Positions 1-64,000 of a stretch of DNA of 64,000 nucleotides are shown piece after piece (positions within the stretch are counted from its first letter, which is position 1; every line of letters begins with the position of its first letter). The notes below the pieces were generated by a model that worked only from the letters and a program-made list of their open reading frames with translations, was not told where the DNA came from and did no database searches. This DNA comes from an uncultured Methylopila sp. (GTDB lineage: Bacteria; Pseudomonadota; Alphaproteobacteria; Rhizobiales; Methylopilaceae). The translations under genes were made by a program, and so were the position numbers. The stretch spans positions 1 to 64,000 of the forward strand of contig CABHPB010000141.1 of assembly GCA_902168115.1 (NCBI GenBank). Direction: 5' to 3'.

Positions 1-1278
1 GCCGCGGATGGTGTCGGCGCCCCCGCCGCCGGAGAGCAGGTCCGCGCCGCCGGCGCCCTCGATCTTGTCACGGAGCTCGTCGCCCACGATCCGGTCGTCC
101 GCGCCGTCGCCGACGGAGGTACGGACGAAGGACTGGATAGAGGCCCTGATGTTCGGGTTGTCGTTGAGTCCGGGATCTTCGTAGAGGTATCCGTAAGTGT
201 CATAAGCGAAGGCGAAATCGCCGCCGGCCAAAGCTGCGACCGATGGCGACTCGGTCATTTCCAGCCCGATGTTGGCGAGCTCGGTGGGTCCTACCAGCAG
301 ATTACCGGCCTGGTCGTACAGAGCCCCGAAGATGTCATCGCTTCGAAATTCGTCTTCCGAAGGATTCCCCTCCTCGTCCGGGACGCCAGGATCAAATGCT
401 TTCCCCTGCCAAGCCACCAGCACGTAGCCGTTTTCCAGCACCGTGACTTGCGGCAAGAACTCCTCAGTGTCAGGCCGCCCGTCGATGTGGATGGCCGAGC
501 CTGGCGTCTCGTTGACCGCAGTCGCACCGAACAAACGGAGCGTGACGTATTCGGCGTATTCGGACGGATCACCTTCAGCGAGCGTGAGCGCGAAGCCGCC
601 GTCGGTGAGCGCCGCGATCGAACCTCCAAGTGTATGTTGCTGTCCACTCGCCAGCACGGCGTCGGCCACGCGAACGGTTCCGTCGGCGTTGAAGACCGTC
701 GCGCGAAGCGTCGCGCTTCCGGTCGTCTGGTCACTCCAGTACGAAACCACGTATCCGCCGTCGCTCAGCGTCGTGGCGTCGAACACTCTCGTGTCGGAAA
801 GTCCTGCGCCAATCTGGACCGGCGCTCCGACCTCGCTTCCCGCCCCGTCGTAGCGCTGAACGAACAGCGCGTCTTCAAATCTGTCGGCCAAGGCGAATCC
901 GCCGTCAGCCAGTTCCGCGACCGCGCTTCCTGCGACGCTGAACCCGCTCGGATCGCCGACCGACGCACCAGTGTCGGTGAATAGATAAGCGCGGGATTCT
1001 CCCCCCACTTCCTCTCCGACGATCAGCACGTTCCCGTTGGAAAGCTGGGTGAGATCGCGAACTCCGTAGTCGAAGTCTACGGTAACCTTGCCGATGGCTT
1101 CGAATTTGTCATCATAAAATAAGACATCATTGCGGGAACCTACCCCGTATAGAAGCGCCAGCCCGCCGTTATCGAGCCCAAGCAGGGACGGGCTGTGCTC
1201 TGGAGAAATTGTATTGACCTCTGGAGGAACTATTTCTTCCTCGAGAGTTTCCAGCGAATACGTCGTCGTCACAGCCAT
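1..1278 (-). CDS. Partial CDS whose 3' end lies beyond the window. It encodes a secreted RTX-type calcium-binding protein with an N-terminal beta-propeller-like repeat region, probably a type I secretion substrate.
   Basis: My own translation of the minus strand gives one open frame from ATG 1278 down to position 1 with no stop. An AAGGAGG RBS sits 5 nt upstream of the ATG. The product starts MAVTTTYSLETLEEE with no signal peptide. It has about seven 45-50 aa repeats containing (L/A)xDGGF(A/V)L-type motifs. It ends in window with the GGxGxD nonapeptide repeats typical of hemolysin-type Ca-binding proteins (EGAGGADLLSGGGGADTIRG). It is absent from the ORF track because its stop is outside the window. 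Confidence 0.6.
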   Translation of the reverse strand, partial: MAVTTTYSLETLEEEIVPPEVNTISPEHSPSLLGLDNGGLALLYGVGSRNDVLFYDDKFEAIGKVTVDFDYGVRDLTQLSNGNVLIVGEEVGGESRAYLFTDTGASVGDPSGFSVAGSAVAELADGGFALADRFEDALFVQRYDGAGSEVGAPVQIGAGLSDTRVFDATTLSDGGYVVSYWSDQTTGSATLRATVFNADGTVRVADAVLASGQQHTLGGSIAALTDGGFALTLAEGDPSEYAEYVTLRLFGATAVNETPGSAIHIDGRPDTEEFLPQVTVLENGYVLVAWQGKAFDPGVPDEEGNPSEDEFRSDDIFGALYDQAGNLLVGPTELANIGLEMTESPSVAALAGGDFAFAYDTYGYLYEDPGLNDNPNIRASIQSFVRTSVGDGADDRIVGDELRDKIEGAGGADLLSGGGGADTIRG

Positions 1279-1742
1279 CACGACCTCCTTGCGACTGACG
1301 CGCAGGATTTACGACGCGATCGGCGGGGGCCGACTTCAACCGATGCGGAGCAGGCCGCGGACTTCGCCGCGACCAGGATTCTTCCGGCGCTGGGGGCGGA
1401 CGCCAGACATGCAATCTGAAGACGCAGGCGAAAGTATCCGATAACTCGATACCCGAAATCATCACAAAGTCTGGGCGCCGCGTAAAGCAACTTGTGGATC
1501 AAGGACTTCGGGCGACGTCCGAGGCGTCGCGCCGGTTCACTTTTTGTTGGCGCGGCCAAGTCATCGCGGCCCACGGCAGTCGCGCAGCACGATAATACCT
1601 TATTGGATCAACCGCGCGCCGCTGCGCCACCCACCGCTTTCGCGGAGGGGCGGCGCCATCGCCCGGCGAACACGGCGCCCTCCGAGCTTGACGGCCCCGC
1701 TGCAATCCGGTCAGCGTCCGGCCTCTTCGGCGAAGGATTGGG

Positions 1743-2873
1743 ATGGCGGACAGATACGATCTCGCAATTGTCGGCGCCGGCGTCGTCGGTCTCGCGCATG
1801 CGCTGGCCGCGGCGCGCGGCGGGCGGCGCGTCGTCGTGATCGAGCGCGAGGCGCGCGCGGTCGGCGCGTCGCTGCGCATGGCCGGGCTGATCACCGTGGC
1901 CGGCCATTCGGCGGGCGCCTCATGGCGGCGCGCGAAGCGCTCGCGCGAGATCTGGGCCGATGTCTGCGCCAAGGCGGGCGTGCGGATCGAGCATGAGGGG
2001 CTCGCGGTTGTCGCGCGCCGCGCCGAGGCCGCCACCGTGCTGGAAGCCTTCGTCGCGACCGAAAGCGGCGCCGGCTGCGCCTTCTATCGCCCGGACGACG
2101 CGCACGCCCTGTTCCCGCATTTCAAGGGCGACATCGCCGGCGTGTTCTGGAGCCCCGACGAGATCCGCGTCGAGCCGCGCGCCGCCCTGTCCAAGATTTC
2201 CGCCTGGCTCGCCGACGCCCATGACGTCGCCTTCCGGTGGGAGACCGCCGTCACCGGGATCGAAGACGGCCTCGTGCGGACCTCGCGCGGCCCGATCGCG
2301 GCGGACGCGGTCGTCGTCTGCGCCGGCGACGACTTCCGCTCGCTCGGCGGCGAGGCGCTGGTCGGGACGGGGCTAACGCGCGCGAAGTCGCAGATGCTGC
2401 GCGTGCGCTGCGAGGACGGGTTCGAGCTGCCGGGCGCGGTGGCGAGCGACCTCGCCATCCCGCGGCTGCCGGCCTTCGGCGGCCTCGACGGCGCCGACGC
2501 GCTGCGCGGGAAGCTGGAGGCGGAGCAGCCCGATCACCTCCGGCACGGCGTCTCGATGCTCGCCTCCCAGTCGGCCGACGGGTCGGTGGTGCTGATGGGC
2601 AGCCGCCAGATCGAGGCGACGCCCGACCCGTTCCAGAGCGAGGCGATCGACGGGCTCATCCTCGACGAGTTCGAAGAGGTGTTCGGCAAGCGTCCGAAGG
2701 AGGTGCTGTCACGCTGGACCGGCGTCTACGCCTTTTCCGGCGAGCGGTCCGTGGTGGTCGGGGCGCCGTCGGAGCGCGTGCGCGTGGTCGTCGCCGCGTC
2801 CCCGGCGGGCGCGAGCTCGGCCTTCGCGGTCGGCGAGGACGTCATCGCGGAGCTTTACGGCAAGTCCGTCTGA
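1743..2873 (+). CDS. FAD-dependent oxidoreductase of the DAO / glycine-oxidase type.
   Basis: The N-terminus DLAIVGAGVVGLAHALAAARGGRRVVVIE is a Rossmann FAD-binding fold. The protein is 376 aa. AAGGATTGG lies upstream of the ATG. Confidence 0.7.
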   Translation: MADRYDLAIVGAGVVGLAHALAAARGGRRVVVIEREARAVGASLRMAGLITVAGHSAGASWRRAKRSREIWADVCAKAGVRIEHEGLAVVARRAEAATVLEAFVATESGAGCAFYRPDDAHALFPHFKGDIAGVFWSPDEIRVEPRAALSKISAWLADAHDVAFRWETAVTGIEDGLVRTSRGPIAADAVVVCAGDDFRSLGGEALVGTGLTRAKSQMLRVRCEDGFELPGAVASDLAIPRLPAFGGLDGADALRGKLEAEQPDHLRHGVSMLASQSADGSVVLMGSRQIEATPDPFQSEAIDGLILDEFEEVFGKRPKEVLSRWTGVYAFSGERSVVVGAPSERVRVVVAASPAGASSAFAVGEDVIAELYGKSV

Positions 2874-2976
2874 GCCTCGAAGACGGCTCTCGCGCGCCTC
2901 GGGGGTTTCGCGGATGCGCAAGGGGCGCTAGAGGCAGGCTCTCGCCCGACCTACAGCCGCATTTGGACGCCTTCCG

Positions 2977-4452
2977 ATGACCCGCCGCGCCGACCTGACC
3001 CCCGCCCGCCTGCCGCGCGGCTTCGCCGACCGCGGCGCGGCCGAGCTCAAGGCCGTGCGCGAGATGGCCGACGCGATCCGCGAGACCTACGAGCTTTGGG
3101 GTTTTGAAGGCCTCGAGACGCCGGCCTTCGAATACACCGACGCGCTCGGAAAATTCCTGCCGGACCAGGACCGCCCGAACGCCGGCGTGTTCTCGCTGCA
3201 GGACGACGACGACCAGTGGCTGTCGCTGCGCTACGACCTGACCGCCCCGCTGGCGCGCTTCGTGGCGGAGAACTTCCAGCGGCTGCCAAAACCTTATCGC
3301 AGCTACCGGTTCGGTCCGGTGTTCCGCAACGAGAAGCCGGGCCCGGGTCGCTTCCGCCAGTTCCTGCAGTTCGACGCCGACATCGTCGGAGCGCCGAACG
3401 TCACGGCCGACGCCGAGATGTGCATGATGATGGCCGACACGCTGGAAGCCGTCGGCGTCGCGCGCGGCGATTACGTCATCAAGGTCAACAACCGCAAGAT
3501 CCTTGACGGCGTCATGGAGGCGATCGGCCTCGCGGGCGACGACAACGCCGGACGCCGCCTGACGGTGCTGCGCGCCGTCGACAAGCTCGACCGTCTGGGA
3601 CCGGACGGGGTTCGGGCGCTGCTCGGCGCCGGGCGCAAGGACGAGAGCGGCGACTTCACGAAGGGCGCGGGGCTGGACGAGGCCGCGGCCGCCCGCGTTC
3701 TCGCGATCCTCGGCGCCAAGGCCCCGACCAACGGCGAGACCGTGTCGAAACTGTCCGACGAGTTCGCCTCGACCCCAACCGGCGCGGAGGGGGCCGCCGA
3801 GCTGTCGCAGATGGCCGGACTGATCGAGGCGGCCGGCTACGCCGACCGGGTCTCGATCGACCCCTCCGTCGTCCGCGGCCTCGAATATTACACCGGCCCG
3901 GTCTTCGAGGCCGAGCTGACCTTCAAGATCGAGGACGAGGACGGCCGTCCGATCCAGTTCGGCTCGGTCGGCGGCGGCGGCCGCTACGATGGGCTGGTCG
4001 GGCGCTTCATGGCCGAGAACGTGCCGGCGACGGGCTTCTCCATCGGCATGTCGCGCCTGCTCGCGGCCCTCGCCGCGCTCAGGAAGGACGAGGCGAAGGC
4101 CCCCGGCCCGGTCGTCGTGCTGGTGCTCGACCGCGACCGGATCGGCGACTCGATGGCGCTGGCCTCGACCCTGCGCGGCGCAGGGATCGCCGCCGAATGC
4201 TATCTCGGCGGCTCCGGCATGAAGGCGCAGATGAAATACGCCGACCGCCGCAGTTCGCCCTGCGTCGTCATTCAGGGCTCCGACGAGCGCGAGAAAAGCG
4301 AGGTCACGCTGAAGGACCTCGTCGAGGGCGCGAAGGCCGCGCAGGCGATCTCGGACCGCGCCGAATGGACCGAGAGCCGTCCTGCGCAGGTGACGGTGCC
4401 GCAGGGGCGGCTGGTCGAGGAAGTGAAGGCGATCCTCGCCCGCCACGCCTGA
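2977..4452 (+). CDS. hisS: Histidine--tRNA ligase.
   Basis: Class II aaRS motifs are present: [11 protein letters not shown] and [23 protein letters not shown]. The protein is 491 aa with a C-terminal anticodon-binding region. Confidence 0.9.
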
Positions 4453-4464
4453 CGCAGTCTGTCC

Positions 4465-4487
4465 TGTCCCGGGCTCGAGCCGGGACA
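4465..4487. terminator. GC-rich hairpin between convergent hisS and the small secreted-protein gene. It may be a bidirectional terminator but has no clean U-tract.
   Basis: The sequence tgtcccgg-gctcgag-ccgggaca forms a near-perfect inverted repeat. It lies 13 nt after the hisS stop. Confidence 0.4.
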
Positions 4488-4491
4488 AAAG

Positions 4492-4884
4492 TCATTGCGC
4501 GATGCGTGCTGTACCCGTGAGGCCGTCGTCGCGCGTCCAGGCAATCTGCGCGGGTCCGGTCGATCGGATCGTGAAGCAGAATTGTTTGCCGGCGTACCAG
4601 CTCTTCCACTTCTGGCAGAGCTTTGAGCCGTCGACCCACCAGCTGCCGCTGTCGGTCGGCTGCATGAAGCGGCCAAGGCCGATCGCCTTGCCGGACCCGT
4701 CGACCGTGCCGTCGGACCGGTAGTTCAGCGGAAACTCGCCGCCGAACGGCGTCGCCAGATAGACCTGCCGGCCCGAAATCCTGTCCTTGAGCTCGGCGCC
4801 GCCGAGATCTTCGGCCCGGGCCGACGACCCAGCGAGCGCTGCGACCGACAAGGCGCAGAACGACATAAGCAGCGTGGTTCGCAT
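4492..4884 (-). CDS. Small secreted hypothetical protein of 130 aa with an N-terminal signal peptide.
   Basis: An internal ATG at 4884 gives MRTTLLMSFCALSVAALAGSSARA, a signal peptide, preceded by AAGGAG. The longer track ORF 4492..5295 has a low-complexity N-extension. I trimmed it. Confidence 0.55.
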   Translation of the reverse strand: MRTTLLMSFCALSVAALAGSSARAEDLGGAELKDRISGRQVYLATPFGGEFPLNYRSDGTVDGSGKAIGLGRFMQPTDSGSWWVDGSKLCQKWKSWYAGKQFCFTIRSTGPAQIAWTRDDGLTGTARIAQ

Positions 4885-5107
4885 GGCCGGCGCTCCTTGG
4901 TCCCCCCAAGTCGAATCCCGGACAAAGTTTTTCGAACTACGTCGCGCCGGCCAGAACGGATCGTCCTCGCACAATATCTTGCGCGCAATATTTTTGATGA
5001 ACCAGCATTTCCATCCCTGCGTACCGTCTTCAGGCTTCCGCGCCGCGTATGCGGCGTTCGAGTTCGGCGCGACGGCCGCCAACAACTGACAGGGATGGAG
5101 AATGCAA

Positions 5108-6004
5108 ATGACCGACGCTACGAGCACCGTAGCGGCTGAGGCCGTGCGCGTGGACTTGACCGCAGGCAGACGAGCATTTCTTCGAACCTGCGGGCTGGCG
5201 GCCGCGGGCGCCGCCGCGCTTGGCGTAGCCGGGCGGCCAAGCGCCGCGACGGCGCAGGCCGTGACAGACGGCGACGTGCTAAACTTCGCGCTCAACCTCG
5301 AATATCTCGAGGCCGAGTTCTACCTGCGCGCCACGACCGGAACCGGCCTTGACGACTCCGACACCGGCGGCGTCGGCGACAAGGGCGGGGTCAAGGGCGG
5401 CCGCAAGGTCAAGTTCGACACCACCGCGATCAAGCTCTACGCGGAAGAGATCGCCGGCGACGAGCTCGCCCATGTGCGCTTCCTGCGCGCAGGTCTCGGC
5501 GGCGGCGCGGTCGCGCGCCCGCAGATCGATCTGAAGAAGAGCTTCACCGCCGCCGCCAAAGCCGCGGGGCTCGTCAAGGGCGACCAGGAATTCGACGCCT
5601 TCGCCAACGAGACGAACTTCCTGCTCGCCTCCTTTATCTTCGAGGACGTCGGCGTCACGGCCTACAAGGGCGCCGCGCCGCTGCTCGCCGACAAGGGCTT
5701 TCTGGAAGCGGCGGCCGGAATCCTCGGCGTCGAGGCCTATCACGCCGGCATCATCCGGACGCTGTTGTTCCAGAAGGGCCTCATCAAGGAGGCCAAGGCG
5801 ATCTCGGACGCCCGCGACTCTCTGGACGGCTCCTCGCCGATCGATCAGGGCATCGGCATCCAGCGCAAGGCCAACCTCGTCCCGACCGACGACAACGGCA
5901 TCGCCTTCAGCCGCTCCGTGCCGCAGGTGAAGTCGATCGTCTATCTCGGCGGCGACGGCAAGGGCGGCTTCTACCCGAAGGGAATCAACGGCGCCTTCGC
6001 CTGA
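5108..6004 (+). CDS. Tat-secreted ferritin-like domain protein (Ferritin_2 / DUF4439-like).
   Basis: It has the twin-arginine motif RRAFLRTCGLAAAGAAAL. It has the hallmark NFALNLEYLEAEFY of ferritin-like proteins. GGAGA lies 5 nt before the second ATG, and the track starts at 5102. Confidence 0.7.
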   Translation: MTDATSTVAAEAVRVDLTAGRRAFLRTCGLAAAGAAALGVAGRPSAATAQAVTDGDVLNFALNLEYLEAEFYLRATTGTGLDDSDTGGVGDKGGVKGGRKVKFDTTAIKLYAEEIAGDELAHVRFLRAGLGGGAVARPQIDLKKSFTAAAKAAGLVKGDQEFDAFANETNFLLASFIFEDVGVTAYKGAAPLLADKGFLEAAAGILGVEAYHAGIIRTLLFQKGLIKEAKAISDARDSLDGSSPIDQGIGIQRKANLVPTDDNGIAFSRSVPQVKSIVYLGGDGKGGFYPKGINGAFA

Positions 6005-6026
6005 GGCGGAGAAAGCTCGGGGCGGT

Positions 6027-6311
6027 CTAGGGCCGCCCCGCGCCCTGTCCTTCGAGTTCCGTCCTGACGTCGTCTTCCGTGACGGACGCCATCGGCTTCT
6101 TGAACTTGATCGCCTCGGTCTTGCGGCCGGCGCGCATCACCAGCGCGAAGGTCTCGGCGCCGCCGCATTCGGGGTCGCCGCAGGCGATCTCGCTCACCGT
6201 CACGGCGTCGTCGTCCCCGAGCGACAGACGGGTCCGGATGAGCTCCGCGACGCGCCGCGAATTGTCGGCGCGGGCGGGATCTTCCGGCTGGCGGCGAAAC
6301 AGGATGGCCAT
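6027..6311 (-). CDS. Small conserved-looking hypothetical protein of 94 aa with an ACGDPECGG motif. It sits directly downstream of the COG0523 GTPase.
   Basis: The ORF is in the track. It has balanced composition and the same orientation as the COG0523 gene, with a 143 nt gap. I cannot assign a family by eye. Confidence 0.45.
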   Translation of the reverse strand: MAILFRRQPEDPARADNSRRVAELIRTRLSLGDDDAVTVSEIACGDPECGGAETFALVMRAGRKTEAIKFKKPMASVTEDDVRTELEGQGAGRP

Positions 6312-6454
6312 GACGCGACCGTTCTACGCCCTCGCGGGACGGGTGGACAGGGCGGCGAGAGCGGTGGACAGCGTGACCACCTTGACCTCCTGAACACCCG
6401 GTTTCGCGCCCGTTGCGCCGGCTGCACGCGCCGGCCAATTCCCCGAACCTGCGC

Positions 6455-7663
6455 TCAGGCCGCCTCGCGCCGCCAGAGCGGAAAGGGATCGGGCAGCCGC
6501 CGCAGCGCGGTCCAGTCCACCGCCTCCGCGGTCTCGGGCCCGACCAGCGCCTCCTCCAGCGCCGCGCGCATCGCCTGCTCGTCGAGCCGCACGCCGATAT
6601 AGACGAGCTCCTGTCGCCGGTCGCCCCAACCCTCGACCCAGCGCTCCTGCAGCCAGTCACGCCATTCGGCGTGCTCCGGCCACTGCTCGCGGGGCGTCGA
6701 AGCCCACCAGATCCCCCCGCCCTCGGTCTGGCAGACGGCGCCGGCCAGTGACATCTCCCCCGCCCAGTCCGGCCGGGTGGCGAGCCAGAAGTGGCCCTTG
6801 GCGCGCACGAGCCCCGGCCAGTCGCGCGCGAGAAAGTCCGCGAAGCGCTGCGGATGGAACGGCCGGCGGGCCCGGAACACGAAGCTGGAGACGCCGTATT
6901 CCTCGGTCTCGGGCACATGCTCTGCGAAGCCGAACAGCTCCGTCATCCAGGCGGGCCGGCGACGGGCGGCGTCGAAGTCGAAGCGGCCGGTGTCGAGCAC
7001 CTCGCTCAGGTCCACGCGGCCGAAATCCGCCTCGATCAGCCGGGCCTCGCGATTGAGCGATCGCACCACGGCGCGCACGTCGGAGCGCCTGGCCGCATCG
7101 ACGCTGGAGGCCTTGTTGACGACGAGCACGTCGGCGAACTCGATCTGGTCGGCGAGCAGGTGGACGAGGGTGCGCACGTCCCCCTCCCCCGCGCTCTCGC
7201 CCCGGGCGGCGAGGAAATCGCGACTCGAGAAGTCGCGCAGCAGGCTGGTCGCGTCGACGACCGTCACCATGGCGTCGAGCCTGGCGACGTCCGAGAGCGA
7301 GGCGCCGTCCTCGTCGCGGAAATCGAAGGTCGCGGCGACCGGCAGCGGCTCCGACACGCCCGTCGACTCGATCACCAGGCAGTCGAAGCGCCCGCTCTCG
7401 GCGAGCCGGCGCACCTCGGTCAGCAGGTCGTCCCGCAGCGTGCAGCAGATGCAGCCGTTCGACATCTCGACCAGCGTCTCCTCGGCGCGAAGCACGTCGC
7501 CCGCGCGCACGATGTCGGCGTCGATGTTCACCTCGCTCATGTCGTTGACGATCACCGCGACCCGGCGGCCGTCGCGATTGGCGAGGATATGATTGAGCAT
7601 GGTGGTCTTGCCCGCTCCAAGGAATCCCGACAGCACGGTCACGGGGAGGCGTCGGTCGGTCAT
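6455..7663 (-). CDS. COG0523 / G3E-family GTPase (CobW/YjiA/ZigA-like putative zinc metallochaperone).
   Basis: It has the P-loop [15 protein letters not shown], the metal-binding motif [11 protein letters not shown], and the C-terminal CobW_C-like region. I moved the start to the second ATG at 7663 ([13 protein letters not shown]). The first 13 codons of the track ORF run through an AT-rich promoter-like segment. Confidence 0.85.
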
Positions 7664-7685
7664 GTGCGCATCCTTCAAGTTGGTT

Positions 7686-7697
7686 ATGTTATAACGT
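7686..7697. promoter_or_regulatory. Putative Zur-box-like palindrome ATGTTATAACGT overlapping the promoter of the COG0523 gene.
   Basis: A 10/12 palindrome sits in an unusually AT-rich stretch (ggttatgttataacgttgcatat) 20-35 nt upstream of the start codon. Its core resembles the TGTTATAACA-type Zur boxes that typically control COG0523 genes. Confidence 0.4.
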
Positions 7698-7865
7698 TGC
7701 ATATACAGGCCGTGTTTCGCCGTAAAGGCGGCGCGGCTGGCGTGCGAGCGCGAAAATGGTCGCGCCGGAGCGGCGCGCCTGCTAGAGGCGCGGGCGATCG
7801 GCCGGGAACTTCACCGCCCCGGCCTGCGAAGCCCCGGACTGCAAAAACCCAACTGCGCAAGAGCC

Positions 7866-8960
7866 ATGTCGCGTAAGCCCGCTTTGCCCGACCAGATCGT
7901 CGACCGCCTCGTCGCAGCCGGCTTCGCGCGCGTCGAGCCCGGCGTGCTGCAGCCGGCCGAACCGTTCCTCGACGTCATGGGCGAGGAGCTGCGCCAGCGG
8001 ATCTTCCTCACGACCGACGCCGCCGGCCGGGAGCTCTGCCTGCGCCCGGACTTCACCATCCCGACCGCCCTCGTCCACATGGCGGGCGCGAAGAGCGGCG
8101 CGGCGTCGTCCTACTTCTACGAAGGCCCGGTGTTCCGCCACGGCGCGAACGGCGGAGAGGCGCCTCAGGCGGGCGTCGAGATGTTCGGCCGCGCCGACGC
8201 GACGGCGGCCGAGACGGAGGCGCTCGCCCTTGCGCTCGAAGCCTGCGCCGCGCTCGGCGTCCCCGCCCCGCTGGTCCGGCTCGGCGACCGGGCGATCGTC
8301 GAGGCGGCGGTCGAGGCGCTCGACGCGCCGGCCGCCTTCCGCGGCCGCGTGCGCCGCGCCCTGAAGCGCGGTCGCTCGATCGAAGAGCTCTGCGTCGCAA
8401 GGCCGGGAGAGACCGAGCACGCCGGCCTGTTCGCGGCGCTCGCGTCCGCAGGGCCGGACGCCGGCCGCGCCGTCATCGAGGATCTTCTTTCGCTCGCCGG
8501 GATCGCTGCGGTCGGCGGGCGCACGGCCGGCGAGATCGCCGAGCGCTTCCTCGAGCGGGCGGCGGCGAACTCCGTGACGCTCGCGCCGCAGGCCAAGAAG
8601 ATGCTCGGCTCCCTGCTCGCCGTGGACGACCTCGCGCCCGCAGCGCTCGGCGCCCTGACAACCATCGCGGCTGGCGCCGCCCTCCCCGTCCAGTCCGCGG
8701 TCGCGCGGCTCGGCGAGCGGCTGGAGGCGTTCCGGGCGGCGGGCCTTCCGGTCGAGACGATGCGCTTCTCGGCCCGCTTCGGCCGCGGCCTCGACTATTA
8801 CGACGGCCTCGTCTTCGAGCTTTCGGGCGCGGCCGGCGAACAGCCGCTCGCGGGCGGCGGCCGCTATGACGGGCTGCTGAGCGCGCTCGGCTCTCCGACG
8901 CCGGTCACCGGCGTCGGCTTCGCGCTCTGGCTCGGACGCTTCCCGGAGGCCGGTCGATGA
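7866..8960 (+). CDS. hisZ: ATP phosphoribosyltransferase regulatory subunit (HisS paralog).
   Basis: It has a HisS-like class II core without an anticodon-binding domain. The protein is 364 aa. It overlaps the hisG start by 4 nt. Confidence 0.85.
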   Translation: MSRKPALPDQIVDRLVAAGFARVEPGVLQPAEPFLDVMGEELRQRIFLTTDAAGRELCLRPDFTIPTALVHMAGAKSGAASSYFYEGPVFRHGANGGEAPQAGVEMFGRADATAAETEALALALEACAALGVPAPLVRLGDRAIVEAAVEALDAPAAFRGRVRRALKRGRSIEELCVARPGETEHAGLFAALASAGPDAGRAVIEDLLSLAGIAAVGGRTAGEIAERFLERAAANSVTLAPQAKKMLGSLLAVDDLAPAALGALTTIAAGAALPVQSAVARLGERLEAFRAAGLPVETMRFSARFGRGLDYYDGLVFELSGAAGEQPLAGGGRYDGLLSALGSPTPVTGVGFALWLGRFPEAGR

Positions 8961-9964
8961 GCGGACCCCTCATCCTCGGCGTGCCGTCCAAGGGGCGGCT
9001 GCAGGAGAACGTGCAGGCGTTCTTCGCCCGCGCGGGGCTTGTCTTCACCCGCAGCGGCGGGGCGCGCGAGTATCGCGGCGCGATCGCAGACGTCGCGGAC
9101 GTCGAGATCGCCTATCTCTCCGCCTCCGAGATCGCGGGCCAGCTCGCCAGCGGCGCGATCCACCTCGGCGTCACCGGCGAGGACCTGATCCGCGAGACGA
9201 TCCCCGACGCCGACGCCTCGGTGAAGCTGCTGCAGCCGCTCGGCTTCGGCTACGCCGACGTCGTCGTCGCCGCGCCGAAGTCGTGGATCGACGTGCGCGA
9301 CATGGCCGACCTCGACGACGTCGCCGAGGACATGCGCCGCCGCCACGGCCGGCGCCTCCGCGTCGCGACCAAATACGTGAACCTCACCCGCCGCTTCTTC
9401 GCCGGCGAGCTCGGCCGCGAGGGCCGGCCGGGGGTCGTCGTCACCAACTACCGGATCGTCGAGAGCTCGGGCGCGACCGAGGGCGCGCCGGCCGCAGGCG
9501 CGGCGGATGTGATCGTCGACATAACGACGACCGGCGCGACGCTCGCCGCCAACGCGCTGAAGATCCTCGACGACGGGGTGATGCTGAAGAGCGAGGCCCA
9601 GCTGGTCGCGAGCCTGAAGGCCTCTTGGGGCCCGGCCGCCAAGGCCGCCGGCCGCTCGATCCTGACGCGCATCTCCGCGGAGGTGCGCGCCCGCGCGGTG
9701 CGCGAGGTGCGGGCCGCCTTCGAGGGCCGGGTCGAGCGCCTGATCGTCGACCTCGGCGCCCGCTTCGACGCCCGCGCCCCCTTCGGCGCCCCGGCCGCCG
9801 GCGCGCCGCTGGTCCTGCATGTGCCCAAGCGCGCGGTGTTCCCGCTGGTCGAGGCCCTGTCCGCCGCCGGCGCCGGCACGATCACGGTCGCGACGCTGGA
9901 AGACGTTTTCGAGCCCGAGCCCAAGCTCGTCGCGACCTTTGCGGACGCAGTCGAGGGGCTTTAG
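8957..9964 (+). CDS. hisG: ATP phosphoribosyltransferase.
   Basis: It starts MSGPLILGVPSKGRLQE and contains VTGEDLIRE and TTGATL. The protein is 335 aa with a C-terminal HisG_C-like regulatory extension. The start is coupled to the hisZ stop. Confidence 0.9.
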   Translation: MSGPLILGVPSKGRLQENVQAFFARAGLVFTRSGGAREYRGAIADVADVEIAYLSASEIAGQLASGAIHLGVTGEDLIRETIPDADASVKLLQPLGFGYADVVVAAPKSWIDVRDMADLDDVAEDMRRRHGRRLRVATKYVNLTRRFFAGELGREGRPGVVVTNYRIVESSGATEGAPAAGAADVIVDITTTGATLAANALKILDDGVMLKSEAQLVASLKASWGPAAKAAGRSILTRISAEVRARAVREVRAAFEGRVERLIVDLGARFDARAPFGAPAAGAPLVLHVPKRAVFPLVEALSAAGAGTITVATLEDVFEPEPKLVATFADAVEGL

Positions 9965-10023
9965 GGGCCCAAAGGGCTAGCGCGCCGCTTGAAGACGGCC
10001 TGCAACGCACGCACTGTTCCGCG

Positions 10024-10380
10024 ATGAACTCGACAGCAGAGCTGCTGGCTCGTTACGCCAGTGGAGAGCGGTCATTCCGCGAAACAGAAACCGAAGATCC
10101 AGACATTCTGGAGCTTGATGACTCCAACTTAGCCGGCGCCGATTTCTCAGGGTCTTTTTTGGTCGGCCGCTTTCGGCGGGCCAACCTTCGCGGCGCAAGC
10201 TTTCGCGACGCCAACATCAAGACTTGCGATTTTTCCGGCGCCGATCTGACCGATGCCGATTTTCGCGGCTCGGCGTTGGACGCCACGACCTTCGAAGGAG
10301 CGACCTTAAAAGGCGCCCAGTTCGCCGGGGCCAGCATTTGCGGCAGTGACATGGTGGAAGGTGAATTGCCGAGCTGGTAG
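10024..10380 (+). CDS. Small pentapeptide-repeat protein of 118 aa.
   Basis: Tandem A(D/N)LxG/A(D/N)FxG pentapeptide repeats are present (ADFSGSFLVGRFRRANLRGASFRDANIKTCDFSGADLTDADFRGSALDA). The ATG is at 10024. It lies in the tail of the fused track ORF 9283..10380. Local GC is about 55%, clearly below the surroundings. Confidence 0.65.
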   Translation: MNSTAELLARYASGERSFRETETEDPDILELDDSNLAGADFSGSFLVGRFRRANLRGASFRDANIKTCDFSGADLTDADFRGSALDATTFEGATLKGAQFAGASICGSDMVEGELPSW

Positions 10381-10534
10381 CGCCACGGACCCTGTCTTGG
10401 CCACGATCAAGCCAAGGGTTTCACGTCGCATCTGCCCTGTCGTCCTCTCGATCCCTGAGCAAATCCACCGTAGCTACGCCGAAGCCGAGCGGCGGATTGG
10501 CGTCTGACCTTGCTCTAAAAGGAGGAGACTGCAC

Positions 10535-10966
10535 ATGGCAGACGACACGGACGCACTGACCGGTCGGTGCCATTGCGGCGCGGTGCGGTTCGAGGCCGCG
10601 CTCAGCGACGGCTTCGACACCATTCTGCGCTGCACCTGCTCCTACTGCCGGATGCGGGGCGCCGTCGTCGCCATGGCGAAGACCGGCGGGGTAAAGATCC
10701 TCGAGGGCGAGGATGCGCTGACGAGCTACCGGTTTCACACCGGCGCGGCGGAGCACTTCTTCTGCTCCCGCTGCGGGATCTACACCCATCACCAGCGGCG
10801 CTCGGACCCGAACGGCTACGCCGTGAACGTCGCCTGCCTCGACGGGGTCAGCCCGTTCGACTTCGCCGAGGTTCCCGTGACGGACGGCGAGAACCACCCG
10901 AACGACACCGGCAAACCGTCGCGCCGCGCTGGAACGTTGCGATACGTCAGGTCTGAGGAAGGCTAG
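10535..10966 (+). CDS. GFA / CENP-V family protein (glutathione-dependent formaldehyde-activating enzyme-like).
   Basis: A Cys-rich zinc motif is present (GRCHCGAVRF, CTCSYC, CSRCG). AAAGGAGGAGA lies upstream of the ATG. Confidence 0.75.
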   Translation: MADDTDALTGRCHCGAVRFEAALSDGFDTILRCTCSYCRMRGAVVAMAKTGGVKILEGEDALTSYRFHTGAAEHFFCSRCGIYTHHQRRSDPNGYAVNVACLDGVSPFDFAEVPVTDGENHPNDTGKPSRRAGTLRYVRSEEG

Positions 10967-11182
10967 GCCTGTCGCCGACGTCGGGCCCGCGCTCTTGCGC
11001 TGGTATCCGCGACTTGGACGGTGCCTTCGACAAGCAAAATCGCGGATGTCCGGCTAGCCGGTCGTGACGGCCTGAAACGTCGTGAAATCGCGCCTGTCGG
11101 AACGACAGCCGACCCCGGCGTTACGGGCCAGCGCCCGCGCCGATGCTCTCAAAATCGGGAGAAAGACCCTTGAAAATGAAAA

Positions 11183-11215
11183 GGCGGAACCGCCTCGGGG
11201 GGTAGCGGTTCCGCC
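11183..11215 (-). terminator. Rho-independent terminator for the minus-strand dienelactone hydrolase gene.
   Basis: It has a perfect 11-bp stem ggcggaaccgc / gcggttccgcc. On the minus strand it is followed by TTTTCATTTTC. Confidence 0.6.
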
Positions 11216-11342
11216 TCGTCTAGGCTGGCCAGTCGGGGGAGCTGGCCGCCTTTTGCGAAAAGCTCCATTGCAGAGCCTTCATCGCGACAACGTCTACGTG
11301 GGGCCCCGGTTCCCGGATCGTGGAAAAAAATTTGTGCGCGAT

Positions 11343-12260
11343 TTATCGGGTCGGCGGAACGGCCGCCCCGAGGTGGCTTTCCAGAAAGGCGATCGTCCGG
11401 TCCCAGGCGAGCGCGGCCGCCTTGCGCTCGTAGCGCGCGGGGTTGGTGTCGTTGTTGAAGGCGTGGTTGGCGCCTTCGTAGATCTCGATCTGGTATTCCT
11501 TGCCCGCGTCCTTCAACGCTTTGTCGAAGGCGGGAACGCCGGCGTTGATGCGCTCGTCGAGGCCGGCGTAATGCAGCAGCAGCGGCGCCTGCACCTGCGC
11601 GGCCTGCTCGGGAGCGAGCGGCTGGCCGTAATAGGCGACGACCGCCTTGAGGTCGGACGCGGCGACCGCGAGGCGGTTCGCCATTCCCCCGCCCCAGCAG
11701 AAGCCGACCGCCCCGACGCTCTCGTTCGACTCCGGATGCGACAGCAGGAAGGTCACCGCCTCGACGAGATCGCGCGTCGTCTTCTCGAGGTCGAGCGCGC
11801 CGATCATCTCGCGCGCCTTGTCCTCGTCCTCCGGGGTCCCGCCTGCGGGCGACAGCAGGTCGACGCCGAAGGCGAGGAAGCCGGAGACGGCAAGACGCCG
11901 CGTGACGTCCTGGATGTGCGGATTGAGGCCGCGGTTCTCGTGGATGACGATCACCGCCGGGCGCTTTCCGCCGCCTTTCGGCCGGGCGAGCAGGCCGGAA
12001 ATCTCGCCGCTCGCGCCCTGATAGCTCGCGCGGTCGATGGCGAGGCGCTTGTCGTCCGGGGCGACGATCGTGGCGCGGGCGTAGTCGTTCGACAGCGACG
12101 AGAGCAAGACCGTCGCGGCGGCGGAGGAGCCGGCGAGCGCCGTCAGCCGCTCGAGGAAGTCGCGGCGGCCCATCTCGCCATGGGTGTAGCGGTCGTAGAG
12201 CGAAATGGCGCGGGCGTCAGGGCGGGTCGTCTCGGTCACGGTTTGCTCGCCCCGGGTCAT
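11343..12260 (-). CDS. Dienelactone hydrolase family protein, Tat-secreted.
   Basis: It has the twin-arginine signal GEMGRRDFLERLTALAGSSAAATVLL. The DLH fold motifs GFCWGGG (nucleophile elbow) and HxF are present. The start was chosen at the MTRGEQ.. ATG at 12260. The track start at 12323 adds a low-complexity extension. The start is uncertain. Confidence 0.75.
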   Translation of the reverse strand: MTRGEQTVTETTRPDARAISLYDRYTHGEMGRRDFLERLTALAGSSAAATVLLSSLSNDYARATIVAPDDKRLAIDRASYQGASGEISGLLARPKGGGKRPAVIVIHENRGLNPHIQDVTRRLAVSGFLAFGVDLLSPAGGTPEDEDKAREMIGALDLEKTTRDLVEAVTFLLSHPESNESVGAVGFCWGGGMANRLAVAASDLKAVVAYYGQPLAPEQAAQVQAPLLLHYAGLDERINAGVPAFDKALKDAGKEYQIEIYEGANHAFNNDTNPARYERKAAALAWDRTIAFLESHLGAAVPPTR

Positions 12261-12675
12261 ATACGAACGATAGCTGGCGGACCCTAGCGCGCTCGACCGT
12301 ATGGCCGCAAAGCCTTCGCGCAATGTTGAGCTTGCCAGTTTGATCTTCAGGGCCCCTGAGTCATCGTGGGCCGGCAGCGCTCAGGCGCGCTTTAGCGGAA
12401 GTGATCGGAGCGTTAGGTGACGTTCAATCAACCGAAGCTTCCCAAGGGCCTCAAGACGCGCCGTCACCACAACAACAAAGGTCGCAAGCAAATGCGTCTT
12501 GGGCGGACGGTCGATCAGGTCAAGGCGTTGGCGAAGCGGCTCGGCATTCCCTACGTCACGCGCACAGAACGCGACAGCAAGGACGAGTGACACGCTTGCG
12601 GCCGGAAGGATAGCGCCGATCGCTGACCCTATCGACGTCGCCGCTAAGACTGCGCGCCCGAACGACTCCGGTGTC

Positions 12676-13242
12676 TCACTTCGGCGGCGTCACCGACCGC
12701 GCGACGGACTCGAACTCGCTTTTGCGGCCCGCAAAACTCTTCTTCTCGCCGACGCAGACGATGGTCGTGCGGCCCTTCGGCGTGTCGAGCACGACAAGAT
12801 AGGACCGCACCTCGGTCGACTGCGGCTCGCCCTCGATCGGCTTGAAGTCGGCGACGACCGCAGCGCCCATCAGGCCCTGGTGCTCGAACGGCTCGACGGT
12901 CGAGACGTCGTAGCGCAGCGCGAGGGTGGCGCGGATCAGGTCAGTCCACTCCTTCTTCTTGGTGAAGTCGTTGATGTCGGTCTGGCTGAGCGCCTCGCTC
13001 GGGTCGGCGCCGGGAGCCTGGCTCGCCTGGAAGGCGATCTTGCAGCCGGTCTCGACCTCGCCCTTCTTCTGCACGGCGTAGACCGCCGCATAGCGCGGAT
13101 CGCCCTCCGCCTTGCGGGCCTCGTAGCCGTCCGGCGGTTGCAGGACGAGGCCAGTCGCCTCGTCGCGCACGGGTTCCGCCGCGATCGCGACGCCGCCGAG
13201 CAGGCCTGTGATGACGAGACTAACCAAGCCCTTGGGGCTCAT
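12676..13242 (-). CDS. Secreted hypothetical protein of 188 aa with a signal peptide.
   Basis: The ATG at 13242 has GGAG 7 nt upstream. The signal peptide reads MSPKGLVSLVITGLLGGVAIAAEP. The long overlapping plus-strand ORF 12499..13668 is an Arg/Leu/Ala-rich antisense artifact. Confidence 0.6.
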   Translation of the reverse strand: MSPKGLVSLVITGLLGGVAIAAEPVRDEATGLVLQPPDGYEARKAEGDPRYAAVYAVQKKGEVETGCKIAFQASQAPGADPSEALSQTDINDFTKKKEWTDLIRATLALRYDVSTVEPFEHQGLMGAAVVADFKPIEGEPQSTEVRSYLVVLDTPKGRTTIVCVGEKKSFAGRKSEFESVARSVTPPK

Positions 13243-13558
13243 CCGAGGCTCCGATACGCATCCCCGCTTCCGGCGCTCTTTGCACAGCGGCGCCGGTTTC
13301 GTCCCGCCGCTCTCGATCACGTTACCTCGGATCGGCGGCGAACCGTAGCAAATGCACGATTTAAGCTAAACGACGACCCTCCGAAGGCGCCATGCGGAGG
13401 ACATGCCCGCGAGATTTTTTTGAATGATTCAAATCTGAGCTTGCAATCGAGGCGCGAGGCCGTCATAAGCGCGCTCCTTCGCGAGGCCTTCGGGTGCGGG
13501 TTCGAAACGCCCGGCCGGCGCGGTCCCTCTGGGTCGCCGTGTTCCGCCGAACGGAGTC

Positions 13559-13633
13559 GAGTGTGTAGCTCAGTGGTAGAGCGCCGGGCCGAAAGCCCGG
13601 AGGTCGCCGGTTCGAGTCCGGTCATGCCCACCA
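13559..13633 (+). tRNA. tRNA-like element 1. Cloverleaf arms are recognisable and the anticodon loop is CCGAAAG (GAA, Phe-like), but C33 is atypical and the acceptor stem is weak. It may be a pseudo-tRNA.
   Basis: It has TAGCTCAGTGGTAGAGC as the D-arm, ccggg/cccgg as the anticodon stem, and GCCGG-TTCGAGT-CCGGT as the T-arm, followed by CATGCCC-A-CCA. The 5' acceptor GAGTGTG pairs with only 1 mismatch and 2 wobbles. Folded by eye only. Confidence 0.4.
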
Positions 13634-13706
13634 GGATAGCTCAGACGGGTAGAGCAGATGACTGTTAATCATCGTGTCGCGGGTTCGAATCCCGCTCCAT
13701 AACGCT
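13630..13706 (+). tRNA. tRNA-like element 2. Its D, anticodon (CTGTTAA, anticodon GTT, Asn-like) and T arms are canonical, but the acceptor stem does not pair. Its first 4 nt overlap the ACCA end of element 1. It is probably a pseudogene or a recombination remnant.
   Basis: It has TAGCTCAGACGGGTAGAGC, GATGA-CTGTTAA-TCATC and GCGGG-TTCGAAT-CCCGC. The 5' ACCAGGA pairs with the 3' TCCATAA at only 3 positions, and no CCA is encoded. Confidence 0.35.
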
Positions 13707-14060
13707 CCGGAACGGTCGTAAAGGCCGTACTCCTCTGAAAGGGGACCGGACGCGCGCTTCAGTCGCCGATCCGGTTCCGGTCAAGCCTTCGGGCTTTCCC
13801 GCCTCCATTTCGTAGACACCGTGAGACCGGCTCTGCGCCGCGGCGGATACCGCCACGGCCGGGCGCCGGACCGTCTTCGCGACCGGCCGCGCTCGCTTCG
13901 GCGACAGCGTCCGCTCGCGTCGCACGGCCGTCCCCCTGACGTGTCTCAAGCCCCGGCCCGCATGGCCTTGCGGGAAGCGCGCGTCCGGAACCTGACGTCC
14001 TGAAACAGAACTGAACGCCGCTCGCGGAATGGTCCGCGCGCGAACGCATGGAGGCGTGTC

Positions 14061-15212
14061 ATGAACCGGCGTCTTTGGATGCTGAACGTAACGGTGAAGG
14101 ACGGCCAGCGCGCCATCCTGACCCGCGACGGCCGGTTCGAGCGACTGCTCGGCCCCGGCCGTCACCGGCTGTTCGACCCTCTCGCGCGGCTCTCCGCCGA
14201 GCTGGTCGACGTGATCGGCGGCGAGATGGCGGTCGACCGCTACCTCGCTCTCGCGAGCGCGCGCCCCGACGTCGCGGCGGAGAACTTCGCCGTGGTGGAG
14301 ACCGGCGCAAGCGAGGTCGCGATCGTGCGGTTCGACGGCCGTCCGACGCACCTGCTCGGCCCCTGGGCCAAGCGCGTGTTCTGGACCGCGGTGACCCGCG
14401 TCGAGGTCGAGCGCGTCGACGTCGCGGCCGAGCCGCGGGTGGCCGAGCGCCACCTGAAGCAGCTCGACCGCACGCAGACCCGCTTTGCGAGCGAGACCGT
14501 GGTCGAGGCTCACGAGGCCGGCCTGCTGTTCGTCGACGGCAAGCTGGTCGAGCGCCTCGCGCCCGGCCGCCACGCGTTCTGGACCGTCGACCGCAAGGTC
14601 GAGGTCCGCCGGGTCGACCTGCGTCCGCAGCCTCTCGAGGTGACGGCGCAGGAGATGCTGACCAAGGACCGCGTGGCGCTGCGCGTGACGCTGACCGCCT
14701 TCCGCCGGATCGTGGATCCGGTGAAGGCGGCCGAGACCGTCGCGGACGTGGACGGCTGGCTGTACCGGCTGGCGCAGTTCGCGATCCGCGAGGCGGTGGC
14801 GAGCCGCACCCTCGACGAGGCGCTCTCCGCCAAGGAGGCGCTGAACGAGGAACTGCGCGCTGTCGTGGCCGGCAAGGTCGCGGCGGCGGGCGTGGAAGTC
14901 ACGGAGCTCGGCGTGAAGGACGTGATCCTTCCCGGCGAAATCCGCGAGCTCGTGAACAAGGTGGTGGAGGCGGAGCGGCTCGCGAAGGCGAACAACATCC
15001 GCCGCCAGGAGGAGACCGCGGCGACCCGGTCCCTGCTCAACACCGCCAAGGTGATGGAGGAGAACCCTCTCCTGCTTCGCCTGAAGGAGCTCGAGTCGCT
15101 GGAGAAGCTCGTGGAGAAGGTCGGCCGGATCGACCTCCACGCGGGCGACAGCGGCGGCTTCGACGCCCTGCTCACCAAGCTCGTGCGCCTCAAGGCGCCC
15201 GACGCAGCGTGA
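14061..15212 (+). CDS. SPFH / band 7 (stomatin-prohibitin-like) domain protein with a long N-terminal domain.
   Basis: The SPFH signature LTKDRVALRVTLTAFRRIVDP is present, followed by a coiled-coil tail. GGAGG lies 6 nt before the ATG. The 491-aa minus ORF opposite it is an artifact. Confidence 0.8.
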   Translation: MNRRLWMLNVTVKDGQRAILTRDGRFERLLGPGRHRLFDPLARLSAELVDVIGGEMAVDRYLALASARPDVAAENFAVVETGASEVAIVRFDGRPTHLLGPWAKRVFWTAVTRVEVERVDVAAEPRVAERHLKQLDRTQTRFASETVVEAHEAGLLFVDGKLVERLAPGRHAFWTVDRKVEVRRVDLRPQPLEVTAQEMLTKDRVALRVTLTAFRRIVDPVKAAETVADVDGWLYRLAQFAIREAVASRTLDEALSAKEALNEELRAVVAGKVAAAGVEVTELGVKDVILPGEIRELVNKVVEAERLAKANNIRRQEETAATRSLLNTAKVMEENPLLLRLKELESLEKLVEKVGRIDLHAGDSGGFDALLTKLVRLKAPDAA

Positions 15213-15228
15213 GCGACGAGACGAGAGG

Positions 15229-15257
15229 CCCCGGCGCGGAGACGCGCCGGGGTTTTT
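15229..15257 (+). terminator. Rho-independent terminator of the SPFH gene, shared with the convergent DUF2254 gene.
   Basis: The stem is ccccggcgcg-gaga-cgcgccgggg, followed by TTTTT. Confidence 0.6.
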
Positions 15258-15284
15258 CCTATCCGGCCCGAGACGTCGTCGCGG

Positions 15285-16529
15285 TCACGCTTCGGCGGCG
15301 GCGCGGAGGCGCCGGAGATCGTCCTCGATCTTGAGCGCGGTCCCGGCACGCTCCAGCGCGAGCCGGGAATGCCGCCGGGCCGCCGAGGCGAAGCGCCCGT
15401 CGCCGATCCCTTCGAGTGTGCGAAACGCCTTCTGGAGCCTCACCCCGACCTCGACCACGCCGGCGCCGTCGCGCGCGATGCCGTTGAACAGGTCGTCGAA
15501 CAGATCGTCCGGCTCGATCGACGGCGCGAAGACGCGGGGAAATTCGGGCTCGGCGTCGGGCCGCCCTTCCGCCCAGATCGCAAGCGTGCGCACGCCGCGG
15601 CCGATGACGTCGATCGCCGTGCCGGGATCGTTGATGCCGGGCGAAAGGGCTCGCGAGCCGATCTCGGAGAGAACGCACAGCCCGAAGCGCGGATCCTGGT
15701 CGAAGGAGCGGACGTCGTCGATCGCGAAGGCGGCGCGCACATGCTCGGCTGCGTCCTCGCCGAGACCGGCCAGCCACGCGACCGGCCGGCTCGGATCGAC
15801 GAAGACGCCGGGAAGCGCGGCGACGAAGACGCGCCCGTCGGTTTCGTCCGCGACTTCGGCGAGAGCCGCCATGTCGACGTGCTGCACATAGCCGATCTCG
15901 CTCGCGAACACCGGCGTCGTTCCCTCGGGCGGTCCGGACGCGGCGTCGCGCCAGCACGCGGCGCCAAGAAAGGGATTGTCGCGCCGATCGCGCATGGCGG
16001 CGGCGGCCGCCTGCTCGACCTGCGCCGTGGTTTCCGTCACGCGACCGAGCGTCGACAGGTGATCGATCCAGCGCACGAGCGTGACGACTATCAGCACGAT
16101 GACGCCGATGGTGACGGCGAACAACACGACCCGCCCGGCCTCGTCATAGAAGCCGGCGCTGATCGCCACGATCCCGACGAGCGCGAACAGGAAGGAGCCG
16201 AGGAAGGCCGCGAGCGCGTTCTGCGTCGTCGGGTCCTCGACGACGAGGCGTGAGGCGCGCGGCGTCACGTTGCTCGTCGCGGCCGAGAAGGCGGAGACCA
16301 TAGCGCCGAGCGAGAAGGTCGTAACGCCCAGCATGCTGGCGGCGATGATGCCGAGGATGTTGTCGACGGCGTCGGCGCCGATCTTCGACGACGCCGAGGG
16401 CGGGATCGCGGGGCTGACGACTGCGGCGAGGAGCGCTGTGACGACCGCGCCGAGCGAAAACAGGCTTGCCCTGAACCAGATCCGGCGCATGAGGCGCGAA
16501 AGCGTCCAAGAGAGGCGCGAGGCCGACAT
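15285..16529 (-). CDS. DUF2254-family integral membrane protein.
   Basis: It has N-terminal TM helices and the conserved SPGINDPGTAIDVIGRG motif. The protein is 414 aa. Confidence 0.7.
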   Translation of the reverse strand: MSASRLSWTLSRLMRRIWFRASLFSLGAVVTALLAAVVSPAIPPSASSKIGADAVDNILGIIAASMLGVTTFSLGAMVSAFSAATSNVTPRASRLVVEDPTTQNALAAFLGSFLFALVGIVAISAGFYDEAGRVVLFAVTIGVIVLIVVTLVRWIDHLSTLGRVTETTAQVEQAAAAAMRDRRDNPFLGAACWRDAASGPPEGTTPVFASEIGYVQHVDMAALAEVADETDGRVFVAALPGVFVDPSRPVAWLAGLGEDAAEHVRAAFAIDDVRSFDQDPRFGLCVLSEIGSRALSPGINDPGTAIDVIGRGVRTLAIWAEGRPDAEPEFPRVFAPSIEPDDLFDDLFNGIARDGAGVVEVGVRLQKAFRTLEGIGDGRFASAARRHSRLALERAGTALKIEDDLRRLRAAAEA

Positions 16530-16601
16530 ATCTGCTCTTTTTCTTTCTGTGGGCCGCTGCGCGCGGTGTAGCGCGTTTGGGCGCCGCGCAAAGACGCCCG
16601 G

Positions 16602-17495
16602 CTAGAGCTCGGCGCTCGCCGTCAGGAAGTCGACCAGCGAGCGGGCGTGCGGCGGAAGCTCCCGCGTCGGATGGGTCGCGATGACGAGGTCGCGCTGCGC
16701 CCAGGCGTCGGTCAGCGGCACGATGCGGATCGTCATGCTGCGGCTGGCGCGGGTCGCCGCGATGTTGGGCGAGATCCCGACGCCCACCCCCTGCTCCACC
16801 ATGCGGCAGACGGTTTCGAACGAAGCCACCCTGACCCGGCAGGCGAGCCGGCGCCCGAGCCGGCGCGCCTGCGCCGACAGGTAGTCGGACAGCCCTGCGC
16901 CCGATCTCAGCCCGACGTGGTCGAAGGCGAGCGTCTCGGCGAAGGAGACGCTCTTCGCGCCGGCGAGCGGATGGTCCTGCGGCGCGATCGCGACGAGCGC
17001 GTCCCGCGCGAAGGGGACGAGTTCGAGCTCGCCGGCGTCGACCTGGTCGGAGCCGATGCCGAGGTCGATCCTCCCGGCCGCGACGGCGAGGTAAATGTCG
17101 CGGCTGGTGCCCTCCTCCAGGTCGACGTCGACCTGCGGGTTGGCGGTGAGGAAGGCCGCGAGCGGGCCCGGCAGGTGCTCGGCGATCGCCGCGCTGCTCG
17201 CCATCATCCGCACATGCCCCTTGAGGCCGTCGCCATACTGGGCGAGGTCGCCGCGCATGCGCTCGGACTGGTCGAGGATCATACGGGCGTGATGGACGAG
17301 CGCCCGCCCGGCCGGCGTCGGCCGCACGCCGCGGCGGCCGCGCTCCAAAAGGGCCGTCGCGGCGTCGAGCTCCATCGCCCGAACGCGCTCGCTCGCGGAG
17401 GCCAGCGCGAGACCCGCCCGCTCCGCTCCGGCCGTGATGCTTCCGGCCTCGCAGACATGGACGAACAGCCTGAGGTCGACGAGATCGAACCGCAT
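16602..17495 (-). CDS. LysR-family transcriptional regulator.
   Basis: It has an N-terminal wHTH (MRFDLVDLRLFVHVCEAGSITAGAERAGLALASASERV) and a LysR substrate-binding domain. The start was trimmed to the MRFDL ATG at 17495. It is divergent from the TauE gene. Confidence 0.85.
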   Translation of the reverse strand: MRFDLVDLRLFVHVCEAGSITAGAERAGLALASASERVRAMELDAATALLERGRRGVRPTPAGRALVHHARMILDQSERMRGDLAQYGDGLKGHVRMMASSAAIAEHLPGPLAAFLTANPQVDVDLEEGTSRDIYLAVAAGRIDLGIGSDQVDAGELELVPFARDALVAIAPQDHPLAGAKSVSFAETLAFDHVGLRSGAGLSDYLSAQARRLGRRLACRVRVASFETVCRMVEQGVGVGISPNIAATRASRSMTIRIVPLTDAWAQRDLVIATHPTRELPPHARSLVDFLTASAEL

Positions 17496-17580
17496 CGCGC
17501 CCCTGCCTTCGGTTTCGCCGAAGCCTTGCTCCGCGACTTCCACATTGCGCCGATCTCGCCGCCTGCTTCAACTTCCTTCC

Positions 17581-18315
17581 ATGGTCGACGTCTCGCTCCC
17601 CCTGTTCTTCCTGATTTTCGTGCTCGCCGGCATGGTCAAGGGCGTGACCGGCATGGGTCTTCCGACCGTCGCGATGGGGCTGCTGGCGACCGTCGCGGCG
17701 CCGCATGAGGCGGTGTCGCTGATGCTGCTGCCTTCGCTCGCGACGAACATCTGGCAGTTCGCGACCGGCTCCGCCCGCGCCGAGACGGTGAGGCGGTTCT
17801 GGCCGATGATGACGATGGTCGCGGTCGGCGCGGTCACGACGGCCGGCGTGCTGACGGGCCCGTCCGCTCATCTGGCCGTCCTCGGCCTCGGCGGCGTGCT
17901 CGTCGCCTACGCCCTGTTCGGGCTGGCGGGGCGCAAGCTGCCCTCGCCCGCGGGCCGCGAGGCCTGGATCTCTCCGCCGGTCGGGCTCGTGACCGGCGCG
18001 ATCACCGGCGCGACCGGCGTCGCGGTGATGCCGGCAGCGCCCTATTTCCAGTCGCTCGACCTCGACAAGGACCGGATGGTCCAGGCGCTCGGCCTGTCCT
18101 TCACCGTCTCGACGCTGGCGCTCGGCGTCGGCCTCGCTTTGAACGGCGCTCTGACGGCGCCGCATCTCGGCGGCTCGCTGCTCGCGCTGGTTCCCGCCGC
18201 GATCGGCATGGCGCTCGGACAGGCCCTGCGCGACCGGATCGACCAGAAGACGTTCCGCACGGTCTTCTTCGCCGGAATGCTCGCGCTTGGCGTCCACCTC
18301 GTCTTCGGCGGCTGA
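17581..18315 (+). CDS. TauE/SafE (DUF81) family sulfite/anion exporter membrane protein.
   Basis: The protein has multiple Gly-rich TM helices and is 244 aa. It is divergent from the LysR gene. Confidence 0.8.
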   Translation: MVDVSLPLFFLIFVLAGMVKGVTGMGLPTVAMGLLATVAAPHEAVSLMLLPSLATNIWQFATGSARAETVRRFWPMMTMVAVGAVTTAGVLTGPSAHLAVLGLGGVLVAYALFGLAGRKLPSPAGREAWISPPVGLVTGAITGATGVAVMPAAPYFQSLDLDKDRMVQALGLSFTVSTLALGVGLALNGALTAPHLGGSLLALVPAAIGMALGQALRDRIDQKTFRTVFFAGMLALGVHLVFGG

Positions 18316-18330
18316 CGCGACGCCCGGTCG

Positions 18331-19335
18331 TCACTCCGCCAGCTGGTAGGTCTCGGCGATCCAGCGGAAGCCGCTCCCGTTTCTCGCGACGAAGCCGAGC
18401 GAGGGGAACGAGGTGTGATAGCCGATGACCGGCAGGCGCTCGGCCGCGGCCATGTCGTAGATCCGCGCCCGCGTCGCCTTTCCCTGATCCTTGTCCATGT
18501 CGAACAGGGCGCTCCATTCCGGATGCGCCAGCGAGGCGACCTCGTGATGCGCGCAGTCGCCCCAGGCGAGCAGCCGCCGCCCGTCGCTCTCGATGTGGAA
18601 GGCCAGATGGCCGGGAGTATGGCCGAAGGCCGCGAGCGCGGTCACGCCCGGCGACGCCTCCTGGCCTGGCTTGAGGAGCGTCGTCCGGTCGGCGAGTGAC
18701 GGGAAGACGCGGGCGAACAGGCGCGCGGATTTCAGCTCGACCGATCCGTCCGCCGCCTTCAGCCGCTCCGGATCGGACCAGAAGGCGTGCTCGACCGCTC
18801 CGATCGCGTAGCGCGCGTTCGGGAAGACCGGCGCGCCGCCCTCCGTGAGACCGCCGATATGGTCGATATGTCCGTGAGTGAGCGCGACGACGTCGATGTC
18901 GCGGGGCTCGTAACCCGCCGCCCGCAGACCCTCGACAAGCCGTCCGCCTGCGGGCCGCGGGATGAACCCGTCCGCGCCGTTGCCGGCGTCGATCAGCGTC
19001 CGGGTCGCGCCGTCGTCGACGACGATCGGGCTGAAGCCCGGCCAGAAGCGCTTCGGCGGCAGGAGGTTGTCCGCCATCAGCCGCTCGACCTCCTCGGCCG
19101 GACGGTCCTCGCCGACGATCGGCCAGGGCCCGTCCACCATCGCGCCGCCGTCGGAGACGATCGTGACCCTCAGCCGTCCGAAGGCGAAGCGGTGAAACGG
19201 AGGCGGCGGCGCCGGCGCAGCCGCCGCTTCCCGCGCCGCGCCGGGCGAGGCTGACGCAACCGACAGAAGCGCGGGCGCCGCGAGCCCCGCAAGAGCCGCG
19301 CGCCGGCTGAGAACCGGTGGATTTTCCGACGCCAT
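18331..19335 (-). CDS. MBL-fold metallo-hydrolase, Tat-secreted.
   Basis: The Tat signal is MASENPPVLSRRAALAGLAAPALL. The HxHxDH motif is ALTHGHIDHIGG. GGGGAGA lies upstream of the ATG at 19335. The rest of the 804-aa track ORF is an upstream antisense extension. Confidence 0.8.
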   Translation of the reverse strand: MASENPPVLSRRAALAGLAAPALLSVASASPGAAREAAAAPAPPPPFHRFAFGRLRVTIVSDGGAMVDGPWPIVGEDRPAEEVERLMADNLLPPKRFWPGFSPIVVDDGATRTLIDAGNGADGFIPRPAGGRLVEGLRAAGYEPRDIDVVALTHGHIDHIGGLTEGGAPVFPNARYAIGAVEHAFWSDPERLKAADGSVELKSARLFARVFPSLADRTTLLKPGQEASPGVTALAAFGHTPGHLAFHIESDGRRLLAWGDCAHHEVASLAHPEWSALFDMDKDQGKATRARIYDMAAAERLPVIGYHTSFPSLGFVARNGSGFRWIAETYQLAE

Positions 19336-19374
19336 CGATATCTTCTCCCCTGCACGAAAGCGGGGAGAGGCTAG

Positions 19375-20163
19375 ATGCCCGGAGCGGCGCAGCGCTTGTA
19401 CGCAGAGGCTGCGGACCTGCGCCCGCTGTGGCGGCTCGACGCCGGCCGGACGCTGTTCGTCGGGCCGCTCGACTACAACGCCCCGCACGAGCATGGCGCG
19501 CCCGTCTTCCTGTCGAGTCTCGGCGCGCCGTTCGGGCTTCGCCTCGACGGCGCCGGCGAGTGGCTGTCCTGCCATGCGGCGATGCTGCCGGCGGGAAAGG
19601 TCCATGAGCTTCAGGTGGGCGGCGAGCCGATCGCGGTGCTCTATGTCGAGCCGACGCTCGCGAGCGCCCACGTCTTCGCGCCGCTCTTCGCCGGCTGCGA
19701 GGAGGTCCGCGGCGCGCTGGTCGGACGCTCGAACGTCGTCTCGCTCATCCGCGCGCTCTACGAGGACCACGCGAGCCTCGGCTGGGCGGACGCGGCCCTC
19801 GACGACTTGCTCGCCTATGGCGGCGCGCGAGCCCGGCGGTCGATCGATCCAAGAATCTTGCGGGTTGCGCGGGCTCTCGCATCCTCGAGCGAACCGGCGG
19901 CGCCGCTCGCCGCCTTCGCGCCGGTCGCGAACCTGTCGGCCTCGCGCCTGCGCCGCCTGTTCGCGGAAGAGATCGGCGCGTCCTTCAGCCGGTACCGCGC
20001 ATGGCTCCGGATGCGCCGCGCGATCGACGCGGTCGTCGCCGGCGCCAATTTCACGGCCGCAGCCCATGACGCCGGCTTCGCCGATCAGGCGCACTTCGCC
20101 CATGACTTCCGAAGGACTTTCGGCGCCCCGGCCTCGCGCAGCCTGACCGGCGTGCGGCGCTGA
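19375..20163 (+). CDS. AraC-family transcriptional regulator.
   Basis: It has a C-terminal double HTH (SASRLRRLFAEEIGASFSRYRAWLRMRRA and FADQAHFAHDFRRTFG). Confidence 0.8.
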   Translation: MPGAAQRLYAEAADLRPLWRLDAGRTLFVGPLDYNAPHEHGAPVFLSSLGAPFGLRLDGAGEWLSCHAAMLPAGKVHELQVGGEPIAVLYVEPTLASAHVFAPLFAGCEEVRGALVGRSNVVSLIRALYEDHASLGWADAALDDLLAYGGARARRSIDPRILRVARALASSSEPAAPLAAFAPVANLSASRLRRLFAEEIGASFSRYRAWLRMRRAIDAVVAGANFTAAAHDAGFADQAHFAHDFRRTFGAPASRSLTGVRR

Positions 20164-20273
20164 AAGCAGGCCCGCCACGCAGGCGGCTTTCAGGCCGACG
20201 CGTGCTCCGTCACGACTTGGGCTCTTGTTGCTGATCGCAAGACGAACGAACACGAGTTCGTGTCCAGCCGCGT

Positions 20274-20291
20274 TTGTCACCCATGCGTCAC
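20274..20291 (+). promoter_or_regulatory. Putative Pho box (PhoB site) upstream of the Na/Pi cotransporter-pstS operon.
   Basis: Two direct repeats TTGTCAC-ccat-GCGTCAC have the 7+4 spacing of the CTGTCAT-N4-CTGTCAT consensus. They lie about 145 nt upstream of the start codon. Confidence 0.4.
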
Positions 20292-20434
20292 GTGCCGGAA
20301 ATAGGCGGTTAACCGTGCAGGCGTGTGGGGGGCGACGCCGGGCCGCCGTGTGGCGGCGCGCGCCGTCCTGTCGCGTCTGTTCGGTCAGCGCGGCGCCCGA
20401 ACGGTTCGGACATCGCCATTCGGAGCGGGGTCCG

Positions 20435-22150
20435 ATGCAACAGGTCGACATCTTCACGCAGATCATCGTGCCGGTGATCGGAGGCTTGGGCATCTTCATG
20501 CTCGGCCTCGAATTCATGTCCAACGGCATCCAGTCGCTGGCGGTGAACAAGATGCGGGCGCTGCTCGCCAAGTTCGCCGGAACGCCCGCCAAGGGCGTCG
20601 TCGCCGGCACCTTCATCACCGGCGTCATCCAATCCTCGACCGCGATGACGGTCATGGTCGTCGGTCTCGTCAACGCCGGCGTCGTCGGCCTTCGCCCCGC
20701 GATCTCGGTGATCATGGGCGCCAACATCGGCACGACGCTCGGCAACGGCCTGATCGCCTTGCCGCTCGGGCCGCTCGGCCTGCTGTTCGCAGGGCTGTTC
20801 GCGCTGCTCTACATCTTCGCCAAGTCCGACCGGGTGAAGAACATCGCACTCGCCTGCATCGGCTTTTCGCTGATCTTCTATGGCCTGAACCTCATGACCG
20901 GCGGCCTGAAGCCGCTGCGCTCCATGCCCGAGATCATGGCCGTGATCTCGTCGCTGAAGGCCGACAGCTACGTCAACCTGCTCTACTGCGTGCTGATCGC
21001 GGCCGGCGTCACCGCCATGATCCACTCGTCCTCGGCGACGATCGGCATCGTGATGGGCCTCGGCGCCGCCGGCATCCTCGACTGGAAGACCGCCGTCGCA
21101 TTCTCGCTCGGCGCCGACCTCGGCACCACGATCACCTCGTGGCTCGCCTCGCTGAACCTGTCGAAGAACGCAAAGCGAGCCGCCTACGCGCACATCTCGT
21201 TCAACATCATCGGCGTGATGGTGACGATACCGCTGTTCTTCGTCTCGATGGACGTTCTGACCTGGGCGATGCAGTGGTTCGGCGGCGATCCGGGCGTGCC
21301 GGTGATCGTGAAGGGCAAGGAGACCTTCCCGCTGGTGCCGGTCGCGATCGGCCTCTACTCGACCTTCTTCAACATCTTCAACGTCATCCTGCTCTACCCC
21401 TTCGTCGGCGTGTTCGAGAGCGTTCTGATGAAGGTCGGCGCCTCCTCGCTGGACGACGTCGAGGATTATTCGGTCCCGAAGCACCTGACCGCCGAGGCCG
21501 CCGCGAAGATCGAGACCGCCGTGCCGAGCGTGCTGCGCGAGAACGAGCGCTATCTCGAGGCCGCAATGAAGTTCCTCGACATCGCGCGCGGCAAGGAGGA
21601 CGCGCCCGAGAAGGTCGAGGAGCACTACGGCCAGATGGACATCCTCAACCGCGAGATCCGGGCCTACACCTCCGGCATGTTCAAGGCCGAGATGCCCTAT
21701 GAGCGCGCCGACCTGGTGGCGAGCCTGATCGAGGAGGAGGATCACACGGCCAGCCTCGGCGAGGCGCTCTACCAGATCGCCCGCCGCGTCGAGCGCCAGC
21801 CGTTCGAGGAGAAAGGCCGCGCGCTGGTCGACGCGATGCTCGACCAGGTCGCCGACGCGCTGCGCGTGGTGGTCGACCCGGCGCAGGCGCGCCGCGAGAA
21901 CCTCTCGGCGGAGGCTGCGCCTCGCGTCGCCGCCCTCGGCGAGCTGCGCGCCGAGGCGCTCAGGCTCAACGGCTCCCTGCCATGGGTCGAGCGCGGCGCG
22001 ATCCTGGCCCTGCTGGGAAGCGCCGAGCGGGCCTACTTCCTGATCGAGCGCATCGACGCCGAGCGCCGCTCGGTCTCCCGCGCCGTCCCGGCCGAGGCGC
22101 AGGCCCCGCGCGAGAGCGGCGGCTTCGGCCTCGCCCCGGTCCCGGCGTGA
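20435..22150 (+). CDS. Na+/phosphate cotransporter family protein (NptA-like with a C-terminal PhoU-like domain).
   Basis: It has the duplicated Na/Pi-cotransporter motifs GANIGTT and GADLGTTIT. The ATG at 20435 follows GGAGCGGGG. The protein is 571 aa. Confidence 0.85.
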   Translation: MQQVDIFTQIIVPVIGGLGIFMLGLEFMSNGIQSLAVNKMRALLAKFAGTPAKGVVAGTFITGVIQSSTAMTVMVVGLVNAGVVGLRPAISVIMGANIGTTLGNGLIALPLGPLGLLFAGLFALLYIFAKSDRVKNIALACIGFSLIFYGLNLMTGGLKPLRSMPEIMAVISSLKADSYVNLLYCVLIAAGVTAMIHSSSATIGIVMGLGAAGILDWKTAVAFSLGADLGTTITSWLASLNLSKNAKRAAYAHISFNIIGVMVTIPLFFVSMDVLTWAMQWFGGDPGVPVIVKGKETFPLVPVAIGLYSTFFNIFNVILLYPFVGVFESVLMKVGASSLDDVEDYSVPKHLTAEAAAKIETAVPSVLRENERYLEAAMKFLDIARGKEDAPEKVEEHYGQMDILNREIRAYTSGMFKAEMPYERADLVASLIEEEDHTASLGEALYQIARRVERQPFEEKGRALVDAMLDQVADALRVVVDPAQARRENLSAEAAPRVAALGELRAEALRLNGSLPWVERGAILALLGSAERAYFLIERIDAERRSVSRAVPAEAQAPRESGGFGLAPVPA

Positions 22151-22172
22151 CGGCGCGAGCGAGGAGAGCGAC

Positions 22173-23282
22173 ATGATCGGCTCCATGCTCGACGGGCGCG
22201 CCGTCAGGGCGGCGCGCATCGCCATCGCGGCTCTCGCCGTGGCGGGCGCGGCGCTCGCGGTCGCGCCCGCCGCCGCCCAGACCGTCTCGGGCTCCGGCTC
22301 CACCTTCGTCCAGCCGCTTCTGAACCGCTGGAACCACGATTTTCTGCGCTCGCAGTGGACGGCGGAATCCCAGCCTTCCGGCGGGCTCGACTACGAGGCC
22401 GTCGGCTCGCAGGCCGGCGTCATGCGCCTCAAGGACCGCGCCGTCGACTTCGGCGCGACCGAAGTCCCCCTGTCGCAGGACGAGCTCAAGCAGTACGGCG
22501 TCGCGCAGTTCCCGGTGGCGATCGGCGGCATCGCAGCAGTCGTTAACCTTCCCGGCGTCCGGCCCGGCGCGCTGAAACTTTCGGGCGAACTCATCGCCGA
22601 CATCTATCTCGGCAAGGTCCGGCGCTGGAGCGACCCGGCGATCAGGGCGGTCAATCCTGACCTCGCGCTGCCCGACGCGGACATCGTCGCGGTCCGCCGC
22701 TCCGACGGGTCGGGCTCGACCTTCGCCTTCACGACCTTCCTGTCGGGCGCCAGCGAAGCCTGGAAGCCGGTGGGCGCGGGCCTCGCCGTCCCCTGGCCGG
22801 CCGGCGTCGCGGCCAAGGGCAATGACGGCGTCGCCGAGACGGTGAGGAAGACCGCCAACGCCATCGGCTATGTCGACCTCGCCACCGCCCGGCGCGCCGG
22901 CCTCGTCGCCGCTTCGCTGAAGAACGCCGCCGGCGCCTTCGTCGCGCCGAGCCCGGAGAGTTTTCAGGCGGCCGCCGAGCGCGCCGACTGGAATGCGGCG
23001 AACGATGCCGGCCTGTCCCTGCTCGACGCACCCGGCGAGGCCGCCTACCCGATCGTGACGACGACCTTCGTCCTCGTCCCGAACGACAGGCCGGCCTCCG
23101 TGCGGACCGCCGCCGCCCTCGACTTCTTCAACTGGGGTTTTGAGCGCGGCGTCGTGCAGGCGGCGAGCCTCGGCTACGTGCCGCTGCCGCCAGCGATGGT
23201 CGCGAAGGTGCGCGAGCACTGGCGCGACACGCTCGGCGCGGCGCCGACGCTGCTGCCGGCGGCGGGTCCCGGCCGGAGCTGA
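22173..23282 (+). CDS. PstS-family periplasmic phosphate-binding protein.
   Basis: It has a signal peptide and the GSGSTF phosphate-binding motifs. AGGAGAG lies upstream of the ATG. It starts 20 nt after the transporter gene ends. Confidence 0.85.
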   Translation: MIGSMLDGRAVRAARIAIAALAVAGAALAVAPAAAQTVSGSGSTFVQPLLNRWNHDFLRSQWTAESQPSGGLDYEAVGSQAGVMRLKDRAVDFGATEVPLSQDELKQYGVAQFPVAIGGIAAVVNLPGVRPGALKLSGELIADIYLGKVRRWSDPAIRAVNPDLALPDADIVAVRRSDGSGSTFAFTTFLSGASEAWKPVGAGLAVPWPAGVAAKGNDGVAETVRKTANAIGYVDLATARRAGLVAASLKNAAGAFVAPSPESFQAAAERADWNAANDAGLSLLDAPGEAAYPIVTTTFVLVPNDRPASVRTAAALDFFNWGFERGVVQAASLGYVPLPPAMVAKVREHWRDTLGAAPTLLPAAGPGRS

Positions 23283-23311
23283 TCCGGCTCGATCGTCCGA
23301 CGTCGAGACAA

Positions 23312-23338
23312 GGCCCCGGACCCGTCCGGGGCCTTTTT
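23312..23338 (+). terminator. Rho-independent terminator after pstS.
   Basis: The stem is ggccccgg-acccgt-ccggggcc, followed by TTTTT. Confidence 0.65.
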
Positions 23339-23450
23339 CGTCGTGCGCCTGCGCCTGACCTGTCGTCCCGACTACGGGTACCTCAATACTGCAACACGAG
23401 TTCTTAAGCCCGCGGTGCGACGATCAGCTGATCAACAACGGGCAGGCGTC

Positions 23451-24497
23451 ATGCCGAAGAGACTCATTTGCGCCTTGCTGGCCGCGCTTTCGGCCGCGGC
23501 GCCGGCTGGGGCGGAAACCCTCAACCTGCTCAACTGGGAAAAGTATGTCGACCAGTCGATCCTCGACGCCTGGACGGCGAAGACCGGGGTCGCGGTGCGG
23601 CAGACCTATTTCGACAGCGGCGACGCGCGCGACGAGATCCTGACCGACCCGCTGAGCAGCGTCGACCTCGTGGTCATCGGCGACAACGGCGCGCGGCTTT
23701 ACGGCCGCCGCGGCGTGCTCGAGACGCTCGACGAGAAGAAAGTCTCGTCTCTGGCCGAGTATCCCGAAGATCTGCGCGGGCGCTGCGGCGGGTACGGCGT
23801 GCCTTATTTCACGGGAACCATGGGCATTCTCTACCGTTCCGACCGGATGAGCGTCGCGCCTACGTCCTGGAACGACCTGATGTCGCCAGCGGACGCCCTG
23901 AAGGGCCACGTCGCGATGTACAACGACCCGACGGAGATGTTCGTCGCCCCGCTGGTCGCGCTCGGCAAGTCGATCAACGCCTCCGACCCCAAGACGCTCA
24001 AGGCCGCGTTCGAGCTGCTGAAGGCGCAGGAGCCGGCGGTCCGGACCTACGACTACATTCTGACCTCGTCGCAGAACCCGACCTATGGCGACGAGATCTA
24101 CATGGCGCTCGGCTACAGCGGCGATCAGTTCGCGCTGAACGACATGCCGAAGTCGAGCGGCGCCTGGAAGTTCGCGTTGCCGCGCGAGGGCTCGCTCTAC
24201 TGGCTCGACTGCATGAGCGTCGTCGCCTCCTCGCCCCAGAAGGCGCTGGCGCTCGACCTCCTGAACCACATCGCCGCCGAGCCGAACGCCCTGATCAACG
24301 CCATGGCCCAGCAGCGCCCGACGCCGAACCTCAAGGCCCTGCCGAAGGTGCCGGAGGACATGCGCAAGAACGAGATGATCTACCCGCCGGCCGACGTGCT
24401 CGCGAAGAGCGAGGCACCGCGCGAGCTCACGCCGGAGGGAATCCAGACCCGAAGGCGGATCATCAGCTCGCTGGTGAACTTCCGTGACGCTCGGTAG
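23451..24497 (+). CDS. PotD/PotF-family periplasmic polyamine-binding protein (NspS-like sensor candidate).
   Basis: It has a signal peptide (MPKRLICALLAALSAAAPAGA) and the spermidine/putrescine-binding fold. Its stop overlaps the downstream GGDEF-EAL gene by 14 nt. Confidence 0.8.
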   Translation: MPKRLICALLAALSAAAPAGAETLNLLNWEKYVDQSILDAWTAKTGVAVRQTYFDSGDARDEILTDPLSSVDLVVIGDNGARLYGRRGVLETLDEKKVSSLAEYPEDLRGRCGGYGVPYFTGTMGILYRSDRMSVAPTSWNDLMSPADALKGHVAMYNDPTEMFVAPLVALGKSINASDPKTLKAAFELLKAQEPAVRTYDYILTSSQNPTYGDEIYMALGYSGDQFALNDMPKSSGAWKFALPREGSLYWLDCMSVVASSPQKALALDLLNHIAAEPNALINAMAQQRPTPNLKALPKVPEDMRKNEMIYPPADVLAKSEAPRELTPEGIQTRRRIISSLVNFRDAR

Positions 24498-26817
24498 ACG
24501 CGCTTTCTTCCTCATCTTCCCGGTGGTCTTCGCCGGCTACGCCATAGCCGCGTGTCTCGTCTACGTTTCGCAGCGCGACAGCCAGCAGCGGCTCGAACAG
24601 GCCCGGCTCAGCCAGCAGCTCGAGCATCTGCGCGTCCTGTTCGAGAGCGACGACGGCGTCGACCGCAGCTTCCTGCACGCGATGACCGGCGGCGGCGCCT
24701 TGCGGAGTTTCCTTCAGGAGACCGACGACGCCTATCGCAGCCACGCGCTCGGCGTGCGCCTGCAGCAGGCGATCGACTCGGTCGCGGGCGACAAGCGCTC
24801 GCTTCTGACCTTCTCGATCATGAACAGCGCGCTCAGCGTCGAGCACTATTTCGAGAACAGCACCGACCCCTTCGCCGAGATCGACCCCGAACAGGTGACG
24901 TTCGCCCGGCGCGTCATGACGGACCGTGGCAAGAGCTCCTGGGCGTTCCTTTCGCCCGAGGGCGGCAGGCCCTGGATCGTCCACGCCGACTTCGTCGATC
25001 CGCTCACCATGAACAGGCCGCTCGCGAGCCGGACCCACGCCGCGGTGCTGCTGATGGCGGCGGTGCGGCCGGAGCGGTTCCTGGCGATGAAGCGGGAGCT
25101 CGAGGCCGAGTACGGAGCGAAGCTCGAGATCGCCGACAAGCGGTTCGCCCCGACCGACGGGCTGTCGGCCTCGACCGAGCTCGCCTCGAGCGCCTTCGCG
25201 CGCATGACGCCCGCCGAAAGCTACTTCGGCGACCGGCTCTGGCCGCTCAAGTTCTGGCTGGCGGTCGGCACGATCGTCGTCAGCCTGCTGTCGATCAGCC
25301 TGCTGATGGCGCTGATCCGGCGCTTCATCACGCGCCCGATCGCGCGGCTCGACCGGCAACTGACCGACGTGCTCGCCGGCGAGCGCGCCTCGATCGCGAT
25401 CGCGGAGGAAGGCGGCGAGATCGGCAGCCTCTCGATCAACATGAAGAACCTGCACGACGACTTCGTGCAGTCGCTGAACGGCATCCAGACCGCGTCCTGG
25501 ACGGACACGCTGACGGGCATCAGCAACCGCGCGCATTTCAACGTTCTGGCCGCCGAAGCGCTGGAGTCCGCGGCCCGGCGCGGCTCGCAGTGCGGCCTGC
25601 TGTTCATCGACGTCGACAACTTCAAGTTCGTCAACGACCGCTTCGGCCACGAGATCGGCGACGGCCTCCTGAGGGAGCTCGCCGGGCGCTTCGCCGAAGT
25701 GGTGACGGACGCGGCCGGCCGCGAGAACGTCGCGCGGACCATCTTCGCGCGGCTTTCGGGCGACGAGTTCGCAGTGCTGGTCGAGAGCGGGGATGCGGCG
25801 GCGACGGCCAAGGAGGTCGCGAGCGAACTGCTCGCCGTCAGCGCCTCAGGCTTCGGCGAGCGCTTCCCGATCGGGGTGAGCATCGGCGTCGCCTCGACGA
25901 CGCAGGAGACCGCCGTCTCGCTCGACGAGCTGCTCGCGGACGCCGACGCTGCGATGTACGAGGCCAAGGCCGCCGGCAAGAACCGCTGGGCCAGCTTCTC
26001 GCGCGAGCTGCTCGAGAAGCGCAGCCGCGAGCGCGCCGTCCGGGACGCCCTGCGCGTCCTCGACCTGGACGAAGAGTTCCGGCTCGTCTTCATGCCGATC
26101 GTGGACGTCGACGGTCGCGTCGTCGCATGCGAGGCGCTGCTGCGCTGGACGTCGCCGACGCTCGGGGACGTCAGGCCGGACGAATTCATCCCCATCGCGG
26201 AGCGCAACGGGCTTTTCGCCGTGATCGACCGGTGGGTGATCGACAGGGCGCTGACGGAGCACGAGCGCCTCGCCGCGCTGTTCGGGGCCGACATCGTCGT
26301 CAGCATCAACGTGTCCTCGGCGGAACTCAGCACCATGTCGCTTCGCGACTATCTGGCGGAGCGCCTGTCGGTCCGCGGCGTCGATCCGGCCCTTGTCGAG
26401 ATCGAACTGACCGAGACCTTCGCCGCCGGCTCCCGCCCGGAGGTTCACCGGAGCGTGCGGGCGCTGCGCGACATCGGCGTCAGGATCGCGATCGACGACT
26501 TCGGCGCCGGCTACACCTCGATCCAGCAGATCACCGAATACTCGGTGGACACGATCAAGCTCGACCGCATCTTCGCCGAGCGTCTCGTCAGCTCCAGCGA
26601 GACGCTGCGCGCCCTGGTCGCGCTCTGCCATGCGCAGGGCATGCGAATCGTCGCCGAGGGCATCGACAGCCCCGAGAAGCAGGCGCTCTTCAGCGAAGTC
26701 GGCTGCGACGGCCTTCAGGGCTTCGGGATCTGCCGGCCGCTCGCGCTCGCGGACCTTGGCGTATGGGCGCTCGCGCGCGTGGTCAGCGCGGCGCGGGAGC
26801 GCAGGCGAGCCGTATGA
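24484..26817 (+). CDS. Membrane-bound GGDEF-EAL protein with a periplasmic sensor domain and HAMP (MbaA-like c-di-GMP phosphodiesterase).
   Basis: It has two TM segments flanking a periplasmic domain of about 230 aa. The GGDEF site is degenerate (RLSGDEFAV). The EAL domain has ACEALLRW plus DDFGAGYTS. The alternative-frame ORF 24552..26840 was rejected. Confidence 0.85.
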   Translation: MTLGRRAFFLIFPVVFAGYAIAACLVYVSQRDSQQRLEQARLSQQLEHLRVLFESDDGVDRSFLHAMTGGGALRSFLQETDDAYRSHALGVRLQQAIDSVAGDKRSLLTFSIMNSALSVEHYFENSTDPFAEIDPEQVTFARRVMTDRGKSSWAFLSPEGGRPWIVHADFVDPLTMNRPLASRTHAAVLLMAAVRPERFLAMKRELEAEYGAKLEIADKRFAPTDGLSASTELASSAFARMTPAESYFGDRLWPLKFWLAVGTIVVSLLSISLLMALIRRFITRPIARLDRQLTDVLAGERASIAIAEEGGEIGSLSINMKNLHDDFVQSLNGIQTASWTDTLTGISNRAHFNVLAAEALESAARRGSQCGLLFIDVDNFKFVNDRFGHEIGDGLLRELAGRFAEVVTDAAGRENVARTIFARLSGDEFAVLVESGDAAATAKEVASELLAVSASGFGERFPIGVSIGVASTTQETAVSLDELLADADAAMYEAKAAGKNRWASFSRELLEKRSRERAVRDALRVLDLDEEFRLVFMPIVDVDGRVVACEALLRWTSPTLGDVRPDEFIPIAERNGLFAVIDRWVIDRALTEHERLAALFGADIVVSINVSSAELSTMSLRDYLAERLSVRGVDPALVEIELTETFAAGSRPEVHRSVRALRDIGVRIAIDDFGAGYTSIQQITEYSVDTIKLDRIFAERLVSSSETLRALVALCHAQGMRIVAEGIDSPEKQALFSEVGCDGLQGFGICRPLALADLGVWALARVVSAARERRRAV

Positions 26818-27049
26818 CGCGGCGGAGAGCGGGCGCGTAGCTACACCCTGAAGCCGGGCCACGCGTTCCGGATCGCGGAACTCCCTGCCCGCTCTAAGAG
26901 TTCCCCACAGGAATCCTGCGCCGGACGCCGCAGCGTCGCGACCTCGTCGCGGACCGGCGGGCCGGGGCTAAAGCTTTTGATTCGTTCGAATTCGTCCCTG
27001 CGCGGCCGAGGGCCGGGACGACGAGGTGCATCCGACGTCGGGGTTGACC

Positions 27050-28318
27050 ATGCGTCATCTCCGCGTCACGCGAATACCGTCCTGCCGCACAATCACGGGT
27101 GCGCACATGATCTACGCGATGGCTCAGGCCGCAGCGCCGGACCGATTCTTCGACGGCTTCGAGGATAGGGGACGGCTGCAGGCGCACGGGCTCTACGACC
27201 GCATCCGGCAGTTTCGATCCGGCGGAGACGCCGATCTCGCCGTCCTCGTGTCCGATCTCCTCGCCCGCGCCGACCGCGCCCTGCAGCGCGGCCCCTACTC
27301 CGTGACGCACAAGACCGCGACGCCGCCGAGCGGCGACAAGCGCGACTACATGCACCTCGCGCCCTATTACTGGCCGAATCCGGACACGCCCGACGGGCTT
27401 CCCTATGTGCGCCGTGACGGCCGCCGCGCGCCGGGCACCATGCTCAACGGAGAGCAGAGCGAGCTCTACGACCGCACGCGCGTGCAGAACCTGTTCGACG
27501 ACAGCTACGTCCTGTGCCTCGCCTGGCGCTTCAAGCCGCGGCCGGCCTATCTCGACCACGCCGCCTCGCTGCTCGAGACGTTCTTCGTCGATCCCGAGAC
27601 GCGGATGCGGCCGCATCTGCGCTACGCCCAGATCCGCCCGGGCCACAACAGGAACATCGGGCCCTGCTCCGGCCTGATCGAGCTCAAGGACTTCTTCTAC
27701 TACCTGGACGCCGTGCGCCTGATGGCTTCCGAAGGCGCGCTGGAGCCTCCGACGCTCGCCGCCTTCAACCACTGGCTCGCCGACTATCTCGACTGGCTGC
27801 TGCGCTCCTCGCAGGGACAGGGGGAAGCGCGGGCGACCAACAATCACGGCGTCTATTATGATCTCCAGGTCGCGGCCATCGCGGCCTTTCTCGGCTGGAC
27901 CGACGTGGTCGAGGACGCGCTGCGGCGCGCGAGGCGGCGGCTGCCGGCGCATTTCGACGCCGACGGCGCGCAGCCGCAGGAGCTCGATCGGGCCGAAACA
28001 GAGCATTACTGCTGCTTCAACCTGCAGGGCTGGATCAACCTCGCGGAGCTTGCCGAGCAGTACGGCGAGGACCTGTGGTCCTACGAGGCGGTCAACGGCG
28101 CGAACCTGAAGACGGCGGCGGTCTGGCTGCTGGACGAGTCGGCCGGGTCGTGGGGACACGCGCAGTCGCAGCCGTTCGAGGCCGAGCGCATCCTGCCGAT
28201 CTGGGCCGCCGCGAGCGAGCGTCTGGATCCGGCCCCGAAACGCCCTGCGAGGCTGCCGCGGCTGTTCCACGCCAAGCCGATGCTGTCGCAGGGCGTGCGC
28301 CCGTTTTGGCAGATCTGA
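27050..28318 (+). CDS. Alginate-lyase-family (polysaccharide-lyase-like) protein with no obvious signal peptide.
   Basis: The protein contains HLAPYYWPNPDTPDGLPYVRRDG and WL..DYLDWLL. Possible starts are 27026 (GTG), 27050 (ATG) and 27107 (ATG), so the start is uncertain. The printed line 27001 also looks offset by one base relative to the track. Confidence 0.6.
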   Translation: MRHLRVTRIPSCRTITGAHMIYAMAQAAAPDRFFDGFEDRGRLQAHGLYDRIRQFRSGGDADLAVLVSDLLARADRALQRGPYSVTHKTATPPSGDKRDYMHLAPYYWPNPDTPDGLPYVRRDGRRAPGTMLNGEQSELYDRTRVQNLFDDSYVLCLAWRFKPRPAYLDHAASLLETFFVDPETRMRPHLRYAQIRPGHNRNIGPCSGLIELKDFFYYLDAVRLMASEGALEPPTLAAFNHWLADYLDWLLRSSQGQGEARATNNHGVYYDLQVAAIAAFLGWTDVVEDALRRARRRLPAHFDADGAQPQELDRAETEHYCCFNLQGWINLAELAEQYGEDLWSYEAVNGANLKTAAVWLLDESAGSWGHAQSQPFEAERILPIWAAASERLDPAPKRPARLPRLFHAKPMLSQGVRPFWQI

Positions 28319-28345
28319 GGATCTGACCAGTTCGACAAAGAAAAA

Positions 28346-28367
28346 GGCCCCGGATTTCGCCGGGGCC
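28346..28367. terminator. Bidirectional rho-independent terminator serving both the alginate-lyase gene and groEL.
   Basis: The stem is ggccccgg-atttcg-ccggggcc. It is flanked by AAAAA on the plus side and TTCTTCATTTT on the minus side. Confidence 0.65.
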
Positions 28368-28394
28368 TTCTTCATTTTCTGGAGCCGGACTTCC

Positions 28395-30110
<1,716 letters not shown>

Positions 30111-30119
30111 TCAGGAGTG

Positions 30120-30407
30120 TCAGACGATCACGCCCATGATGTCCGACTCCTTCATGATCAGCAGCTCTTCGCCGTCGATCTTGACTTCGGTGCCGGACCA
30201 CTTGCCGAACAGGATCTTGTCGCCGGCCTTGACGTCGAGCGCGACGATCTTGCCGGAGTCGTCACGGGCGCCGGGGCCCACGGCGACGACTTCGCCTTCC
30301 TGCGGCTTCTCCTTGGCGGTGTCCGGGATGATGATCCCGCCCTTGGACTTCTCTTCGGCGGTGAGGCGGCGGACGACCACGCGGTCGTGCAGCGGACGGA
30401 AGCTCAT
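30120..30407 (-). CDS. groS: Co-chaperonin GroES.
   Basis: It starts [15 protein letters not shown] and contains [13 protein letters not shown]. The protein is 95 aa. Confidence 0.95.
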
Positions 30408-30485
30408 AGGGTCAAATCCTCTCGCGCGGTGCGCTGATTTGCTTGGCGTTGCACATATCGCGACGGGCCGAGGCCGTCACGACTG

Positions 30486-30512
30486 TTAGCACTCCCTTTT
30501 CAGGAGTGCCAA
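30486..30512 (-). promoter_or_regulatory. CIRCE element (HrcA operator) in the groESL leader.
   Basis: The minus strand reads TTGGCACTC-N9-GAGTGCTAA. A sigma70-like TTGACT-N17-TATCTC lies upstream at about 30522-30550. Confidence 0.85.
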
Positions 30513-30546
30513 AGCGCCCGCGAGATACGATCGACCCCTGGCCGAG

Positions 30547-31509
30547 TCAAGATTGGCCGAGCGCGAAGGACCGCGTTTTTTCGGCCGAAACCGCCAGCGC
30601 GTCGAACCATCGCCGGGCCGAGGCGGCCACGCGTTCGCCGCGCGTCATCGGCGCCGGGCGACGCCCCAGCAAGTGGTCGATCAGAAGGTTGAGAGGCGGC
30701 TCCTTCACGGCCGAGCGCGCCACCTCCTCGACCATGGCGCGCATGTCCGAGGGTCGGGTCTGCCGCACGTCGGCGTCGCCCGAGCGGCGATAGGCCCGCC
30801 TGATCCGCTCGCGGATCTCGGTCCGGTCCATGCCGTGGCACATGAAATGGAAGGCCGTGCCGTGGGTCGCGCCGGCGACGACGCGATGGACGACGTTCGA
30901 CCCGCGCAGGCGCGCCGCCTCGGCCCTGTCGACCTCCGCGTCCCGCGCGAACACGATCTCGACCACGAGGTTCGGATGCGAGCCGGCGCTCGACACGTCG
31001 CCGTGGCGGCGCAGGTCCCGCATCAGCCGGGGCTTGGCGGAGCCGCGCCGCTCAAGCCGGCGATAGCTGCTGAAGTACAGCGACGGATTGTGCGGGAACA
31101 GCCTCACCTGCGGCGAGAAGGCGAGTGCATGGAACGTCCGCGATGGACGCCGCCGGGCGCACAGCCGGGCGACAGACAGGGCGCCGAAGCCGCCCTTGCT
31201 CGAGCCGGCGAACAGGACGCGCTCATAGCCCTCGCGCTCGACGAAGCGCAGGATCTCGCGCGCCAGTCCGTCGGCGTCCTTCAGGAAGTAGCGAAGCTCC
31301 GGATCGGCCACGTAGAGCGCGTCGCGGCCGAAGTCGTGCCGGTACAGCGCGAAGCGGCGCCCGGAGGAGAACGCGACCACCAGGTCCCGGCTCGGCCGCG
31401 TGCCCCGCTTCAGCGCGAATTCGTATCCGTCGACCGCGATCTCTGCGCCGCTCGCCCTCGCCTTCTCGAACCACTTTCTGCGCACGCGCATGCTCCATGC
31501 CAATAACAC
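30547..31509 (-). CDS. Hypothetical protein with a possible alpha/beta-hydrolase fold.
   Basis: A GxSxG-like motif occurs in LFAGSSKGGFGAL. The ORF is 320 aa with an unclear RBS. Confidence 0.5.
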   Translation of the reverse strand: MLLAWSMRVRRKWFEKARASGAEIAVDGYEFALKRGTRPSRDLVVAFSSGRRFALYRHDFGRDALYVADPELRYFLKDADGLAREILRFVEREGYERVLFAGSSKGGFGALSVARLCARRRPSRTFHALAFSPQVRLFPHNPSLYFSSYRRLERRGSAKPRLMRDLRRHGDVSSAGSHPNLVVEIVFARDAEVDRAEAARLRGSNVVHRVVAGATHGTAFHFMCHGMDRTEIRERIRRAYRRSGDADVRQTRPSDMRAMVEEVARSAVKEPPLNLLIDHLLGRRPAPMTRGERVAASARRWFDALAVSAEKTRSFALGQS

Positions 31510-31613
31510 ACAAAAACCATAGAATTAATGACGCCGCAATCTTTTCGATCGTCGCAGGCGACCCTGCGCGGAGACCGCGCTATTCCCATGTCGCGCGCGG
31601 CCGGAGCCGATCA

Positions 31614-31632
31614 GTTGTTGCAATGCAGCAAC
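31614..31632. promoter_or_regulatory. Imperfect palindrome GTTGTTGCAATGCAGCAAC upstream of marR, a candidate MarR operator.
   Basis: It is 16/19 symmetric and lies about 105 nt upstream of the marR ATG. Confidence 0.3.
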
Positions 31633-31737
31633 GCCGGCTTCGGAACGTGCGCGCAATGGTGGAATAAGCCCTCCGAGCGCCCGACGGCGGCGTCCGGTCG
31701 CTTGATTCCGCGCGACGTCTTCGCAAGACTTGTCGCC

Positions 31738-32175
31738 ATGCCGTCGCGCGAAGAAATCGTCGACATCCACAACATGTGCGCCTGTTCGCACATCCGGATG
31801 GCGTCACGCGCGGTGACGCGCTTCTACGACGAGGCGCTGCGCTCGTCCGGCCTGAAAGGGACGCAGTTCGTGCTGCTGGCCGCGATCGAGGCCGGCGAGG
31901 CCGCGTCGATCACCGATCTCGCCGAGCTCATCGACATCGAGCGCACGACGCTGGTCCGCAACCTCCAGCTTCTGCGCAAGGAAGGCCTGGTCGCGCCGGA
32001 AAAGGGCATGAACGGCCGCCAGCGGCCGACGCTCACCAAGCAGGGCGTCGAGACCCTCGAGGCGGCGCTGCCGCTCTGGCGCCAGGCCCAGAGCGAGATC
32101 GAGGAGCGCCTCGGCTACGGTTCCTGGCAGGTCACCCGGCGGCGTCTGGGCGAGCTTCGGAAGGCGGTCGGCTGA
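31738..32175 (+). CDS. MarR-family transcriptional regulator.
   Basis: It has a wHTH (GLKGTQFVLLAAIEAGEAASITDLAELIDIERTTLVRNLQLLRKEGLV). The start was trimmed from the 215-aa track ORF to the MPSREE ATG at 31738. Confidence 0.8.
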   Translation: MPSREEIVDIHNMCACSHIRMASRAVTRFYDEALRSSGLKGTQFVLLAAIEAGEAASITDLAELIDIERTTLVRNLQLLRKEGLVAPEKGMNGRQRPTLTKQGVETLEAALPLWRQAQSEIEERLGYGSWQVTRRRLGELRKAVG

Positions 32176-32680
32176 CCTCCTCGCCGGCGACCGCGCCTGT
32201 CGCGATCGGCCGGGAGAACCTGACCTCCACCGCATCCGATCCGTCGTGCCGCCCCTTGACGCCCGGGTCCTTCACGAATCCCTGCCGCTCGAGGAAGTCG
32301 ATGGCCTCAGTGAGGCGCGTGTCGACCCACACGCCGAGCGCCGATCCGCCCGACGCCGCGGCGAAGGCGTCGGCGCCGGCGAGCAGGGCGGTGGCGAGGC
32401 CGAGACCGCGCTGCTCGCGGTCGAGCCCGATCAAGGCGAGATCGAACTCCTCGGGCCGCGCGCCGCGGTAGACGCCGAGCGCGCCGACCGCCTCCTGACC
32501 GCTCGTCACCAGCCACAGCCGGCCGTCGCGCTCGGCGAAGGCGCTGGCCGGCCGGTCGAGCGAAGGGCGGCCGGCCGCCTCGACCGCGCCGTCCGGCTGG
32601 CCCTGCGCGACGGACCGCACGAGCGTCGCCAGCGCGCCGGCGTCGTCGTCCCTGGCTTCCCTGACGATCAGGTCGCTCAT
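32132..32680 (-). CDS. GNAT-family N-acetyltransferase.
   Basis: The acetyl-CoA-binding motif RGLGLATALL is present. The start is at the MSDLIVREARDDDAG ATG at 32680. The 3' end overlaps the convergent marR gene by 44 nt. Confidence 0.65.
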   Translation of the reverse strand: MSDLIVREARDDDAGALATLVRSVAQGQPDGAVEAAGRPSLDRPASAFAERDGRLWLVTSGQEAVGALGVYRGARPEEFDLALIGLDREQRGLGLATALLAGADAFAAASGGSALGVWVDTRLTEAIDFLERQGFVKDPGVKGRHDGSDAVEVRFSRPIATGAVAGEEVSRPPSEARPDAAG

Positions 32681-32830
32681 CTGTGTTCGACTTTCCGAAT
32701 GCGACGTCGATAAGAAACGTCGGCGCCCACGCAACTTCATATGGATCGATGATCGTCAAAAGCGATCTTTCGCACGCGGCGGCGCGATCTACATGAGGCT
32801 GCGGGGACGCGTAGAACCGGCGGCGAGACC

Positions 32831-33202
32831 ATGCGCACACCTGACTCCAGTCATCCGATCTCCATCCACCCGGTCGCGGGCCGCGTCGTCGTCAGGGCGG
32901 GCGAAACCGTTCTTGTCTCGACGAGCGACGCGCTCGAGCTGCGCGAGGCGTCCTACCCGCCGGTCCTCTACCTGCCGCGGTCGGACGCGCGGATGGACCT
33001 GCTCGTGCCGAGCGCGCTGCGCACCACGTGCCCCTACAAGGGCGAGGCGAGCTATTTCAGCCTGAACGCGGTGGGCTCGACGGCGAAGGACGCGGTCTGG
33101 AGCTACGAGCGGCCCTACCCCGCGGTCAGCGAGATCGCGGGGCGGCTCGCCTTCTATCCGCAGCATGTGAAGATCGAGGTCGCGCCGGAGGAACGGCGCT
33201 AA
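32831..33202 (+). CDS. DUF427 domain protein.
   Basis: It contains YPPVLYLPRSD, TTCPYKGEASYFSL, WSYERPYP and LAFYPQHV. Confidence 0.7.
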   Translation: MRTPDSSHPISIHPVAGRVVVRAGETVLVSTSDALELREASYPPVLYLPRSDARMDLLVPSALRTTCPYKGEASYFSLNAVGSTAKDAVWSYERPYPAVSEIAGRLAFYPQHVKIEVAPEERR

Positions 33203-33391
33203 CCTTCGCCGATGCAAAATGGCGACATGGGCGCCGAAATCGCCTAACCGTGAAGCAGGGACGCAACGTCGCCCTCGTATAGCCAGAGAGGCGGGCAACC
33301 GTTCGCGGCATCAGTGCGTTAACGCCGGCCGGCAGGGTCGGCCGACGGATCCCGAACGGGGCTCGTCGCGGGGGTTCGAGGAGTTCCTGAA

Positions 33392-34294
33392 GTGACATTG
33401 GTGCGCGCATTCGCATGGGCCATCGTGGGCGGCGCGCTCGCGCTCGGCCTCGCAGGGCCGGCCTCGGCCCAGATGCTGTCGTCTCCCGCGGAAATCGCAG
33501 CGCCGCGCGAGGCGCTGCCGCAGACCGTCCAGACCTACCAGCGCTATGACGACGAGGATTACGGCGCGCCGCGGCGCTATGGCCGTCGCGCCTATTCCGA
33601 GGACATGTTCGACGACGAGGGCGGCGGCTACTACCGCGACCTGCCCCGTCGCGCGCCGACCGTCCGCCGCTACCGGTCGGCCGAGGACTACCAGTACGAG
33701 GTCGAGCCGAGGACCTACGGCCGTGGCCGGCGCTACTACAGCGATCGCGAATACGAGTACGAATCGGTCGACCCGGAAATCCGCAGCGCCCCGCGCCGGC
33801 TCGCCGGGCCGCCCTCCGCGCTCGGCGCGAGCGAGGGCCGCCGCACCGTCGATCCCAAGTTCGCGCGCACGACCGTGCGCTACAGCGGCGGCGAGCCGGC
33901 GAACTCCATCGTGATCGACACCCGCACCCGCTACCTCTACCTCATCCAGGGCGACGGCACGGCGATCCGCTACGGCGTCGGCGTCGGAAAGGAAGGCTTC
34001 ACCTGGAAGGGCGTGAACAAGATCTCCGCCAAGCGCGAGTGGCCGGACTGGTACCCGCCGGCCGAAATGCGCGAGCGCCGGCCCGAGCTCCCGGTGATGA
34101 TGGCCGGCGGCCCCGACAACCCGCTCGGCGCCCGGGCGCTCTACCTCGGCAGCACGCTCTACCGGATCCATGGCTCCAACGAGCCCTGGACGATCGGCCA
34201 CGCCGTCTCGTCGGGCTGCATCCGCATGACGAACGACGACGTGACGGACCTCTACGACCGCGTGAACGTCGGCACCACCGTCAAGGTGATGTGA
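33392..34294 (+). CDS. L,D-transpeptidase (YkuD domain) with a signal peptide and a Tyr/Arg/Asp-rich linker.
   Basis: The YkuD catalytic region is present (YRIHGSNEPWTIGHAVSSGCIRMTNDDVTDLY). A Sec signal is present. Confidence 0.8.
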   Translation: MTLVRAFAWAIVGGALALGLAGPASAQMLSSPAEIAAPREALPQTVQTYQRYDDEDYGAPRRYGRRAYSEDMFDDEGGGYYRDLPRRAPTVRRYRSAEDYQYEVEPRTYGRGRRYYSDREYEYESVDPEIRSAPRRLAGPPSALGASEGRRTVDPKFARTTVRYSGGEPANSIVIDTRTRYLYLIQGDGTAIRYGVGVGKEGFTWKGVNKISAKREWPDWYPPAEMRERRPELPVMMAGGPDNPLGARALYLGSTLYRIHGSNEPWTIGHAVSSGCIRMTNDDVTDLYDRVNVGTTVKVM

Positions 34295-34473
34295 CCTCCG
34301 GAGGCCATCGGCGCGCTGGCGCAGGCGGCCTTTACGGTGGGGTCTGGCATGCCATAAGTCCTAATACGCGTTAAGAAATTTTCATTTTTTCGCGTCATAT
34401 TCCGGCAACCACGAAACCCCGACCCGCCTCGCGCGTTGTGAGGCGGGTCGCGTTACCGCCGGAGTACCGAGTT

Positions 34474-34836
34474 ATGGCGCCATTTCGTGTTCTGATCCTC
34501 GAGGACGACGCTGTCCTCGCTCTCGATCTCGCCACCATCGTCGCCTGCTGGACCGACGCCGACATCACGTCCTGCCGCTCGATCGCGCAGGCGAAGAAGG
34601 CGCTCGTGGCCAAGTTCGACTTCGCGCTGCTCGACATCGACGTCCTGGACGGGAAGTCCTACGAGCTCGCCGAGACGCTGAAGGAGCGCAAGTTGCCCTT
34701 CGCCTTCGTCTCCGGCTCGGACTCGAACGACCGGCCCGAGGCGCTGAGGGACGCGGCCTTCATCTCCAAGCCATACATGCAGCGCGAGATCGAGAAGATT
34801 GTCTCGTCCGCGGCCGGCGCGCGACGGCACCCCTGA
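34474..34836 (+). CDS. Single-domain response regulator (CheY-like receiver).
   Basis: It has the acidic pocket LILEDD, the phospho-acceptor in ALLDIDVLDG, and the conserved Lys in ISKP. The start was trimmed to the ATG at 34474. Confidence 0.75.
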   Translation: MAPFRVLILEDDAVLALDLATIVACWTDADITSCRSIAQAKKALVAKFDFALLDIDVLDGKSYELAETLKERKLPFAFVSGSDSNDRPEALRDAAFISKPYMQREIEKIVSSAAGARRHP

Positions 34837-34947
34837 CGGCTTTGGGGGTCAGTCCCGGCTGGATCGGCTTCTTTCTGTCGAGCGCGCCGCCGTCAAAGTC
34901 GCGGATACGCGCGCTAAAGCGCGGGCATGACGGCTGTCGGAAAAGCT

Positions 34948-36771
34948 CTACCCGGCGACCGCCTCGATCCGGCGACCCGGATCGCCGGCGCCGAACTGGA
35001 GCTCCGCGAGCCGCGCATAGAGCCCTCGCCGCGCGACGAGCTCGGTATGCGAGCCCTGCTCGACGATGCGCCCGCCGTCCATGACGAGGATGCGGTCGGC
35101 CGCGAGCACGGTCGCGAGGCGATGCGCGATCACGAGCGTGGTGCGCCCGGCGGCGGTCGCGGCGAGCGCTTCCTGCACCAGCGTCTCGCTCTCGGCGTCG
35201 AGCGCAGAGGTCGCCTCGTCGAGCAGCAGCACCCGCGCGTCCTTCAGCAAAGCGCGGGCGAGCGCGATGCGCTGGCGCTGTCCGCCGGAGAGCGTCACGC
35301 CACGCTCGCCGAGCGGCGTGTCGTAGCCCTGCGGCAGCGCGGCGATGAACCGGTCGGCGCCGGCGAGGCGCGCGGCCGCCTCGACCTCGGAGCGCTCCGC
35401 TTCGGGCAGGCCGAAGGCGATGTTGTCGAACGCGCTCGCCGCGAACAGCACCGGGTCCTGCGGCACGAAGGCGATCCGCGCCCGCACCCCGGCGAGCGAG
35501 GCTTCCCGGAGGTCGACGCCGTCGAGCGTGACGCGCCCGGAGGCCGGGTCATAGAACCGTAAGGCGAGCTGGAACAGCGTGCTCTTGCCGGCCCCGGACG
35601 GCCCGACGATCGCGACCGTCTCGCCGACGGAGGCCTTGAAGCTCAAATCCTCGACCGCCGCCGTCTCGCCGCCCGGATAGGCGAAGCTGACATGCTCGAA
35701 GGCGAGCGCGCCGCGCGAGGGCTCGGGCAGCGGCTTCGGATGGACCGGGCTCGAGACCGCAGGCGGGATCCGCAGCAGTTCGCCGAGCCGCTCCGCCGAG
35801 CCGGCCGCCTGACTGATCTCGCCCCAGACGTTCGACAGCTCGCCGATCGCGGCGGCGGCGAACACGGCGTAGAGCACGAACTGGCCGAGCTGGCCGGCCG
35901 ACATCTGGCCGGCGAGCACGGCGTTCGCGCCGTACCACAGCACGCCGACGACGCTCGCGAAGATGAGGAAGATCGCGACCGCGGTCAGGATCGCGCGGGC
36001 GGTGATGGAGCTTGCGGCCGAACGGTAGGCGCGCTCGACGGCGACGAAGAAGCGGCCGGCGACGACGCCTTCGGCGTTGAACGCCTGGACGGTGCGCATG
36101 GCGCCGATCGCCTCGCCGGCGAGCGCGGAAGCGTCGGCGAGCGTGTCCTGCGCCTGCCGCGAGCGGCGGCGCACCGAGCGCCCGAAGCCCGCGAGCGGCA
36201 GCACGATGACGGGAATCGCGACCAGCACGCAGGCCGAGAGCTTGGGGCTCGTCACGACCATCATCACGGCCGCGCCGAGGAACAGGAACAGGTTGCGCAG
36301 CGCCTGGCTCGCGGTCGCGCCGAAGGCCGACTTGATCTGTGTGGTGTCGGCGGTCAGCCGCGAGACGATCTCGCCGGAGCGCTGGCCGTCGTAGAAGGCC
36401 GGGGTGAGCTCGGTGAGATGGCGGAAGACGGCGTTGCGCAGATCCGCGACCACGCGCTCGCCGAGCGTCGTCACGAACCAGTAGCGGGCGGCGCTGGCGA
36501 AGGCGAGCACGCTCACCACCGCGAGCATCGCCGCGAAATACTGGTTCACCATGCCCGGGTGTTCGGCCGAGAAGCCGAAGTCGATCAGCCGGCGGATCGC
36601 GACCGGAATGGCGAGCGTGGCAGCCGAGGCGACGGCGAGCGCGATCAGCGCGCCGACCACACGGCCCTTGTGCGCCAGCGCGAATGGCCGCAGCGCGGCG
36701 AGCGGCTTCAGCGAGCGCGACGGCGCGGCGTCGTCGCGGCCAGGTTCAGCGGCGCGGCTGCGGCGGGCCAT
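34948..36771 (-). CDS. ABC transporter, fused permease/ATPase (MsbA/ABCB-type exporter).
   Basis: It has a six-TM domain followed by Walker A GPSGAGKST, the signature LSGGQRQR, and Walker B LLLDEATSALD. The protein is 607 aa. Confidence 0.85.
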   Translation of the reverse strand: MARRSRAAEPGRDDAAPSRSLKPLAALRPFALAHKGRVVGALIALAVASAATLAIPVAIRRLIDFGFSAEHPGMVNQYFAAMLAVVSVLAFASAARYWFVTTLGERVVADLRNAVFRHLTELTPAFYDGQRSGEIVSRLTADTTQIKSAFGATASQALRNLFLFLGAAVMMVVTSPKLSACVLVAIPVIVLPLAGFGRSVRRRSRQAQDTLADASALAGEAIGAMRTVQAFNAEGVVAGRFFVAVERAYRSAASSITARAILTAVAIFLIFASVVGVLWYGANAVLAGQMSAGQLGQFVLYAVFAAAAIGELSNVWGEISQAAGSAERLGELLRIPPAVSSPVHPKPLPEPSRGALAFEHVSFAYPGGETAAVEDLSFKASVGETVAIVGPSGAGKSTLFQLALRFYDPASGRVTLDGVDLREASLAGVRARIAFVPQDPVLFAASAFDNIAFGLPEAERSEVEAAARLAGADRFIAALPQGYDTPLGERGVTLSGGQRQRIALARALLKDARVLLLDEATSALDAESETLVQEALAATAAGRTTLVIAHRLATVLAADRILVMDGGRIVEQGSHTELVARRGLYARLAELQFGAGDPGRRIEAVAG

Positions 36772-36977
36772 CGGGAGCCTTGGTCATAACGCTTCCAGAG
36801 AACATGCGCGGGGTTATGCCTTGCGGAGCCTGCAATCTCCACCCCGCCTTTCGCGGCGCATCGGCGCGGCGGTTGTCCGAAGCGTCCGATTGAGCTATAG
36901 GCTCGCGCCTCACGCCATTTTCGCACCTTCGCCGCGCGGGACGCGCCGACGCGACCGAGAAGCTGATAGAGACCGCC

Positions 36978-37211
36978 ATGAAGGCCGACATCCATCCCGA
37001 CTACCACGTCATCAAGGTCGTCATGACCGACGGGACCGAGTACGAGACCCGCTCCACCTGGGGCAAGGCCGGCGACACGCTGCAGCTCGACATCGACCCG
37101 AAGACCCATCCGGCCTGGACCGGCGGCACGGCGCAGCTGACCGACCGTGGCGGCCGTCTGTCGCGCTTCAACAAGAAGTTCGCGAACTTCGGCGTCGCCA
37201 CCAAGCAGTGA
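36978..37211 (+). CDS. rpmE: 50S ribosomal protein L31.
   Basis: It starts [10 protein letters not shown]. The protein is 77 aa. Confidence 0.9.
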
Positions 37212-37281
37212 CGCCTCCTCGCTTCGCGAAACGCTTCGCCCCGGCCCTCGCGGCCGGGGTTTTCGTTTGAGGAGCCGCGCG

Positions 37282-37650
37282 ATGGCCCGACGGATCGCGA
37301 TGGGGATCGTGCTGCTGGCGCTGATCGCGCTCGGCGTCTCGATCTGGCGCTTCAACGCCGCGCGCGACGCCGGTCCGCCATTGTCGGGCGAAGCGCGCGC
37401 CGGCTTCCTCAAATCGGCGGTCGACGGGTGCGTCGCCCTGCAGAAGGCGAGCCCCGACAACGCGTCCGTGCCGCCGGAGACTATCACCGCCTATTGCACA
37501 TGCTACGCCGACGCGATGGCCTCCCGCGTCACCGCCGGCGACCTCGACCGGCTCCGCGGCAAGCAGCCCGCGGACATGCAGGCCGAGATGCGGCCGAAGA
37601 TGGAGCAGGCCGAGCAGAGCTGCCTCGCCAGGATCGACGAGGCGAAGTGA
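37282..37650 (+). CDS. Hypothetical membrane-anchored protein of 122 aa.
   Basis: It has an N-terminal TM helix (MARRIAMGIVLLALIALGV). GAGGAG lies upstream of the ATG at 37282. The track ORF starts earlier at 37147. Confidence 0.5.
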   Translation: MARRIAMGIVLLALIALGVSIWRFNAARDAGPPLSGEARAGFLKSAVDGCVALQKASPDNASVPPETITAYCTCYADAMASRVTAGDLDRLRGKQPADMQAEMRPKMEQAEQSCLARIDEAK

Positions 37651-37749
37651 GCCGCCCGGCATTGCGGGCCGACCCTCGCGATGCGGGCGCGACGCTCGCC
37701 GCCCGCTCCTCCTGCTTCGCAGACAAGACGTCCCGACGGCGATCGGGCG

Positions 37750-39498
37750 TCAGGCGCCGCGCTTCCGGCCGCGGCTGAGCGCGACCCGGTAGCTGTCGCG
37801 CTGGTCGTCGATCGATGCGACGACGCGGCCGGACGGGACCCCGACCTCCATCAGCACGAGCTCCGAGAGATGGAGGCTCGGATCGATGTCCTTGACGATC
37901 GTGTCGGTGGCGCCGAGGCGATAGAGCTTCTTGGCGTGACGCACGTCCGTCGCGCGGACGATGATCGGCAGCAGCGGGTTCTCCGCTCTTGCTGCGGTGA
38001 CGGCGGCGTTGACGACGTTGCGGTCGCCGACCGTCACGACCAGCGCCCTCGCCTCCCGCACACCGCAGCGCACGAGAAGCTCCTGGTTGGCGGCGTCGCC
38101 GAAGAACACCGGCCCGGAATGCCGCCTCTGCCGCGCCACCACGCCGACGTCGTCGTCGATCGCGATGAAGGGGATGTCGTTGCGCGCGAGCATCCGCCCG
38201 ACGATCGAGCCCACCCGGCCGTAGCCGGCGAGAATCACCGCAGGGCCGTTCTCGCCGGCCGGCGGTTCGTATTCGAGCTCCTGGGTCGTCGCCGCTGCGC
38301 GCTTCGGGAACCGCGCTCCGAGGCCGATCAGATAGGGCACGAGGAACATCGAGAGCGTGACCCCGGCCATGGCCGTGTTGGCGGCCTCGAGCGGCACGAT
38401 CTGGCCTGACATGGACGGGCTCAGCAGGACGAAGGCGAACTCGCCCCCGCCCGCAATCGCGAGCGCCGCGTCCTTGGCGGCGTTCCAGGACAGCCCGGTC
38501 GCGCGCGCCGCAGCGCAGGTCACCGCGCCCTTGATCAGGATGAAGGCGACGGTCGCGCCGGCCACTTCCGGGAAGCGGCCGAACACCTGCCCGAGGTCCA
38601 GCGTCGCCCCGACCGACAGGAAGAACAGCCCGAGCAGCAGCCCCTTGAACGGCTCGATGATCGCCTCGATCTGGCGGCGGAACTCGGTCTCGGCGAGCAG
38701 CAGGCCGGCGAGGAAGGCGCCGAGCGCCATCGACTGACCGCTCGCCGCCGTGACATAGGCCGTGCCGAGGATCACAAGCAGGCAGAGCGCCATGAACAGC
38801 TCGGCGCTGCGCGTCGCGCCCACCCAGTGAAACAGCGGGCGGAACACGAGCCGGCCGACCGCGATCAGCGCGACCACGGCCCCGACGCCCGGCGCGAGCG
38901 ATCGGAACAGGCTCGCCCCGAGATCCTCCCCCCCGCCGCCGCCCATCAGCGAGACCATCACCAGCAGCGGGGCGACCGCGAGGTCCTGGAACAGCAGGAC
39001 CGAGAAGCTCGCCTGCCCGGAGACGAGGTGGAGGCGGTCCTCCTCGGCGAGCGTCGGGATGATGATCGCGGTCGACGACAGCGAGAGCGCGGCGCCGATC
39101 ACGACGCCGGCGGCCGCGGACAGCCCCGTGCGGTAGGCCGCATAGGCCAGCGCGCCGGAGCATAGGACGATCTGCGCCGAGCCGAGCCCGAACACGAACT
39201 TCTTCGAGTGCCACAGGCGCTCGAGCGAGAGTTCGAGCCCGATCATGAACATCAGGAAGACGACGCCGAGCTCGGCGATTCTGGCGATCTCGCCCGTGTT
39301 GTTGATCGTGACGAGGTCGAGGAGCCCGCTCGAATCGTGCAGGCCGCCCAGCCCGAACGGGCCGAGAATGGCGCCCGACAGGATGAAGCCGTTGATCGGG
39401 CTGAGCTTCAGTTTCTTGAAGAGCGGGATGATGATCGCCGCGGTGGCGAGGAAGGTCAGCGCCTCAGTGTAATACTGGGTTTGATAGAGCTCCTGCAT
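37750..39498 (-). CDS. CPA2-family monovalent cation:proton antiporter with a C-terminal TrkA-N/RCK domain (KefB/KefC-like).
   Basis: It has Na/H-exchanger TM helices. The Rossmann motif ILAGYGRVGSIVGRML is in the C-terminal domain. The start is at the MQELYQ ATG at 39498, preceded by GGGGAAG. Confidence 0.8.
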   Translation of the reverse strand: MQELYQTQYYTEALTFLATAAIIIPLFKKLKLSPINGFILSGAILGPFGLGGLHDSSGLLDLVTINNTGEIARIAELGVVFLMFMIGLELSLERLWHSKKFVFGLGSAQIVLCSGALAYAAYRTGLSAAAGVVIGAALSLSSTAIIIPTLAEEDRLHLVSGQASFSVLLFQDLAVAPLLVMVSLMGGGGGEDLGASLFRSLAPGVGAVVALIAVGRLVFRPLFHWVGATRSAELFMALCLLVILGTAYVTAASGQSMALGAFLAGLLLAETEFRRQIEAIIEPFKGLLLGLFFLSVGATLDLGQVFGRFPEVAGATVAFILIKGAVTCAAARATGLSWNAAKDAALAIAGGGEFAFVLLSPSMSGQIVPLEAANTAMAGVTLSMFLVPYLIGLGARFPKRAAATTQELEYEPPAGENGPAVILAGYGRVGSIVGRMLARNDIPFIAIDDDVGVVARQRRHSGPVFFGDAANQELLVRCGVREARALVVTVGDRNVVNAAVTAARAENPLLPIIVRATDVRHAKKLYRLGATDTIVKDIDPSLHLSELVLMEVGVPSGRVVASIDDQRDSYRVALSRGRKRGA

Positions 39499-39605
39499 GG
39501 CGCTTCCCCGAAACGTCGGCCGGCGCCGACGGCGGCCGAGACGTCCGCCCACGGCAGAATGCTCGGATCCGAGGCGGAAGCGCTAGGACCGTTCGCCACA
39601 CCGAC

Positions 39606-40589
39606 CTACTCGTCGAGCGCGAACTGCATCAGCAGCGTGCGCTGCAGGGGATGGAAGTTGTCGTCGGAGACTACCGTCAGCACCGTGCGGCCGTCGGCTC
39701 CGCGATGGGCCGAGATCCCCTCGAAATTGTCGATCCCCTGCGCGAGGCTCGCCTCCATCAGCACCGGACCGTCGACGACGGCGCCCGGCGCGACGTCCTT
39801 CTCGGCGATGCGCTTCATGCGCACGGAGAGCGAAAAGGGCGGCTGGTAGCGTCGCTCAAGCAGCACGAAGCCGCCGTTTGGCAGACGCGTCAGGTCGGTC
39901 GGCCGGAAATCGTCCGAGCGCGCAAGCGAGAAGGCGAAGGGCTTCTTGCCGCCGACGACGAAGGCCGGGAAGGCGTCGTCGCTGCGGCTGGTCTGGGCGA
40001 TCAGGATCAGGCCGCCGTCCCGCGACCGCGCCAGCGACTCGTAGCCGCCGTTGCGCGCGACGCCGGGCGGCGCCTTCGGCAGCGCCATCGCCTGCCCCGC
40101 GCCTGACGGAAAGCCGTCGGCGTCGAGCGCGTAGCGGGTCAGCCAGTTGACCCGCTCGGCAGTGACCCAGGCGGTGCGCCCCTCAATCTCGAGACCTTCG
40201 GTGTCAAATCCCCTGCGGCCCGGCAGGGGCCGGCCGTCGCGGCCCGGCGTCGCCATGCGCCGCATGTCGGCGACGCCTGCAAGGCGGCCATCTGCGTAGG
40301 TCAGCTTCCCGCGAAACCAGTTGCCGCGATCGCTGATCGCGGTGAGGCCCTCGCCGTCCGCCTCGAGGCGCAAGCCGGACAGGCCGCCGAAATCCGGATC
40401 GGACGAGACGAGCTTGATGCCGCCGAGGAACGTGAGGGAGCCGTAGCGCGCGCCGACCGGCGTCGCGGCGCCGAACCGGTCGATCTGCACGGCCGAGACA
40501 TCGATCGGGGCCGGGCCTGAAGCGTCCTGCGCGGGCGCCGAGCCGGCGAGCGTCGCCGCGATCAGCGCGGCGAGCGCAAGACGCCTCAA
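39606..40589 (-). CDS. Secreted phytase-like esterase family protein.
   Basis: It has a signal peptide and the conserved C-terminal [20 protein letters not shown]. Its start overlaps the cobT stop (ATGA). Confidence 0.65.
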
Positions 40590-42466
40590 TGCAGTCGCCG
40601 CGGCGCCGGCGTCGTCGTCTCGTCGAACAGCTCGGCGAGCTTCTCCGTCATCGCGCCGCCGAGCTCCTCGGCGTCGACGATGGTGACGGCGCGGCGATAG
40701 TAGCGCGTGACGTCGTGGCCGATGCCGATCGCGATCAGCTCCACCGGCGAGCGGGTCTCGATCTCGTGGATCACGCGCCTGAGGTGCTTCTCGAGGAAGT
40801 TGCCGGGATTGACCGAGAGCGTGGAGTCGTCGACCGGCGCGCCGTCCGAGATCACCATCAGGATGCGACGCTGCTCGGCGCGCGCCAGCAGGCGGTCATG
40901 CGCCCAGGACAGCGCCTCGCCGTCGATGTTCTCCTTGAGCAGCCCCTCGCGCATCATCAGGCCGAGGTTCTTGCGCGTGCGGCGCCAGGGCGCGTCGGCG
41001 GCCTTGTAGATGATGTGGCGCAGGTCGTTGAGCCGGCCCGGCGCCATCGGCTTGCCGGCGGCGAGCCACTGCTCGCGCGACTGGCCGCCCTTCCAGGCGC
41101 GGGTCGTGAAGCCGAGGATCTCGACCTTCACCCCGCAGCGCTCCAGCGTGCGGGCGAGGATGTCGGCGCAGGTCGCCGCCACCGTGATCGGCCGTCCGCG
41201 CATCGAACCGGAATTGTCGAGCAGCAGCGTGACCACGGTGTCGCGGAAGTCGGTGTCGCGCTCGCGCATGAAGGACAGCGCGCTCATCGGGTCGATGATG
41301 ACGCGCGACAGCCGCGACGGGTCCAGCATGCCCTCTTCGAGGTCGAAGTCCCAGGCGCGGCTCTGCTGCGCGAGCAGGCGCCGCTGCAGCCGGTTCGCGA
41401 GCCGGCCGACCACGCCCTGCAGCTGGTTGAGCTGCTTGTCGAGATAGGAGCGCAGCCGCGCCAGCTCCTCGGCGTCGCAGAGCTCCTCGGCGAGCGCCTC
41501 CTCGTCGAACTTGGTCGTAAAGGCCGAATACTCGAGCTTCTCGCGGTCCTTGCGCGGGTCGTCCTTCGGACGCCACGGCTCGGTCGCCTCCTCGGCCTCG
41601 CCGAGCTCGTCGTCGTCCGGCGCGTCGGTCGGCGGCGCGTCGGCCGCCTCCATCTGCTCGGCATCGTCCTCGTATTCGGCGGAGGATTCCGTCTCGCTCT
41701 CGTCGGCGCCGTCATTGGCCTCGTCGGGCGCGTCGGCGGCGTCGCCGTCCTGCGGCGGCGGCTGGTCGCCCTCGCCCTCGTTCTCGTCGTCGGACGACTG
41801 GCGGTCGGCCGCCAGCTCCTCGCCCATGTCGAGCGAGGACAGCAGGTCGCGGATCGCATGGGCGTAGGCGCCCTGGTCCTCCAGCAGGCGGTCGAGCTTG
41901 GCGAGGTTGACGCCGGCCTTCTCCTCGATCCACGGCCGCCACAGATCGACCAGCTTGCGCGCGGCCTCGGGCGGCTTGCGGCCGGTCAGGCGCTCGCGCA
42001 CGAGCAGCGAGACGGCGTCCTCGAGCGGCGCGTCGGCGCGGTCGGTGACGTCGGCGTGCGGGCTGCGGAGGTAGCGGTCCTCCAGCATCGCGGTGATGTT
42101 CTCGCCCGTGCCGGCCATGCGCCGCGCGCCGATCGCCTCGACGCGGGCCTGCTCGACGGCGTCGAACACGGCCTTGGCCTCGGCTCCCTGCGGCGCAAGA
42201 CGGGCGTGGGTCGCCTGGTCGTGGCAGGCGATCCTGAGCGCCATCGAGTCGGCGTAGCCGCGCAGGATCGCGACGTCGCGCGGATCGAGCCGCCGCGGCG
42301 GCTCAGGCAGGCGGGCCTTGTGGCCCATCAGCGCCGGGCGCTCGGAGGCGAAGGCGACCTCGACCTCCGGATCGCCGGAGATCGCCCGCAGGCAGCCGGT
42401 CACCGCCCGCTTGAACGGTTCGGCCGGGGGCGGCGGCTTCTCGCCGGGCTTGCGGTTGGAGATCAC
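40586..42466 (-). CDS. cobT: Cobaltochelatase subunit CobT (aerobic cobalamin pathway).
   Basis: It has an acidic low-complexity middle region and a C-terminal vWA domain ([11 protein letters not shown]). The protein is 626 aa and lies downstream of cobS. Confidence 0.85.
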
Positions 42467-42491
42467 GCGCGGACGGTCTTCTACGGCCTGT

Positions 42492-43490
42492 TCAGCTCAT
42501 CGCGACGTTGACGGCGCTCTCCGGCAGCTCCTTGCCGAAGCAGCGCTGGTAGAACTCGGCGACGAGGCCGCGCTCCAGCTCGTCGCACTTGTTCAGGAAC
42601 GTCAGCCGGAACGAGAAGCCGATGTCGGAGAAGATGTCGGCGTTCTCGGCCCAGGTGATGACCGTGCGCGGGCTCATCACGGTCGACAGGTCGCCGTTCA
42701 TGAAGGCCTGGCGCGTGAGGTCCGCGAGCCGCACCATCTTGGAGACGGTGTCGCGGCCGTCCGGAACCTGCTGATAGTGCGGCGACTTGGCGAGGACGAT
42801 GTCGACCTCCTTGTCGTGCGCGAGATAGTTCAGGGTCGTGACGATCGACCAGCGGTCCATCTGGCCCTGATTGATCTGCTGGGTGCCGTGATAGAGGCCC
42901 GAGGCGTCGCCGAGGCCGACCGTATTGGCGGTCGCGAACAGGCGGAACGCCGGATGCGGGCGGATGATCTTGCGCTGGTCGAGCAGGGTCAGCTTGCCCG
43001 AGACCTCCAGCACGCGCTGGATCACGAACATCACGTCCGGCCGGCCGGCGTCGTATTCGTCGAACACCAGCGCCACGTTGTTCTGCAGCGCCCAGGGCAG
43101 GATGCCGTCGCGGAACTCGGTGACCTGCTGGCCGTCCTTGAGGACGATCGCGTCCTTGCCGATCAGGTCGATGCGGCTGACATGGCTGTCGAGGTTGACG
43201 CGCACGCAGGGCCAGTTGAGCCGCGCCGCGACCTGCTCGACATGGGTCGACTTGCCCGTGCCGTGGTAGCCCGTGATCATCACGCGGCGGTTCATCTTGA
43301 AGCCGGCGAGGATCGCGAGCGTGGTGTCGTGGTCGAACAGGTAGTCCGGGTCGAGATCCGGGACCGCGCCCTTGGCCTCGCCGAAGGCCGGCACCTCCAT
43401 GTCGGTGTCGATGCCGAAGACCTGTCGGGCGGACACCTTCATGTCGGGCGTCGGCGCTTCGGTCGCTGTGGCTTCGAGGGCGACAGTCAT
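42492..43490 (-). CDS. cobS: Cobaltochelatase subunit CobS (AAA+ MoxR-like ATPase).
   Basis: The Walker A motif is GYHGTGKST. The protein is 332 aa. Confidence 0.9.
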
Positions 43491-43578
43491 GAAATCTCCT
43501 GGTCGGGCGCGTCCGTGGCGGGCCGGTCCGGCCCGCGCGCCCGTCTTGCGGCGCGAACTGCGCGCCGGAGCCGTGAAA

Positions 43579-44208
43579 TCAGCAGAGGCCGACGGATCGC
43601 AGATAGTTATAGGCTTGGATGATCTCGCGCAATTTGTCCTCGGCGCCGCGGTCGCCGCCGTTGGTGTCCGGGTGGAAGCGGATCAGCAGCTCCTTGTAGC
43701 GGGCGCGGATCTCCTCGCGGCTCGCGCCGGCGCCGAGGTTGAGGGCCTCCAGCGACTTCATCTCGACCTTCTTGATCTCGCGGCGCGGCTCCCGCCTCGC
43801 CTGCGGCCCGTCCTCGCCGAAGACGCCGAGGTCGTCCTCGAAGGCGAACTCGCCGGCCCAGCCGCGGTTGCGCCCGCGCTTGCGGTCCGCGCCGTTGCGC
43901 GCCTCGGCCGAGGGGCCGCCGTTGCGGCCCATGGCCCAGGTCGGACGGTGGCCGACATGGGCGTCGCGCTCATAGGCGCGCAGCGCCTCGTCCGACATGC
44001 CGGAGAAGAAATTGTAGGACTGGTTGTACTCGCGCACGTGCTGGAGGCAGAACCGCCAGTACTCGTTCTCGCGGTCCCGGCCCTTCGGCGCGCGGTAGAG
44101 CCCGGCGTCCCGGCAGCCCGGATGCTGACAGCGCGCGGCCTGGGGCTCGGGGCGCTCCTCGCCCCGGGACACCCGGACCTTGTCGAACCATTCGCTGTCG
44201 AGCTTCAT
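43579..44208 (-). CDS. J-domain protein with a C-terminal DnaJ domain and an N-terminal Cys-rich region.
   Basis: The J-domain HPD motif is present ([16 protein letters not shown]). The gene lies upstream of cobS. Confidence 0.7.
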
Positions 44209-44345
44209 GACGACGCCATTATGGGCGTCGTGGCATAACGGAACAAGAACGCGCGACGCATGGCCCCGCCGGCTTCGGGGGGCTTGACGCGCTCTTGCGC
44301 GGTCGACATCTCCCGCGTCCCGAAAGGCGTTGGGGAGAGACCGAC

Positions 44346-44624
44346 ATGAGCGTGCGCGCGCGGATCGAGACCGCTCTGACCGAGGCGCTGAAGCCCGAGC
44401 GGCTCGAGGTCATCGACGAGAGCCACCTGCACGCCGGCCACGCCGGCGCGCGGCCGGAAGGCGAGACGCATTTCCGGGTCCACATCGTCTCCGGGGCGTT
44501 CTCCGGCCTCAGCCGCGTCGACCGGCACCGGCGCGTCAACCAGCTGCTCGCGGGCGAACTCGCTGGCCCGGTGCACGCGCTCGCGATCGACGCGCGCTCG
44601 CCGGAGGAGCCGGGACGGCCGTAA
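44346..44624 (+). CDS. BolA-family protein.
   Basis: It starts MSVRARIETALTEALKPERLEVIDESHLHAGH and contains FRVHIVSGAFSGLSRVDRHRRVNQLL. GGGGAGAG lies upstream of the ATG at 44346. Confidence 0.8.
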   Translation: MSVRARIETALTEALKPERLEVIDESHLHAGHAGARPEGETHFRVHIVSGAFSGLSRVDRHRRVNQLLAGELAGPVHALAIDARSPEEPGRP

Positions 44625-44627
44625 GGC

Positions 44628-45857
44628 CTAGCTCGGCGTCGCGGCCGCGGGCGCCGTCACACGTTCCGGCCGCACGCCGATCCCGACGATGCGCGCCGGG
44701 ATCGCGCGCAGGGCGGGCACGGCGCGCATCAGCTTCAGGATGAAGGGCGGCTGCAACCTTTCGGTCGAGGCCAGCACCGGCGAGACCACGCGGTTCTGGA
44801 CCGCGATCTGCAGCCGCTGGATCACGCGCGTCGGGAACAGCCTGCGCTCCTGCACCCGCGCGAGATCGTCGTCGCTCGCCCTGCCCTGCCGCAGCGGCTC
44901 GGCGAGGATGTTCGCCGCCGCGACCGCGTCCTGGATCGCGAGGTTGATGCCGACGCCGCCGATCGGGGACATGGCGTGCGCCGCGTCGCCGATGCAGAGC
45001 ACGCCCAGCGCGTGCCAGCGCTTCAGCCGGTCGACCGCGACGGAGAGCACGCTGACCTTGTCCCAGCCGTCGATCAGCGTCGCGCGGTCGGCGAGCGGCG
45101 GGGCGAGGCGACCGATCCGGTCCCGGAACGCGTCGAGTCCGGCCGCCTTCACGGCGTCCCAGCCGCCCTTCGGGATCACCAGCGCGCACTGCCAGTAGTC
45201 GCCGCGATAGATGGTGACAAACAGGCCGCCGGCGGAGAACCGCCCGCCCGTCGCCTCGCCGTCGCTCTCGTGACGCGGCAGGCGGAACCAGACCACGTCC
45301 ATCGGCGCCCCGAGCGTCTCGACCTCGAAGCCGGCGGCGGACCGGATCGTCGAGCGACGGCCGTCCGCGCCGACGACGAGGTCGCAGGCCACCTCGAGCG
45401 GGCCGTCGGACGTCTCAGCCTTCAGCCCGACGACCCGTCCGCGATCGCGGATGAGCTCCTTCGCCTCGGCCCGACGGATCAGGCGGAAGTTCGGATAGCG
45501 CTCGGCCTCGCCTGCGATGAAGTCGAGGAAATCCCACTGCGGAAGCAGCGCGATGAAGGGCAGCACCGCGTCGATCTTCCGGAAGTCGGCGATGACGAAC
45601 GGCTCCTCCTCGACGAAGCCGGTCAGCGTCTCGACCTCCTGATGCGGCAGCCGCAGGAAGGAGTCGAGCAGGCCGAGATCGTCGAGGATGTTGAGCGTCG
45701 AGGGATGGATCGTGTCGCCGCGGAAGTCGCGCAGGAAGTCGGCGTGCTTCTCCAGTACGACGACGTCGACGCCGCCGCGCGCGAGCAACAGGCCGAGCAT
45801 CAGCCCGGCCGGCCCGCCTCCGGCGACGCAGCACTGGGTCGTCAGCTCCATCGCCAA
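44628..45857 (-). CDS. FAD-dependent monooxygenase (UbiH/Coq6-like).
   Basis: It has GGGPAGLMLGLLLARGGVDVVVLEK as the FAD fold and the DG and GD motifs GADGRRSTIR and LCIGDAAHAMSPIGGVG. Confidence 0.8.
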   Translation of the reverse strand: MAMELTTQCCVAGGGPAGLMLGLLLARGGVDVVVLEKHADFLRDFRGDTIHPSTLNILDDLGLLDSFLRLPHQEVETLTGFVEEEPFVIADFRKIDAVLPFIALLPQWDFLDFIAGEAERYPNFRLIRRAEAKELIRDRGRVVGLKAETSDGPLEVACDLVVGADGRRSTIRSAAGFEVETLGAPMDVVWFRLPRHESDGEATGGRFSAGGLFVTIYRGDYWQCALVIPKGGWDAVKAAGLDAFRDRIGRLAPPLADRATLIDGWDKVSVLSVAVDRLKRWHALGVLCIGDAAHAMSPIGGVGINLAIQDAVAAANILAEPLRQGRASDDDLARVQERRLFPTRVIQRLQIAVQNRVVSPVLASTERLQPPFILKLMRAVPALRAIPARIVGIGVRPERVTAPAAATPS

Positions 45858-45929
45858 GCCCCGAAAGTCGCCTCGCCCCGAAGATCGCCAGGCCGGCGGC
45901 CCGCGCGAGCGGGCCGCCGGAAACGCGCG

Positions 45930-47045
45930 CTACAGCGCCCGGCCGGCGCGGCAGCCGCGGCCGTCCGGCGCGAAGGCGACGGCGAGGTCCCGGCAGACGA
46001 TCTCCTGCGCGGTGCGGGCGTGGCGCACGATCGCGCCCATGCCGAAGAAGCCGTGCGAGACGCCCTCGAAGTCGACGCCATTGACGTCGACGCCGGCCGC
46101 CCGCAGCCGTTCGCCGAGCTCCAGCCCTTCGGAGCGCAGCGGATCGATCTCGGCGGTCAGCAGCGTCGTCGGAGGAAGGCCGGCGAGGTCGGCGCGGCCG
46201 ACGACGTCGAGCCGTGGGTCCGCCTTTTCGGCCGGACTCATCAGCGCATGGCCGAAGATCCACTCGATCATCGCCTTGTTCACCGGGCGGGCGAACTCGT
46301 TGATGCGGAACGAGGGGGTGGTCATGTCGACGCCCGCGATCGGGTAGATCAGCGCGAGATGCACCGGCGACTGCAGACCGCGGTCGCGCGCGGCGACCGC
46401 GACGTTGATCGCGAGGTTGCCGCCCGCGCTCTCGCCGGCGACCGCCACCACGTCCGGCGTGCCGCCGAACTCGGCGGCGTGCGCGACGACGTGCTCATAT
46501 GCCGCGACGGCGTCGTCATGCGCGGCCGGGAACTTGTGCTCGGGCGCGCGGCGTGTCTCGACCGCGACGACGACGGCGCCGGTGCGGGCCGCGATCGCCC
46601 GCGCGCTCGAATCGTAGTCGTCGAGGTTCGAGAGCACCCAGCCGCCGCCGGGATAATAGACGACGATCGGGCGCGGCTCGCCGCCGTTCGCCGGCCTGTA
46701 GACGCGTAGGCCGAGCGTCTCGCCGCCGCTCTCATAGCTCGCGTCGCGCGTCGGGATGTCGTCGTCGGGATCGCTGACGCCACACTTCGCCATCAGCGAG
46801 GAGACGGCGTCGGCGGGGGACGGCTGCCGGCGCGCCTCCTCCGGAGTGCAGTCCTCGATCGGCTGGGCGCCGAGAACCTTCAATTCCTCGAGCACCCGCG
46901 CCATGTCGAGCTCGGCGCGCGCGGTCGGGTCTCCCGCGACGGCGCCGAGAATGCGGCTGACGCGCTCCCCGAAGGTCGCGGGGGCGTGGGGATCGAGGGC
47001 TTGCGAGTCGGTAGCGCGGGTATCGGTGGAGTCAGGCGTCGACAT
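45930..47045 (-). CDS. Alpha/beta-hydrolase fold-3 esterase/lipase (HSL family).
   Basis: It has the oxyanion-hole motif YYPGGGW and the nucleophile motif GESAGGNLA. The start was trimmed to the ATG at 47045, preceded by GAGGAG. Confidence 0.75.
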   Translation of the reverse strand: MSTPDSTDTRATDSQALDPHAPATFGERVSRILGAVAGDPTARAELDMARVLEELKVLGAQPIEDCTPEEARRQPSPADAVSSLMAKCGVSDPDDDIPTRDASYESGGETLGLRVYRPANGGEPRPIVVYYPGGGWVLSNLDDYDSSARAIAARTGAVVVAVETRRAPEHKFPAAHDDAVAAYEHVVAHAAEFGGTPDVVAVAGESAGGNLAINVAVAARDRGLQSPVHLALIYPIAGVDMTTPSFRINEFARPVNKAMIEWIFGHALMSPAEKADPRLDVVGRADLAGLPPTTLLTAEIDPLRSEGLELGERLRAAGVDVNGVDFEGVSHGFFGMGAIVRHARTAQEIVCRDLAVAFAPDGRGCRAGRAL

Positions 47046-47175
47046 GCGGCGTCTCCTCGCGACGAGGCCCCGCACGGTTCGCCCGCATTCGGGGCCAGCT
47101 TCTTGGAACGCACAGAGTGGACTCTCGTTCCGCCCGCGTGAAGACATATGAAACAGATTGTGAAGGAGGCGCGCC

Positions 47176-47448
47176 GTGGACGACGACCTCGACGCCATGA
47201 GCCGGGACGATCTCGTTGCCGAGGTCCGCAGGCTCAGACGTGGCATCCGCGAGCATCGCGATTCGAGCGGCCACGATCTGTGCTGGCATCACCCGCAGCT
47301 CTGGGGGCTGCTGCCGGAGCGGATCGACCCGAGCGTCGCCGTTCCACCGTGGCCAAAATTCCTGCGCGGCTGCCTCGCCTATCGCGAGGCGCTGGACCGG
47401 GAGCTTTCAGGCGCTCCCGTCCACGACAGGGAATTTCGAAAGGACTGA
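47176..47448 (+). CDS. Small hypothetical protein of 90 aa.
   Basis: It has a GTG start with a strong AAGGAGG 6 nt upstream. I did not recognise a family. Confidence 0.45.
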   Translation: MDDDLDAMSRDDLVAEVRRLRRGIREHRDSSGHDLCWHHPQLWGLLPERIDPSVAVPPWPKFLRGCLAYREALDRELSGAPVHDREFRKD

Positions 47449-47485
47449 GGCCGCGGCGAGCCCGGGCGGCCTCAAACGCGTCCGT

Positions 47486-47941
47486 TCAGGACGCGGCGGC
47501 TTCCGTCGCCGCGTCGAGCAGGGAGCGGTTGGCGGCGGTCGCTTGCTCGAGGTCGAGGCCGGCGCGGCGCGCAAGGGTGCGGGCGTCGTCGAAGGCGATC
47601 GAGACGGCGCCGCGGTCTTCGGAGACGAGCACGCGCAGGCGCGGCTCGATCTCGTCCATGGCGTAGCCGCTGGGCTCGCCCTGGTGAGTCGGGTCGACGA
47701 ACATCACGAGCGTGGCCGGACCGGCGGGACCCGGGCGCTCGACCTTCACGAGCGTCTCGACGCCGCGACGGCGCAGCGCGCTCTCGAGGGCGGCCACGGT
47801 GGCCTTCAGGCCCTGTGCGCTGCGGACCGTCTGCGGGCGGTTCTGCTGCGAGGCGCCGGCTTCGGCCGGCAGGCTGGTCGGCAGCGCGGCCGCGGCCAGA
47901 ACGAACGCCAGGATGGCGCACAGGAAGATCGCGACACGCAT
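47486..47941 (-). CDS. Secreted DUF302-like protein.
   Basis: It has a signal peptide (MRVAIFLCAILAFVLAAAA). The track ORF starts 11 codons upstream. Confidence 0.5.
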   Translation of the reverse strand: MRVAIFLCAILAFVLAAAALPTSLPAEAGASQQNRPQTVRSAQGLKATVAALESALRRRGVETLVKVERPGPAGPATLVMFVDPTHQGEPSGYAMDEIEPRLRVLVSEDRGAVSIAFDDARTLARRAGLDLEQATAANRSLLDAATEAAAS

Positions 47942-48223
47942 AAACTTACATCCCCGAAACGGCCGGTTCGCCACGACGCTATAAACGTCCGGATTCGGTT
48001 AGGGATCCGTTGAGATCGATCTTTCCGGGGGGTGTTGCAAAGACGTCGCGGTGGCGCGCCGCGGCCGGCGCTTGCCCCGCCGCGGCGGGTTTGGCATCGT
48101 CGCGCCCGCCGCCGCTGAGGGCGGCCTGAAGGCGTTTCCGCACGGCCCCGATGGAGGCCTTGGCGGCTTTCCGCTCCCACACGATCGCGCGGCGGCCGCA
48201 GGCGCCCGCGGAGACGAAAGCCC

Positions 48224-49069
48224 ATGTCCATCATCACCCGCAGGATTTTCGGCGGCGCCGCCCTCGCCTTCGCCATCGCGGCGCAGCCTTTCGCGGCGTT
48301 CGCCCAGGAGGCGAACGCGCCCGCAGGTTCCGGCGCGGCCGCGGCCGACGCCAAGGCCCCGGTCGTCGTGTTCGCGGCCGCCTCGCTCAAGAACGCGCTC
48401 GACGCCATCGCCAAGGACTGGACCAGAGAGAGCGGCGTCGAGGTCAAGGTCAGCTACGCCGCCTCCTCCGCCCTCGCCAAGCAGATCGAGCAGGCGGCGC
48501 CGGCGGACCTGTTCATCTCGGCCGACGTGCCGTGGATGGACTATGTCGCGCAGAAGGACCTAACCGTCCCGTCGACCCGCGTCGACCTGCTCGGCAACCG
48601 CCTCGTCCTCGTCGCTTCGAAGGACTGGTCGAAGGGCGACGTCGAGCTGAAGTCGGGCGCGGACCTCGCGGGCCTGCTCGGCGACGGGCGTCTCGCCATG
48701 GGCGAGGTCTCCTCGGTCCCGGCCGGCAAATACGGCAAGGCGGCGCTCGAGAAGCTCGGAATCTGGTCGAGCGTCTCCGCAAAGGTGGCGGGCGCGGAAA
48801 ACGTGCGCGCGGCGCTTGCGCTGGTCTCGCGCGGCGAGGCTCCGCTCGGGATCGTCTACAAGACGGACGCGGCCGCCGACAAAGGCGTGAAGATCGTTGG
48901 AACCTTCCCTGCCGACAGCCACCCGCCGATCATCTATCCCGCGGCGAAGCTGAAGGGCGCGACCAGCGCCAGCGCCGACGCCTTCCTGAAGAGGCTGTCG
49001 TCGGCGGGCGCGAAGAAGACCTTCGAGGAGGCCGGCTTCACGGTGATCGCGCCGCCTTCGGGGAGCTGA
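48224..49069 (+). CDS. modA: Molybdate ABC transporter substrate-binding protein.
   Basis: It has a signal peptide and the ModA fold (AASLKNALDAIAK, YAASSALAKQIEQAAPADLFISAD). Confidence 0.85.
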   Translation: MSIITRRIFGGAALAFAIAAQPFAAFAQEANAPAGSGAAAADAKAPVVVFAAASLKNALDAIAKDWTRESGVEVKVSYAASSALAKQIEQAAPADLFISADVPWMDYVAQKDLTVPSTRVDLLGNRLVLVASKDWSKGDVELKSGADLAGLLGDGRLAMGEVSSVPAGKYGKAALEKLGIWSSVSAKVAGAENVRAALALVSRGEAPLGIVYKTDAAADKGVKIVGTFPADSHPPIIYPAAKLKGATSASADAFLKRLSSAGAKKTFEEAGFTVIAPPSGS

Positions 49070-49073
49070 CGCG

Positions 49074-49784
49074 CTGGAGACGCTTGCGGCAGGGCTCGGC
49101 CTGGAGCCGGACGATCTCATCGCCATCCGGCTCAGCCTGCTGGTCGCGAGCGTCGCCACGCTCGCCAGCCTGCCCTTCGCGGTGCTGGTCGCGCTCGCGC
49201 TCGCCCGCGGAAAATTCTGGGGCAAGACGCTTCTGGACGGGCTGGTCCACCTGCCCCTCGTCATGCCGCCGGTCGTCACCGGCTATCTGCTGCTGGTGGG
49301 CTTCGGGCGCCGCGGGCCGATCGGCCAGGCGCTCGAGGCCTGCTGCGGGCTGGTGTTCTCGTTCCGCTGGACGGGCGCGGCGCTGGCTGCGGCCGTGATG
49401 GGCTTTCCGCTGATGGTGCGCGCGATCCGCCTGTCGCTGGAGGCCGTCGACCGGCGGCTCGAGGACGCCGCCACGACGCTCGGCGCGGGCCGCCTCGGGG
49501 TGTTCTTCGCCGTCACCCTGCCGCTCGCGGTCCCCGGCCTGCTCGCCGGGATCGTGCTCGCCTTCGCGAAATCCCTCGGCGAGTTCGGCGCGACGATCAC
49601 CTTCGTCTCGAACATTCCCGGCGAGACCCGCACCCTGCCGGCCGCGATCTACACGCTGACCCAGACGCCGGGCGGCGACGAGGCCGCGTTCCGGCTCGTG
49701 CTGATCTCGATCGCGCTGTCGCTCGCGGCGCTGATCGCCTCGGAAATCCTCGCGCGCCGCCTCGCGGGAAGGATCGACGGATGA
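49074..49784 (+). CDS. modB: Molybdate ABC transporter permease. The 5' end is uncertain because no ATG, GTG or TTG is in frame before the GTG at 49182.
   Basis: The frame is open from 49047 and encodes a ModB-like N-terminus (LETLAAGLGLEPDDLIAIRLSLLVASVATLASLPFAVLVALALARG). The track begins at the GTG at 49182. The EAA-loop region is present. Confidence 0.7.
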   Translation: METLAAGLGLEPDDLIAIRLSLLVASVATLASLPFAVLVALALARGKFWGKTLLDGLVHLPLVMPPVVTGYLLLVGFGRRGPIGQALEACCGLVFSFRWTGAALAAAVMGFPLMVRAIRLSLEAVDRRLEDAATTLGAGRLGVFFAVTLPLAVPGLLAGIVLAFAKSLGEFGATITFVSNIPGETRTLPAAIYTLTQTPGGDEAAFRLVLISIALSLAALIASEILARRLAGRIDG

Positions 49785-50851
49785 CCCTGTCGATCGACAT
49801 CCTCCGCACCGTCGGCAGCTTCTCGCTCGACGTCGTGTTCGAGGCGCCACCGGGCGTCACCGCGGTGCTCGGACGCTCGGGCGCCGGCAAGTCGACGCTG
49901 GTCGCAGCGGTCGCCGGCCTCGCGCGCCCCGACGACGGCCGCATCACGCTCGGATCGGACACCCTCTACGAGAAATCCCGCCGCATCGACCTGCCGGCGC
50001 GCAAGCGGCGGATCGGGGTCGTGTTCCAGGACAGCCGGCTGTTCCCGCACCTGTCGGTGAAGTCCAACCTCATGTTCGGGCGCCGGCGCCGCGGGGCGAG
50101 CAGGCCGGACTTCGACGGGGTGGTCGAGACGCTCGGCATCGCGCCGCTGCTCGGCCGGCGGCCGCGCTCGCTGTCGGGCGGAGAACGCCAGCGCGTCGCG
50201 ATCGGTCGCGCGCTACTGTCCGGGCCCCGCGCGCTGCTGTTCGACGAGCCGCTCGCCGCGCTCGACAGCGAGCGCAAGGCCGAGATCATGCCGTTCCTCG
50301 AACAGGTGGCGGCGCAGACCGCCCTGCCCGTCCTCTACGTCACCCACGCGCTCGAGGAGGCGCGGCGGCTCGCCGACCGGCTGGTCGTGCTGGAGGACGG
50401 AAAGGTCTCGGCGCAGGGCGCGGTCGAGGCCGCCATCGCCTCGGCGGGCCTCGTCAGCGCCGGCGACCGCTTCCTCGACGGCGTCGTGGTCGAGGCCGTC
50501 ATCGACGAGATCGACGAGCGCTACCAGTTGTCCGGCTTCGCGCTGGGGCGCCATCGCGTCTGGGCGCCGGGCGTGCTGGGCGAGGTCGGCGGCGTCGCGG
50601 CGCTCAGGCTGCTCGCGCGCGACGTCGCGCTGTCGCTCGATCCGCCGCAGCGCTCCTCGGTCCGCAACGTCCTGCCTGGCGTCGTCCGCAAGATCGCGCG
50701 CGGCGACGGCCCTTACGCGACCGTGCTGGTCGACGTCGGCGGCGCGGTCCTGAAGTCGGAGATCACGCGCCGCTCAGCCGACGAGCTCGGCCTCGCCCCC
50801 GGCCGCGTCGTCCACGCCCTGATCAAGGGCGTGGCGGTCGCACGCGGGTAA
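49781..50851 (+). CDS. modC: Molybdate ABC transporter ATP-binding protein with a C-terminal Mop/TOBE domain.
   Basis: It has Walker A GRSGAGKST, the signature LSGGERQR, and a C-terminal TOBE. Its start overlaps the modB stop. Confidence 0.85.
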   Translation: MTLSIDILRTVGSFSLDVVFEAPPGVTAVLGRSGAGKSTLVAAVAGLARPDDGRITLGSDTLYEKSRRIDLPARKRRIGVVFQDSRLFPHLSVKSNLMFGRRRRGASRPDFDGVVETLGIAPLLGRRPRSLSGGERQRVAIGRALLSGPRALLFDEPLAALDSERKAEIMPFLEQVAAQTALPVLYVTHALEEARRLADRLVVLEDGKVSAQGAVEAAIASAGLVSAGDRFLDGVVVEAVIDEIDERYQLSGFALGRHRVWAPGVLGEVGGVAALRLLARDVALSLDPPQRSSVRNVLPGVVRKIARGDGPYATVLVDVGGAVLKSEITRRSADELGLAPGRVVHALIKGVAVARG

Positions 50852-50859
50852 GCTGTCCC

Positions 50860-52545
50860 TTACGGCTGCGGCTTTGGCGCGTCCGGAGCGGCAGGCGCTG
50901 GCGCGGTCTGGGCGGCCGATTCTGGCTGCGCAGGCGGCGGAGGAGGCGGAGGCGGCAGCGGCTCGAGGCGGCGGAAGGGCAGCGTCCAGGTCTCGGTCAG
51001 CGCCCGGTCGCCGGCCTTCAGGAAGCAGCGGATGTCGACGGTCTGGCCCTTCTCGGCCCGGACGTCGATGCCGACGCGGAAGCCCCGCACCTTCGGATTG
51101 AGCATCAGGAAGCTGCGGATCAGCTGGCCGGACGACACCGACGAGACGATCGAAACCTTGGTCGGGTCCTTGAGGTAGTAAGCGAGCTCGCCGCCGACGA
51201 AGTCGATCAGGAACCGCTGGGTTCCCTCGCCCGGCCCCTCCGGCGCGCCGAGCGCGGCGGCCGGGGCCGAGAAGGTGTTCATGACGCGCCCGCCGCGGTT
51301 GATCTGGGTGTCGTCGGGCATGCAGGTCAGGCGGTAGGCGAAGGCGAGCTCCTTGCCCGGCTCCACCGGCGCCTTTGGCACCCAGTACATGACGGTGTTG
51401 TCGTTGGTCTCGTCCCCGGTGTGGAAGGCGAACAGCTCGATGCGCCCTTCGCCCCATTCGCCATGCGGCTCGATCCAGTAGCTCGGCCGGTTCTCGTAGC
51501 CGAGCTCTAGGTCCTGGTAGTGGTCGTAGTTCCGGTCGCGCTGGATCAGCCCGAACCCCTTCGGGTTGCGGTCGAGGAACTGCGAAGTCTCCGGGTCGCG
51601 CTCGGGATTGACGAGCGGGCGCCAGAGCCACTCGCCCGTGCCGGTGTGGATCAGCAGGCCGTCGCTGTCGTGGAGCTCGGGGCGGAAGTCGGTGAAGCTC
51701 GAGCGGTTCAGCTCGGCGTAGTAGAACATGGAGGTGAGCGGCGCGATGCCGAGCTTCTCGATCGGCTTGCGCGGGACGATCGTGGCGGAGACCTCCACCA
51801 CCGTGTCCTCGCCCGGATAGACCTCGAAGCGGTAGGCGCCGGTCAGCGACACGCTGTCCATCAGCGCGAAGATCACGACGCGGCTGGCGTTCGCGCCCGG
51901 CTGCTCGATCCAGAACTCGCGGAACTCCGGGAACTCCTCCGTCCCGACCGGGCCGCCGGTGCCAACCGTCGCGCCGCGCGCGGACAGGCCATAGACGTCG
52001 CCGCGGCCGAGCACGCGGAAGTAGCTCGCGCCGATGAAGGAGATCAGCTCGTCGAAGTTGCGCGGGTCGTTGAGCGGATAGGCGAGCTTGAAGCCGCCGA
52101 AGCCGAGGTCGACCGGCAGCGGCTTGGCGAGCTTCAGCCCGCCGTAGTCGAACATGGCCGCGGCGTAGGGCACCGGCGCCGCGATGCCGTCGCGCACGAC
52201 GTTCACCACCACCGGCCGCACGAACAGGAAGCCGGGATGGAACAGCTGCAGCCGGAACGGGCTGCCGCCGGCGTCGAGCAGCGACTTTTCGGGCCGGAAG
52301 TTGATGTTGCGGTACTGGTCGAAGGAGAGCTTGTGCAGCTCCTGCGGCAACTCCTTCCCGCCGGCGTCGTAGGGACGGGTCGAGAGATCGCGCGCGCGCT
52401 GGACGACGTCGTCGAATGCGAAGGGCCGCGAGGGCTGCTGCTGGGCGCGCAGCGGGTCTGCGCTGAGCAGCGCTGCGGCTGCGACTCCTGAGGCGAGAGC
52501 GAGCGCGCGGCGGCGCGTGACGGGCGGAAGAATCGTGTCGGGCAT
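50860..52545 (-). CDS. Periplasmic glucan biosynthesis protein of the OpgG/OpgD (MdoG/MdoD) family. The Tat-type signal suggests it is OpgD-like.
   Basis: It has the Tat signal MPDTILPPVTRRRALALASGVAAAALL and the MdoG-family core. It has an unusual C-terminal poly-Pro/Ala tail (PPPPPPPPAQPESAAQTAPAPAAPDAPKPQP). The start was trimmed to the ATG at 52545. Confidence 0.8.
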   Translation of the reverse strand: MPDTILPPVTRRRALALASGVAAAALLSADPLRAQQQPSRPFAFDDVVQRARDLSTRPYDAGGKELPQELHKLSFDQYRNINFRPEKSLLDAGGSPFRLQLFHPGFLFVRPVVVNVVRDGIAAPVPYAAAMFDYGGLKLAKPLPVDLGFGGFKLAYPLNDPRNFDELISFIGASYFRVLGRGDVYGLSARGATVGTGGPVGTEEFPEFREFWIEQPGANASRVVIFALMDSVSLTGAYRFEVYPGEDTVVEVSATIVPRKPIEKLGIAPLTSMFYYAELNRSSFTDFRPELHDSDGLLIHTGTGEWLWRPLVNPERDPETSQFLDRNPKGFGLIQRDRNYDHYQDLELGYENRPSYWIEPHGEWGEGRIELFAFHTGDETNDNTVMYWVPKAPVEPGKELAFAYRLTCMPDDTQINRGGRVMNTFSAPAAALGAPEGPGEGTQRFLIDFVGGELAYYLKDPTKVSIVSSVSSGQLIRSFLMLNPKVRGFRVGIDVRAEKGQTVDIRCFLKAGDRALTETWTLPFRRLEPLPPPPPPPPAQPESAAQTAPAPAAPDAPKPQP

Positions 52546-52699
52546 CACTGTCCGGGCTTGATCGTCGAAAGAGGCCGAGGGCTCTCGGGCGGGAGCCGAG
52601 TCGTAGCCGCCGCCTCGATTTCGAGCAAGGTGGAGAGCCCTGGCCGGGACGCCCTCGGCGATTAAGATTCCGTTAGGAAAAAACACTGTCACAAATCAA

Positions 52700-53158
52700 A
52701 GGTTTCGCTTGCGTGGAGGGGCGAACGCCCTTATCTCCCCGCTTGCCCAATTTCGCGCGTGCCTGTGTCGTGTGTCGGGTTGGCGGGAACTCCCCGCCGG
52801 GCAACCCGATGGCCGGAAATCCCAACCGGCTCTAAGTCGCCTCTCCGGCGGCGGACGCGACGTGAAGCAACGACGTAGAGGGCTTTTTTGGTCTCTGTCG
52901 GCTCTCCAAAGGCCGGCGACACTAAAGAGGCGACTACTTCCTTGCCGGGCGCGTGGCGCGGGTAACTCCCAAACCAAGCGTGGCGACGGTTCCCCAACAA
53001 CGGACATCCGTGTCCGGGGATTGTCGTGACTACGGCGTGATCGAGCGGTTCGGCTTCGCGAGAGGTCGGCCACGGAACGACGCAACTTTCGAACCGCGTG
53101 TCTCCACACCGCGCGGATCGAGGGCGCGCCGATCCACCACGCACATCGTGTTTGGGAC
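52700..53158 (+). ncRNA. Long structured 5' leader of the ornithine decarboxylase gene, a candidate alphaproteobacterial speF-leader RNA motif.
   Basis: This is a 460-nt ORF-free stretch with several local hairpins (for example ggcggg-aactc-cccgcc), directly upstream of odc. Known alphaproteobacterial odc genes carry a conserved leader RNA. I assigned it by context only. Confidence 0.4.
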
Positions 53159-54325
53159 GTGACGACCATGACCTCTCACCTCGACGCCCTCGAGAACGAC
53201 CGCCTCCGAGGATTCCTCCGGAACGCCCAGGCCGACGGCCCGATCATGGTCGTCGACAGCGAGATCGTGCGCGAGAACTACGCCAAGTTCGCCCGCGCCC
53301 TGCCGGACACCCGCGTGTTCTACGCCGTCAAGGCGAACCCGGCGCCGGAGATCCTGCAGCTGCTGGCCGACCTCGGCTCGTGCTTCGACTGCGCCTCGGT
53401 CGTCGAGATCGACATGGCGCTGGCGACCGGCGTGAAGCCCGACCGCATCTCGTTCGGCAACACCATCAAGAAGGAGCGCGACGTCGCCGCCGCCTTCGCC
53501 CGTGGCGTGCGCCTGTTCGCGGTCGACTGCCGCGAGGAAGTCGAGAAGATCGAGCGCTCCGCCCCCGGCGCCCGCGTGTTCTGCCGCATCCTGGCCGACG
53601 GCGCCGGCGCCGAGTGGCCGCTGTCGCGCAAGTTCGGCTGCGTCCCGGCGATGGCCGCCGACGTGCTCGAGCACGCCCACGCCCGCGGCCTCGTCGCGTA
53701 CGGCGTGTCGTTCCATGTCGGCTCGCAGCAGAACAATGTCGGCGCGTGGGACGCCGCGCTCGCCTCCGCCGCGGAGATCTTCCGCGAGTGCGAGCGCCGC
53801 GGCATCTACCTGTCGATGGTGAACCTCGGCGGCGGCTTCCCGACCCGCTACCTGAAGGACATCCCGGCGGTCGACGCCTATGGCAATGCGATCTTCGAGG
53901 CGCTGAAGGCGCATTTCGGCAACCGCATCCCGGAGACCATCATCGAGCCGGGCCGCGGCATGGTCGGCAACGCCGGCGTGATCGAGGCCGAAGTGGTGCT
54001 GATCTCGAAGAAGTCGGACGCCGAGGACGAGATCCGCTGGGTCTATCTCGACATCGGCAAGTTCGGCGGCCTCGCCGAGACCATGGACGAGGCGATCCGT
54101 TACCCGATCCGCACCGCCCATGACGGCGACGCGGTGGCCCCCTGCGTGCTCGCCGGCCCGACCTGCGACTCGGCCGACGTGATGTACGAGAAGGCGCCCT
54201 ACGCGCTGCCGGTCAGCCTCTCGATCGGCGACAAGGTGCTGATCGAGGCCTGCGGGGCCTACACGACCACCTATGCGGCGGTCGCGTTCAACGGCTTCGC
54301 GCCGCTGGCCTCGCACGTCATCTGA
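53159..54325 (+). CDS. Ornithine (or lysine/ornithine) decarboxylase, PLP-dependent fold-type III.
   Basis: It has FYAVKANPAPEILQLL with the PLP lysine, GGGFPTRY, and EPGRGMVG. The protein is 388 aa. Confidence 0.85.
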   Translation: MTTMTSHLDALENDRLRGFLRNAQADGPIMVVDSEIVRENYAKFARALPDTRVFYAVKANPAPEILQLLADLGSCFDCASVVEIDMALATGVKPDRISFGNTIKKERDVAAAFARGVRLFAVDCREEVEKIERSAPGARVFCRILADGAGAEWPLSRKFGCVPAMAADVLEHAHARGLVAYGVSFHVGSQQNNVGAWDAALASAAEIFRECERRGIYLSMVNLGGGFPTRYLKDIPAVDAYGNAIFEALKAHFGNRIPETIIEPGRGMVGNAGVIEAEVVLISKKSDAEDEIRWVYLDIGKFGGLAETMDEAIRYPIRTAHDGDAVAPCVLAGPTCDSADVMYEKAPYALPVSLSIGDKVLIEACGAYTTTYAAVAFNGFAPLASHVI

Positions 54326-54405
54326 GCCCTCAAGGTCCCCCACGGGGGACCGCTCGTCCCACAAAGTGACCCGCAAGGTCGTCTGACCCCCATCAGGAGG
54401 GTTTC

Positions 54406-54957
54406 ATGGCCGTCATTCTTGACGAGGCTCCGGCTGACGCCGGGGCCCGCGAGGCCCTGCTCGACCGCGCCTTCGGCGCAGGCCGTTTCACCAAGACCTG
54501 CGAGCGTCTGCGCGAGGGCCGGATTCCGGCGTCCGGCCTCGCGCTCAAGGCGGTGGACGAGACCGGCCGCATGATCGGCACGCTGCGTTTCTGGCACGTG
54601 ACGATCGGAACGGAGCGGCCCGCGCTCATGCTTGGACCGCTCGCGGTCGAGTCGGCCTCCCGCGAGGGCGGCGTCGGCTCGTCGCTGATGCGCGCAGGCC
54701 TGGCGCGGGCCGCGGCGCTCGGCCACGACGCCGTCATCCTGGTCGGCGACCGGCCTTATTACGAGCGCTTCGGCTTTTCGGGCGAGGCGACGGCGGAGCT
54801 TGAGATGCCCGGCCCGGTGGAGCGGGACAGGTTTCTCGCGCTCGAGCTCAAGGCCGGCGCGCTCGCGGGCGCGTCCGGCGAGGTGCGCGGCGCCGGCGCG
54901 GTCGCCTTCGCGCCGCGCAAGTCCGTCAAAGACCGGGTCGCAGCTCGAGCGGCCTGA
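54406..54957 (+). CDS. GNAT-family N-acetyltransferase adjacent to odc.
   Basis: It has an acetyltransferase fold. AGGAGGG lies upstream of the ATG. It sits 80 nt after odc, with a stem-loop ggtcccc-cacg-ggggacc between them. Confidence 0.7.
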   Translation: MAVILDEAPADAGAREALLDRAFGAGRFTKTCERLREGRIPASGLALKAVDETGRMIGTLRFWHVTIGTERPALMLGPLAVESASREGGVGSSLMRAGLARAAALGHDAVILVGDRPYYERFGFSGEATAELEMPGPVERDRFLALELKAGALAGASGEVRGAGAVAFAPRKSVKDRVAARAA

Positions 54958-55498
54958 TTAGGCTCGCGGACTTCAGGACGCGGGGCTGACGCGGGCCGGC
55001 CTTGTCCGCGAGCAGGAAGGGCTGGACCGGCTGCCTGGTCATCTCGGCGATCAGCAGCCGCTCGCGCCGATTGTAGAGCCGCGTCTCGTCCAGCGAGACG
55101 TAGCTCTTCGGCGCGCCAATCTGGCCGCCCTTGAACACCACCACGCGGTCGGTCAGCACCAGGATGTCGCCGCGCTTCAGCGTCGGGTCGATCAGGTGCC
55201 AGTCGGGATTTGCGACGGGGTCGATGACCCGCGCCATCTGCTGCTTGGCGTCGAAGGGAGACAGCGGATTGAGCATGACGAGCCCGGTCGGCTTGCGGTG
55301 TTTGGCGGTCCGCAGCGGCTTCTTCGCGACGGGCTTTGCGATCGTCACGTCCGGATGCGCGGGCGCTGCGACGGGCGCGGGCTCGCGGCGGCCGAACAGA
55401 AAGTCAAACAGTCCCGCCTGCGCGGTCGACACCGTGAGGAAGCTCGCGACGAAGGCGACCCCGAGCGTCTTCCAGCCACCAAGCTGCTTCCAGCCCAT
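54926..55498 (-). CDS. Hypothetical membrane-anchored or secreted protein of 190 aa.
   Basis: It has an N-terminal hydrophobic segment (TLGVAFVASFLTVSTAQA). It overlaps the GNAT gene end convergently. Confidence 0.45.
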   Translation of the reverse strand: MGWKQLGGWKTLGVAFVASFLTVSTAQAGLFDFLFGRREPAPVAAPAHPDVTIAKPVAKKPLRTAKHRKPTGLVMLNPLSPFDAKQQMARVIDPVANPDWHLIDPTLKRGDILVLTDRVVVFKGGQIGAPKSYVSLDETRLYNRRERLLIAEMTRQPVQPFLLADKAGPRQPRVLKSASLIRPLELRPGL

Positions 55499-55630
55499 CG
55501 ACCCCTCCAGCGACGACTTCTCGCAGGAGCGATGTAGCCGAGAGGCGGCCGGAATGGCGCCGCCCGGGGCCTCCCGGCGGCGCGAAGTTTTAAGTTAAAG
55601 TTAACTCGAATGAAGGGCTTGAGGCTCGCC

Positions 55631-56269
55631 TCACCAGCGCAGCAGGCGCGCCCCCACGGCTGCGCCGACGACCGTCACCAGGCAGACGGCGAGCGTGTAC
55701 CAGACGCCGACGAAGAGCGGGGAGTCGTTCGGGCAGAAGGCGGCGTAGGCCGTCGCGCCGATCGCCCCGGCGAGCAGCCCGGCCGCCGCCCCGAGACCGG
55801 CGGGCGATCCCGGCGCGCCCCGACGCATCGCGAGCAGGATCGCGGCGAGCGGCGCCGCCGAAAACAGCGGCACGTGGACCAGGCAGACGAGCCAGTTGAT
55901 CCCCATCACCCGCTCGCGCCACAGCCCGCTCGGCGTGACATACATCTCGACGAGCATGGCGGCGGCCAGCACCGCGATTGCGCCGAACAGGGCGACACGG
56001 GCGGGGGCGAGCGCCGCGCCCGGACGCGCCAGCCGCATGGCGAGCGCAGCCGCAGCGGCGCCGAATGCGCAGGTCACGACGAACTTCATCGGGAAGCGCA
56101 CCGCCGCGAAGGACGGATCGACCTCCGGACGCGGCGGCAGCATGCCCCACGCGGCGATCCACGCCGCGACCGCGGAGACCGCGAGCGCGATCCACACCGC
56201 CGGCGCCAGGCGCTTCGGCGGCGTCGCCGCGTCTGCGGCGATCGCGCGGATCAGATCCTCGGTCCTCAT
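55631..56269 (-). CDS. nrsF: NrsF-family (DUF1109) membrane anti-sigma factor.
   Basis: It starts MRTEDLIRAIAADAATPPKRL, followed by six TM helices. Its ATG overlaps the sigF stop (ATGA). The track fused it into a 397-aa ORF with a wrong upstream extension. Confidence 0.75.
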   Translation of the reverse strand: MRTEDLIRAIAADAATPPKRLAPAVWIALAVSAVAAWIAAWGMLPPRPEVDPSFAAVRFPMKFVVTCAFGAAAAALAMRLARPGAALAPARVALFGAIAVLAAAMLVEMYVTPSGLWRERVMGINWLVCLVHVPLFSAAPLAAILLAMRRGAPGSPAGLGAAAGLLAGAIGATAYAAFCPNDSPLFVGVWYTLAVCLVTVVGAAVGARLLRW

Positions 56270-56820
56270 TCCCGGAAACTCCTGTAGGCTTGGCTGAGCG
56301 CCGCCAGGCCCCTGTGCAGCGCGACCCTCACCGCGCCTTCGCTCATGCTCAGCTTCTCGGCCGTCTCGCCGATGTCGGCGCCGTCGACCGAAATGGACTT
56401 CACCACCTCGTGCTGGCGGCCCTTCAGGACGGAGATGAGCTTCTCCGCCTCGCCGGGCCTGAGGCCGTCGTCGTCGCCGGCCTCGGCCGGCAGGACCTCC
56501 GCGAAGTCCTCGACCGGCACGTGGACGCGCCGTCCCTTGCGGCGGAGCGCGTCGATCAGCTTGTTGCGCGCGATAGCCGCGACCCACGGCCCGACGGGCT
56601 GGCGTTCGTCCCAGGTGCCGCGCTTCAGATGGATCGCAAGCAGCGTCTCCTGCACCACGTCCTCGACATCTGCGGAGGCGAGCCCGTAGCTCGCCGCCCG
56701 GTTGCGGACGACGCTCCGCACGAAGGGAGCGAGCGCCGACAGCAGACGCCGATAGGCCGCGGCGTCGCCTGCGAGCGCCGACGCCATCCAGTCCGACCAG
56801 TCCGCTTCCCGTTCCTTCAC
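56266..56820 (-). CDS. sigF: ECF-subfamily RNA polymerase sigma factor (SigF-like).
   Basis: It has the sigma-70 region 2 (DVVQETLLAIHLKRGTW) and region 4 (EKLSMSEGAVRVALHRG). It has a GTG start with AAGGA upstream. Confidence 0.85.
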   Translation of the reverse strand: MKEREADWSDWMASALAGDAAAYRRLLSALAPFVRSVVRNRAASYGLASADVEDVVQETLLAIHLKRGTWDERQPVGPWVAAIARNKLIDALRRKGRRVHVPVEDFAEVLPAEAGDDDGLRPGEAEKLISVLKGRQHEVVKSISVDGADIGETAEKLSMSEGAVRVALHRGLAALSQAYRSFRE

Positions 56821-56841
56821 GCAAGGTCCTTTGACGAGGCC

Positions 56842-56867
56842 TACGGCCGAAGTCGGCGGCTTGTTAC
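56842..56867 (-). promoter_or_regulatory. Candidate autoregulatory sigmaF-type promoter for sigF-nrsF, reading GTAACA-N16-CGTA on the minus strand.
   Basis: It matches GTAACC-N16-CGAA at 8/10 positions and lies about 25 nt upstream of the sigF start. Confidence 0.35.
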
Positions 56868-56923
56868 GCGCGCGAGGCGGCGCGGCGGGGCCGAACTTTT
56901 TTCTACACGGATGCGTGACGGAC

Positions 56924-56949
56924 GTAACGGCCCGGCCCGTCGCGGCGAA
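56924..56949 (+). promoter_or_regulatory. SigmaF-type ECF promoter GTAACG-N16-CGAA driving the bufferin operon.
   Basis: It is an exact N16 spacer match to the reported sigmaF consensus. It lies about 55 nt upstream of the bufA ATG and divergent from sigF. Confidence 0.55.
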
Positions 56950-57002
56950 ACCTCCGTCACGAGCCGCGCGACGGCTCGATCGGAGAACTCAGGAGAAACA
57001 CC

Positions 57003-57284
57003 ATGCCTGCTCGCACCGTCAACGCCGCGCTCGCCGGCTCCCTGCTCGCCGCCCTGTCGATCGTCTCGGCCTCGGCCGCCGAGGACAAGATGGCCGGCAA
57101 AGAGAAGTGCTACGGCGTCGCCATGAAGGGCCAGAACGACTGCGCCGCCGGCCCCGGCACCACCTGCGCCGGCACCTCCAAGGTCGACTACCAGGGCAAC
57201 GCCTGGAAGGCCGTGGCCAAGGGCACCTGCACCACCATGAAGACCCCGAAGGGCATGGGCTCGCTCGAGCCGATCAAGATGTGA
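57003..57284 (+). CDS. bufA: DUF2282-family Cys-containing secreted peptide (bufferin precursor, BufA-like).
   Basis: It has the signal peptide [28 protein letters not shown]. The core has 4 Cys ([25 protein letters not shown]...[11 protein letters not shown]). AGGAGAA lies upstream of the ATG. Confidence 0.75.
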
Positions 57285-57483
57285 CGCTTCTTCCCTGATC
57301 CCTCTCTCGAAGATGGGAGGGTGGCCGAGCCGAAGGCGAGGTCGGGTGGGGTCGGTTCAGAACAAGGCGCGCGGTCGACGCCGCGCTTCACGATCCAAGT
57401 ACCCACCCGTCCCCGGCTGCGTCGGGGCCACTCTCCCCGCTGCCGCGGGCAGGGATCCCCATGCCGCCTCCGGAGCCGACCTC

Positions 57484-58335
57484 ATGACCCCGACCGCCCT
57501 CCCCGCCACATCCGGCGTCGGCTTCAAGCCGGAGCATTTCGCGGCCATCCTCGAGGCCGGCTTCGACGGCTTCCTCGAGGTCCACGCCGAGAACTACATG
57601 GGCGCGGGCGGACCGCCGCACGCGATGCTCGGGCGGTTGCGCGAGGACCATGCGCTGTCGATCCACGGCGTCGGCCTGTCGATCGGCGGGGCCGGACCGC
57701 TCGACCGCGACCACCTCGCCCGCCTCAGGACGCTCTGCGACCGCTACGCACCGGAGAGCTTTTCGGAGCATCTGGCATGGTCGACGCATGACGGCGACTT
57801 CCTCAACGACCTCCTGCCCCTGCCCTACACGCAGGAGACGCTTCGACGCGTGGTCGCGCATGTCGACCAAACGCAGGACGCGCTCGGCCGGAAGATGCTG
57901 CTGGAGAACCCGGCGACCTACGTGACCTTCGCCGAAAGCGACGTTCCCGAGACCGAGTTCCTCGCCGAGATCGCGCGCCGCGCCGGCTGCGGACTGCTGC
58001 TCGACGTCAACAACGTCTTCGTCTCGGCGACCAATCACGGTTTTTCCGCCGACGCCTATCTTGCGGCGTTTCCTCTCGACTTCGTGGGCGAGATCCATCT
58101 CGGGGGGCACGACGCGCAGGAGGACGACGCCGGCGCGCCGCTGCTGATAGACGCCCACGGCGCGCCCGTGGCGGATCCGGTCTGGACGCTCTACGAGCGT
58201 GTGCTGGCGCGGACCGGCCCGATCGCCAGCCTCATCGAATGGGACAACGACGTGCCCGACTGGTCGACGCTCGCCGCCGAAGCGAAGCGCGCCGACGCCC
58301 TGATGGCCGGCGCCGCGCGCCGTCGCGCCGCCTGA
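57484..58335 (+). CDS. bufB: DUF692 / UPF0276 TIM-barrel protein (MNIO multinuclear non-heme iron oxidase, BufB-like).
   Basis: It contains [36 protein letters not shown] and EIHLGGHD. The start was trimmed to the ATG at 57484. The track ORF begins at 57313 with a junk extension. Confidence 0.85.
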
Positions 58336-58346
58336 GGCCCCGCGCC

Positions 58347-59123
58347 ATGTCCGCCGCGACCGAGACCGCCTTCGGCGCCGCCCTCCGCGACCCGGGCCGC
58401 GGAGCGCCCGCCCACTTGGCTCCGTCGTCGGGCCGGCGCCCGGAGCGGCGCTTCTCGGTCTATCGCAACAACGTCGCCGTCTCGCTGATGGGCGCGCTCG
58501 CGACGCGGTTTCCAGCCGCGCGGCGCATCGTCGGCGAAGCGTTCTTCGACGAACTCGCCAGAGCTTATGTCGCGCAGCATCCACCGCGCTCGCCGCTGAT
58601 GATGATGTATGGCGACGATTTTCCCGAGTTCGTCGCGCAGGCGCCAGGCCTCGACGAGGTCTCCTATCTCGCCGACATCACGCGGCTGGAGGCGGCGCGG
58701 ACCCGAGCCTATCACGCCGCCGACGCAGATCCTTTGCCGGCTTCCGCCTTCGCGGCTCTCGATGGCGCGCTCGACGAGGTCCGCCTTGCGCTCCACCCGT
58801 CGGTCGAGGTGGTGCGGTCCGGGCATCCGCTCGTGACGATCTGGGCGATGAACTCCGGCGAAGCTGAGCTTGGCCCCATCGCCGACTGGTCGCCGCAAGA
58901 CGCGCTGGTCTGCCGGCCCGAGCTTGACGTTTTCGTCCGCCGGCTGCCGGACGGCGGCGCGGCGTTCCTGGTGGCGCTCGCCGGGGGCGCGACGCTCGCC
59001 GACGCCGCCGGCCGCGCCGCGCAGGAGGCGCGCAGCTTCGACCTCACGGAAAACCTGATCGGCCTGATCGGCGGCGGCCTCGTCGTCGCGATCCGGCCCT
59101 CGCAACAGGGAGACGCGCCATGA
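58347..59123 (+). CDS. bufC: DUF2063-family protein (MNIO partner, BufC-like).
   Basis: The hallmark RFSVYRNNV is present. The ATG at 58347 lies 12 nt after the bufB stop. Confidence 0.8.
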   Translation: MSAATETAFGAALRDPGRGAPAHLAPSSGRRPERRFSVYRNNVAVSLMGALATRFPAARRIVGEAFFDELARAYVAQHPPRSPLMMMYGDDFPEFVAQAPGLDEVSYLADITRLEAARTRAYHAADADPLPASAFAALDGALDEVRLALHPSVEVVRSGHPLVTIWAMNSGEAELGPIADWSPQDALVCRPELDVFVRRLPDGGAAFLVALAGGATLADAAGRAAQEARSFDLTENLIGLIGGGLVVAIRPSQQGDAP

Positions 59124-59599
59124 GCGCCATCGACGTCCGCCCGCCCGTCCTGTCCGGCCCCGCGGAGGCGATCCGCCGCCTGTTCGGCCTGTTCGAGGCC
59201 ATCCCCTATTCGCTGCTGGCGCTGGCGGCGCGGGTGTTTCCGGCGGCGGTGTTCTGGCAGTCCGGCCAGACCAAGACGCAGGGGCTGAACGTCTTCGCGC
59301 TCTCCGACAGCGCGGTGTTCCTTTTTCAGGAAGAGTACAAGCTCCCGCTGGTCGACCCGACGGTGGCGGCGCATGGCGCGGCGATCGCAGAGCACCTGTT
59401 CCCCGCGCTGCTCGTCATCGGCCTCGCCAGCCGCTTTTCGGCGCTCGCGCTGCTCGGCATGACGCTGGTCATCGAGATCTTCGTCTATCCGGACGCCTGG
59501 CCGACGCACGGCACCTGGGCCGCCTGCTTCCTGCTGGTCATCGCCCGCGGGCCGGGCGTGGTCTCGCTCGACCATCTCATCGCGAAGCGCTGGGGGTGA
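59120..59599 (+). CDS. bufD: DoxX-family membrane protein (BufD-like).
   Basis: It has four TM helices of the DoxX pattern. Its ATGA overlaps the bufC stop. Confidence 0.8.
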   Translation: MSAIDVRPPVLSGPAEAIRRLFGLFEAIPYSLLALAARVFPAAVFWQSGQTKTQGLNVFALSDSAVFLFQEEYKLPLVDPTVAAHGAAIAEHLFPALLVIGLASRFSALALLGMTLVIEIFVYPDAWPTHGTWAACFLLVIARGPGVVSLDHLIAKRWG

Positions 59600-59685
59600 G
59601 GCGCGGAGCGACCGCCCTCGGTTGATTATGGCGCCTCCATCGGCTTTATCGCTGCGACGCAGCGCGAGAGCCGAAGGAGCCCCAA

Positions 59686-61119
59686 ATGACCGACTGGCCC
59701 GTCTACGCAAAGATCGACGGCCCCATCGTCATCATCGGCTTCGGCTCGATCGGACGCGGCACGCTGCCCCTCATCGAGCGCCACTTCGAGTACGACAAGG
59801 ACCGGATCGTCGCGATCGACCCGTCCGACCTCAACAAGCACATCCTCGACAAGCACGGCGTGCCGTTCATCCAGCAGCACGTCACCAAGGAGAACTATCG
59901 CGAGCTGCTGACTCCGCTGCTCACCAAGGGCGGCGGTCGCGGTTTTTGCGTGAACCTCTCGGTCGACACCGGCTCGGCGGACCTCATGGCGCTCTGCCAG
60001 GAGCTCGGCTGCCTCTACATCGACACCGTCAACGAGCCGTGGCTCGGATTCTACTTCGACAAGACCAAGGGCCCGTCCGAGCGCTCGAACTACGCGCTGC
60101 GCGAGATCACGCTCGACCTTCGCCGCCGCTCGCCGAAGGGCCTACCGACCGCCGTCTCCACCTGCGGGGCGAACCCCGGGATGGTGTCGTTCTTCGTCAA
60201 GCAGGCGGCGCTGAACATCGCCTCCGACCTTAAGCTCAACGTTCCCGAGCCGAAGAACCGCGAGGAGTGGGCGGCGCTGCTGCGGCAGATCGGCGTGAAG
60301 GGCGTCCACATCGCCGAGCGCGACACCCAGCGCACCACGGACCCCAAGCCTCGCGGCGTGTTCCTCAACACCTGGTCGGTCGAGGGCTTCATCTCGGAAG
60401 GGCTGCAGCCGGCCGAGCTCGGCTGGGGCACGCATGAGAAGTGGATGCCGGCCAACGGCAAGACCCATGAGGATCCGAAGGCGGCGGCGATCTACCTGAT
60501 GCAGCCGGGCGCGGCGACCAAGGTCCGCACCTGGTGCCCGACGCCGGGTCCCCAGTACGGCTTCCTCGTCACCCACAACGAGTCGATCTCGATCGCCGAC
60601 TACTTCACCGTCTGGGAGGACGGCAAGGCGGTCTACCGCCCGACCTGCCACTACGCCTACCACCCGGCCGACGACGCCGTGCTGTCCTGGCACGAGCTGT
60701 TCGGCGCGGAAGGCAAGGTGCAGGACAAGCTGCACGTGCTCGACGAGGACGAACTCACCGACGGCGTCGACGAGCTCGGCGTGCTGCTCTACGGCCACGG
60801 CAAGGGCGCCTACTGGTACGGCTCGCAGCTCTCGCTCGAGGAGACCCGCACGCTTGCGCCCTACCAGAACGCGACCGGTCTGCAGGTGACCTCCGCCATC
60901 CTCGCCGGCATGGTCTGGGCGATCGAGAACCCGAACGAGGGCATCGTCGAAACCGACGAGATGGACTTCAAGCGCTGCCTGGAGATCCAGCGCCCCTATC
61001 TCGGGCCGGTGAAGGGCTACTACACCGACTGGACGCCGCTCGAGAACCGCCCGGGCCTGTTCCCGGAGGAGATCGACGAGAGCGATCCCTGGCAGTTCCG
61101 GAACTTCTTCGTCGGGTGA
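59686..61119 (+). CDS. hss: Homospermidine synthase (NAD-dependent).
   Basis: It starts MTDWPVYAKIDGPIVIIGFGSIGRGTLPLIERH. The protein is 477 aa, the typical length and N-terminus for bacterial HSS. AAGGAG lies upstream of the ATG. Confidence 0.9.
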   Translation: MTDWPVYAKIDGPIVIIGFGSIGRGTLPLIERHFEYDKDRIVAIDPSDLNKHILDKHGVPFIQQHVTKENYRELLTPLLTKGGGRGFCVNLSVDTGSADLMALCQELGCLYIDTVNEPWLGFYFDKTKGPSERSNYALREITLDLRRRSPKGLPTAVSTCGANPGMVSFFVKQAALNIASDLKLNVPEPKNREEWAALLRQIGVKGVHIAERDTQRTTDPKPRGVFLNTWSVEGFISEGLQPAELGWGTHEKWMPANGKTHEDPKAAAIYLMQPGAATKVRTWCPTPGPQYGFLVTHNESISIADYFTVWEDGKAVYRPTCHYAYHPADDAVLSWHELFGAEGKVQDKLHVLDEDELTDGVDELGVLLYGHGKGAYWYGSQLSLEETRTLAPYQNATGLQVTSAILAGMVWAIENPNEGIVETDEMDFKRCLEIQRPYLGPVKGYYTDWTPLENRPGLFPEEIDESDPWQFRNFFVG

Positions 61120-61137
61120 GGAGCGGTCGCGAACCCT

Positions 61138-61162
61138 CGCCGCCGGGCTCGACCCGGCGGCG
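61138..61162 (+). terminator. GC hairpin after hss, a weak terminator.
   Basis: The stem cgccgccggg-ctcga-cccggcggcg is 10 bp. The T-run begins only 7 nt later, which is weak. Confidence 0.35.
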
Positions 61163-61599
61163 GCGGCGTTTGGCTCGACGGCCTCAATCTCTAAAAGTAG
61201 TGGGCGCTTTCGGCGCCGTCGAAGCGGCCGGCCTCAAGGCAACACGCCTTGAAACCGGCGGCCCGATCCGCAGGGGCACGGATCCTTGCGGCCGAGCCTC
61301 TCGATAAGTTCGACGTCGCCGTGGACGATGCGGACACCGCGTTTGACGCGGGTCTCGGACGGGAACGACTTACGCCGTTTGCTCGTGCGTTCGAAAGCAC
61401 GAGGCGTCGTCGTGGATGCGCTTGATCGCCATGACAGCCTCCCGGTCTCATCCGCCGAAAGCCGGCGCGCGCCTCGATAGACGGCGCTGACCTCCTCGGC
61501 AACAGGTCCCCGCGACGCTGACGTTCGGGCCGCGCGCTTGGCTCACGCGCCTGCTGGCGCTAGGGATGCGCCGTCTCCCGCAGCAAAGCCGACGCCCGC

Positions 61600-62865
61600 A
61601 TGTCCTCCTCCGCCGTCTGGCGTCCGTTCACGCAGCACGCGCTCGAGCCCGACCCGCCCGCGATCGCCCGCGCCGAAGGCGCGTGGCTCACCGACGCGAG
61701 CGGACGGAAGATCCTCGACGCCATCTCGTCCTGGTGGGTCACGACCCACGGCCACCGCCACCCGCGTATCATCGCGGCGATCCGCGAGACGGCGGAGAGC
61801 CTCGACCAGGTCATCTTCGCCGGGCTGACGCACGAGCCGGCCGAACGCCTGGCCGCCGGCCTCGTGGAGATCGCGCCAGCCGGCCTGTCGCACGTGTTCT
61901 TCTCCGATTCCGGGTCGACCGCGGTCGAGGTCGCGCTGAAGATGGCGTTGGGCTACTTCCGCAACCTCGGCGAGGCGCGCACGCGGGTCGCGGTGCTCGA
62001 GGGCGGCTATCACGGCGACACCATCGGCGGGATGAGCGTCGGCGAACGCGGCGTGTTCAACGCGGCCTATGCGCCGCTGCTGTTCGAGGTCGAGCGGGTT
62101 CCGTTTCCGGGCGACGGCGGCGAGCAGGCGGCGCTCGACGCGATCGAGCGCGCAGGCTCACGAGGCGACCTCGCCGCGCTGCTGGTCGAGCCGCTCGTGC
62201 TCGGCGCCGGAGGCATGCGCATCTACACTCCTGCGACACTGGCGCGGCTCGCGGAGGCCGCCCGGGCGCACGGCGCGCTGCTGATCGCCGACGAGGTCAT
62301 GACCGGCTGGGGCCGGAGCGGAACCCTCTTCGCCTGCGAGCAGGCCGGCCTGTCGCCCGACATCCTCTGCACGTCGAAGGGACTGACCGGCGGCGCGATC
62401 CCGCTCGCGGCGACGCTTGCGACGCAGGCGATCTTCGACGCGCACTGGTCGAGCGACAGGGCCAAGACCTTCTTCCATTCCTCGTCCTACACCGCGAACC
62501 CGATCGCCTGCGCCGCGGCGCTCGCCAATCTCGACGTCTGGCGCGAGGAACCGGTCCGAGAGCGCATCACACGGCTGGCGGAAATGCAGGGCGAACGGGT
62601 GTCGCGCGTGGCTTCCGACCCACGGTTCCGCAACGTCCGTCGCTGCGGGACGATCGCAGCCGTCGATCTACACGTCTCGGACCCGGGATATCTCGCGGAC
62701 GTCGGTCCGAGACTGCGCGCATTCTTCCTGGAGCGCGGCCTTCTCGTGCGGCCGCTCGGGGACGTGATCTATCTGATGCCGCCATATTGCATCACCGAGG
62801 CGGAGCTCGACGTGCTGTACGACGCCATCGCAGAGGCGGCGGACCGGTTCGGAGCGCCGCGATGA
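61600..62865 (+). CDS. bioA: Adenosylmethionine-8-amino-7-oxononanoate aminotransferase.
   Basis: It has [18 protein letters not shown] and [11 protein letters not shown]. The protein is 421 aa. Confidence 0.9.
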
Positions 62866-63848
62866 AAGCTGCCGGAACGACCATCCTCGGCTTCGGCCAT
62901 GCGGTCCCGGCGCGCCGGGTGGCGAGCGCCGAGATCGAGCGCGACCTCGGCCTCGAAGACGGCTGGATCGAGCGGCGCACGGGCGTGCGGGAGCGGCGCT
63001 GGGCCGGGCCCGACGAGACGCTGACAGACCTTGCGACGAAGGCCGGCGAGCGCGCCCTCGCCGCGTCGGGGCTCGGCCGCGGCGACGTCTCGCTGCTGCT
63101 GCTCGCCACCTCGACGCCGGATCGGCTTCTGCCGCCCTCGGGTCCGCTGGTCGCGCACAAGCTCGGCCTGACGCGCGCCGGCGCGGTCGACATGGCGGGC
63201 GCCTGCGCGGGCTTCGTCTATGCGCTGACGCTCGCCGACGCGCATGTCCGCGCCCATGGCCGCCCGGCGCTGGTGATCGCCGCGAACCTGCTCAGCCGCC
63301 GCATCAATTTCGCCGAACGCGGCGGGGCTGCGCTGTTCGCGGACGCGGCCGGCGCCGTGCTGCTCGGTCCGACGGACGACGCAGGCTCCGGCGTGCTCGG
63401 GCAGTCGCTCGCCTCCGACGGCGCGGGCTACGATCTCGTCTCGATCGCGGCCGGCGGCAGCGAGCGTCCGTTCACGGCCGACATGCCGATCGAGGACACG
63501 CGCATGGCGATCTCGAACGGCGGAGCGCTGTTCGCCGGCGCCGTCCACCTGATGACCGAATGCTCGCGCGAGGCGATGGCGGAGGCGGACGTCGCGGTCG
63601 AGGCGATCGACCGCTTCACGCCGCATCAGGCGAACGCCCGCATCTTCGCGGCCGTGGGCCGCAAGCTCGGCCTCGCCGACGGCGTGATGGTGAGCACGGT
63701 CGCCGACTATGGCAACTCGTCGGCGGCGACGATTCCGCTGTCGCTCAGCCTGTCGCATGAGGCGAGGCCGATCCGGCGCGGCGAGACCCTGCTGCTCGCC
63801 GCCGCAGGCGCCGGACTGACCGGCGGCGCGGCGGTCTATCGAACCTGA
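62862..63848 (+). CDS. bioZ: FabH-like 3-oxoacyl-ACP synthase III paralog in a bio operon (BioZ-like).
   Basis: It has KAS III active-site motifs ([23 protein letters not shown]). Its ATGA overlaps the bioA stop. The track fused it into a 760-aa ORF from 61566. Confidence 0.7.
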
Positions 63849-63862
63849 TCCTCGGCGGAGAA

Positions 63863-63885
63863 GGGACCGGCGCAAGGCCGGTCCC
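63863..63885. terminator. Bidirectional hairpin between bioZ and a convergent partial gene.
   Basis: The 9-bp stem is gggaccggc-gcaag-gccggtccc. Confidence 0.5.
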
Positions 63886-63888
63886 GGC

Positions 63889-64000
63889 TCAGTTCCTCGG
63901 ATTGATGAGGGTCCGGTCGAGGGTCTCGTAGGTCGAGGCGAGATTGCGCGCCTGGCCGATGATCGTCAGGAACTTCTGCAGCTCGGTGAGCGCCGAGTTC
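63889..64000 (-). CDS. Partial CDS giving the C-terminal 37 codons of an unidentified protein. Its N-terminus lies beyond the window.
   Basis: A frame is open to the window edge and ends ...LTELQKFLTIIGQARNLASTYETLDRTLINPRN with a stop at 63889-63891. Confidence 0.4.
   Translation of the reverse strand, partial: NSALTELQKFLTIIGQARNLASTYETLDRTLINPRN

Follow-up and report, generated by a model that had tools for sequence, protein, structure and literature searches.

A probable structured leader RNA with two tRNA-like modules directly upstream of slipin genes in Alphaproteobacteria

The region directly 5' of a slipin gene is predicted to encode a folded RNA of roughly 585-590 nt (about 13476-14060, plus strand), and two tRNA look-alikes found there are conserved parts of this RNA. 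It should be noted that the window, i.e., the whole stretch of DNA that was analysed, is 64 kb long. We consider it probable that the RNA is a structured cis-leader built around exapted tRNAs and co-transcribed with the stand-alone slipin gene from its own sigma-70-like promoter, and that the two tRNA-like modules lost the features for decoding and aminoacylation while retaining the L-shape, i.e., the D/T-loop elbow and all stems. The co-transcription and the action in cis are inferred from position. From 5' to 3', the order of parts is a 5' domain, module 1, module 2, small hairpins, a large 3' domain, a hairpin, the Shine-Dalgarno sequence (SD), and the ATG. The leader RNA has apparently not been described so far: a literature search found no description, a term look-up in a 50-genome survey of non-coding RNAs did not find it, and a search of Rfam returned no family above threshold except tRNA.

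Distribution, gene linkage and flanking signals

The conserved stretch begins at about 13441 and ends at the slipin ATG (14061), so that conservation covers the entire intergenic region and extends beyond the tRNA-like parts. At least 147 distinct copies were found in Hyphomicrobiales, Dongiaceae, and soil metagenomes; the carriers include many soil Alphaproteobacteria, and the known range is limited to Alphaproteobacteria. Culturable carriers include Methylopila sp. M107, Dongia deserti, Rhodoplanes tepidamans, and Bradyrhizobium sp. STM 3557. The patterns used to scan genomes and metagenomes were drawn from the 3' domain and from the helix strand closing that domain. The first genome scan pattern, GCGCCGNGGCGGATANCGCC, was too loose, and about 100 of the 120 matches listed were chance matches in unrelated phyla, which were removed with an nhmmer profile. 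The metagenome scan with the 3'-domain pattern yielded at least 120 matches. Mean column identity across the leader alignment is 57-66%, which, together with the covariation described below, excludes a recent horizontal spread of near-identical copies. Matches in a plasmid collection were limited to the tRNA-like part and represent ordinary tRNA tandems; no full-length copy of the leader was found in this collection.

The slipin gene lies directly 3' of the leader in 116 of the 119 testable copies among the matches listed, and a profile search found the leader in 29 of 29 genome or assembly loci with a slipin gene. For metagenome loci with enough sequence, a slipin ORF follows the 3'-domain pattern in 87 of 90 cases among the matches listed; in these matches, the distance from the pattern to the ORF start is 283-420 nt (283-308 nt in most copies). 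The remaining neighbour genes vary in every locus, and the link to slipin is the only constant one. A constant position 5' of one gene family across diverse genomes is a mark of a cis-regulatory leader. The pair of modules recurs, in the same position, in over 100 further loci, and two copies (L175 and L210) have lost the slipin gene and retained the RNA.

The slipin (stomatin/SPFH) gene itself (14061-15212, plus strand) encodes 383 aa and matches Pfam PF01145 with E = 2e-30. Residues 147-318 form the Band_7 domain and stomatin structures match residues 147-351, while residues 1-146 have no domain match; a transmembrane segment was not evident by eye. An AlphaFold2 model based on a 20-sequence alignment had a mean pLDDT of 51.7, too poor to assign the N-terminal domain. 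PADLOC returned no defence-system match.

The predicted promoter region (13414-13469, plus strand) was derived from a consensus of 120 copies aligned on the first helix, aaAAaatt...CTTGCAa-N17-(T/C)AT(A/T)AG, which stands directly 5' of that helix. In the window, the -35 box is TTGCAA (13441-13446), the spacer is 17 nt, and the -10 box is CATAAG (13464-13469). This pattern points to a conserved sigma-70-like promoter just 5' of the leader, and from the spacing alone we infer a start site at about 13475-13477. A strict promoter scanner missed the promoter because the -10 box has no T at position 6. The A/T-rich, UP-like stretch contains the palindrome TTGAATgATTCAA (13420-13432) that had been pointed out in the initial annotation; it lies 5' of the conserved -35 box and is itself not conserved. 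The low GC content that had been noted on the far side of the adjacent gene was also seen (0.575-0.59 over 12300-12600); this spacer (12300-12680) is not conserved in the nearest relative, Methylopila sp. M107, and is unrelated to the leader. At the 3' end of the leader, the SD is GGAGG (14050-14054, plus strand), and in every copy of the alignment a GGAG precedes the ATG by 6-8 nt.

Two modules with the shape of tRNAs

Module 1 (element 1; 13559-13633, plus strand) is the single tRNA call by ARAGORN in the window (tRNA-Phe, anticodon GAA) and is matched by the Rfam tRNA model (RF00005) with 59.3 bits over model positions 1-71 (E = 3e-10 for the window). It is a full cloverleaf with a 7-bp acceptor, G1:C72, A2.C71, G3:C70, U4.G69, G5.U68, U6:A67, and G7:C66, followed by A73-CCA; pair 2:71 is flagged as non-canonical by the Rfam model. 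The A:C mismatch and the two wobbles reported for this acceptor in the initial annotation are present, as is C33, confirmed in the anticodon loop C32-C33-G-A-A-A37-G38. The same 17 nt can alternatively fold into a 6-bp stem, CCGGGC/GCCCGG, with a CGAAA loop. In 16 homologues, the cloverleaf is 91.4% paired and 14 of 21 pairs are compensated, including all seven acceptor pairs. Module 1 is optional in the family: the T-loop is present in 87 copies and absent in about 40, of which 35 have a short hairpin instead, and a plain hairpin replaces the module in about 30% of copies. The anticodon loop has 7 nt in 3 of 80 copies and 4 nt in 35, and is mostly a GNRA-type tetraloop; the 3' tail is ACCA in 26 of 87 copies and ACAA in 19.

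Module 2 (element 2; 13634-13698, plus strand) is nearly universal. It has D, anticodon (loop CTGTTAA), and T arms, and is matched by the Rfam tRNA model with 52.1 bits over model positions 5-66 only (E = 3e-8 for the window); ARAGORN did not call it in the 64-kb window. Its acceptor is a 3-bp stub, GGA (13634-13636) with TCC (13696-13698), and the would-be positions 1-4 are the ACCA of module 1 (13630-13633). These observations agree with the earlier description of a GTT-loop element that starts with the ACCA of element 1 and has unpaired acceptor strands; only GGA/UCC can pair. Most copies have an acceptor of 3 bp only; an outer GCG:CGC extension is about 75% paired in 27 sequences, with no compensation, and its 5' strand is GCGA in a minority of 114 sequences. 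Within the module, 99.5% of cells are paired in 114 sequences, with 55 compensated cells; the D stem shows no variation, and covariation is seen in the anticodon and T stems. The anticodon loop has 7 nt in 127 of 134 copies, and these 127 copies carry 28 different triplets, while U33 (83%), U36 (80%), A37 (96%), and A38 (86%) are largely retained. A cis "specifier" partner for loop positions 33-36 was not found in the 107-sequence full-length alignment, where the maximum mutual information was 0.25 bit.

The D, anticodon, and T arms that had been proposed for both elements are thus borne out by the two Rfam scores and by covariation in all arms. It had also been proposed that the elements are not two ordinary decoding tRNAs, and this holds for module 2, with its many triplets and 3-bp acceptor, and for module 1, with its tetraloops and variable tail. 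The set of features expected of a decoding tRNA (7-bp acceptor and CCA; 7-nt loop with U33; anticodon conserved among orthologues) was not found. As for the possibility, raised in the initial annotation, that programs fold both elements as canonical tRNAs, both programs fold element 1, but element 2 is not folded completely. It is very improbable that these are functional, unusual tRNA genes (Phe and Asn here) that are co-transcribed with slipin by chance: ARAGORN and Rfam do accept element 1, which has a CCA end, and element 2 retains a 7-nt loop, U33, and A37; however, module 2 has no acceptor stem, and the triplets change even in the closest relative (87% protein identity), in which module 1 is called GAC in a 9-nt loop and module 2 has GAT.

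Calls by tRNA finders vary by genome: module 1 is called tRNA-Phe, tRNA-Val, or "tRNA-???", and module 2 is called Thr, Ile, or Asn in some genomes. Annotations built on these calls would count too many tRNA genes, and the modules deserve a non-decoding flag.

Least probable of all is the view that the elements are decaying tRNA pseudogenes or a scar of a mobile-element attachment site. In a single sequence, element 2 looks scar-like, with its shortened acceptor and no gap between it and element 1, and module 1 decays to a hairpin in some lineages. Conversely, compensatory changes across two orders of Alphaproteobacteria indicate strong purifying selection and maintain every stem, which is not the neutral decay expected of a pseudogene, and the link to slipin is constant where the other neighbours change. 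There are no copies of either tRNA 3' end elsewhere in the 64-kb window and no relevant direct repeats, and no integrase-like ORF or gene was found near the locus or in six related loci. The initial annotation had offered three options, i.e., tRNA pseudogenes, a recombination or integration scar, and tRNA-like decoys. The first is not supported, since both cloverleaves are under compensatory substitution inside a conserved leader; the second has neither the tRNA 3'-end repeat nor the integrase-like gene in its favour; the third comes closest, although the modules are domains of a larger leader RNA and not free-standing.

The tandem aligns in one piece to the tRNA-Val/tRNA-Lys gene pairs of E. 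coli (73-75% identity, 94% of the query), and a co-transcribed tRNA-Val/tRNA-Lys gene pair is the most likely ancestor of the modules. The modules share with canonical tRNA tandems of this type (RF00005) the common cloverleaf, G18G19, the T-loop GGTTCGAnTCC, and the head-to-tail order. In contrast to canonical tandems, the anticodon and the CCA of the modules are not conserved, GNRA-type tetraloops and a 3-bp acceptor are found, and the modules are embedded in a leader. The leader records how tRNA genes were exapted and decayed, step by step, to become structural domains of an RNA.

Folded domains and competing helices

Outside the tRNA modules, 85 pairs of the leader are 94% paired, and 36 of them are compensated, compared to 17.9 in shuffles; none of the 500 shuffles reached the observed compensation, and a slid control was about 40% paired. 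Compensatory changes keep both cloverleaves, the 5' domain, and the large 3' domain, and such conserved secondary structure with covariation is another mark of a cis-regulatory leader. The fold of the whole region as a single sequence (z-score of -0.24) is uninformative at the local GC content.

The 5' domain (13477-13556, plus strand), which was defined by RNAalifold on 25 sequences and by pair counts, has a closing helix (13477-13480 with 13553-13556) with local covariation, e.g., GCATTCG/CGAATGC in copy L086, an inner helix (13485-13487 with 13546-13548), and two hairpins (13496-13514 and 13517-13543). Helices 1-5 are paired in 94-100% of cells, each with compensatory changes. Two small hairpins (13713-13744, plus strand), joined by a third one in some relatives, lie between the strands that we call seq1 and seq2. 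The first of them (13713-13727, helix 6) has three of four pairs compensated; in the second, CUCC...GGGG (13730-13744), GGGG changes to GGAG or GGAA with matching 5' changes in alignments judged by eye. The interior of the 3' domain (13761-13973, plus strand) is a multi-helix junction (helices 8-18). It contains the block CTCAAGCCCCGGCCCGC, variable stems that covary, and two hairpins that are invariant, CGGC-UCUGC-GCCG (13828-13840) and GGCGG-AUA-CCGCC (13842-13854). The 3' domain, from which the scan patterns came, is the sole part common to all copies. The last hairpin before the ribosome-binding site (14019-14054, plus strand; stem CGCGGA/TCCGCG at 14023-14038, helix 19) has five of six pairs compensated, and no conserved pairing that sequesters the ribosome-binding site was visible. 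A conserved 5' block, CUCCUUCG, is an exact complement of the common SD region, CGAAGGAG; this anti-SD pairing was rejected as a general mechanism because the block covaries with its local partner (GCATTCG/CGAATGC, L086/L043), while the SD stays AAGGAG.

Natural variants retain only some of these parts: copies L208 and L226 have neither of the tRNA-like modules, and copies L153 and L237 retain the 3' domain only. Whatever the function of the 3' domain, it therefore does not depend on the modules.

The leader comprises about 20 helices and invariant unpaired blocks in about 590 nt, and in this respect it resembles large bacterial non-coding RNAs more than typical leaders. It might accordingly be asked whether it is a stable RNA that acts in trans or together with slipin, as a partner or cargo of an SPFH cage or as a tRNA-mimicking sponge, in which case its position would serve co-expression only. 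We regard this as improbable. The slipin lacks an evident membrane segment and has an unassigned N-terminal domain of 146 aa, both of which fit such a role, and the two copies that retain the RNA after loss of the gene give weak support at best. However, the spacing between the end of the leader and the SD and ATG is always short and fixed, and the gene is always the same one; a terminator scan of 12000-14500 found no site within 13400-14060, and no second promoter consensus was found in the leader.

Three strands can form two competing helices: (i) seq1, CGCTCCGG (13703-13710, plus strand), directly 3' of module 2; (ii) seq2, CCGGACGCGCGCTTC (13746-13760, plus strand), a shared, nearly invariant strand that pairs with seq1 or seq3; (iii) seq3, GAAGCGCGCGTCCGG (13974-13988, plus strand), which in the RNAalifold structure forms the 3' side of the long-range closing helix of the 3' domain. 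The local seq1:seq2 helix, formed by seq1 with 13746-13754, is paired in 93.3% of cells in 114 sequences, compared to 17-52% in slid controls, and the seq2:seq3 helix is paired in 86.7% of cells in 114 sequences, compared to 23-55%. The pair of T13706 with A13750 is U:A in 93 copies, C:G in 8, and U.G in 4, and the pair of A13750 with T13984 is A:U in 97 copies, G:C in 12, and G.U in 4; A13750 covaries with both alternative partners, with one covarying pair per helix, and these counts represent related sequences, not independent events. By the measure of pairs with a change on both sides, the competing helices are not above shuffles. In single-sequence folds, the structure of minimum energy contains one or the other helix, or none, according to the homologue; the constraints were mis-registered for some homologues, and the energies are ambiguous. 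An extension of the long-range helix by GGG:CCC in the RNAalifold structure was discarded; by eye, it has less support than a local CCCC/GGGG hairpin. We found no link of the alternative helices to the SD or to a terminator. Taken as sequence patterns, the mutually exclusive helices that share 13746-13754, one of which involves the 3' flank of module 2, hint at a conformational switch.

Possible roles and relation to known RNAs

In the cis-leader reading that we favour, the RNA would influence slipin expression in cis. The strand CCGGACGCG (13746-13754) would pair with CGCUCCGG directly 3' of module 2 and extend the acceptor stub of this module; alternatively, it would pair with CGCGUCCGG, 230 nt downstream, and close the 3' domain. 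Module 2 may serve as a rigid tRNA-shaped handle, such that its folding, or the binding of a tRNA-recognising factor, biases the strand exchange, and the exchange could alter how the mRNA is folded or processed, or how stable it is. Where module 1 is present, with its full acceptor stem, RNase P could plausibly cut there; since many copies do not have this module, the mechanism cannot have it at its core.

The modules might instead serve mainly as tRNA punctuation, i.e., as sites for cleavage by RNase P and by RNase Z or E; such cuts would detach the 5' domain or a tRNA-sized RNA from the slipin mRNA and determine where this mRNA begins and how stable it is. This possibility, which overlaps with the cis-leader reading, is realistic, though we do not expect it to be the main role. 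Co-transcripts of tRNA and mRNA and tRNA-like cleavage signals are established in the tufB operon of E. coli, the t-elements of plant mitochondria, and the mascRNA of MALAT1. In module 1, the 7-bp acceptor stem covaries, the discriminator is a purine, and NCCA is often present; the T and D loops used for elbow recognition are conserved in both modules. RNase P substrates usually obey a 12-bp acceptor/T-stack rule, and module 1 has this stack where it is present. The universally kept module 2, however, mostly lacks it: with a 3-bp stub, it would be a poor RNase P substrate under this rule. In addition, module 1 is a plain hairpin in many copies, as described above, and punctuation leaves the conserved 5' and 3' domains unexplained.

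Returning to the cis-leader reading, a more elaborate version of it is speculative and, in our judgment, rather unlikely in this form. As a new class of large structured leader in Alphaproteobacteria, the RNA would have captured a tRNA-Val/tRNA-Lys pair and would use the tRNA-shaped domain that survives from it as a handle for sensing a tRNA-recognising factor, whose binding or modification would flip seq1:seq2 versus seq2:seq3 and couple the state of tRNA processing or translation to synthesis of the cytoplasmic SPFH/slipin protein. Candidates for the factor would be the t6A37 machinery, a T-arm modification enzyme acting as a chaperone, and RNase P; the first of these is suggested by the retention of U36-A37-A38 in module 2, while positions 34-35 drift. 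The presence of a dedicated leader of this complexity suggests tight control of slipin expression and provides a handle for finding the signal; bacterial cytoplasmic slipins are poorly understood. The lineages that have no module 1, neither module, or the 3' domain alone represent material for a natural dissection of the leader.

Several known systems resemble parts of the leader. Plant mitochondrial t-elements, mitochondrial tRNA punctuation, MALAT1/mascRNA, and operons of the tufB type likewise have a non-decoding tRNA shape in a precursor; however, signals of the t-element type are single cleavage sites, whereas the leader has two modules and large covarying domains. YrlA and bacterial Y RNA-like RNAs (RF02553) are also non-coding, with a non-decoding tRNA-like domain that retains the T and D arms. 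The RF02553 model gave a weak, partial match at the module junction (25.5 bits versus a gathering score of 69, model positions 27-81 only), no Ro/Rsr or RtcB gene was found in six annotated neighbourhoods, and the architecture and genomic context of the leader differ from those of YrlA. T-box leaders, too, are long, structured 5' leaders that form alternative helices and relate to the shape of tRNA. T-boxes bind tRNA, whereas the slipin leader contains tRNA-like folds; moreover, the leader has no Rfam T-box match and no terminator/antiterminator, and slipin is not an aminoacyl-tRNA or amino-acid gene.

In size and complexity, the leader resembles OLE, GOLLD, ROOL, HEARO, and raiA, which also have several hundred nt, many covarying helices, and invariant unpaired blocks; GOLLD is often found beside tRNA genes. 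The leader differs from these RNAs in that it has no Rfam match among them, lies strictly 5' of one gene family in Alphaproteobacteria, and contains its tRNA folds internally. With it, the short list of large bacterial RNAs gains a candidate that is abundant in soil metagenomes.

tRNA-like modules upstream of a slipin gene

We found the two tandem tRNA-like elements to be present with the odd acceptor and anticodon features described in the initial annotation; they are referred to here as module 1 (13559-13633) and module 2 (13634-13698). In the 64-kb window, ARAGORN called one tRNA only, tRNA-Phe(GAA) at 13559-13633 on the plus strand. The Rfam tRNA model matched module 1 along the entire model (59.3 bits, 13559-13630, with pair 2:71 flagged) and module 2 within model positions 5-66 only (52.1 bits, 13634-13698). 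Canonical folding by these programs, which for both elements would have refuted the initial annotation, was obtained for module 1 and not for module 2. The acceptor stem of module 1 consists of G:C, A.C, G:C, U.G, G.U, U:A and G:C, followed by A73-CCA; the reported mismatch and two wobbles are genuine, as is C33 in the loop CCGAAAG. The acceptor strands of module 2 are mostly unpaired, pairing being possible for GGA/UCC only, and its would-be acceptor nucleotides 1-4 are the ACCA end of module 1.

The modules precede a slipin/SPFH gene (14061-15212, plus strand, 383 aa), whose product resembles stomatin structures and carries Pfam Band_7 (residues 147-318). On the other side, the locus is flanked by a lipoprotein-like ORF on the minus strand (12676-13251). 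Slipin residues 1-146 (14061-14498) are without a Pfam match and include a pair of similar beta-rich segments, RLLGPGRHRLFDP and RLAPGRHAFWTVD. At pLDDT 51.7, the AlphaFold2 prediction is too poor for classifying these residues, and PADLOC has no model for the slipin protein.

Pseudogenes, a recombination or integration scar, or tRNA-like decoys had been suggested to explain these oddities. We compared the contigs of six slipin homologues (71-87% identity). All six loci have a gap of 700-850 nt 5' of slipin, with tRNA-model matches at equal distance from the slipin start codon; all other neighboring genes vary from locus to locus. The anticodon calls differ among these relatives (Val-GAC, Val-CAC, "???", Thr, Ile, Asn, or none), and the aligned conservation exceeds the tRNA-like parts, extending from about 13403 to the ATG as long invariant blocks between variable stems. 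The elements are indeed not normal tRNAs; however, the explanation is exaptation rather than decay. We consider it very likely that they are conserved, non-decoding modules of a hitherto undescribed, structured leader RNA of slipin.

Fold and covariation of the leader

For 25 sequences, RNAalifold predicted 105 pairs, 41 of them compensated. The non-tRNA part comprises 85 pairs in 19 helices, with 94% of cells paired, compared to 37-42% when the partners were slid; 36 of its pairs are compensated versus 17.9 +/- 2.5 in shuffles, and none of 500 shuffles was as high. A 5' domain (13477-13556) is followed by module 1, module 2, two small hairpins (13713-13744), and a 3' domain (13746-13988) closed by a long-range helix of 13746-13760 with 13974-13988; a covarying hairpin (14019-14042) and the Shine-Dalgarno sequence GGAGG (14050-14054) then lead to the slipin ATG at 14061. 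The alignments, inspected by eye, contain frequent indels of 1-2 nt; these and the compensatory changes speak against a concealed coding sequence.

Across 16 aligned homologues, 91.4% of cells in the module 1 cloverleaf are paired, and 14 of 21 pairs, including all seven acceptor pairs, are compensated. The "anticodon" hairpin of this module has a 4-nt loop (GAGA, GUGA, GAAA, GUAA, or GCAA) in 35 copies and a 7-nt loop in 3 copies only. A 6-bp stem capped by a CGAAA loop is an equally good reading of the CCGAAAG region of the window. The C33 oddity is thereby explained, since the region is no anticodon loop. The acceptor is followed by ACCA in 26 copies, by ACAA in 19, and by TCAA in 6. The T-loop is retained in 87 copies and absent in about 40, in 35 of which a short hairpin substitutes for the module; intermediates that lost the D arm alone or the T arm alone also exist.

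The module 2 cloverleaf, taken with a 3-bp acceptor stub, has 99.5% of cells paired in 114 sequences (31-51% in slid controls), with 55 compensated cells located in the anticodon and T stems and an invariant D stem. A longer acceptor (GCG-A-GGA with UCC-AR-CGC) is present in a subset of copies only, without compensation. The 3-bp stub is typical of the family; thus, the unpaired acceptor of the window is the family norm. Of 134 copies, 127 have a loop of 7 nt (13662-13668 in the window), and 28 different triplets occur in it (TGT 25, GTT 22, TTT 17, GAT 16, plus others). Positions 34-35 vary freely among the 127 homologous loops, and no covariation partner for them was found among columns across the whole leader, whereas U33 (83%), U36 (80%), A37 (96%), and A38 (86%) are kept. 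In real ANN-reading tRNAs, this context is required for t6A37.

Distribution, natural variants, and probable origin

One genome per species was scanned with a pattern derived from the 3' portion of the region; the 120 matches were mostly chance, and an alignment profile sorted out 22 real copies. These span Hyphomicrobiales and Rhodospirillales and include Bradyrhizobium sp. STM 3557, Rhodoplanes tepidamans, and Dongia deserti, as well as MAGs of Dongiaceae, Xanthobacteraceae, and Rhodomicrobiaceae. A slipin gene lies directly 3' of all 29 profile matches. A more specific pattern (the strand closing the 3' domain) gave at least 120 matches in metagenome contigs, mostly from soil samples among the matches listed. 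For 87 of the 90 listed metagenome matches with at least 450 nt downstream, a slipin ORF begins 283-420 nt past the pattern; the other three are decayed (gene apparently lost in L175 and L210, RNA truncated in L205). The complete 3' domain is retained at L175 (1793-2300) and L210 (2021-2530) with no slipin homologue downstream; loss or replacement of the gene is the apparent cause. In total, there are at least 147 distinct leader copies. Since both patterns lie outside the tRNA-like elements, the presence of the elements in the matches is an unbiased observation.

Variants lacking both modules or consisting of the 3' domain alone are rare. In L208 (about 837) and L226 (about 1271), both modules are missing and the 5' domain runs straight into ...GCGCTCCAGCGCTCCG...; L153 and L237 have the 3' domain alone with unrelated upstream sequence, which in L153 comprises a terminator and, after it, A/T-rich DNA. 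A strongly diverged copy in a Rhodomicrobiaceae MAG (L079, 1080-1560), beside a slipin 59% identical to that of the window, has a hardly recognizable 3' domain; both its modules match the tRNA model over the full length (62.7 and 49.7 bits; "Gln" TTG and CTG by ARAGORN). As a single unit, the tandem can be aligned to tRNA-Val|tRNA-Lys gene pairs of E. coli, with 94% of the query covered at 73-75% identity. This suggests an origin from a tRNA-Val/tRNA-Lys gene pair, with which the Val calls of ARAGORN and the U36-A37-A38 loop are consistent.

Candidate helix exchange, transcription, and known RNAs

Two other strands can each pair with CCGGACGCG (13746-13754) by complementarity: CGCUCCGG (13703-13710, directly 3' of module 2) and CGCGUCCGG (13980-13988, 230 nt downstream). 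In 114 sequences, 93.3% of cells are paired in the local helix and 86.7% in the long-range helix. A13750, the sole variable nucleotide of the shared strand, covaries with both partners (local: U:A 93, C:G 8, U.G 4; long-range: A:U 97, G:C 12, G.U 4), and the two partner strands show correlated loss of the terminal pair (Fisher p = 6e-10 without correction for phylogeny). Single-sequence folding energies of the two helices are ambiguous. The arrangement looks like a strand-exchange platform, on the thin basis of a single position that covaries among related sequences. By stacking on the 3-bp stub of module 2, the local helix would provide this module with an extended "acceptor" that has its 5' strand supplied from downstream. 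Only tentatively do we propose that a helix exchange, which the tRNA-shaped module would bias, exerts cis control and that module 1 serves as an optional RNase P site; for identity and mechanism taken together, our confidence is moderate. No conserved pairing that masks the ribosome-binding site was found in the leader; a tempting match of the 5' block CUCCUUCG to the Shine-Dalgarno sequence fails the covariation test.

Upstream of the first helix, 120 copies share an A-rich stretch, CTTGCAa, 17 nt, and (T/C)AT(A/T)AG, corresponding to TTGCAA (13441-13446) and CATAAG (13464-13469) in the window; by this spacing alone, the transcript would begin with the first helix, near 13476. Because this promoter consensus lies upstream and no terminator-like site was found between 13400 and 14060, we infer co-transcription with the slipin ORF as the simplest reading, which would make the 5' UTR about 585 nt long. 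The palindrome noted earlier at 13420-13432 is real and lies inside the A/T-rich upstream stretch, where its palindromic form is not conserved. A 43-nt direct repeat (74% identity) links 13438-13480, the promoter/first-helix region, to 16501-16543 at the start of a minus-strand ORF (15285-16529), probably by chance.

Rfam 15 yielded nothing beyond the two tRNA matches at gathering thresholds and only additional noise at E <= 5, including a partial YrlA match across the module junction (25.5 bits versus a gathering score of 69). No relevant literature was found on tRNA-like elements with slipin, SPFH, stomatin, or leaders; a term lookup in a 50-genome ncRNA survey found nothing, and a plasmid collection contained no full-length leader copy. 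Its nearest known counterparts are plain tandem tRNA genes, which are the likely ancestor of the modules; tRNA-like signals for processing within longer transcripts; tRNA mimics of the YrlA type; T-box leaders, which operate in the opposite sense; and large orphan ncRNAs of bacteria. The leader falls outside the definitions of a decoding tRNA, a tRNA pseudogene or scar, YrlA, and a T-box; it has the position and structure of a cis-acting structured leader.

The GC dip noted earlier is real (12300-12600). The low-GC spacer 12324-12675 (GC 0.575-0.59) lies between dienelactone-hydrolase-like and lipoprotein-like genes; it is about 350 nt long versus about 107 nt, unalignable, in Methylopila sp. 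M107, and is thus lineage-specific. Elsewhere in the window, a match to the alphaproteobacterial sRNA ar45 (52745-52887, plus strand, 46 bits) is followed after 9 nt by one to the speF leader (52896-53016, plus strand, 39.8 bits), both above their Rfam gathering scores, forming an adjacent sRNA-plus-leader pair.

What the first reader, a model, noticed from the sequence alone, without database searches (positions are those of the whole stretch)
20251..23338. Pho-box-like repeat in front of an unusual bicistron: a secondary Na/Pi cotransporter followed by a PstS-like binding protein with no PstCAB
TTGTCAC-N4-GCGTCAC lies about 145 nt upstream of a 571-aa NptA-type Na/Pi cotransporter. That gene is followed 20 nt later by a signal-peptide PstS-family phosphate-binding protein and a strong terminator. 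PstS normally partners with the PstCAB ABC permease. A PstS genetically coupled to a secondary transporter suggests either a phosphate-scavenging or sensing accessory protein, or a binding-protein-dependent secondary transport arrangement.
Basis: partly seen in the sequence, partly recalled or inferred. Interest (0 to 1): 0.55.

Follow-up and report, generated by a model that had tools for sequence, protein, structure and literature searches.

The report
Pho-box operon pairing PstS with Na/Pi carrier
A phosphate-starvation promoter drives two genes, a sodium/phosphate carrier with a PhoU-like tail and a periplasmic phosphate-binding protein PstS; this pair is conserved across many Alphaproteobacteria with no ABC permease nearby, so the binding protein may work with the carrier.

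Summary
TTGTCAC-CCAT-GCGTCAC lies at 20274-20291, 143 nt before the ATG of a 571-aa Na/Pi cotransporter (20435-22150). A PstS gene (22173-23282) follows 22 nt later, then a strong hairpin and U-tract (23310-23338).

The repeat is a credible Pho box. Alone it is only borderline above chance. However, an 11-bp-period GTCAY repeat in the same orientation sits upstream of 40 of 44 orthologous genes (0.03 expected per region). A conserved -10-like element follows 9 nt later.

No pstC, pstA or phoU occurs in the 64-kb window or within about 5-10 kb of the pair in 86 related loci. PstS lies next to this carrier in 53 of 80 genomes, in three gene arrangements. It is the only partner shared across the clades.

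- The carrier has a PhoU-fold C-terminal domain.
- Its clade has a conserved periplasmic hairpin insertion that is absent from six distant homologues, five of which were shown to lack an adjacent PstS.

My best reading is a PhoB-controlled two-gene phosphate module in which PstS works with the carrier (about 0.45). The main rival is an accessory PstS that serves a PstCAB encoded elsewhere (about 0.35). I found no published description.

The parts
20274..20291 (+). Pho-box-like direct repeat TTGTCAC-CCAT-GCGTCAC. It is two 7-mers with 11-bp periodicity and a GTCAY core.
   Evidence: Read directly. The core is found by the DNA search, with 2 matches in the window against 0.27 expected. The same repeat, in the same orientation, occurs upstream of the orthologous gene in 40 of 44 loci against 0.03 expected per 350 nt. 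The same scan recovers the E. coli pstS and phoB Pho boxes.
20301..20306 (+). Putative -10 hexamer ATAGGC, 9 nt after the repeat. The inferred transcription start is near 20312-20316.
   Evidence: A (C/A)TA(G/A) element follows the repeat after about 9 nt in most relatives: CTAGGA in Bosea, CTAGCG in Phreatobacter, AAATAG or AAATAC in Methylopilaceae. It is an A/T-rich island in 70% GC DNA. The transcription start is inferred, not measured.
20435..22150 (+). Na/Pi cotransporter family gene (571 aa plus stop). It belongs to the SLC34/PF02690 family and has the YjbB / S. aureus-NptA-like architecture.
   Evidence: PF02690 matches twice at 1.8e-50, and NF037997 scores 193.7 bits. A profile of the family matches solved SLC34A2 structures at 3.5e-14. 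It is 22% identical to E. coli YjbB over YjbB residues 4-472. The QSST and HSSS signature motifs are visible in the translation. The start codon is supported by 571-aa orthologues.
21275..21340 (+). Clade-specific conserved insertion WFGGDPGVPVIVKGKETFPLVP (aa 281-302) in the loop before the last transmembrane helix. It is predicted to be a periplasmic beta-hairpin.
   Evidence: It is present and nearly invariant in N>P, P>N and Bosea orthologues. It is absent from E. coli YjbB, S. aureus NptA, Rhizobium T136, Agrobacterium pTi and two Burkholderia homologues. AF2 predicts strands at 290-292 and 295-297. The periplasmic location is inferred from the positive-inside rule and the cytoplasmic PhoU-like domain that follows.
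21491..22072 (+). C-terminal six-helix domain (aa 353-546) with a PhoU-like fold.
   Evidence: The AF2 model gives pLDDT 85-96 and six helices here. The only high-probability Foldseek hits are PhoU and PhoU-like proteins (1t8b, 4q25, 1t72, 1sum, 2olt): probability 0.94-1.0, TM-score 0.53-0.63 over about 205 columns, but E-values only 0.26-1.5. There is no Pfam PhoU hit and hhalign is weak.
22173..23282 (+). PstS-family periplasmic phosphate-binding protein gene (369 aa plus stop). A Shine-Dalgarno sequence GAGGAGAG lies in the 22-nt gap.
   Evidence: TIGR00975 scores 321 bits against a cutoff of 205. It is 40% identical to E. coli PstS. All eight Pi-ligand positions are conserved or conservatively replaced (D56E, T141S). 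An identical protein is on a public contig (P0121).
23310..23338 (+). Intrinsic terminator: stem AAGGCCCCGGA / UCCGGGGCCUU, loop CCCG, then UUUUU.
   Evidence: strand folding gives -34.7 kcal/mol for 23283-23345, z = -3.6, with 0 of 200 shuffles as stable. The consensus scan did not list it.

Best explanation
This is a PhoB-controlled bicistronic phosphate-acquisition operon. I read it as a two-gene module in which the binding protein works with the secondary carrier.

Shown, or strongly supported by comparison:
- A Pho box sits in the -35 position, 9 nt upstream of a -10-like hexamer.
- It precedes a Na/Pi cotransporter-family gene whose product has a cytoplasmic PhoU-fold tail.
- A Sec-type PstS gene follows 22 nt later.
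- An intrinsic terminator ends the unit.

Inferred steps:
- Under Pi limitation, PhoB~P binds the repeat and recruits RNA polymerase, so both proteins are made together.
- PstS is exported and captures Pi with its conserved ligand set.
- PstS then docks on the carrier, for which the clade-specific periplasmic hairpin (aa 281-302) is the candidate site. It either hands Pi over for cation-coupled import or gates the carrier.
- The PhoU-like tail throttles transport and/or reports flux to PhoR, as PhoU does for PstSCAB.

On this reading the pair is a compact, ATP-independent analogue of PstS-PstCAB-PhoU. I put the Pho-regulated Pi-acquisition operon at about 0.8. I put the specific PstS-carrier coupling at about 0.45, and that is the figure given as confidence.
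For: Promoter:
- The repeat is conserved in 40 of 44 orthologous upstream regions against 0.03 expected per region. It is always on the coding strand and is followed by a (C/A)TA(G/A) element after about 9 nt.
- Positive controls: the same scan recovers the E. coli pstS and phoB boxes.

Operon:
- The gap is 22 nt and contains a Shine-Dalgarno sequence.
- The terminator lies after PstS only.

Pairing:
- PstS is adjacent to this carrier in 53 of 80 genomes of several alphaproteobacterial orders plus a Methylibium MAG.
- Three arrangements occur: 18 carrier-then-PstS, 31 PstS-then-carrier, 4 divergent.
- No other gene family is shared across the clades.
- No PstC, PstA or PhoU is found in any of 86 loci or in the window.
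- In the divergent loci L013 and L015, each gene has its own box.
- Seven of nine database PstS relatives whose context I looked up (47-100% identity) are next to the carrier, and none is next to PstC.
- Matching contig lengths between the two hit lists point to about ten more linked pairs.
- The pair also sits on plasmids and chromids as a unit.

Carrier features:
- PhoU-fold tail.
- The clade-specific conserved periplasmic insertion is absent from six outgroup homologues. The neighbourhoods of five of them (not E. coli YjbB) were inspected, and none has PstS.

PstS ligand residues are conserved.

Precedent: in S. aureus the PhoU domain of NptA modulates PhoPR (PMC13170248).
Against: - No characterised PF02690 transporter is known to need a binding protein (own knowledge; S. 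aureus NptA in PMC13170248).
- Twenty-seven of the 80 orthologous loci, mostly Bosea at 78-81% identity, keep the Pho box and the periplasmic insertion but have no PstS within 10 kb. PstS is therefore not obligatory, or its gene lies elsewhere.
- Free-standing PstS paralogues are common and can serve PstCAB. Cyanobacterial and cyanophage examples appear. Orphan relatives of this PstS occur alone or at the head of an ars operon.
- pstCAB-linked PstS proteins are not clearly separated from the carrier-linked ones in my NJ tree.
- The Rhizobium/Neorhizobium/Phyllobacterium group shows no Pho box upstream of the pair.
- No physical interaction, fusion protein or expression data was obtained.
- The PhoU-fold match has weak E-values.
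Confidence: 0.45

Rival explanations
1. Accessory PstS. The operon is Pho-regulated, but its two products act independently. The carrier imports Pi on its own. The PstS paralogue delivers Pi to a canonical PstCAB encoded elsewhere in the genome. Adjacency reflects co-regulation and shared history only.
For: - PstS scores as a full TIGR00975 equivalog and keeps all Pi ligands.
- It is as close to pstCAB-linked PstS of Azospirillum, Tistrella, Ralstonia and E. coli (40-47% identity) as to the carrier-linked PstS of rhizobia. The tree does not separate them.
- Bosea carriers lack PstS yet keep the Pho box.
- Orphan PstS relatives exist in other contexts.
- The literature has unlinked or phage-borne PstS feeding the host Pst system.
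Against: - Adjacency to this one carrier clade is kept through three gene arrangements and across orders, even where the genes are not co-transcribed.
- None of the 9 sampled relatives or 86 loci has pstC or pstA nearby.
- The carrier clade carries a conserved periplasmic insertion of otherwise unexplained function.
- The pair moves as a unit on plasmids.
Confidence: 0.35
2. Sensor or homeostasis module. PstS plus the carrier with its PhoU-like tail acts mainly as a Pi sensor or valve. It either signals Pi status to PhoR or exports and buffers Pi linked to polyphosphate turnover, as proposed for E. coli YjbB. Net high-affinity uptake is not its main role.
For: - PhoU-fold tail.
- The NptA PhoU domain modulates PhoPR in S. 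aureus, and YjbB is reported as not sufficient for Pi import (PMC13170248).
- RefSeq names E. coli YjbB a putative Pi export protein.
- In Rhizobiaceae the pair sits beside DUF808, CHAD, CorA and PPK2 genes.
Against: - The Pho box lies in an activating position, which fits induction when Pi is scarce. Export makes little sense under that condition.
- A high-affinity periplasmic binding protein has no obvious role for an exporter.
- The polyphosphate neighbourhood is limited to one family.
Confidence: 0.12
3. The repeat is a chance match or the site of another OmpR-family regulator. The two genes are neighbours with no common control.
For: - It matches only 9 of 14 positions of the E. coli consensus.
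- Two core matches in the window against 0.27 expected is weak alone.
- No sigma-70 consensus promoter was found by the simple scan.
- An AraC-family gene lies just upstream.
Against: - Conservation in 40 of 44 orthologous promoters, with fixed orientation and fixed spacing to a -10-like element.
- The core equals the TGTCA Pho-box core, and the scan recovers known Pho boxes.
- The AraC gene is not conserved next to the pair.
- The gap is 22 nt with no terminator.
Confidence: 0.04

Closest known systems
PstSCAB-PhoU phosphate ABC importer and its PhoB-dependent pstS promoter (E. coli)
   Same: - A PstS of the same equivalog family with the same Pi ligands.
- A Pho box of two 11-bp units in place of the -35 element, about 10 nt before the -10.
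- A PhoU-type module attached to the translocator.
   Different: - The translocator is a secondary carrier (PF02690), not PstC/PstA/PstB.
- There is no ATPase.
- The PhoU-like part is fused to the carrier.
- There are two genes instead of five.
S. aureus-type NptA and E. coli YjbB (Na/Pi cotransporter family with a C-terminal PhoU-like domain; PMC13170248)
   Same: - Same domain order: two Na_Pi_cotrans repeats followed by a helical PhoU-fold tail.
- S. aureus nptA is also induced by the Pi-responsive two-component system.
   Different: - Only 22-29% identity.
- Those proteins lack the periplasmic hairpin insertion. S. aureus nptA has no adjacent PstS. The yjbB neighbourhood was not checked for PstS, although the 7-kb stretch lists none.
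- No Pho box was found upstream of E. coli yjbB.
Binding-protein-dependent secondary transporters (TRAP DctPQM, TTT TctABC)
   Same: A periplasmic binding-protein gene is kept next to a cation-coupled secondary carrier gene with no ABC ATPase. It is a possible high-affinity, ATP-independent uptake system.
   Different: - The binding protein is a PstS rather than DctP, TAXI or TctC.
- The carrier is SLC34-like and is a single polypeptide.
- Dependence is unproven and is not universal, because Bosea orthologues lack PstS.
Free-standing PstS paralogues (cyanobacterial PstS/SphX copies, cyanophage PstS, PstS in ars islands)
   Same: A pstS gene that is not next to pstCAB and is under Pi-stress control.
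   Different: Here the gene is consistently tied to one particular membrane carrier clade across orders. Those paralogues are not tied in this way.

Membership tests
Pho box / PhoB-dependent promoter | Two direct 7-nt repeats related to CTGTCAT, with 11-bp periodicity, on the coding strand | tested here: met
   TTGTCAC-N4-GCGTCAC at 20274-20291 matches 9 of 14 consensus positions and 10 of 10 of the GTCAY cores. The same scan finds the E. coli pstS and phoB boxes.
Pho box / PhoB-dependent promoter | The box replaces the -35 element and lies about 10 nt upstream of a -10 element | tested here: met
   A 9-nt spacer is followed by ATAGGC. The equivalent (C/A)TA(G/A) element is conserved at the same spacing in relatives. 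The transcription start was not mapped.
Pho box / PhoB-dependent promoter | Conservation in orthologous promoters | tested here: met
   Found in 14 of 17 carrier-first loci and 26 of 27 PstS-less loci, against a background of 0.03 per 350 nt. It is absent upstream of the pair in the Rhizobium/Neorhizobium group.
Pho box / PhoB-dependent promoter | PhoB binding and induction under Pi limitation | not testable with these tools
   This needs EMSA or ChIP and expression data. No phoB or phoR is in the window.
PstS (TIGR00975, phosphate ABC transporter substrate-binding protein) | Score above the curated equivalog cutoff | tested here: met
   321.3 bits against a cutoff of 205. NF008171 scores 294, below its cutoff of 339.
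PstS (TIGR00975, phosphate ABC transporter substrate-binding protein) | Pi-ligand residues T10, F11, S38, D56, R135, S139, G140, T141 (E. coli mature numbering, recalled from the crystal structure literature) | tested here: met
   Six are identical. D56E and T141S are conservative changes.
PstS (TIGR00975, phosphate ABC transporter substrate-binding protein) | Genetic linkage to, and function with, PstC/PstA/PstB | tested here: not met
   No PstC or PstA hit occurs in the 64-kb window or in 86 related loci. A pstCAB elsewhere in the genome could not be checked.
Na/Pi cotransporter family (PF02690; SLC34 / NptA / YjbB) | Two Na_Pi_cotrans repeat units with QSSS-type motifs | tested here: met
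   PF02690 gives two stretches at 1.8e-50. NF037997 scores 193.7 against a cutoff of 50. The IQSST and IHSSSAT motifs are present. A family profile matches SLC34A2 structures at 3.5e-14.
Na/Pi cotransporter family (PF02690; SLC34 / NptA / YjbB) | C-terminal PhoU-like domain (YjbB / S. aureus NptA subtype) | tested here: inconclusive
   The fold matches: the PhoU hits have probability 0.94-1.0 and TM-score 0.53-0.63, but E-values of only 0.26-1.5. There is no Pfam PhoU hit, and hhalign against PhoU is insignificant. The protein aligns with the YjbB C-terminus at E = 0.006.
Na/Pi cotransporter family (PF02690; SLC34 / NptA / YjbB) | Na+-coupled Pi transport activity and its direction | not testable with these tools
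   This needs uptake assays.
Binding-protein-dependent secondary transporters (TRAP / TTT) | Binding-protein gene conserved next to a secondary-carrier gene, with no ABC ATPase | tested here: met
   53 of 80 genomes have the pair, in three arrangements, and PstS is the only partner shared across clades.
Binding-protein-dependent secondary transporters (TRAP / TTT) | Component families: DctP/TAXI with DctQM, or TctC with TctAB | tested here: not met
   The components are PstS (PBP_like_2) and PF02690. This is not a member of either family.
Binding-protein-dependent secondary transporters (TRAP / TTT) | Transport strictly requires the binding protein | not testable with these tools
   Indirect evidence argues against strict dependence. 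Twenty-seven orthologous loci, mostly Bosea, have no adjacent PstS.

The most novel reading that the evidence does not exclude
PstS and this SLC34-like carrier form a previously undescribed class of binding-protein-dependent secondary transporter. It would be a third class beside TRAP and TTT. PstS docks on the clade-specific periplasmic hairpin and gives a cation-driven carrier micromolar or sub-micromolar affinity for Pi. The fused PhoU-like tail does the job of PhoU. Together they are a two-gene, ATP-free equivalent of PstSCAB-PhoU, widespread in Alphaproteobacteria and mobile on plasmids.
Probability: 0.35. Interest if true: 0.8.

Novelty: new variant of a known kind. Interest (0 to 1): 0.6.

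Why it matters
High-affinity phosphate uptake in bacteria is attributed almost entirely to the ATP-driven PstSCAB system. Na/Pi carriers are seen as low-affinity systems that need no binding protein.

A conserved, Pho-regulated PstS-carrier pair suggests a cheaper route to phosphate scavenging. It would extend binding-protein-dependent secondary transport to an anion and to a carrier family that includes the human SLC34 transporters.

It also offers a simple two-gene system for studying how PhoU-type domains couple transport to Pi signalling. This includes soil and plant-associated bacteria such as Rhizobium, Mesorhizobium and Methylobacterium, where phosphate supply matters agronomically.

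Even if PstS only feeds PstCAB, the work defines a well-supported alphaproteobacterial Pho-box promoter architecture and a new Pho-regulon member.

Tried and rejected
- Pfam on the C-terminal 251 aa at E up to 10 gave no PhoU hit. hhalign of the C-terminal alignment against E. coli PhoU was insignificant, and only E = 0.006 against the YjbB C-terminus. The fold had to be used instead.
- The simple promoter/terminator scan found no sigma-70 consensus and missed the obvious terminator. I folded the region directly.
- Rfam scan of 20100-23500 found nothing meaningful. The 5' leader fold is not more stable than shuffles, z = -1.5. There is no riboswitch-like element.
- The NJ tree of PstS could not separate the carrier-linked lineages from pstCAB-linked PstS. 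I make no claim of a distinct PstS subfamily.
- A JGI contig carries a 468-aa product with both Na_Pi_cotrans and PBP_like_2 hits. Compared with the intact relative L093, it looks like a roughly 1.3-kb deletion or misassembly. No DNA was available, so I rejected it as fusion evidence.
- The AraC-family gene upstream is not conserved next to the pair, so I rejected it as part of the system.
- The strict motif about 4.2 kb upstream of PstS in Rhizobium loci is not positioned in front of the pair. I did not pursue it.
- Six literature searches found no description of a PstS-Na/Pi carrier pair.
- Yuan et al. 2006, on rhizobial Pho-box predictions, is not held in the library.


Full report
**1. What is in the sequence**

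The window is 69.5% G+C. Its closest named relatives are Methylopilaceae: the carrier is 92% identical to those of Methylopila turkensis and Hansschlegelia zhihuaiae.

- An AraC-family gene ends at 20163. A 271-nt intergenic region follows, containing TTGTCAC-CCAT-GCGTCAC at 20274-20291.
- A 571-aa ORF starts at ATG 20435. It has two Na_Pi_cotrans (PF02690) stretches and matches the NCBIfam 'Na/Pi symporter' subfamily.
- After a 22-nt gap with a GAGGAGAG Shine-Dalgarno sequence comes a 369-aa protein. It scores 321 bits on the PstS equivalog TIGR00975 (cutoff 205). It is 40% identical to E. coli PstS.
- An 11-bp GC-rich stem with a U5 tract at 23310-23338 follows the stop codon. The fold is -34.7 kcal/mol and no shuffle folds as well.

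**2. Is pstCAB nearby?**

No. I ran tblastn with PstC, PstA, PstB and PhoU from E. coli, Azospirillum, Tistrella and Ralstonia, and with E. coli PhoB and PhoR. There was no PstC, PstA, PhoU, PhoB or PhoR hit in the 64-kb window. PstB queries hit only generic ABC ATPases at about 30% identity. A canonical pst operon elsewhere in the genome could not be checked.

**3. Is the repeat a Pho box?**

On its own it is borderline. The core GTCAY-N6-GTCAY occurs twice in the window against 0.27 expected. Comparison settles it.

- I fetched 80 genomic loci encoding orthologues of the carrier at 65-92% identity.
- The strict core is rare, with 38 matches in 1.6 Mb on both strands. It sits 60-170 nt upstream of the carrier gene, on the coding strand, in the window and in nine relatives with the same gene order.
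- Allowing one mismatch, it is present within 350 nt upstream of the carrier in 14 of 17 loci with that gene order. It is also present in 26 of 27 loci without PstS (Bosea: AGTCAC-N5-TGTCGC). The background is 0.03 per region.
- The flanks are not conserved, with 45% mean column identity.
- A (C/A)TA(G/A) element follows the repeat at a fixed spacing of about 9 nt in most loci (ATAGGC at 20301-20306 here). That is the geometry of PhoB-dependent promoters, where the box replaces the -35 element.
- The same scan recovers the classical E. coli pstS and phoB boxes.

One caveat applies. In the Rhizobium/Neorhizobium/Phyllobacterium group, where PstS comes first, no such box was found upstream of the pair. 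Pho control may therefore not be universal.

**4. The gene pair is conserved**

- A PstS homologue lies next to the carrier gene in 53 of the 80 genomes.
  - 18 have carrier then PstS: Methylopila, Hansschlegelia, Chenggangzhangella, Methylobacterium, Chelatococcus, Phreatobacter, Stella, Roseomonas aerilata and a Methylibium MAG.
  - 31 have PstS then carrier: Rhizobium, Neorhizobium, Mesorhizobium, Phyllobacterium, Shinella, Skermanella and Rhabdaerophilum.
  - 4 are divergent. In the divergent loci L013 and L015, each gene has its own box.
- Clustering all ORFs of the loci shows no other gene family shared across clades.
- None of the 86 loci examined has PstC, PstA or PhoU within the flanks fetched, about 5-10 kb.
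- I looked up the context of nine database PstS relatives at 47-100% identity. Seven are next to this carrier, two are orphans (one heads an ars operon), and none is next to PstC.
- The pair also occurs on plasmids and chromids. RefSeq calls the two genes simply 'PstS' and 'Na/Pi symporter'.
- Distant carrier homologues at 29% identity or less have no PstS beside them. These are in a Rhizobium plasmid, Agrobacterium pTi, Burkholderia and S. aureus.

**5. Features of the two proteins**

PstS:
- It keeps all eight Pi-ligand positions of the E. coli protein. D56E and T141S are conservative changes.
- D56E is typical of the window's clade, while all four pstCAB-linked PstS proteins have D.

The carrier:
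- It is 22% identical to E. coli YjbB over most of its length.
- The AlphaFold model has mean pLDDT 75. The transmembrane part is modest, but aa 353-546 form six helices at pLDDT 85-96.
- The only structurally meaningful PDB matches are PhoU and PhoU-like proteins: probability 0.94-1.0 and TM-score 0.53-0.63 over about 205 columns, although E-values are weak. Sequence methods did not detect PhoU.
- This is the architecture recently described for S. aureus NptA, whose PhoU domain modulates PhoPR (PMC13170248).
- The whole PstS-associated carrier clade, Bosea included, carries a nearly invariant insertion of about 16 residues, WFGGDPGVPVIVKGKETFPLVP (aa 281-302), in the loop before the last transmembrane helix. 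All six outgroup homologues lack it.
- The preceding loop is rich in Lys and Arg, and the following domain is PhoU-like and therefore cytoplasmic. The insertion should thus face the periplasm. This is an inference.

**6. Interpretation**

The part I hold firmly, at about 0.8, is that this is a PhoB-type promoter driving a bicistronic Pi-acquisition operon.

What PstS does with its phosphate is open. Three observations favour PstS working directly with the carrier, by delivery or gating, with the PhoU-like tail acting as PhoU does for Pst:
- the persistence of adjacency through three arrangements and across orders;
- the absence of any ABC permease nearby;
- the clade-specific periplasmic insertion.

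I give this about 0.45. Three observations count against it:
- characterised members of the family work without binding proteins;
- 27 orthologous loci, mostly Bosea, lack PstS while keeping both the box and the insertion;
- free-standing PstS paralogues serving PstCAB are well documented.

The accessory-PstS rival gets about 0.35. A sensor or exporter role gets about 0.12. That reading is prompted by the YjbB literature and by the DUF808-CHAD-CorA-PPK2 neighbourhood in Rhizobiaceae. Chance gets about 0.04.

**7. Comparison with known systems, and novelty**

- The promoter is an ordinary Pho box.
- PstS is a member of TIGR00975 by sequence, but it fails the genomic-linkage criterion.
- The carrier is a PF02690 member of the YjbB / S. 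aureus-NptA architectural type.
- The pair resembles TRAP and TTT systems in logic but is a member of neither.
- Six full-text searches found no description of this pair.

I rate it a new variant of a known kind, with interest 0.6. The genomic evidence is strong and the question is directly testable, but no functional evidence exists and an ordinary explanation remains nearly as likely.

Noticed in passing
window 23448-26817 (+): A PotD/PotF-like binding protein (SBP_bac_8) overlaps by 14 nt the start of a membrane GGDEF-EAL protein (24484-26817). It looks like an NspS-MbaA-type pair in which a binding protein signals to c-di-GMP turnover; that resemblance is from memory. A GGDEF-EAL homologue also lies downstream of the pair in the Methylopila and Hansschlegelia loci.
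   Followed up: partly
window 27052-27069 (+): This is the second and only other strict Pho-box-like repeat in the window, GCGTCAT-CTCC-GCGTCAC. It lies 37 nt before the ATG (27107) of a PF05426 (alginate-lyase family) gene at 27107-28318. It may be another Pho-regulon member. No homologue is present in the related loci, so conservation could not be tested.
   Followed up: partly
L085 5902-12951 (Shinella plasmid pcSHIWSC3); clusters 9 and 14 in L050-L070: In Rhizobiaceae the pair is followed by DUF808, CHAD-domain, CorA and PPK2 genes. It is preceded by patatin-like, acetoacetate decarboxylase and 3-hydroxybutyrate dehydrogenase genes. This is a polyphosphate and PHB neighbourhood, and no Pho box was detectable upstream of the pair.
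   Followed up: partly
L093 998-6077: A variant operon reads: carrier, then a membrane-anchored PBP_like_2 protein (304 aa), then an SBP_bac_3 plus ligand-gated ion-channel protein (GluR0-like), then PstS. Pho-box-like repeats lie before both the carrier and PstS. A related JGI contig has an apparent carrier-PBP fusion of 468 aa, probably a deletion.
   Followed up: partly
window 22173-23282 (PstS residue aligned to E. coli mature D56): The Pi-ligand Asp56 is Glu in the window's PstS clade and in Skermanella. It is Asp in all four pstCAB-linked PstS proteins examined. The effect on affinity or anion selectivity is unknown.
   Followed up: no
L096 5001-8066; L095 5001-6062: Relatives of this PstS at 49-50% identity occur as orphans. 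One heads an arsenic-resistance operon (ArsR, LMW phosphatase-type ArsC, aquaglyceroporin, ArsC). One stands alone beside a TRAP transporter.
   Followed up: no
L099 590-5656 (Burkholderia pyrrocinia plasmid): Two distant Na/Pi cotransporter paralogues (689 aa and 553 aa) flank a free-standing phoU gene. This is another way of pairing this carrier family with a PhoU function.
   Followed up: no

Follow-up and report, generated by a model that had tools for sequence, protein, structure and literature searches.

A probable orthologue of the NspS-MbaA signalling pair in a Chelatococcus-like lineage of the Rhizobiales

NspS-MbaA systems have been described in Vibrio cholerae (VC0704-VC0703) and in Sinorhizobium meliloti (smc00991-smc00992; PMC9993111), the latter belonging to the same order as the host studied here (Hyphomicrobiales/Rhizobiales). 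In V. cholerae, norspermidine is the activating ligand, and spermidine and spermine are inhibiting. The periplasmic domain of V. cholerae MbaA is dCache-like (PMC8050422), its SGDEF domain is required, and the protein is considered bifunctional (PMC8079147). This bifunctionality rests on in vivo genetics, because the purified cytoplasmic part gave phosphodiesterase activity only in vitro, in work cited in PMC8079147. The S. meliloti MbaA has TM helices at residues 7-23 and 257-277 that flank a periplasmic part at residues 24-256; the phenotypes in S. meliloti are complex and differ between strains, and ligand binding by its NspS was not directly demonstrated (PMC9993111). The gene context fsr-nspS-mbaA has been described for both S. 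meliloti and Ensifer (PMC12095868, PMC9993111).

We found an ordinary copy of this system in a 64-kb window, which is the whole stretch of DNA that was analysed. The two genes could be named NspS and MbaA, and have the following layout:

23451..24497, plus strand: nspS-like gene for a secreted PotD-family solute-binding protein of 348 aa (ATG start; Pfam SBP_bac_8)
23451-23513, plus strand: signal peptide of the nspS-like product, residues 1-21 (read directly)
24473..24477, plus strand: GGTGA, a Shine-Dalgarno-like element within the nspS 3' end, 6 nt 5' of the mbaA GTG (read directly)
24484..26817, plus strand: mbaA-like gene for an inner-membrane GGDEF-EAL protein of 777 aa (GTG start; Pfam GGDEF and EAL)

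Open reading frame coordinates and Pfam bear out the earlier note's description of a PotD-family gene that overlaps an SGDEF-EAL gene by 14 nt (24484-24497), both on the plus strand. GC content at third codon positions is 0.88 in the binding protein gene and 0.93 in the GGDEF-EAL gene, as in genuine genes of a window with 70% GC, and a public metagenome contig bears the identical gene pair call. Horizontal transfer was rejected as far as composition is concerned, as the GC of the pair (0.68-0.70) matches that of the window and gives no signal. The mbaA GTG start is backed by an N-terminus, M-T-L-G-R-R, that is conserved in homologues. The GGTGA element is presumably complementary to the 3' end of 16S rRNA, and its placement with the GTG inside the nspS 3' end suggests that the two genes may be translationally coupled.

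Both products align with their V. cholerae counterparts over almost their full lengths. The binding protein has 31% identity to NspS over 342 of 348 aa (E 1e-55) and the membrane protein 33% identity to MbaA over 771 of 777 aa, periplasmic part included (E 5e-137). With S. medicae and Ensifer proteins serving as proxies for S. meliloti 1021 in all identity figures, the binding protein is 51-59% identical to this group (59% to the Ensifer NspS) and the membrane protein 49%; the latter is 81% identical to its orthologue in Chelatococcus sambhunathii. Identity, coverage, and the 14-nt overlap place the pair among NspS-MbaA systems by a published rule that asks for identity of 30% or more, coverage of 60% or more, and genes that overlap or lie at most 20 bp apart (PMC9993111). 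The V. cholerae pair has the same two-gene overlapping layout, with an overlap of 17 nt rather than 14 nt. In S. meliloti, a PotD-like secreted protein gene likewise overlaps a TM-periplasmic-TM-SGDEF-EAL gene (with HAMP there, HAMP-like here), yet the overlap is 4 nt; the membrane proteins are of similar size, with 787-797 aa in that system and 777 aa here. The overlap type of the present pair, counted as 13 bp, occurs in Pseudomonas, Gluconacetobacter, and some Shinella (PMC9993111).

Orthologues were gathered by genome scans based on a 4-sequence alignment and by look-ups of the encoding contigs. A homologue search with the N-terminal 335 aa returned seven truncated proteins and no full-length orthologues, a limitation of its word index. 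A profile search of 1.84 billion representatives covered 486 positions including the GGDEF columns, so that its 509,629 matches represent GGDEF proteins and not the NspS-MbaA family; only matches aligned from position 1 were used. Of 80 related loci in other species, 79 have the two genes with an overlap of either 4 or 14 nt (by overlap type, 14 nt in 20/79 and 4 nt in 57/79), and SGDEF and EAL are present in all. The flanking genes differ among Chelatococcus, Ensifer, and Vibrio, and even the closest relative has other neighbours. An overlap kept in 79/80 loci amid differing neighbours argues that the arrangement is not due to chance.

The membrane protein comprises the following parts:

24499-24573, plus strand: TM1
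24574..25239, plus strand: periplasmic sensor domain, residues 31-252, with a tandem-PDC/dCache-like fold (structure model)
25240-25332, plus strand: TM2
25333..25488, plus strand: HAMP-like helix-loop-helix linker, residues 284-335 (structure model, conservation)
25498..25986, plus strand: GGDEF domain, residues 339-501 (Pfam, E 4e-34)
25756-25770, plus strand: SGDEF motif, residues 425-429 (motif position)
26044..26739, plus strand: EAL domain, residues 521-752 (Pfam, E 3e-55)
26131-26139, plus strand: EAL motif, residues 550-552 (motif position)

Hydrophobic segments at about residues 6-30 and 252-283 agree with the two TM helices proposed earlier, and the periplasmic part between them has about 220 aa rather than the proposed 230. 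In the structure model this part is predicted to be dCache-like, as are the periplasmic domain of V. cholerae MbaA and the LuxP-docking domain of LuxQ, and it bears a family-wide D-P-F motif at residues 128-130. The Pfam search with the isolated periplasmic domain gave no match to a Cache profile. The likeness to LuxP-LuxQ, the Vibrio autoinducer-2 sensor, is an analogy of mechanism and not a family assignment: there is no detectable sequence relationship to the pair, LuxP belongs to the ribose-binding type of binding proteins, and a histidine kinase/phosphatase takes the place of GGDEF-EAL as the output. The linker that follows TM2 is modelled as a helix to residue 297, a low-confidence loop (298-311), and a second helix (312-334), with P285, L289, E312, and L316 conserved family-wide. 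The isolated linker gave no match to the Pfam HAMP profile even at E <= 10; for one homologue (P0007), a HAMP match is precomputed.

The cytoplasmic domains retain the residues of both activities. In the EAL domain, the conserved motifs are E-A-L-x-R, N609, E-L-T-E, D-D-F-G, K-x-D, E-G, and Q-G; all catalytic and metal-binding motifs are conserved, in line with the intact EAL described earlier. In the GGDEF domain, conservation is 1.00 for D-x-D, N-D, G-H, and [S]GDEF among 80 alphaproteobacterial members, and SGDEF is invariant in 79/79 alphaproteobacterial orthologues. The catalytic columns are conserved in the 80 alphaproteobacterial and also in 15 gammaproteobacterial members. The RxxD I-site is absent, RTIF standing upstream of SGDEF instead; the S. 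meliloti MbaA likewise has an EAL motif and no RxxD I-site. At the V. cholerae locus (L094), we located SGDEF at 424 and EVL at 553 in a 791-aa product, which agrees with PMC8079147. SGDEF thus has nearly the same residue number in both proteins (424 and 425), and the EAL-type motif has its catalytic Glu at 553 there and 550 here, although the motif reads EVL in V. cholerae.

These observations make the label of a degenerate GGDEF domain in a protein that acts as a phosphodiesterase, as given in the earlier note, outdated: SGDEF is kept in all 79 orthologues together with the cyclase residues, and V. cholerae MbaA is considered bifunctional (PMC8079147). It is nonetheless conceivable, if unlikely, that polyamine sensing is the same and the membrane protein has phosphodiesterase activity alone, the SGDEF domain binding GTP and serving the EAL domain in allostery or dimerisation. 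Ser does replace the first Gly of GGDEF, and PMC8079147 cites both the phosphodiesterase activity of the V. cholerae cytoplasmic part and a Caulobacter crescentus GGDEF-EAL protein in which a non-catalytic GGDEF domain plays such a part. The full conservation of SGDEF and the other cyclase residues is consistent with a catalytic site, although many of these residues would be kept at a GTP-binding site too. Also against this reading, an SGDEF mutation in V. cholerae abolished the polyamine response, the V. cholerae EVL mutant still raised c-di-GMP when given norspermidine, and other SGDEF proteins are active cyclases (PMC8079147, PMC9993111).

The binding protein starts with a signal peptide (MPKRLICALLAALSAAAPAGA, followed by E; read directly) and belongs to Pfam SBP_bac_8 (E 6e-31). 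Its predicted pocket was compared by alignment with eight predicted ligand contacts of V. cholerae NspS (W41, D70, D90, F131, Y233, D236, W261, and D263). Seven of the eight are identical here (W29, D58, F120, Y222, D225, W251, and D253). The remaining contact, D90, aligns with G77, and an Asp follows at D78; most Rhizobiaceae members also lack D in this column, whereas S. medicae has Asp at the position of G77. From the pocket of PotD, which has the same fold, W34, E171, W255, and D257 are kept, the last three as E162, W251, and D253; E171, W255, and D257 are what we take to be the most important residues for spermidine binding. PotD E36 and Y293 are replaced by K31 and R289.

The pocket also bears on the nature of the ligand. 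That the pair is a binding-protein-dependent c-di-GMP sensor for some other amine or cationic metabolite seems improbable to us, given seven of the eight predicted NspS contacts and PotD E171, W255, and D257, and given that S. meliloti nspS mutants lacked responses to putrescine and spermine (PMC9993111). Such a ligand would account for G77 in place of D90 and for K31 and R289, whose positive charge would come to lie near a pocket for polycations, and the alphaproteobacterial members are without ligand-binding measurements (PMC9993111). For a polyamine, which we regard as the probable ligand class, the V. cholerae ligand set cannot be assumed to apply here.

The family assignment separates the binding protein from transport. 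The NCBIfam models for PotD and PotF (NF007048 and NF007962) were the top models, with scores of 105 and 84 bits that are far under the equivalog cut-offs of 582 and 636 bits, and the closest solved structures among the structure database matches were also PotD and PotF. Sequence identity is only about 25% to PotD and PotF and 20-27% to transporter proteins overall, compared with 51-83% to GGDEF/EAL-paired proteins. In a neighbour-joining tree of 19 sequences (500 bootstraps, support computed as unrooted bipartitions; not a large maximum-likelihood analysis), 14 GGDEF/EAL-paired binding proteins, V. cholerae NspS included, split from 5 transporter ones with 99.6% support, and the same split had 98.4% support without V. 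cholerae NspS. The transporter set consisted of E. coli PotD and PotF and three Rhizobiales proteins; permease and ATPase genes adjoin all of them (potABCD and potFGHI in E. coli). Two residues are diagnostic of the signalling clade, which in V. cholerae numbering has Asp in place of Glu at 70 and Tyr in place of Trp at 233; the binding protein has D58 and Y222, where transporters carry E and W. The phylogeny that had been proposed as a check against PotD, PotF, and NspS thus supports membership of the signalling clade, and the outcome named as refuting, a grouping with transport proteins, was not seen. Together with the full-length homology to the V. cholerae proteins, this placement agrees with the NspS/MbaA-type module recognised in the earlier note. 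It is highly improbable that the binding protein serves ordinary transport as a PotD/PotF and that its adjacency to GGDEF-EAL is functionally meaningless: PotD and PotF are the top family and structure matches, and a single 64-kb window leaves room for a pot transporter elsewhere in the genome, but the sub-cut-off scores, the identity gap, the clade split, the overlap kept in 79/80 loci as neighbours change, and the permease and ATPase genes adjoining the Rhizobiales transporter homologues all speak against it.

The surroundings of the pair include the following features:

23310..23343, plus strand: terminator-like hairpin with a U-run just 3' of pstS, the 5' boundary of the nspS-mbaA unit (RNA fold)
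23344..23450, plus strand: presumed promoter and 5' UTR of the pair (putative function only)
53030-54325: odc-like gene
54370-54957: GNAT gene
59626-61119: hss (E 6e-233 to a solved homospermidine synthase)

The upstream gene, pstS, ends at 23282. The hairpin behind it was missed by the terminator scan and was spotted by reading and then folded, which gave -32.9 kcal/mol and a z-score of -5.0, with 0/200 shuffles equally stable. A sigma-70 consensus scan of 23344..23450 found no match. An 18-nt block in this interval (23395-23412, CACGAGTTCTTAAGCCCG) also occurs in the nearest relative, C. sambhunathii, amid otherwise diverged upstream DNA, and was present in just 1/79 other loci. The neighbours of the pair are pstS and an alginate lyase gene here and fsr and purD in S. 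meliloti, the Ensifer locus that we compared (L002) reads MFS(398 aa)-SBP-GGDEF/EAL-purD, and the V. cholerae neighbourhood is unrelated. We rejected a functional tie to the adjacent pstS and Na/Pi genes, because a strong terminator intervenes and these neighbours are missing in C. sambhunathii, Ensifer, and Vibrio.

Across the 64-kb window, no gene was found for an ABC permease or ATPase of the polyamine type, which extends to the whole window the earlier observation that none lies near the pair; an adjacent transporter is absent in V. cholerae as well. ABC genes in the window are limited to one for a fused exporter (34951-36783) and those for a ModA/ModB-like pair (48119-49784). The earlier note set the pair next to odc, GNAT, and hss elsewhere in the window; these genes do exist, but 26-33 kb downstream, and a functional link to odc and hss was rejected on account of this distance and the unrelated genes in between. 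With hss the host has a homospermidine synthase, and homospermidine has been reported in S. meliloti (PMC12095868).

We consider it very probable that the gene pair is an orthologue of the NspS-MbaA signalling pair, in which the c-di-GMP balance is set by a polyamine-binding protein. Polyamine binding, docking, bifunctionality, and phenotypic output are carried over from studies of V. cholerae and S. meliloti, and would combine as follows. The NspS-like protein would be exported to the periplasm and bind a polyamine in an acidic and aromatic PotD-type pocket, delivering no ligand to an ABC transporter. Its ligand state would decide between docking on the MbaA-like protein, at the dCache-like periplasmic domain, and release from it. 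The signal may then pass through TM2 and the HAMP-like linker and change how much c-di-GMP the SGDEF domain makes relative to what the EAL domain hydrolyses, which would alter biofilm, exopolysaccharide, and motility behaviour.

The earlier note implied that the occurrence in Rhizobiales was new; a Rhizobiales NspS-MbaA system was already published in 2023, and the pair is therefore a further member of a known system. The picture of how NspS-MbaA works is unchanged by these findings. What they offer the field is a clean division between signalling and transporter binding proteins, with residues that tell the two apart, an SGDEF motif that is strictly invariant among 79 alphaproteobacterial orthologues, and a confident dCache/LuxQ-like model of the predicted docking domain with its D-P-F motif. 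The alphaproteobacterial hosts were earlier mainly Rhizobiaceae, the family of S. meliloti, and a Chelatococcus-like lineage (Chelatococcaceae) now joins them.

The binding protein gene and the membrane protein gene form a compact pair, whose 14-nt overlap, reported in the earlier note, is confirmed by the ORF coordinates.

23451-24497, + strand: binding protein gene (nspS-like), ATG start, 348 aa
24484-26817, + strand: membrane protein gene (mbaA-like), GTG start, 777 aa
Residues 339-501 of the mbaA-like protein, + strand: GGDEF domain, motif SGDEF at 425
Residues 521-752 of the mbaA-like protein, + strand: EAL domain, motif EAL at 550

Third-position GC is 0.88 in the nspS-like and 0.93 in the mbaA-like gene, so both resemble real genes of this window, which has about 70% GC. 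An identical metagenome contig, public in ENA, has both among its gene calls, and the protein encoded there matches the window binding protein at 100% identity. A GGTGA lies 6 nt ahead of the GTG start, inside the overlap region, a placement that fits translational coupling of the two genes. The binding protein has an N-terminal signal peptide of typical form and matches Pfam SBP_bac_8 (E 6e-31). The top-ranking curated models are PotD (105 bits; equivalog cut-off 582) and PotF (84 bits; cut-off 636), and PotD and PotF are also the nearest solved structures. The membrane protein has hydrophobic segments at residues about 6-30 and 252-283, separated by about 220 residues. The architecture first proposed for it thus stands for the two transmembrane helices, the periplasmic part, SGDEF and EAL, but the proposed HAMP domain has no profile support: Pfam gave no HAMP match in the protein, even with the isolated linker at E <= 10. 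The structure model places a helix-loop-helix after TM2. By motif reading, the GGDEF domain lacks an RxxD I-site.

Gene calling and whole-window Pfam scans found no polyamine-type permease or ATPase in the 64 kb, which extends to the whole window the earlier observation that none lies near the binding protein. The only ABC genes, identified by gene calling and Pfam, are the following.

34951-36783: fused ABC exporter
48119-49784: ModA/ModB-like pair

Upstream of the pair lies an orphan pstS (22173-23282), whose score exceeds the equivalog cut-off for PstS; it is preceded by a Na/Pi cotransporter gene (20432-22150), and the window contains no pstCAB genes. A strong terminator-like hairpin (23310-23343; -32.9 kcal/mol, z -5.0), overlooked by the consensus terminator scan, separates pstS from the pair. 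An AT-richer block of 18 nt, CACGAGTTCTTAAGCCCG, lies at 23395-23412, some 40 nt ahead of the start of nspS, and holds the palindrome CTTAAG. It is kept in C. sambhunathii despite the diverged upstream DNA around it, does not occur in front of nspS in Rhizobiaceae, and could serve as a promoter or operator.

The binding protein groups with signalling rather than transport proteins. In a neighbour-joining tree of 14 binding proteins encoded beside GGDEF-EAL genes and five transporter binding proteins (E. coli PotD and PotF and three Rhizobiales plasmid homologues, all beside permease/ATPase genes), the two groups split in 99.6% of 500 bootstraps (98.4% before V. cholerae NspS was added). Clustering with transport PotD proteins, which would have counted against the proposed module, was thus not seen. 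Identity of the window protein is 51-83% within the alphaproteobacterial signalling clade versus 20-27% to the transporter proteins, and a search of 72,556 plasmids returned one Shinella match at 55%, the other records listed being at or below 31%. Within the sample compared, V. cholerae position 70 is Asp in signalling and Glu in transporter proteins, and position 233 is Tyr in the former and mostly Trp in the latter. The window protein also retains PotD E171, W255, and D257, which, from PotD mutagenesis, we take to be the residues most important for spermidine binding. Eight residues of V. cholerae NspS are predicted norspermidine contacts (PMC9993111), and seven of them are identical here (W29, D58, F120, Y222, D225, W251, and D253); the eighth, V. 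cholerae D90, aligns with G77, next to an Asp at 78, and the Asp is missing from this column in most Rhizobiaceae orthologues too. This retention of pocket residues makes polyamine binding likely.

The earlier note had recognised the V. cholerae NspS-MbaA pair in this arrangement, and direct full-length comparison bears this out. A profile search led to Vibrio proteins whose alignment begins at residue 1 and whose loci have the same overlapping pair, and starting from one of them we retrieved the V. cholerae protein cluster. Its numbering reproduces the published W41, and entries related to it bear the names "polyamine sensor NspS" and "Norspermidine sensor". The V. cholerae contig reads bamD-hpf-pheA-nspS-mbaA-yjjX-trpR-slt, with an nspS/mbaA overlap of 17 nt rather than 14 nt, and its MbaA (791 aa, SGDEF at 424, EVL at 553) agrees with the published protein (PMC8079147). 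V. cholerae NspS shares 31% identity with the window binding protein over 342 aa (E 1e-55) and MbaA 33% with the membrane protein over 771 aa (E 5e-137), on par with the 32% and 31% published for S. meliloti versus V. cholerae and within the inclusion rule of that survey (PMC9993111). The alphaproteobacterial periplasmic-domain model alone finds the Vibrio type (protein P0191) at E 5e-21, with Z set to 1e6. Closer relatives are known from Sinorhizobium and Ensifer. The S. meliloti genes smc00991-smc00992 were published in 2023 as NspS-MbaA, with nspS mutant phenotypes and an MbaA that has SGDEF, EAL, HAMP, no I-site, and TM segments at 7-23 and 257-277; the pair occurred in 222 of 16,076 proteobacterial genomes (PMC9993111). 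The Ensifer pair is 59% (binding protein) and 49% (membrane protein) identical to ours over the full length, periplasmic domain included, and S. medicae MbaA is likewise at 49%. The retrieved Ensifer loci read MFS (398 aa), binding protein, GGDEF/EAL, purD, exactly as described for fsr, the 398-aa MFS gene immediately before nspS-mbaA in Sinorhizobium and Ensifer (PMC12095868).

A scan with the sensor region, covering a single GTDB genome for each species, identified 104 species, the best 80 of which comprise C. sambhunathii and Rhizobiaceae (Shinella, Ensifer, Sinorhizobium, Pararhizobium, Rhizobium, and Mycoplana). Among these 80 loci, 79 have a homologous binding protein gene directly upstream, overlapping by 4 nt in 57 and by 14 nt in 20, and SGDEF and EAL are present in each of the 79 paired membrane proteins. 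Between lineages, the genes on either side have no relation to each other. In the window, a Na/Pi transporter gene and pstS precede the pair, and alginate lyase and groEL follow it; in C. sambhunathii, a dienelactone hydrolase gene and a hypothetical gene precede it, and metallo-beta-lactamase-fold and AraC genes follow; in Ensifer, MFS precedes and purD follows; and in Vibrio, pheA precedes and yjjX, trpR, and slt follow. That only the pair is conserved among changing neighbours argues for a functional unit. C. sambhunathii, with 83% (binding protein) and 81% (membrane protein) identity, is the only species representative among the best 80 of 104 to rank with the window pair, suggesting that the pair occurs patchily across the genus. 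By these identities, the window comes from a Chelatococcus-like member of the Hyphomicrobiales. Compared with window positions 18331-30032, the C. sambhunathii locus (L005) has the pair on the other side of the metallo-beta-lactamase-fold and AraC genes, with no Na/Pi transporter, pstS, or alginate lyase gene beside it; the pair has changed place as a unit, in a region near groEL that is similar in other respects.

The enzyme domains speak against the initial reading of a degenerate GGDEF and a phosphodiesterase. In 80 alphaproteobacterial members, the D-x-D, N-D, G-H, and GDEF residues of the GGDEF domain and the E-x-L-x-R, N, E-x-x-E, D-D-F-G, K-x-D, E-G, and Q-G residues of the EAL domain reach or approach 100% conservation, and nearly all of 15 aligned gammaproteobacterial relatives also keep the residues that define the motifs. 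The first residue of the cyclase motif tracks lineage: the motif is SGDEF in all 79 alphaproteobacterial MbaA orthologues (loci L006-L085) as well as in the types of V. cholerae and V. olivae, and AGDEF in most and GGDEF in a few of the other gammaproteobacterial relatives (proteins P0162-P0298). In V. cholerae, Bridges and Bassler showed that mutation of SGDEF abolished the polyamine response and that norspermidine still raised c-di-GMP in an EVL mutant; their conclusion was a bifunctional MbaA (PMC8079147), a view taken by a later preprint as well. Given these mutant results, "degenerate GGDEF, phosphodiesterase" is not the best description, and we consider it unlikely that the window protein is a phosphodiesterase only.

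The sensor domain (residues 31-252) has a predicted dCache-like fold, consistent with the literature and not new, the V. cholerae MbaA sensor being listed as "not annotated (dCache-like)" in a review (PMC8050422). Of its sequence, D-P-F (window residues 128-130) is the one periplasmic signature that the whole family shares. LuxP-LuxQ is a good mechanistic analogy for the pair: there, docking of a binding protein on a tandem-PAS domain switches between opposing activities.

The polyamine genes that the earlier note associated with the pair are present in the window but lie 26-33 kb away, with groESL, cobalamin genes, opgG, and others between.

53030-54325: odc-like gene
54370-54957: GNAT gene
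59626-61119: homospermidine synthase gene (hss), E 6e-233 to PDB 4plp

With hss, the organism probably makes homospermidine, like most Rhizobiales, which makes homospermidine a candidate ligand but does not speak for linkage to the pair. Polyamine and c-di-GMP genes were likewise not found near nspS-mbaA in Sinorhizobium or Vibrio in the published survey (PMC9993111).

Several other loci were observed in the window. hisS (2932-4452) is accompanied by a separate hisZ-like paralogue (7695-8960) overlapping hisG (8870-9964), with a cobW-family GTPase gene (6458-7810, - strand) between hisS and the paralogue, an ordinary arrangement. Beside opgG (mdoG), an open frame (50213-50773, - strand) with a first-codon-position G+C of 0.96 and no Pfam match is either a Gly/Ala/Pro-rich protein or no gene. 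Between odc/GNAT and hss lies a complete RiPP operon (55631-59599) of bufferin type, a family of metal-binding peptides.

55631-56287, - strand: NrsF anti-sigma factor, divergent from the operon
56266-56820, - strand: ECF sigma factor, divergent from the operon
57003-57284: DUF2282 precursor
57313-58335: MbnB/DUF692 enzyme
58239-59123: DUF2063 partner
59120-59599: DoxX

Published work already covers the NspS-MbaA system, including that it occurs in Rhizobiales and that its distribution is restricted; the new element is the Chelatococcus-like host lineage, and our literature search found no paper linking Chelatococcus with NspS-MbaA. The anatomy, homology, clade membership, conservation, and fold are established here. 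We propose a four-step mechanism that, as a whole, we consider highly probable, with ligand binding, docking, bifunctionality, and output carried over from work on V. cholerae and S. meliloti. NspS would be exported and bind a polyamine; it would then dock, ligand-dependently, on the dCache-like domain of MbaA and signal through TM2 and the HAMP-like linker; this would shift the balance between SGDEF-dependent c-di-GMP synthesis and EAL-dependent hydrolysis; and the change in c-di-GMP would alter biofilm, exopolysaccharide, and motility behaviour.
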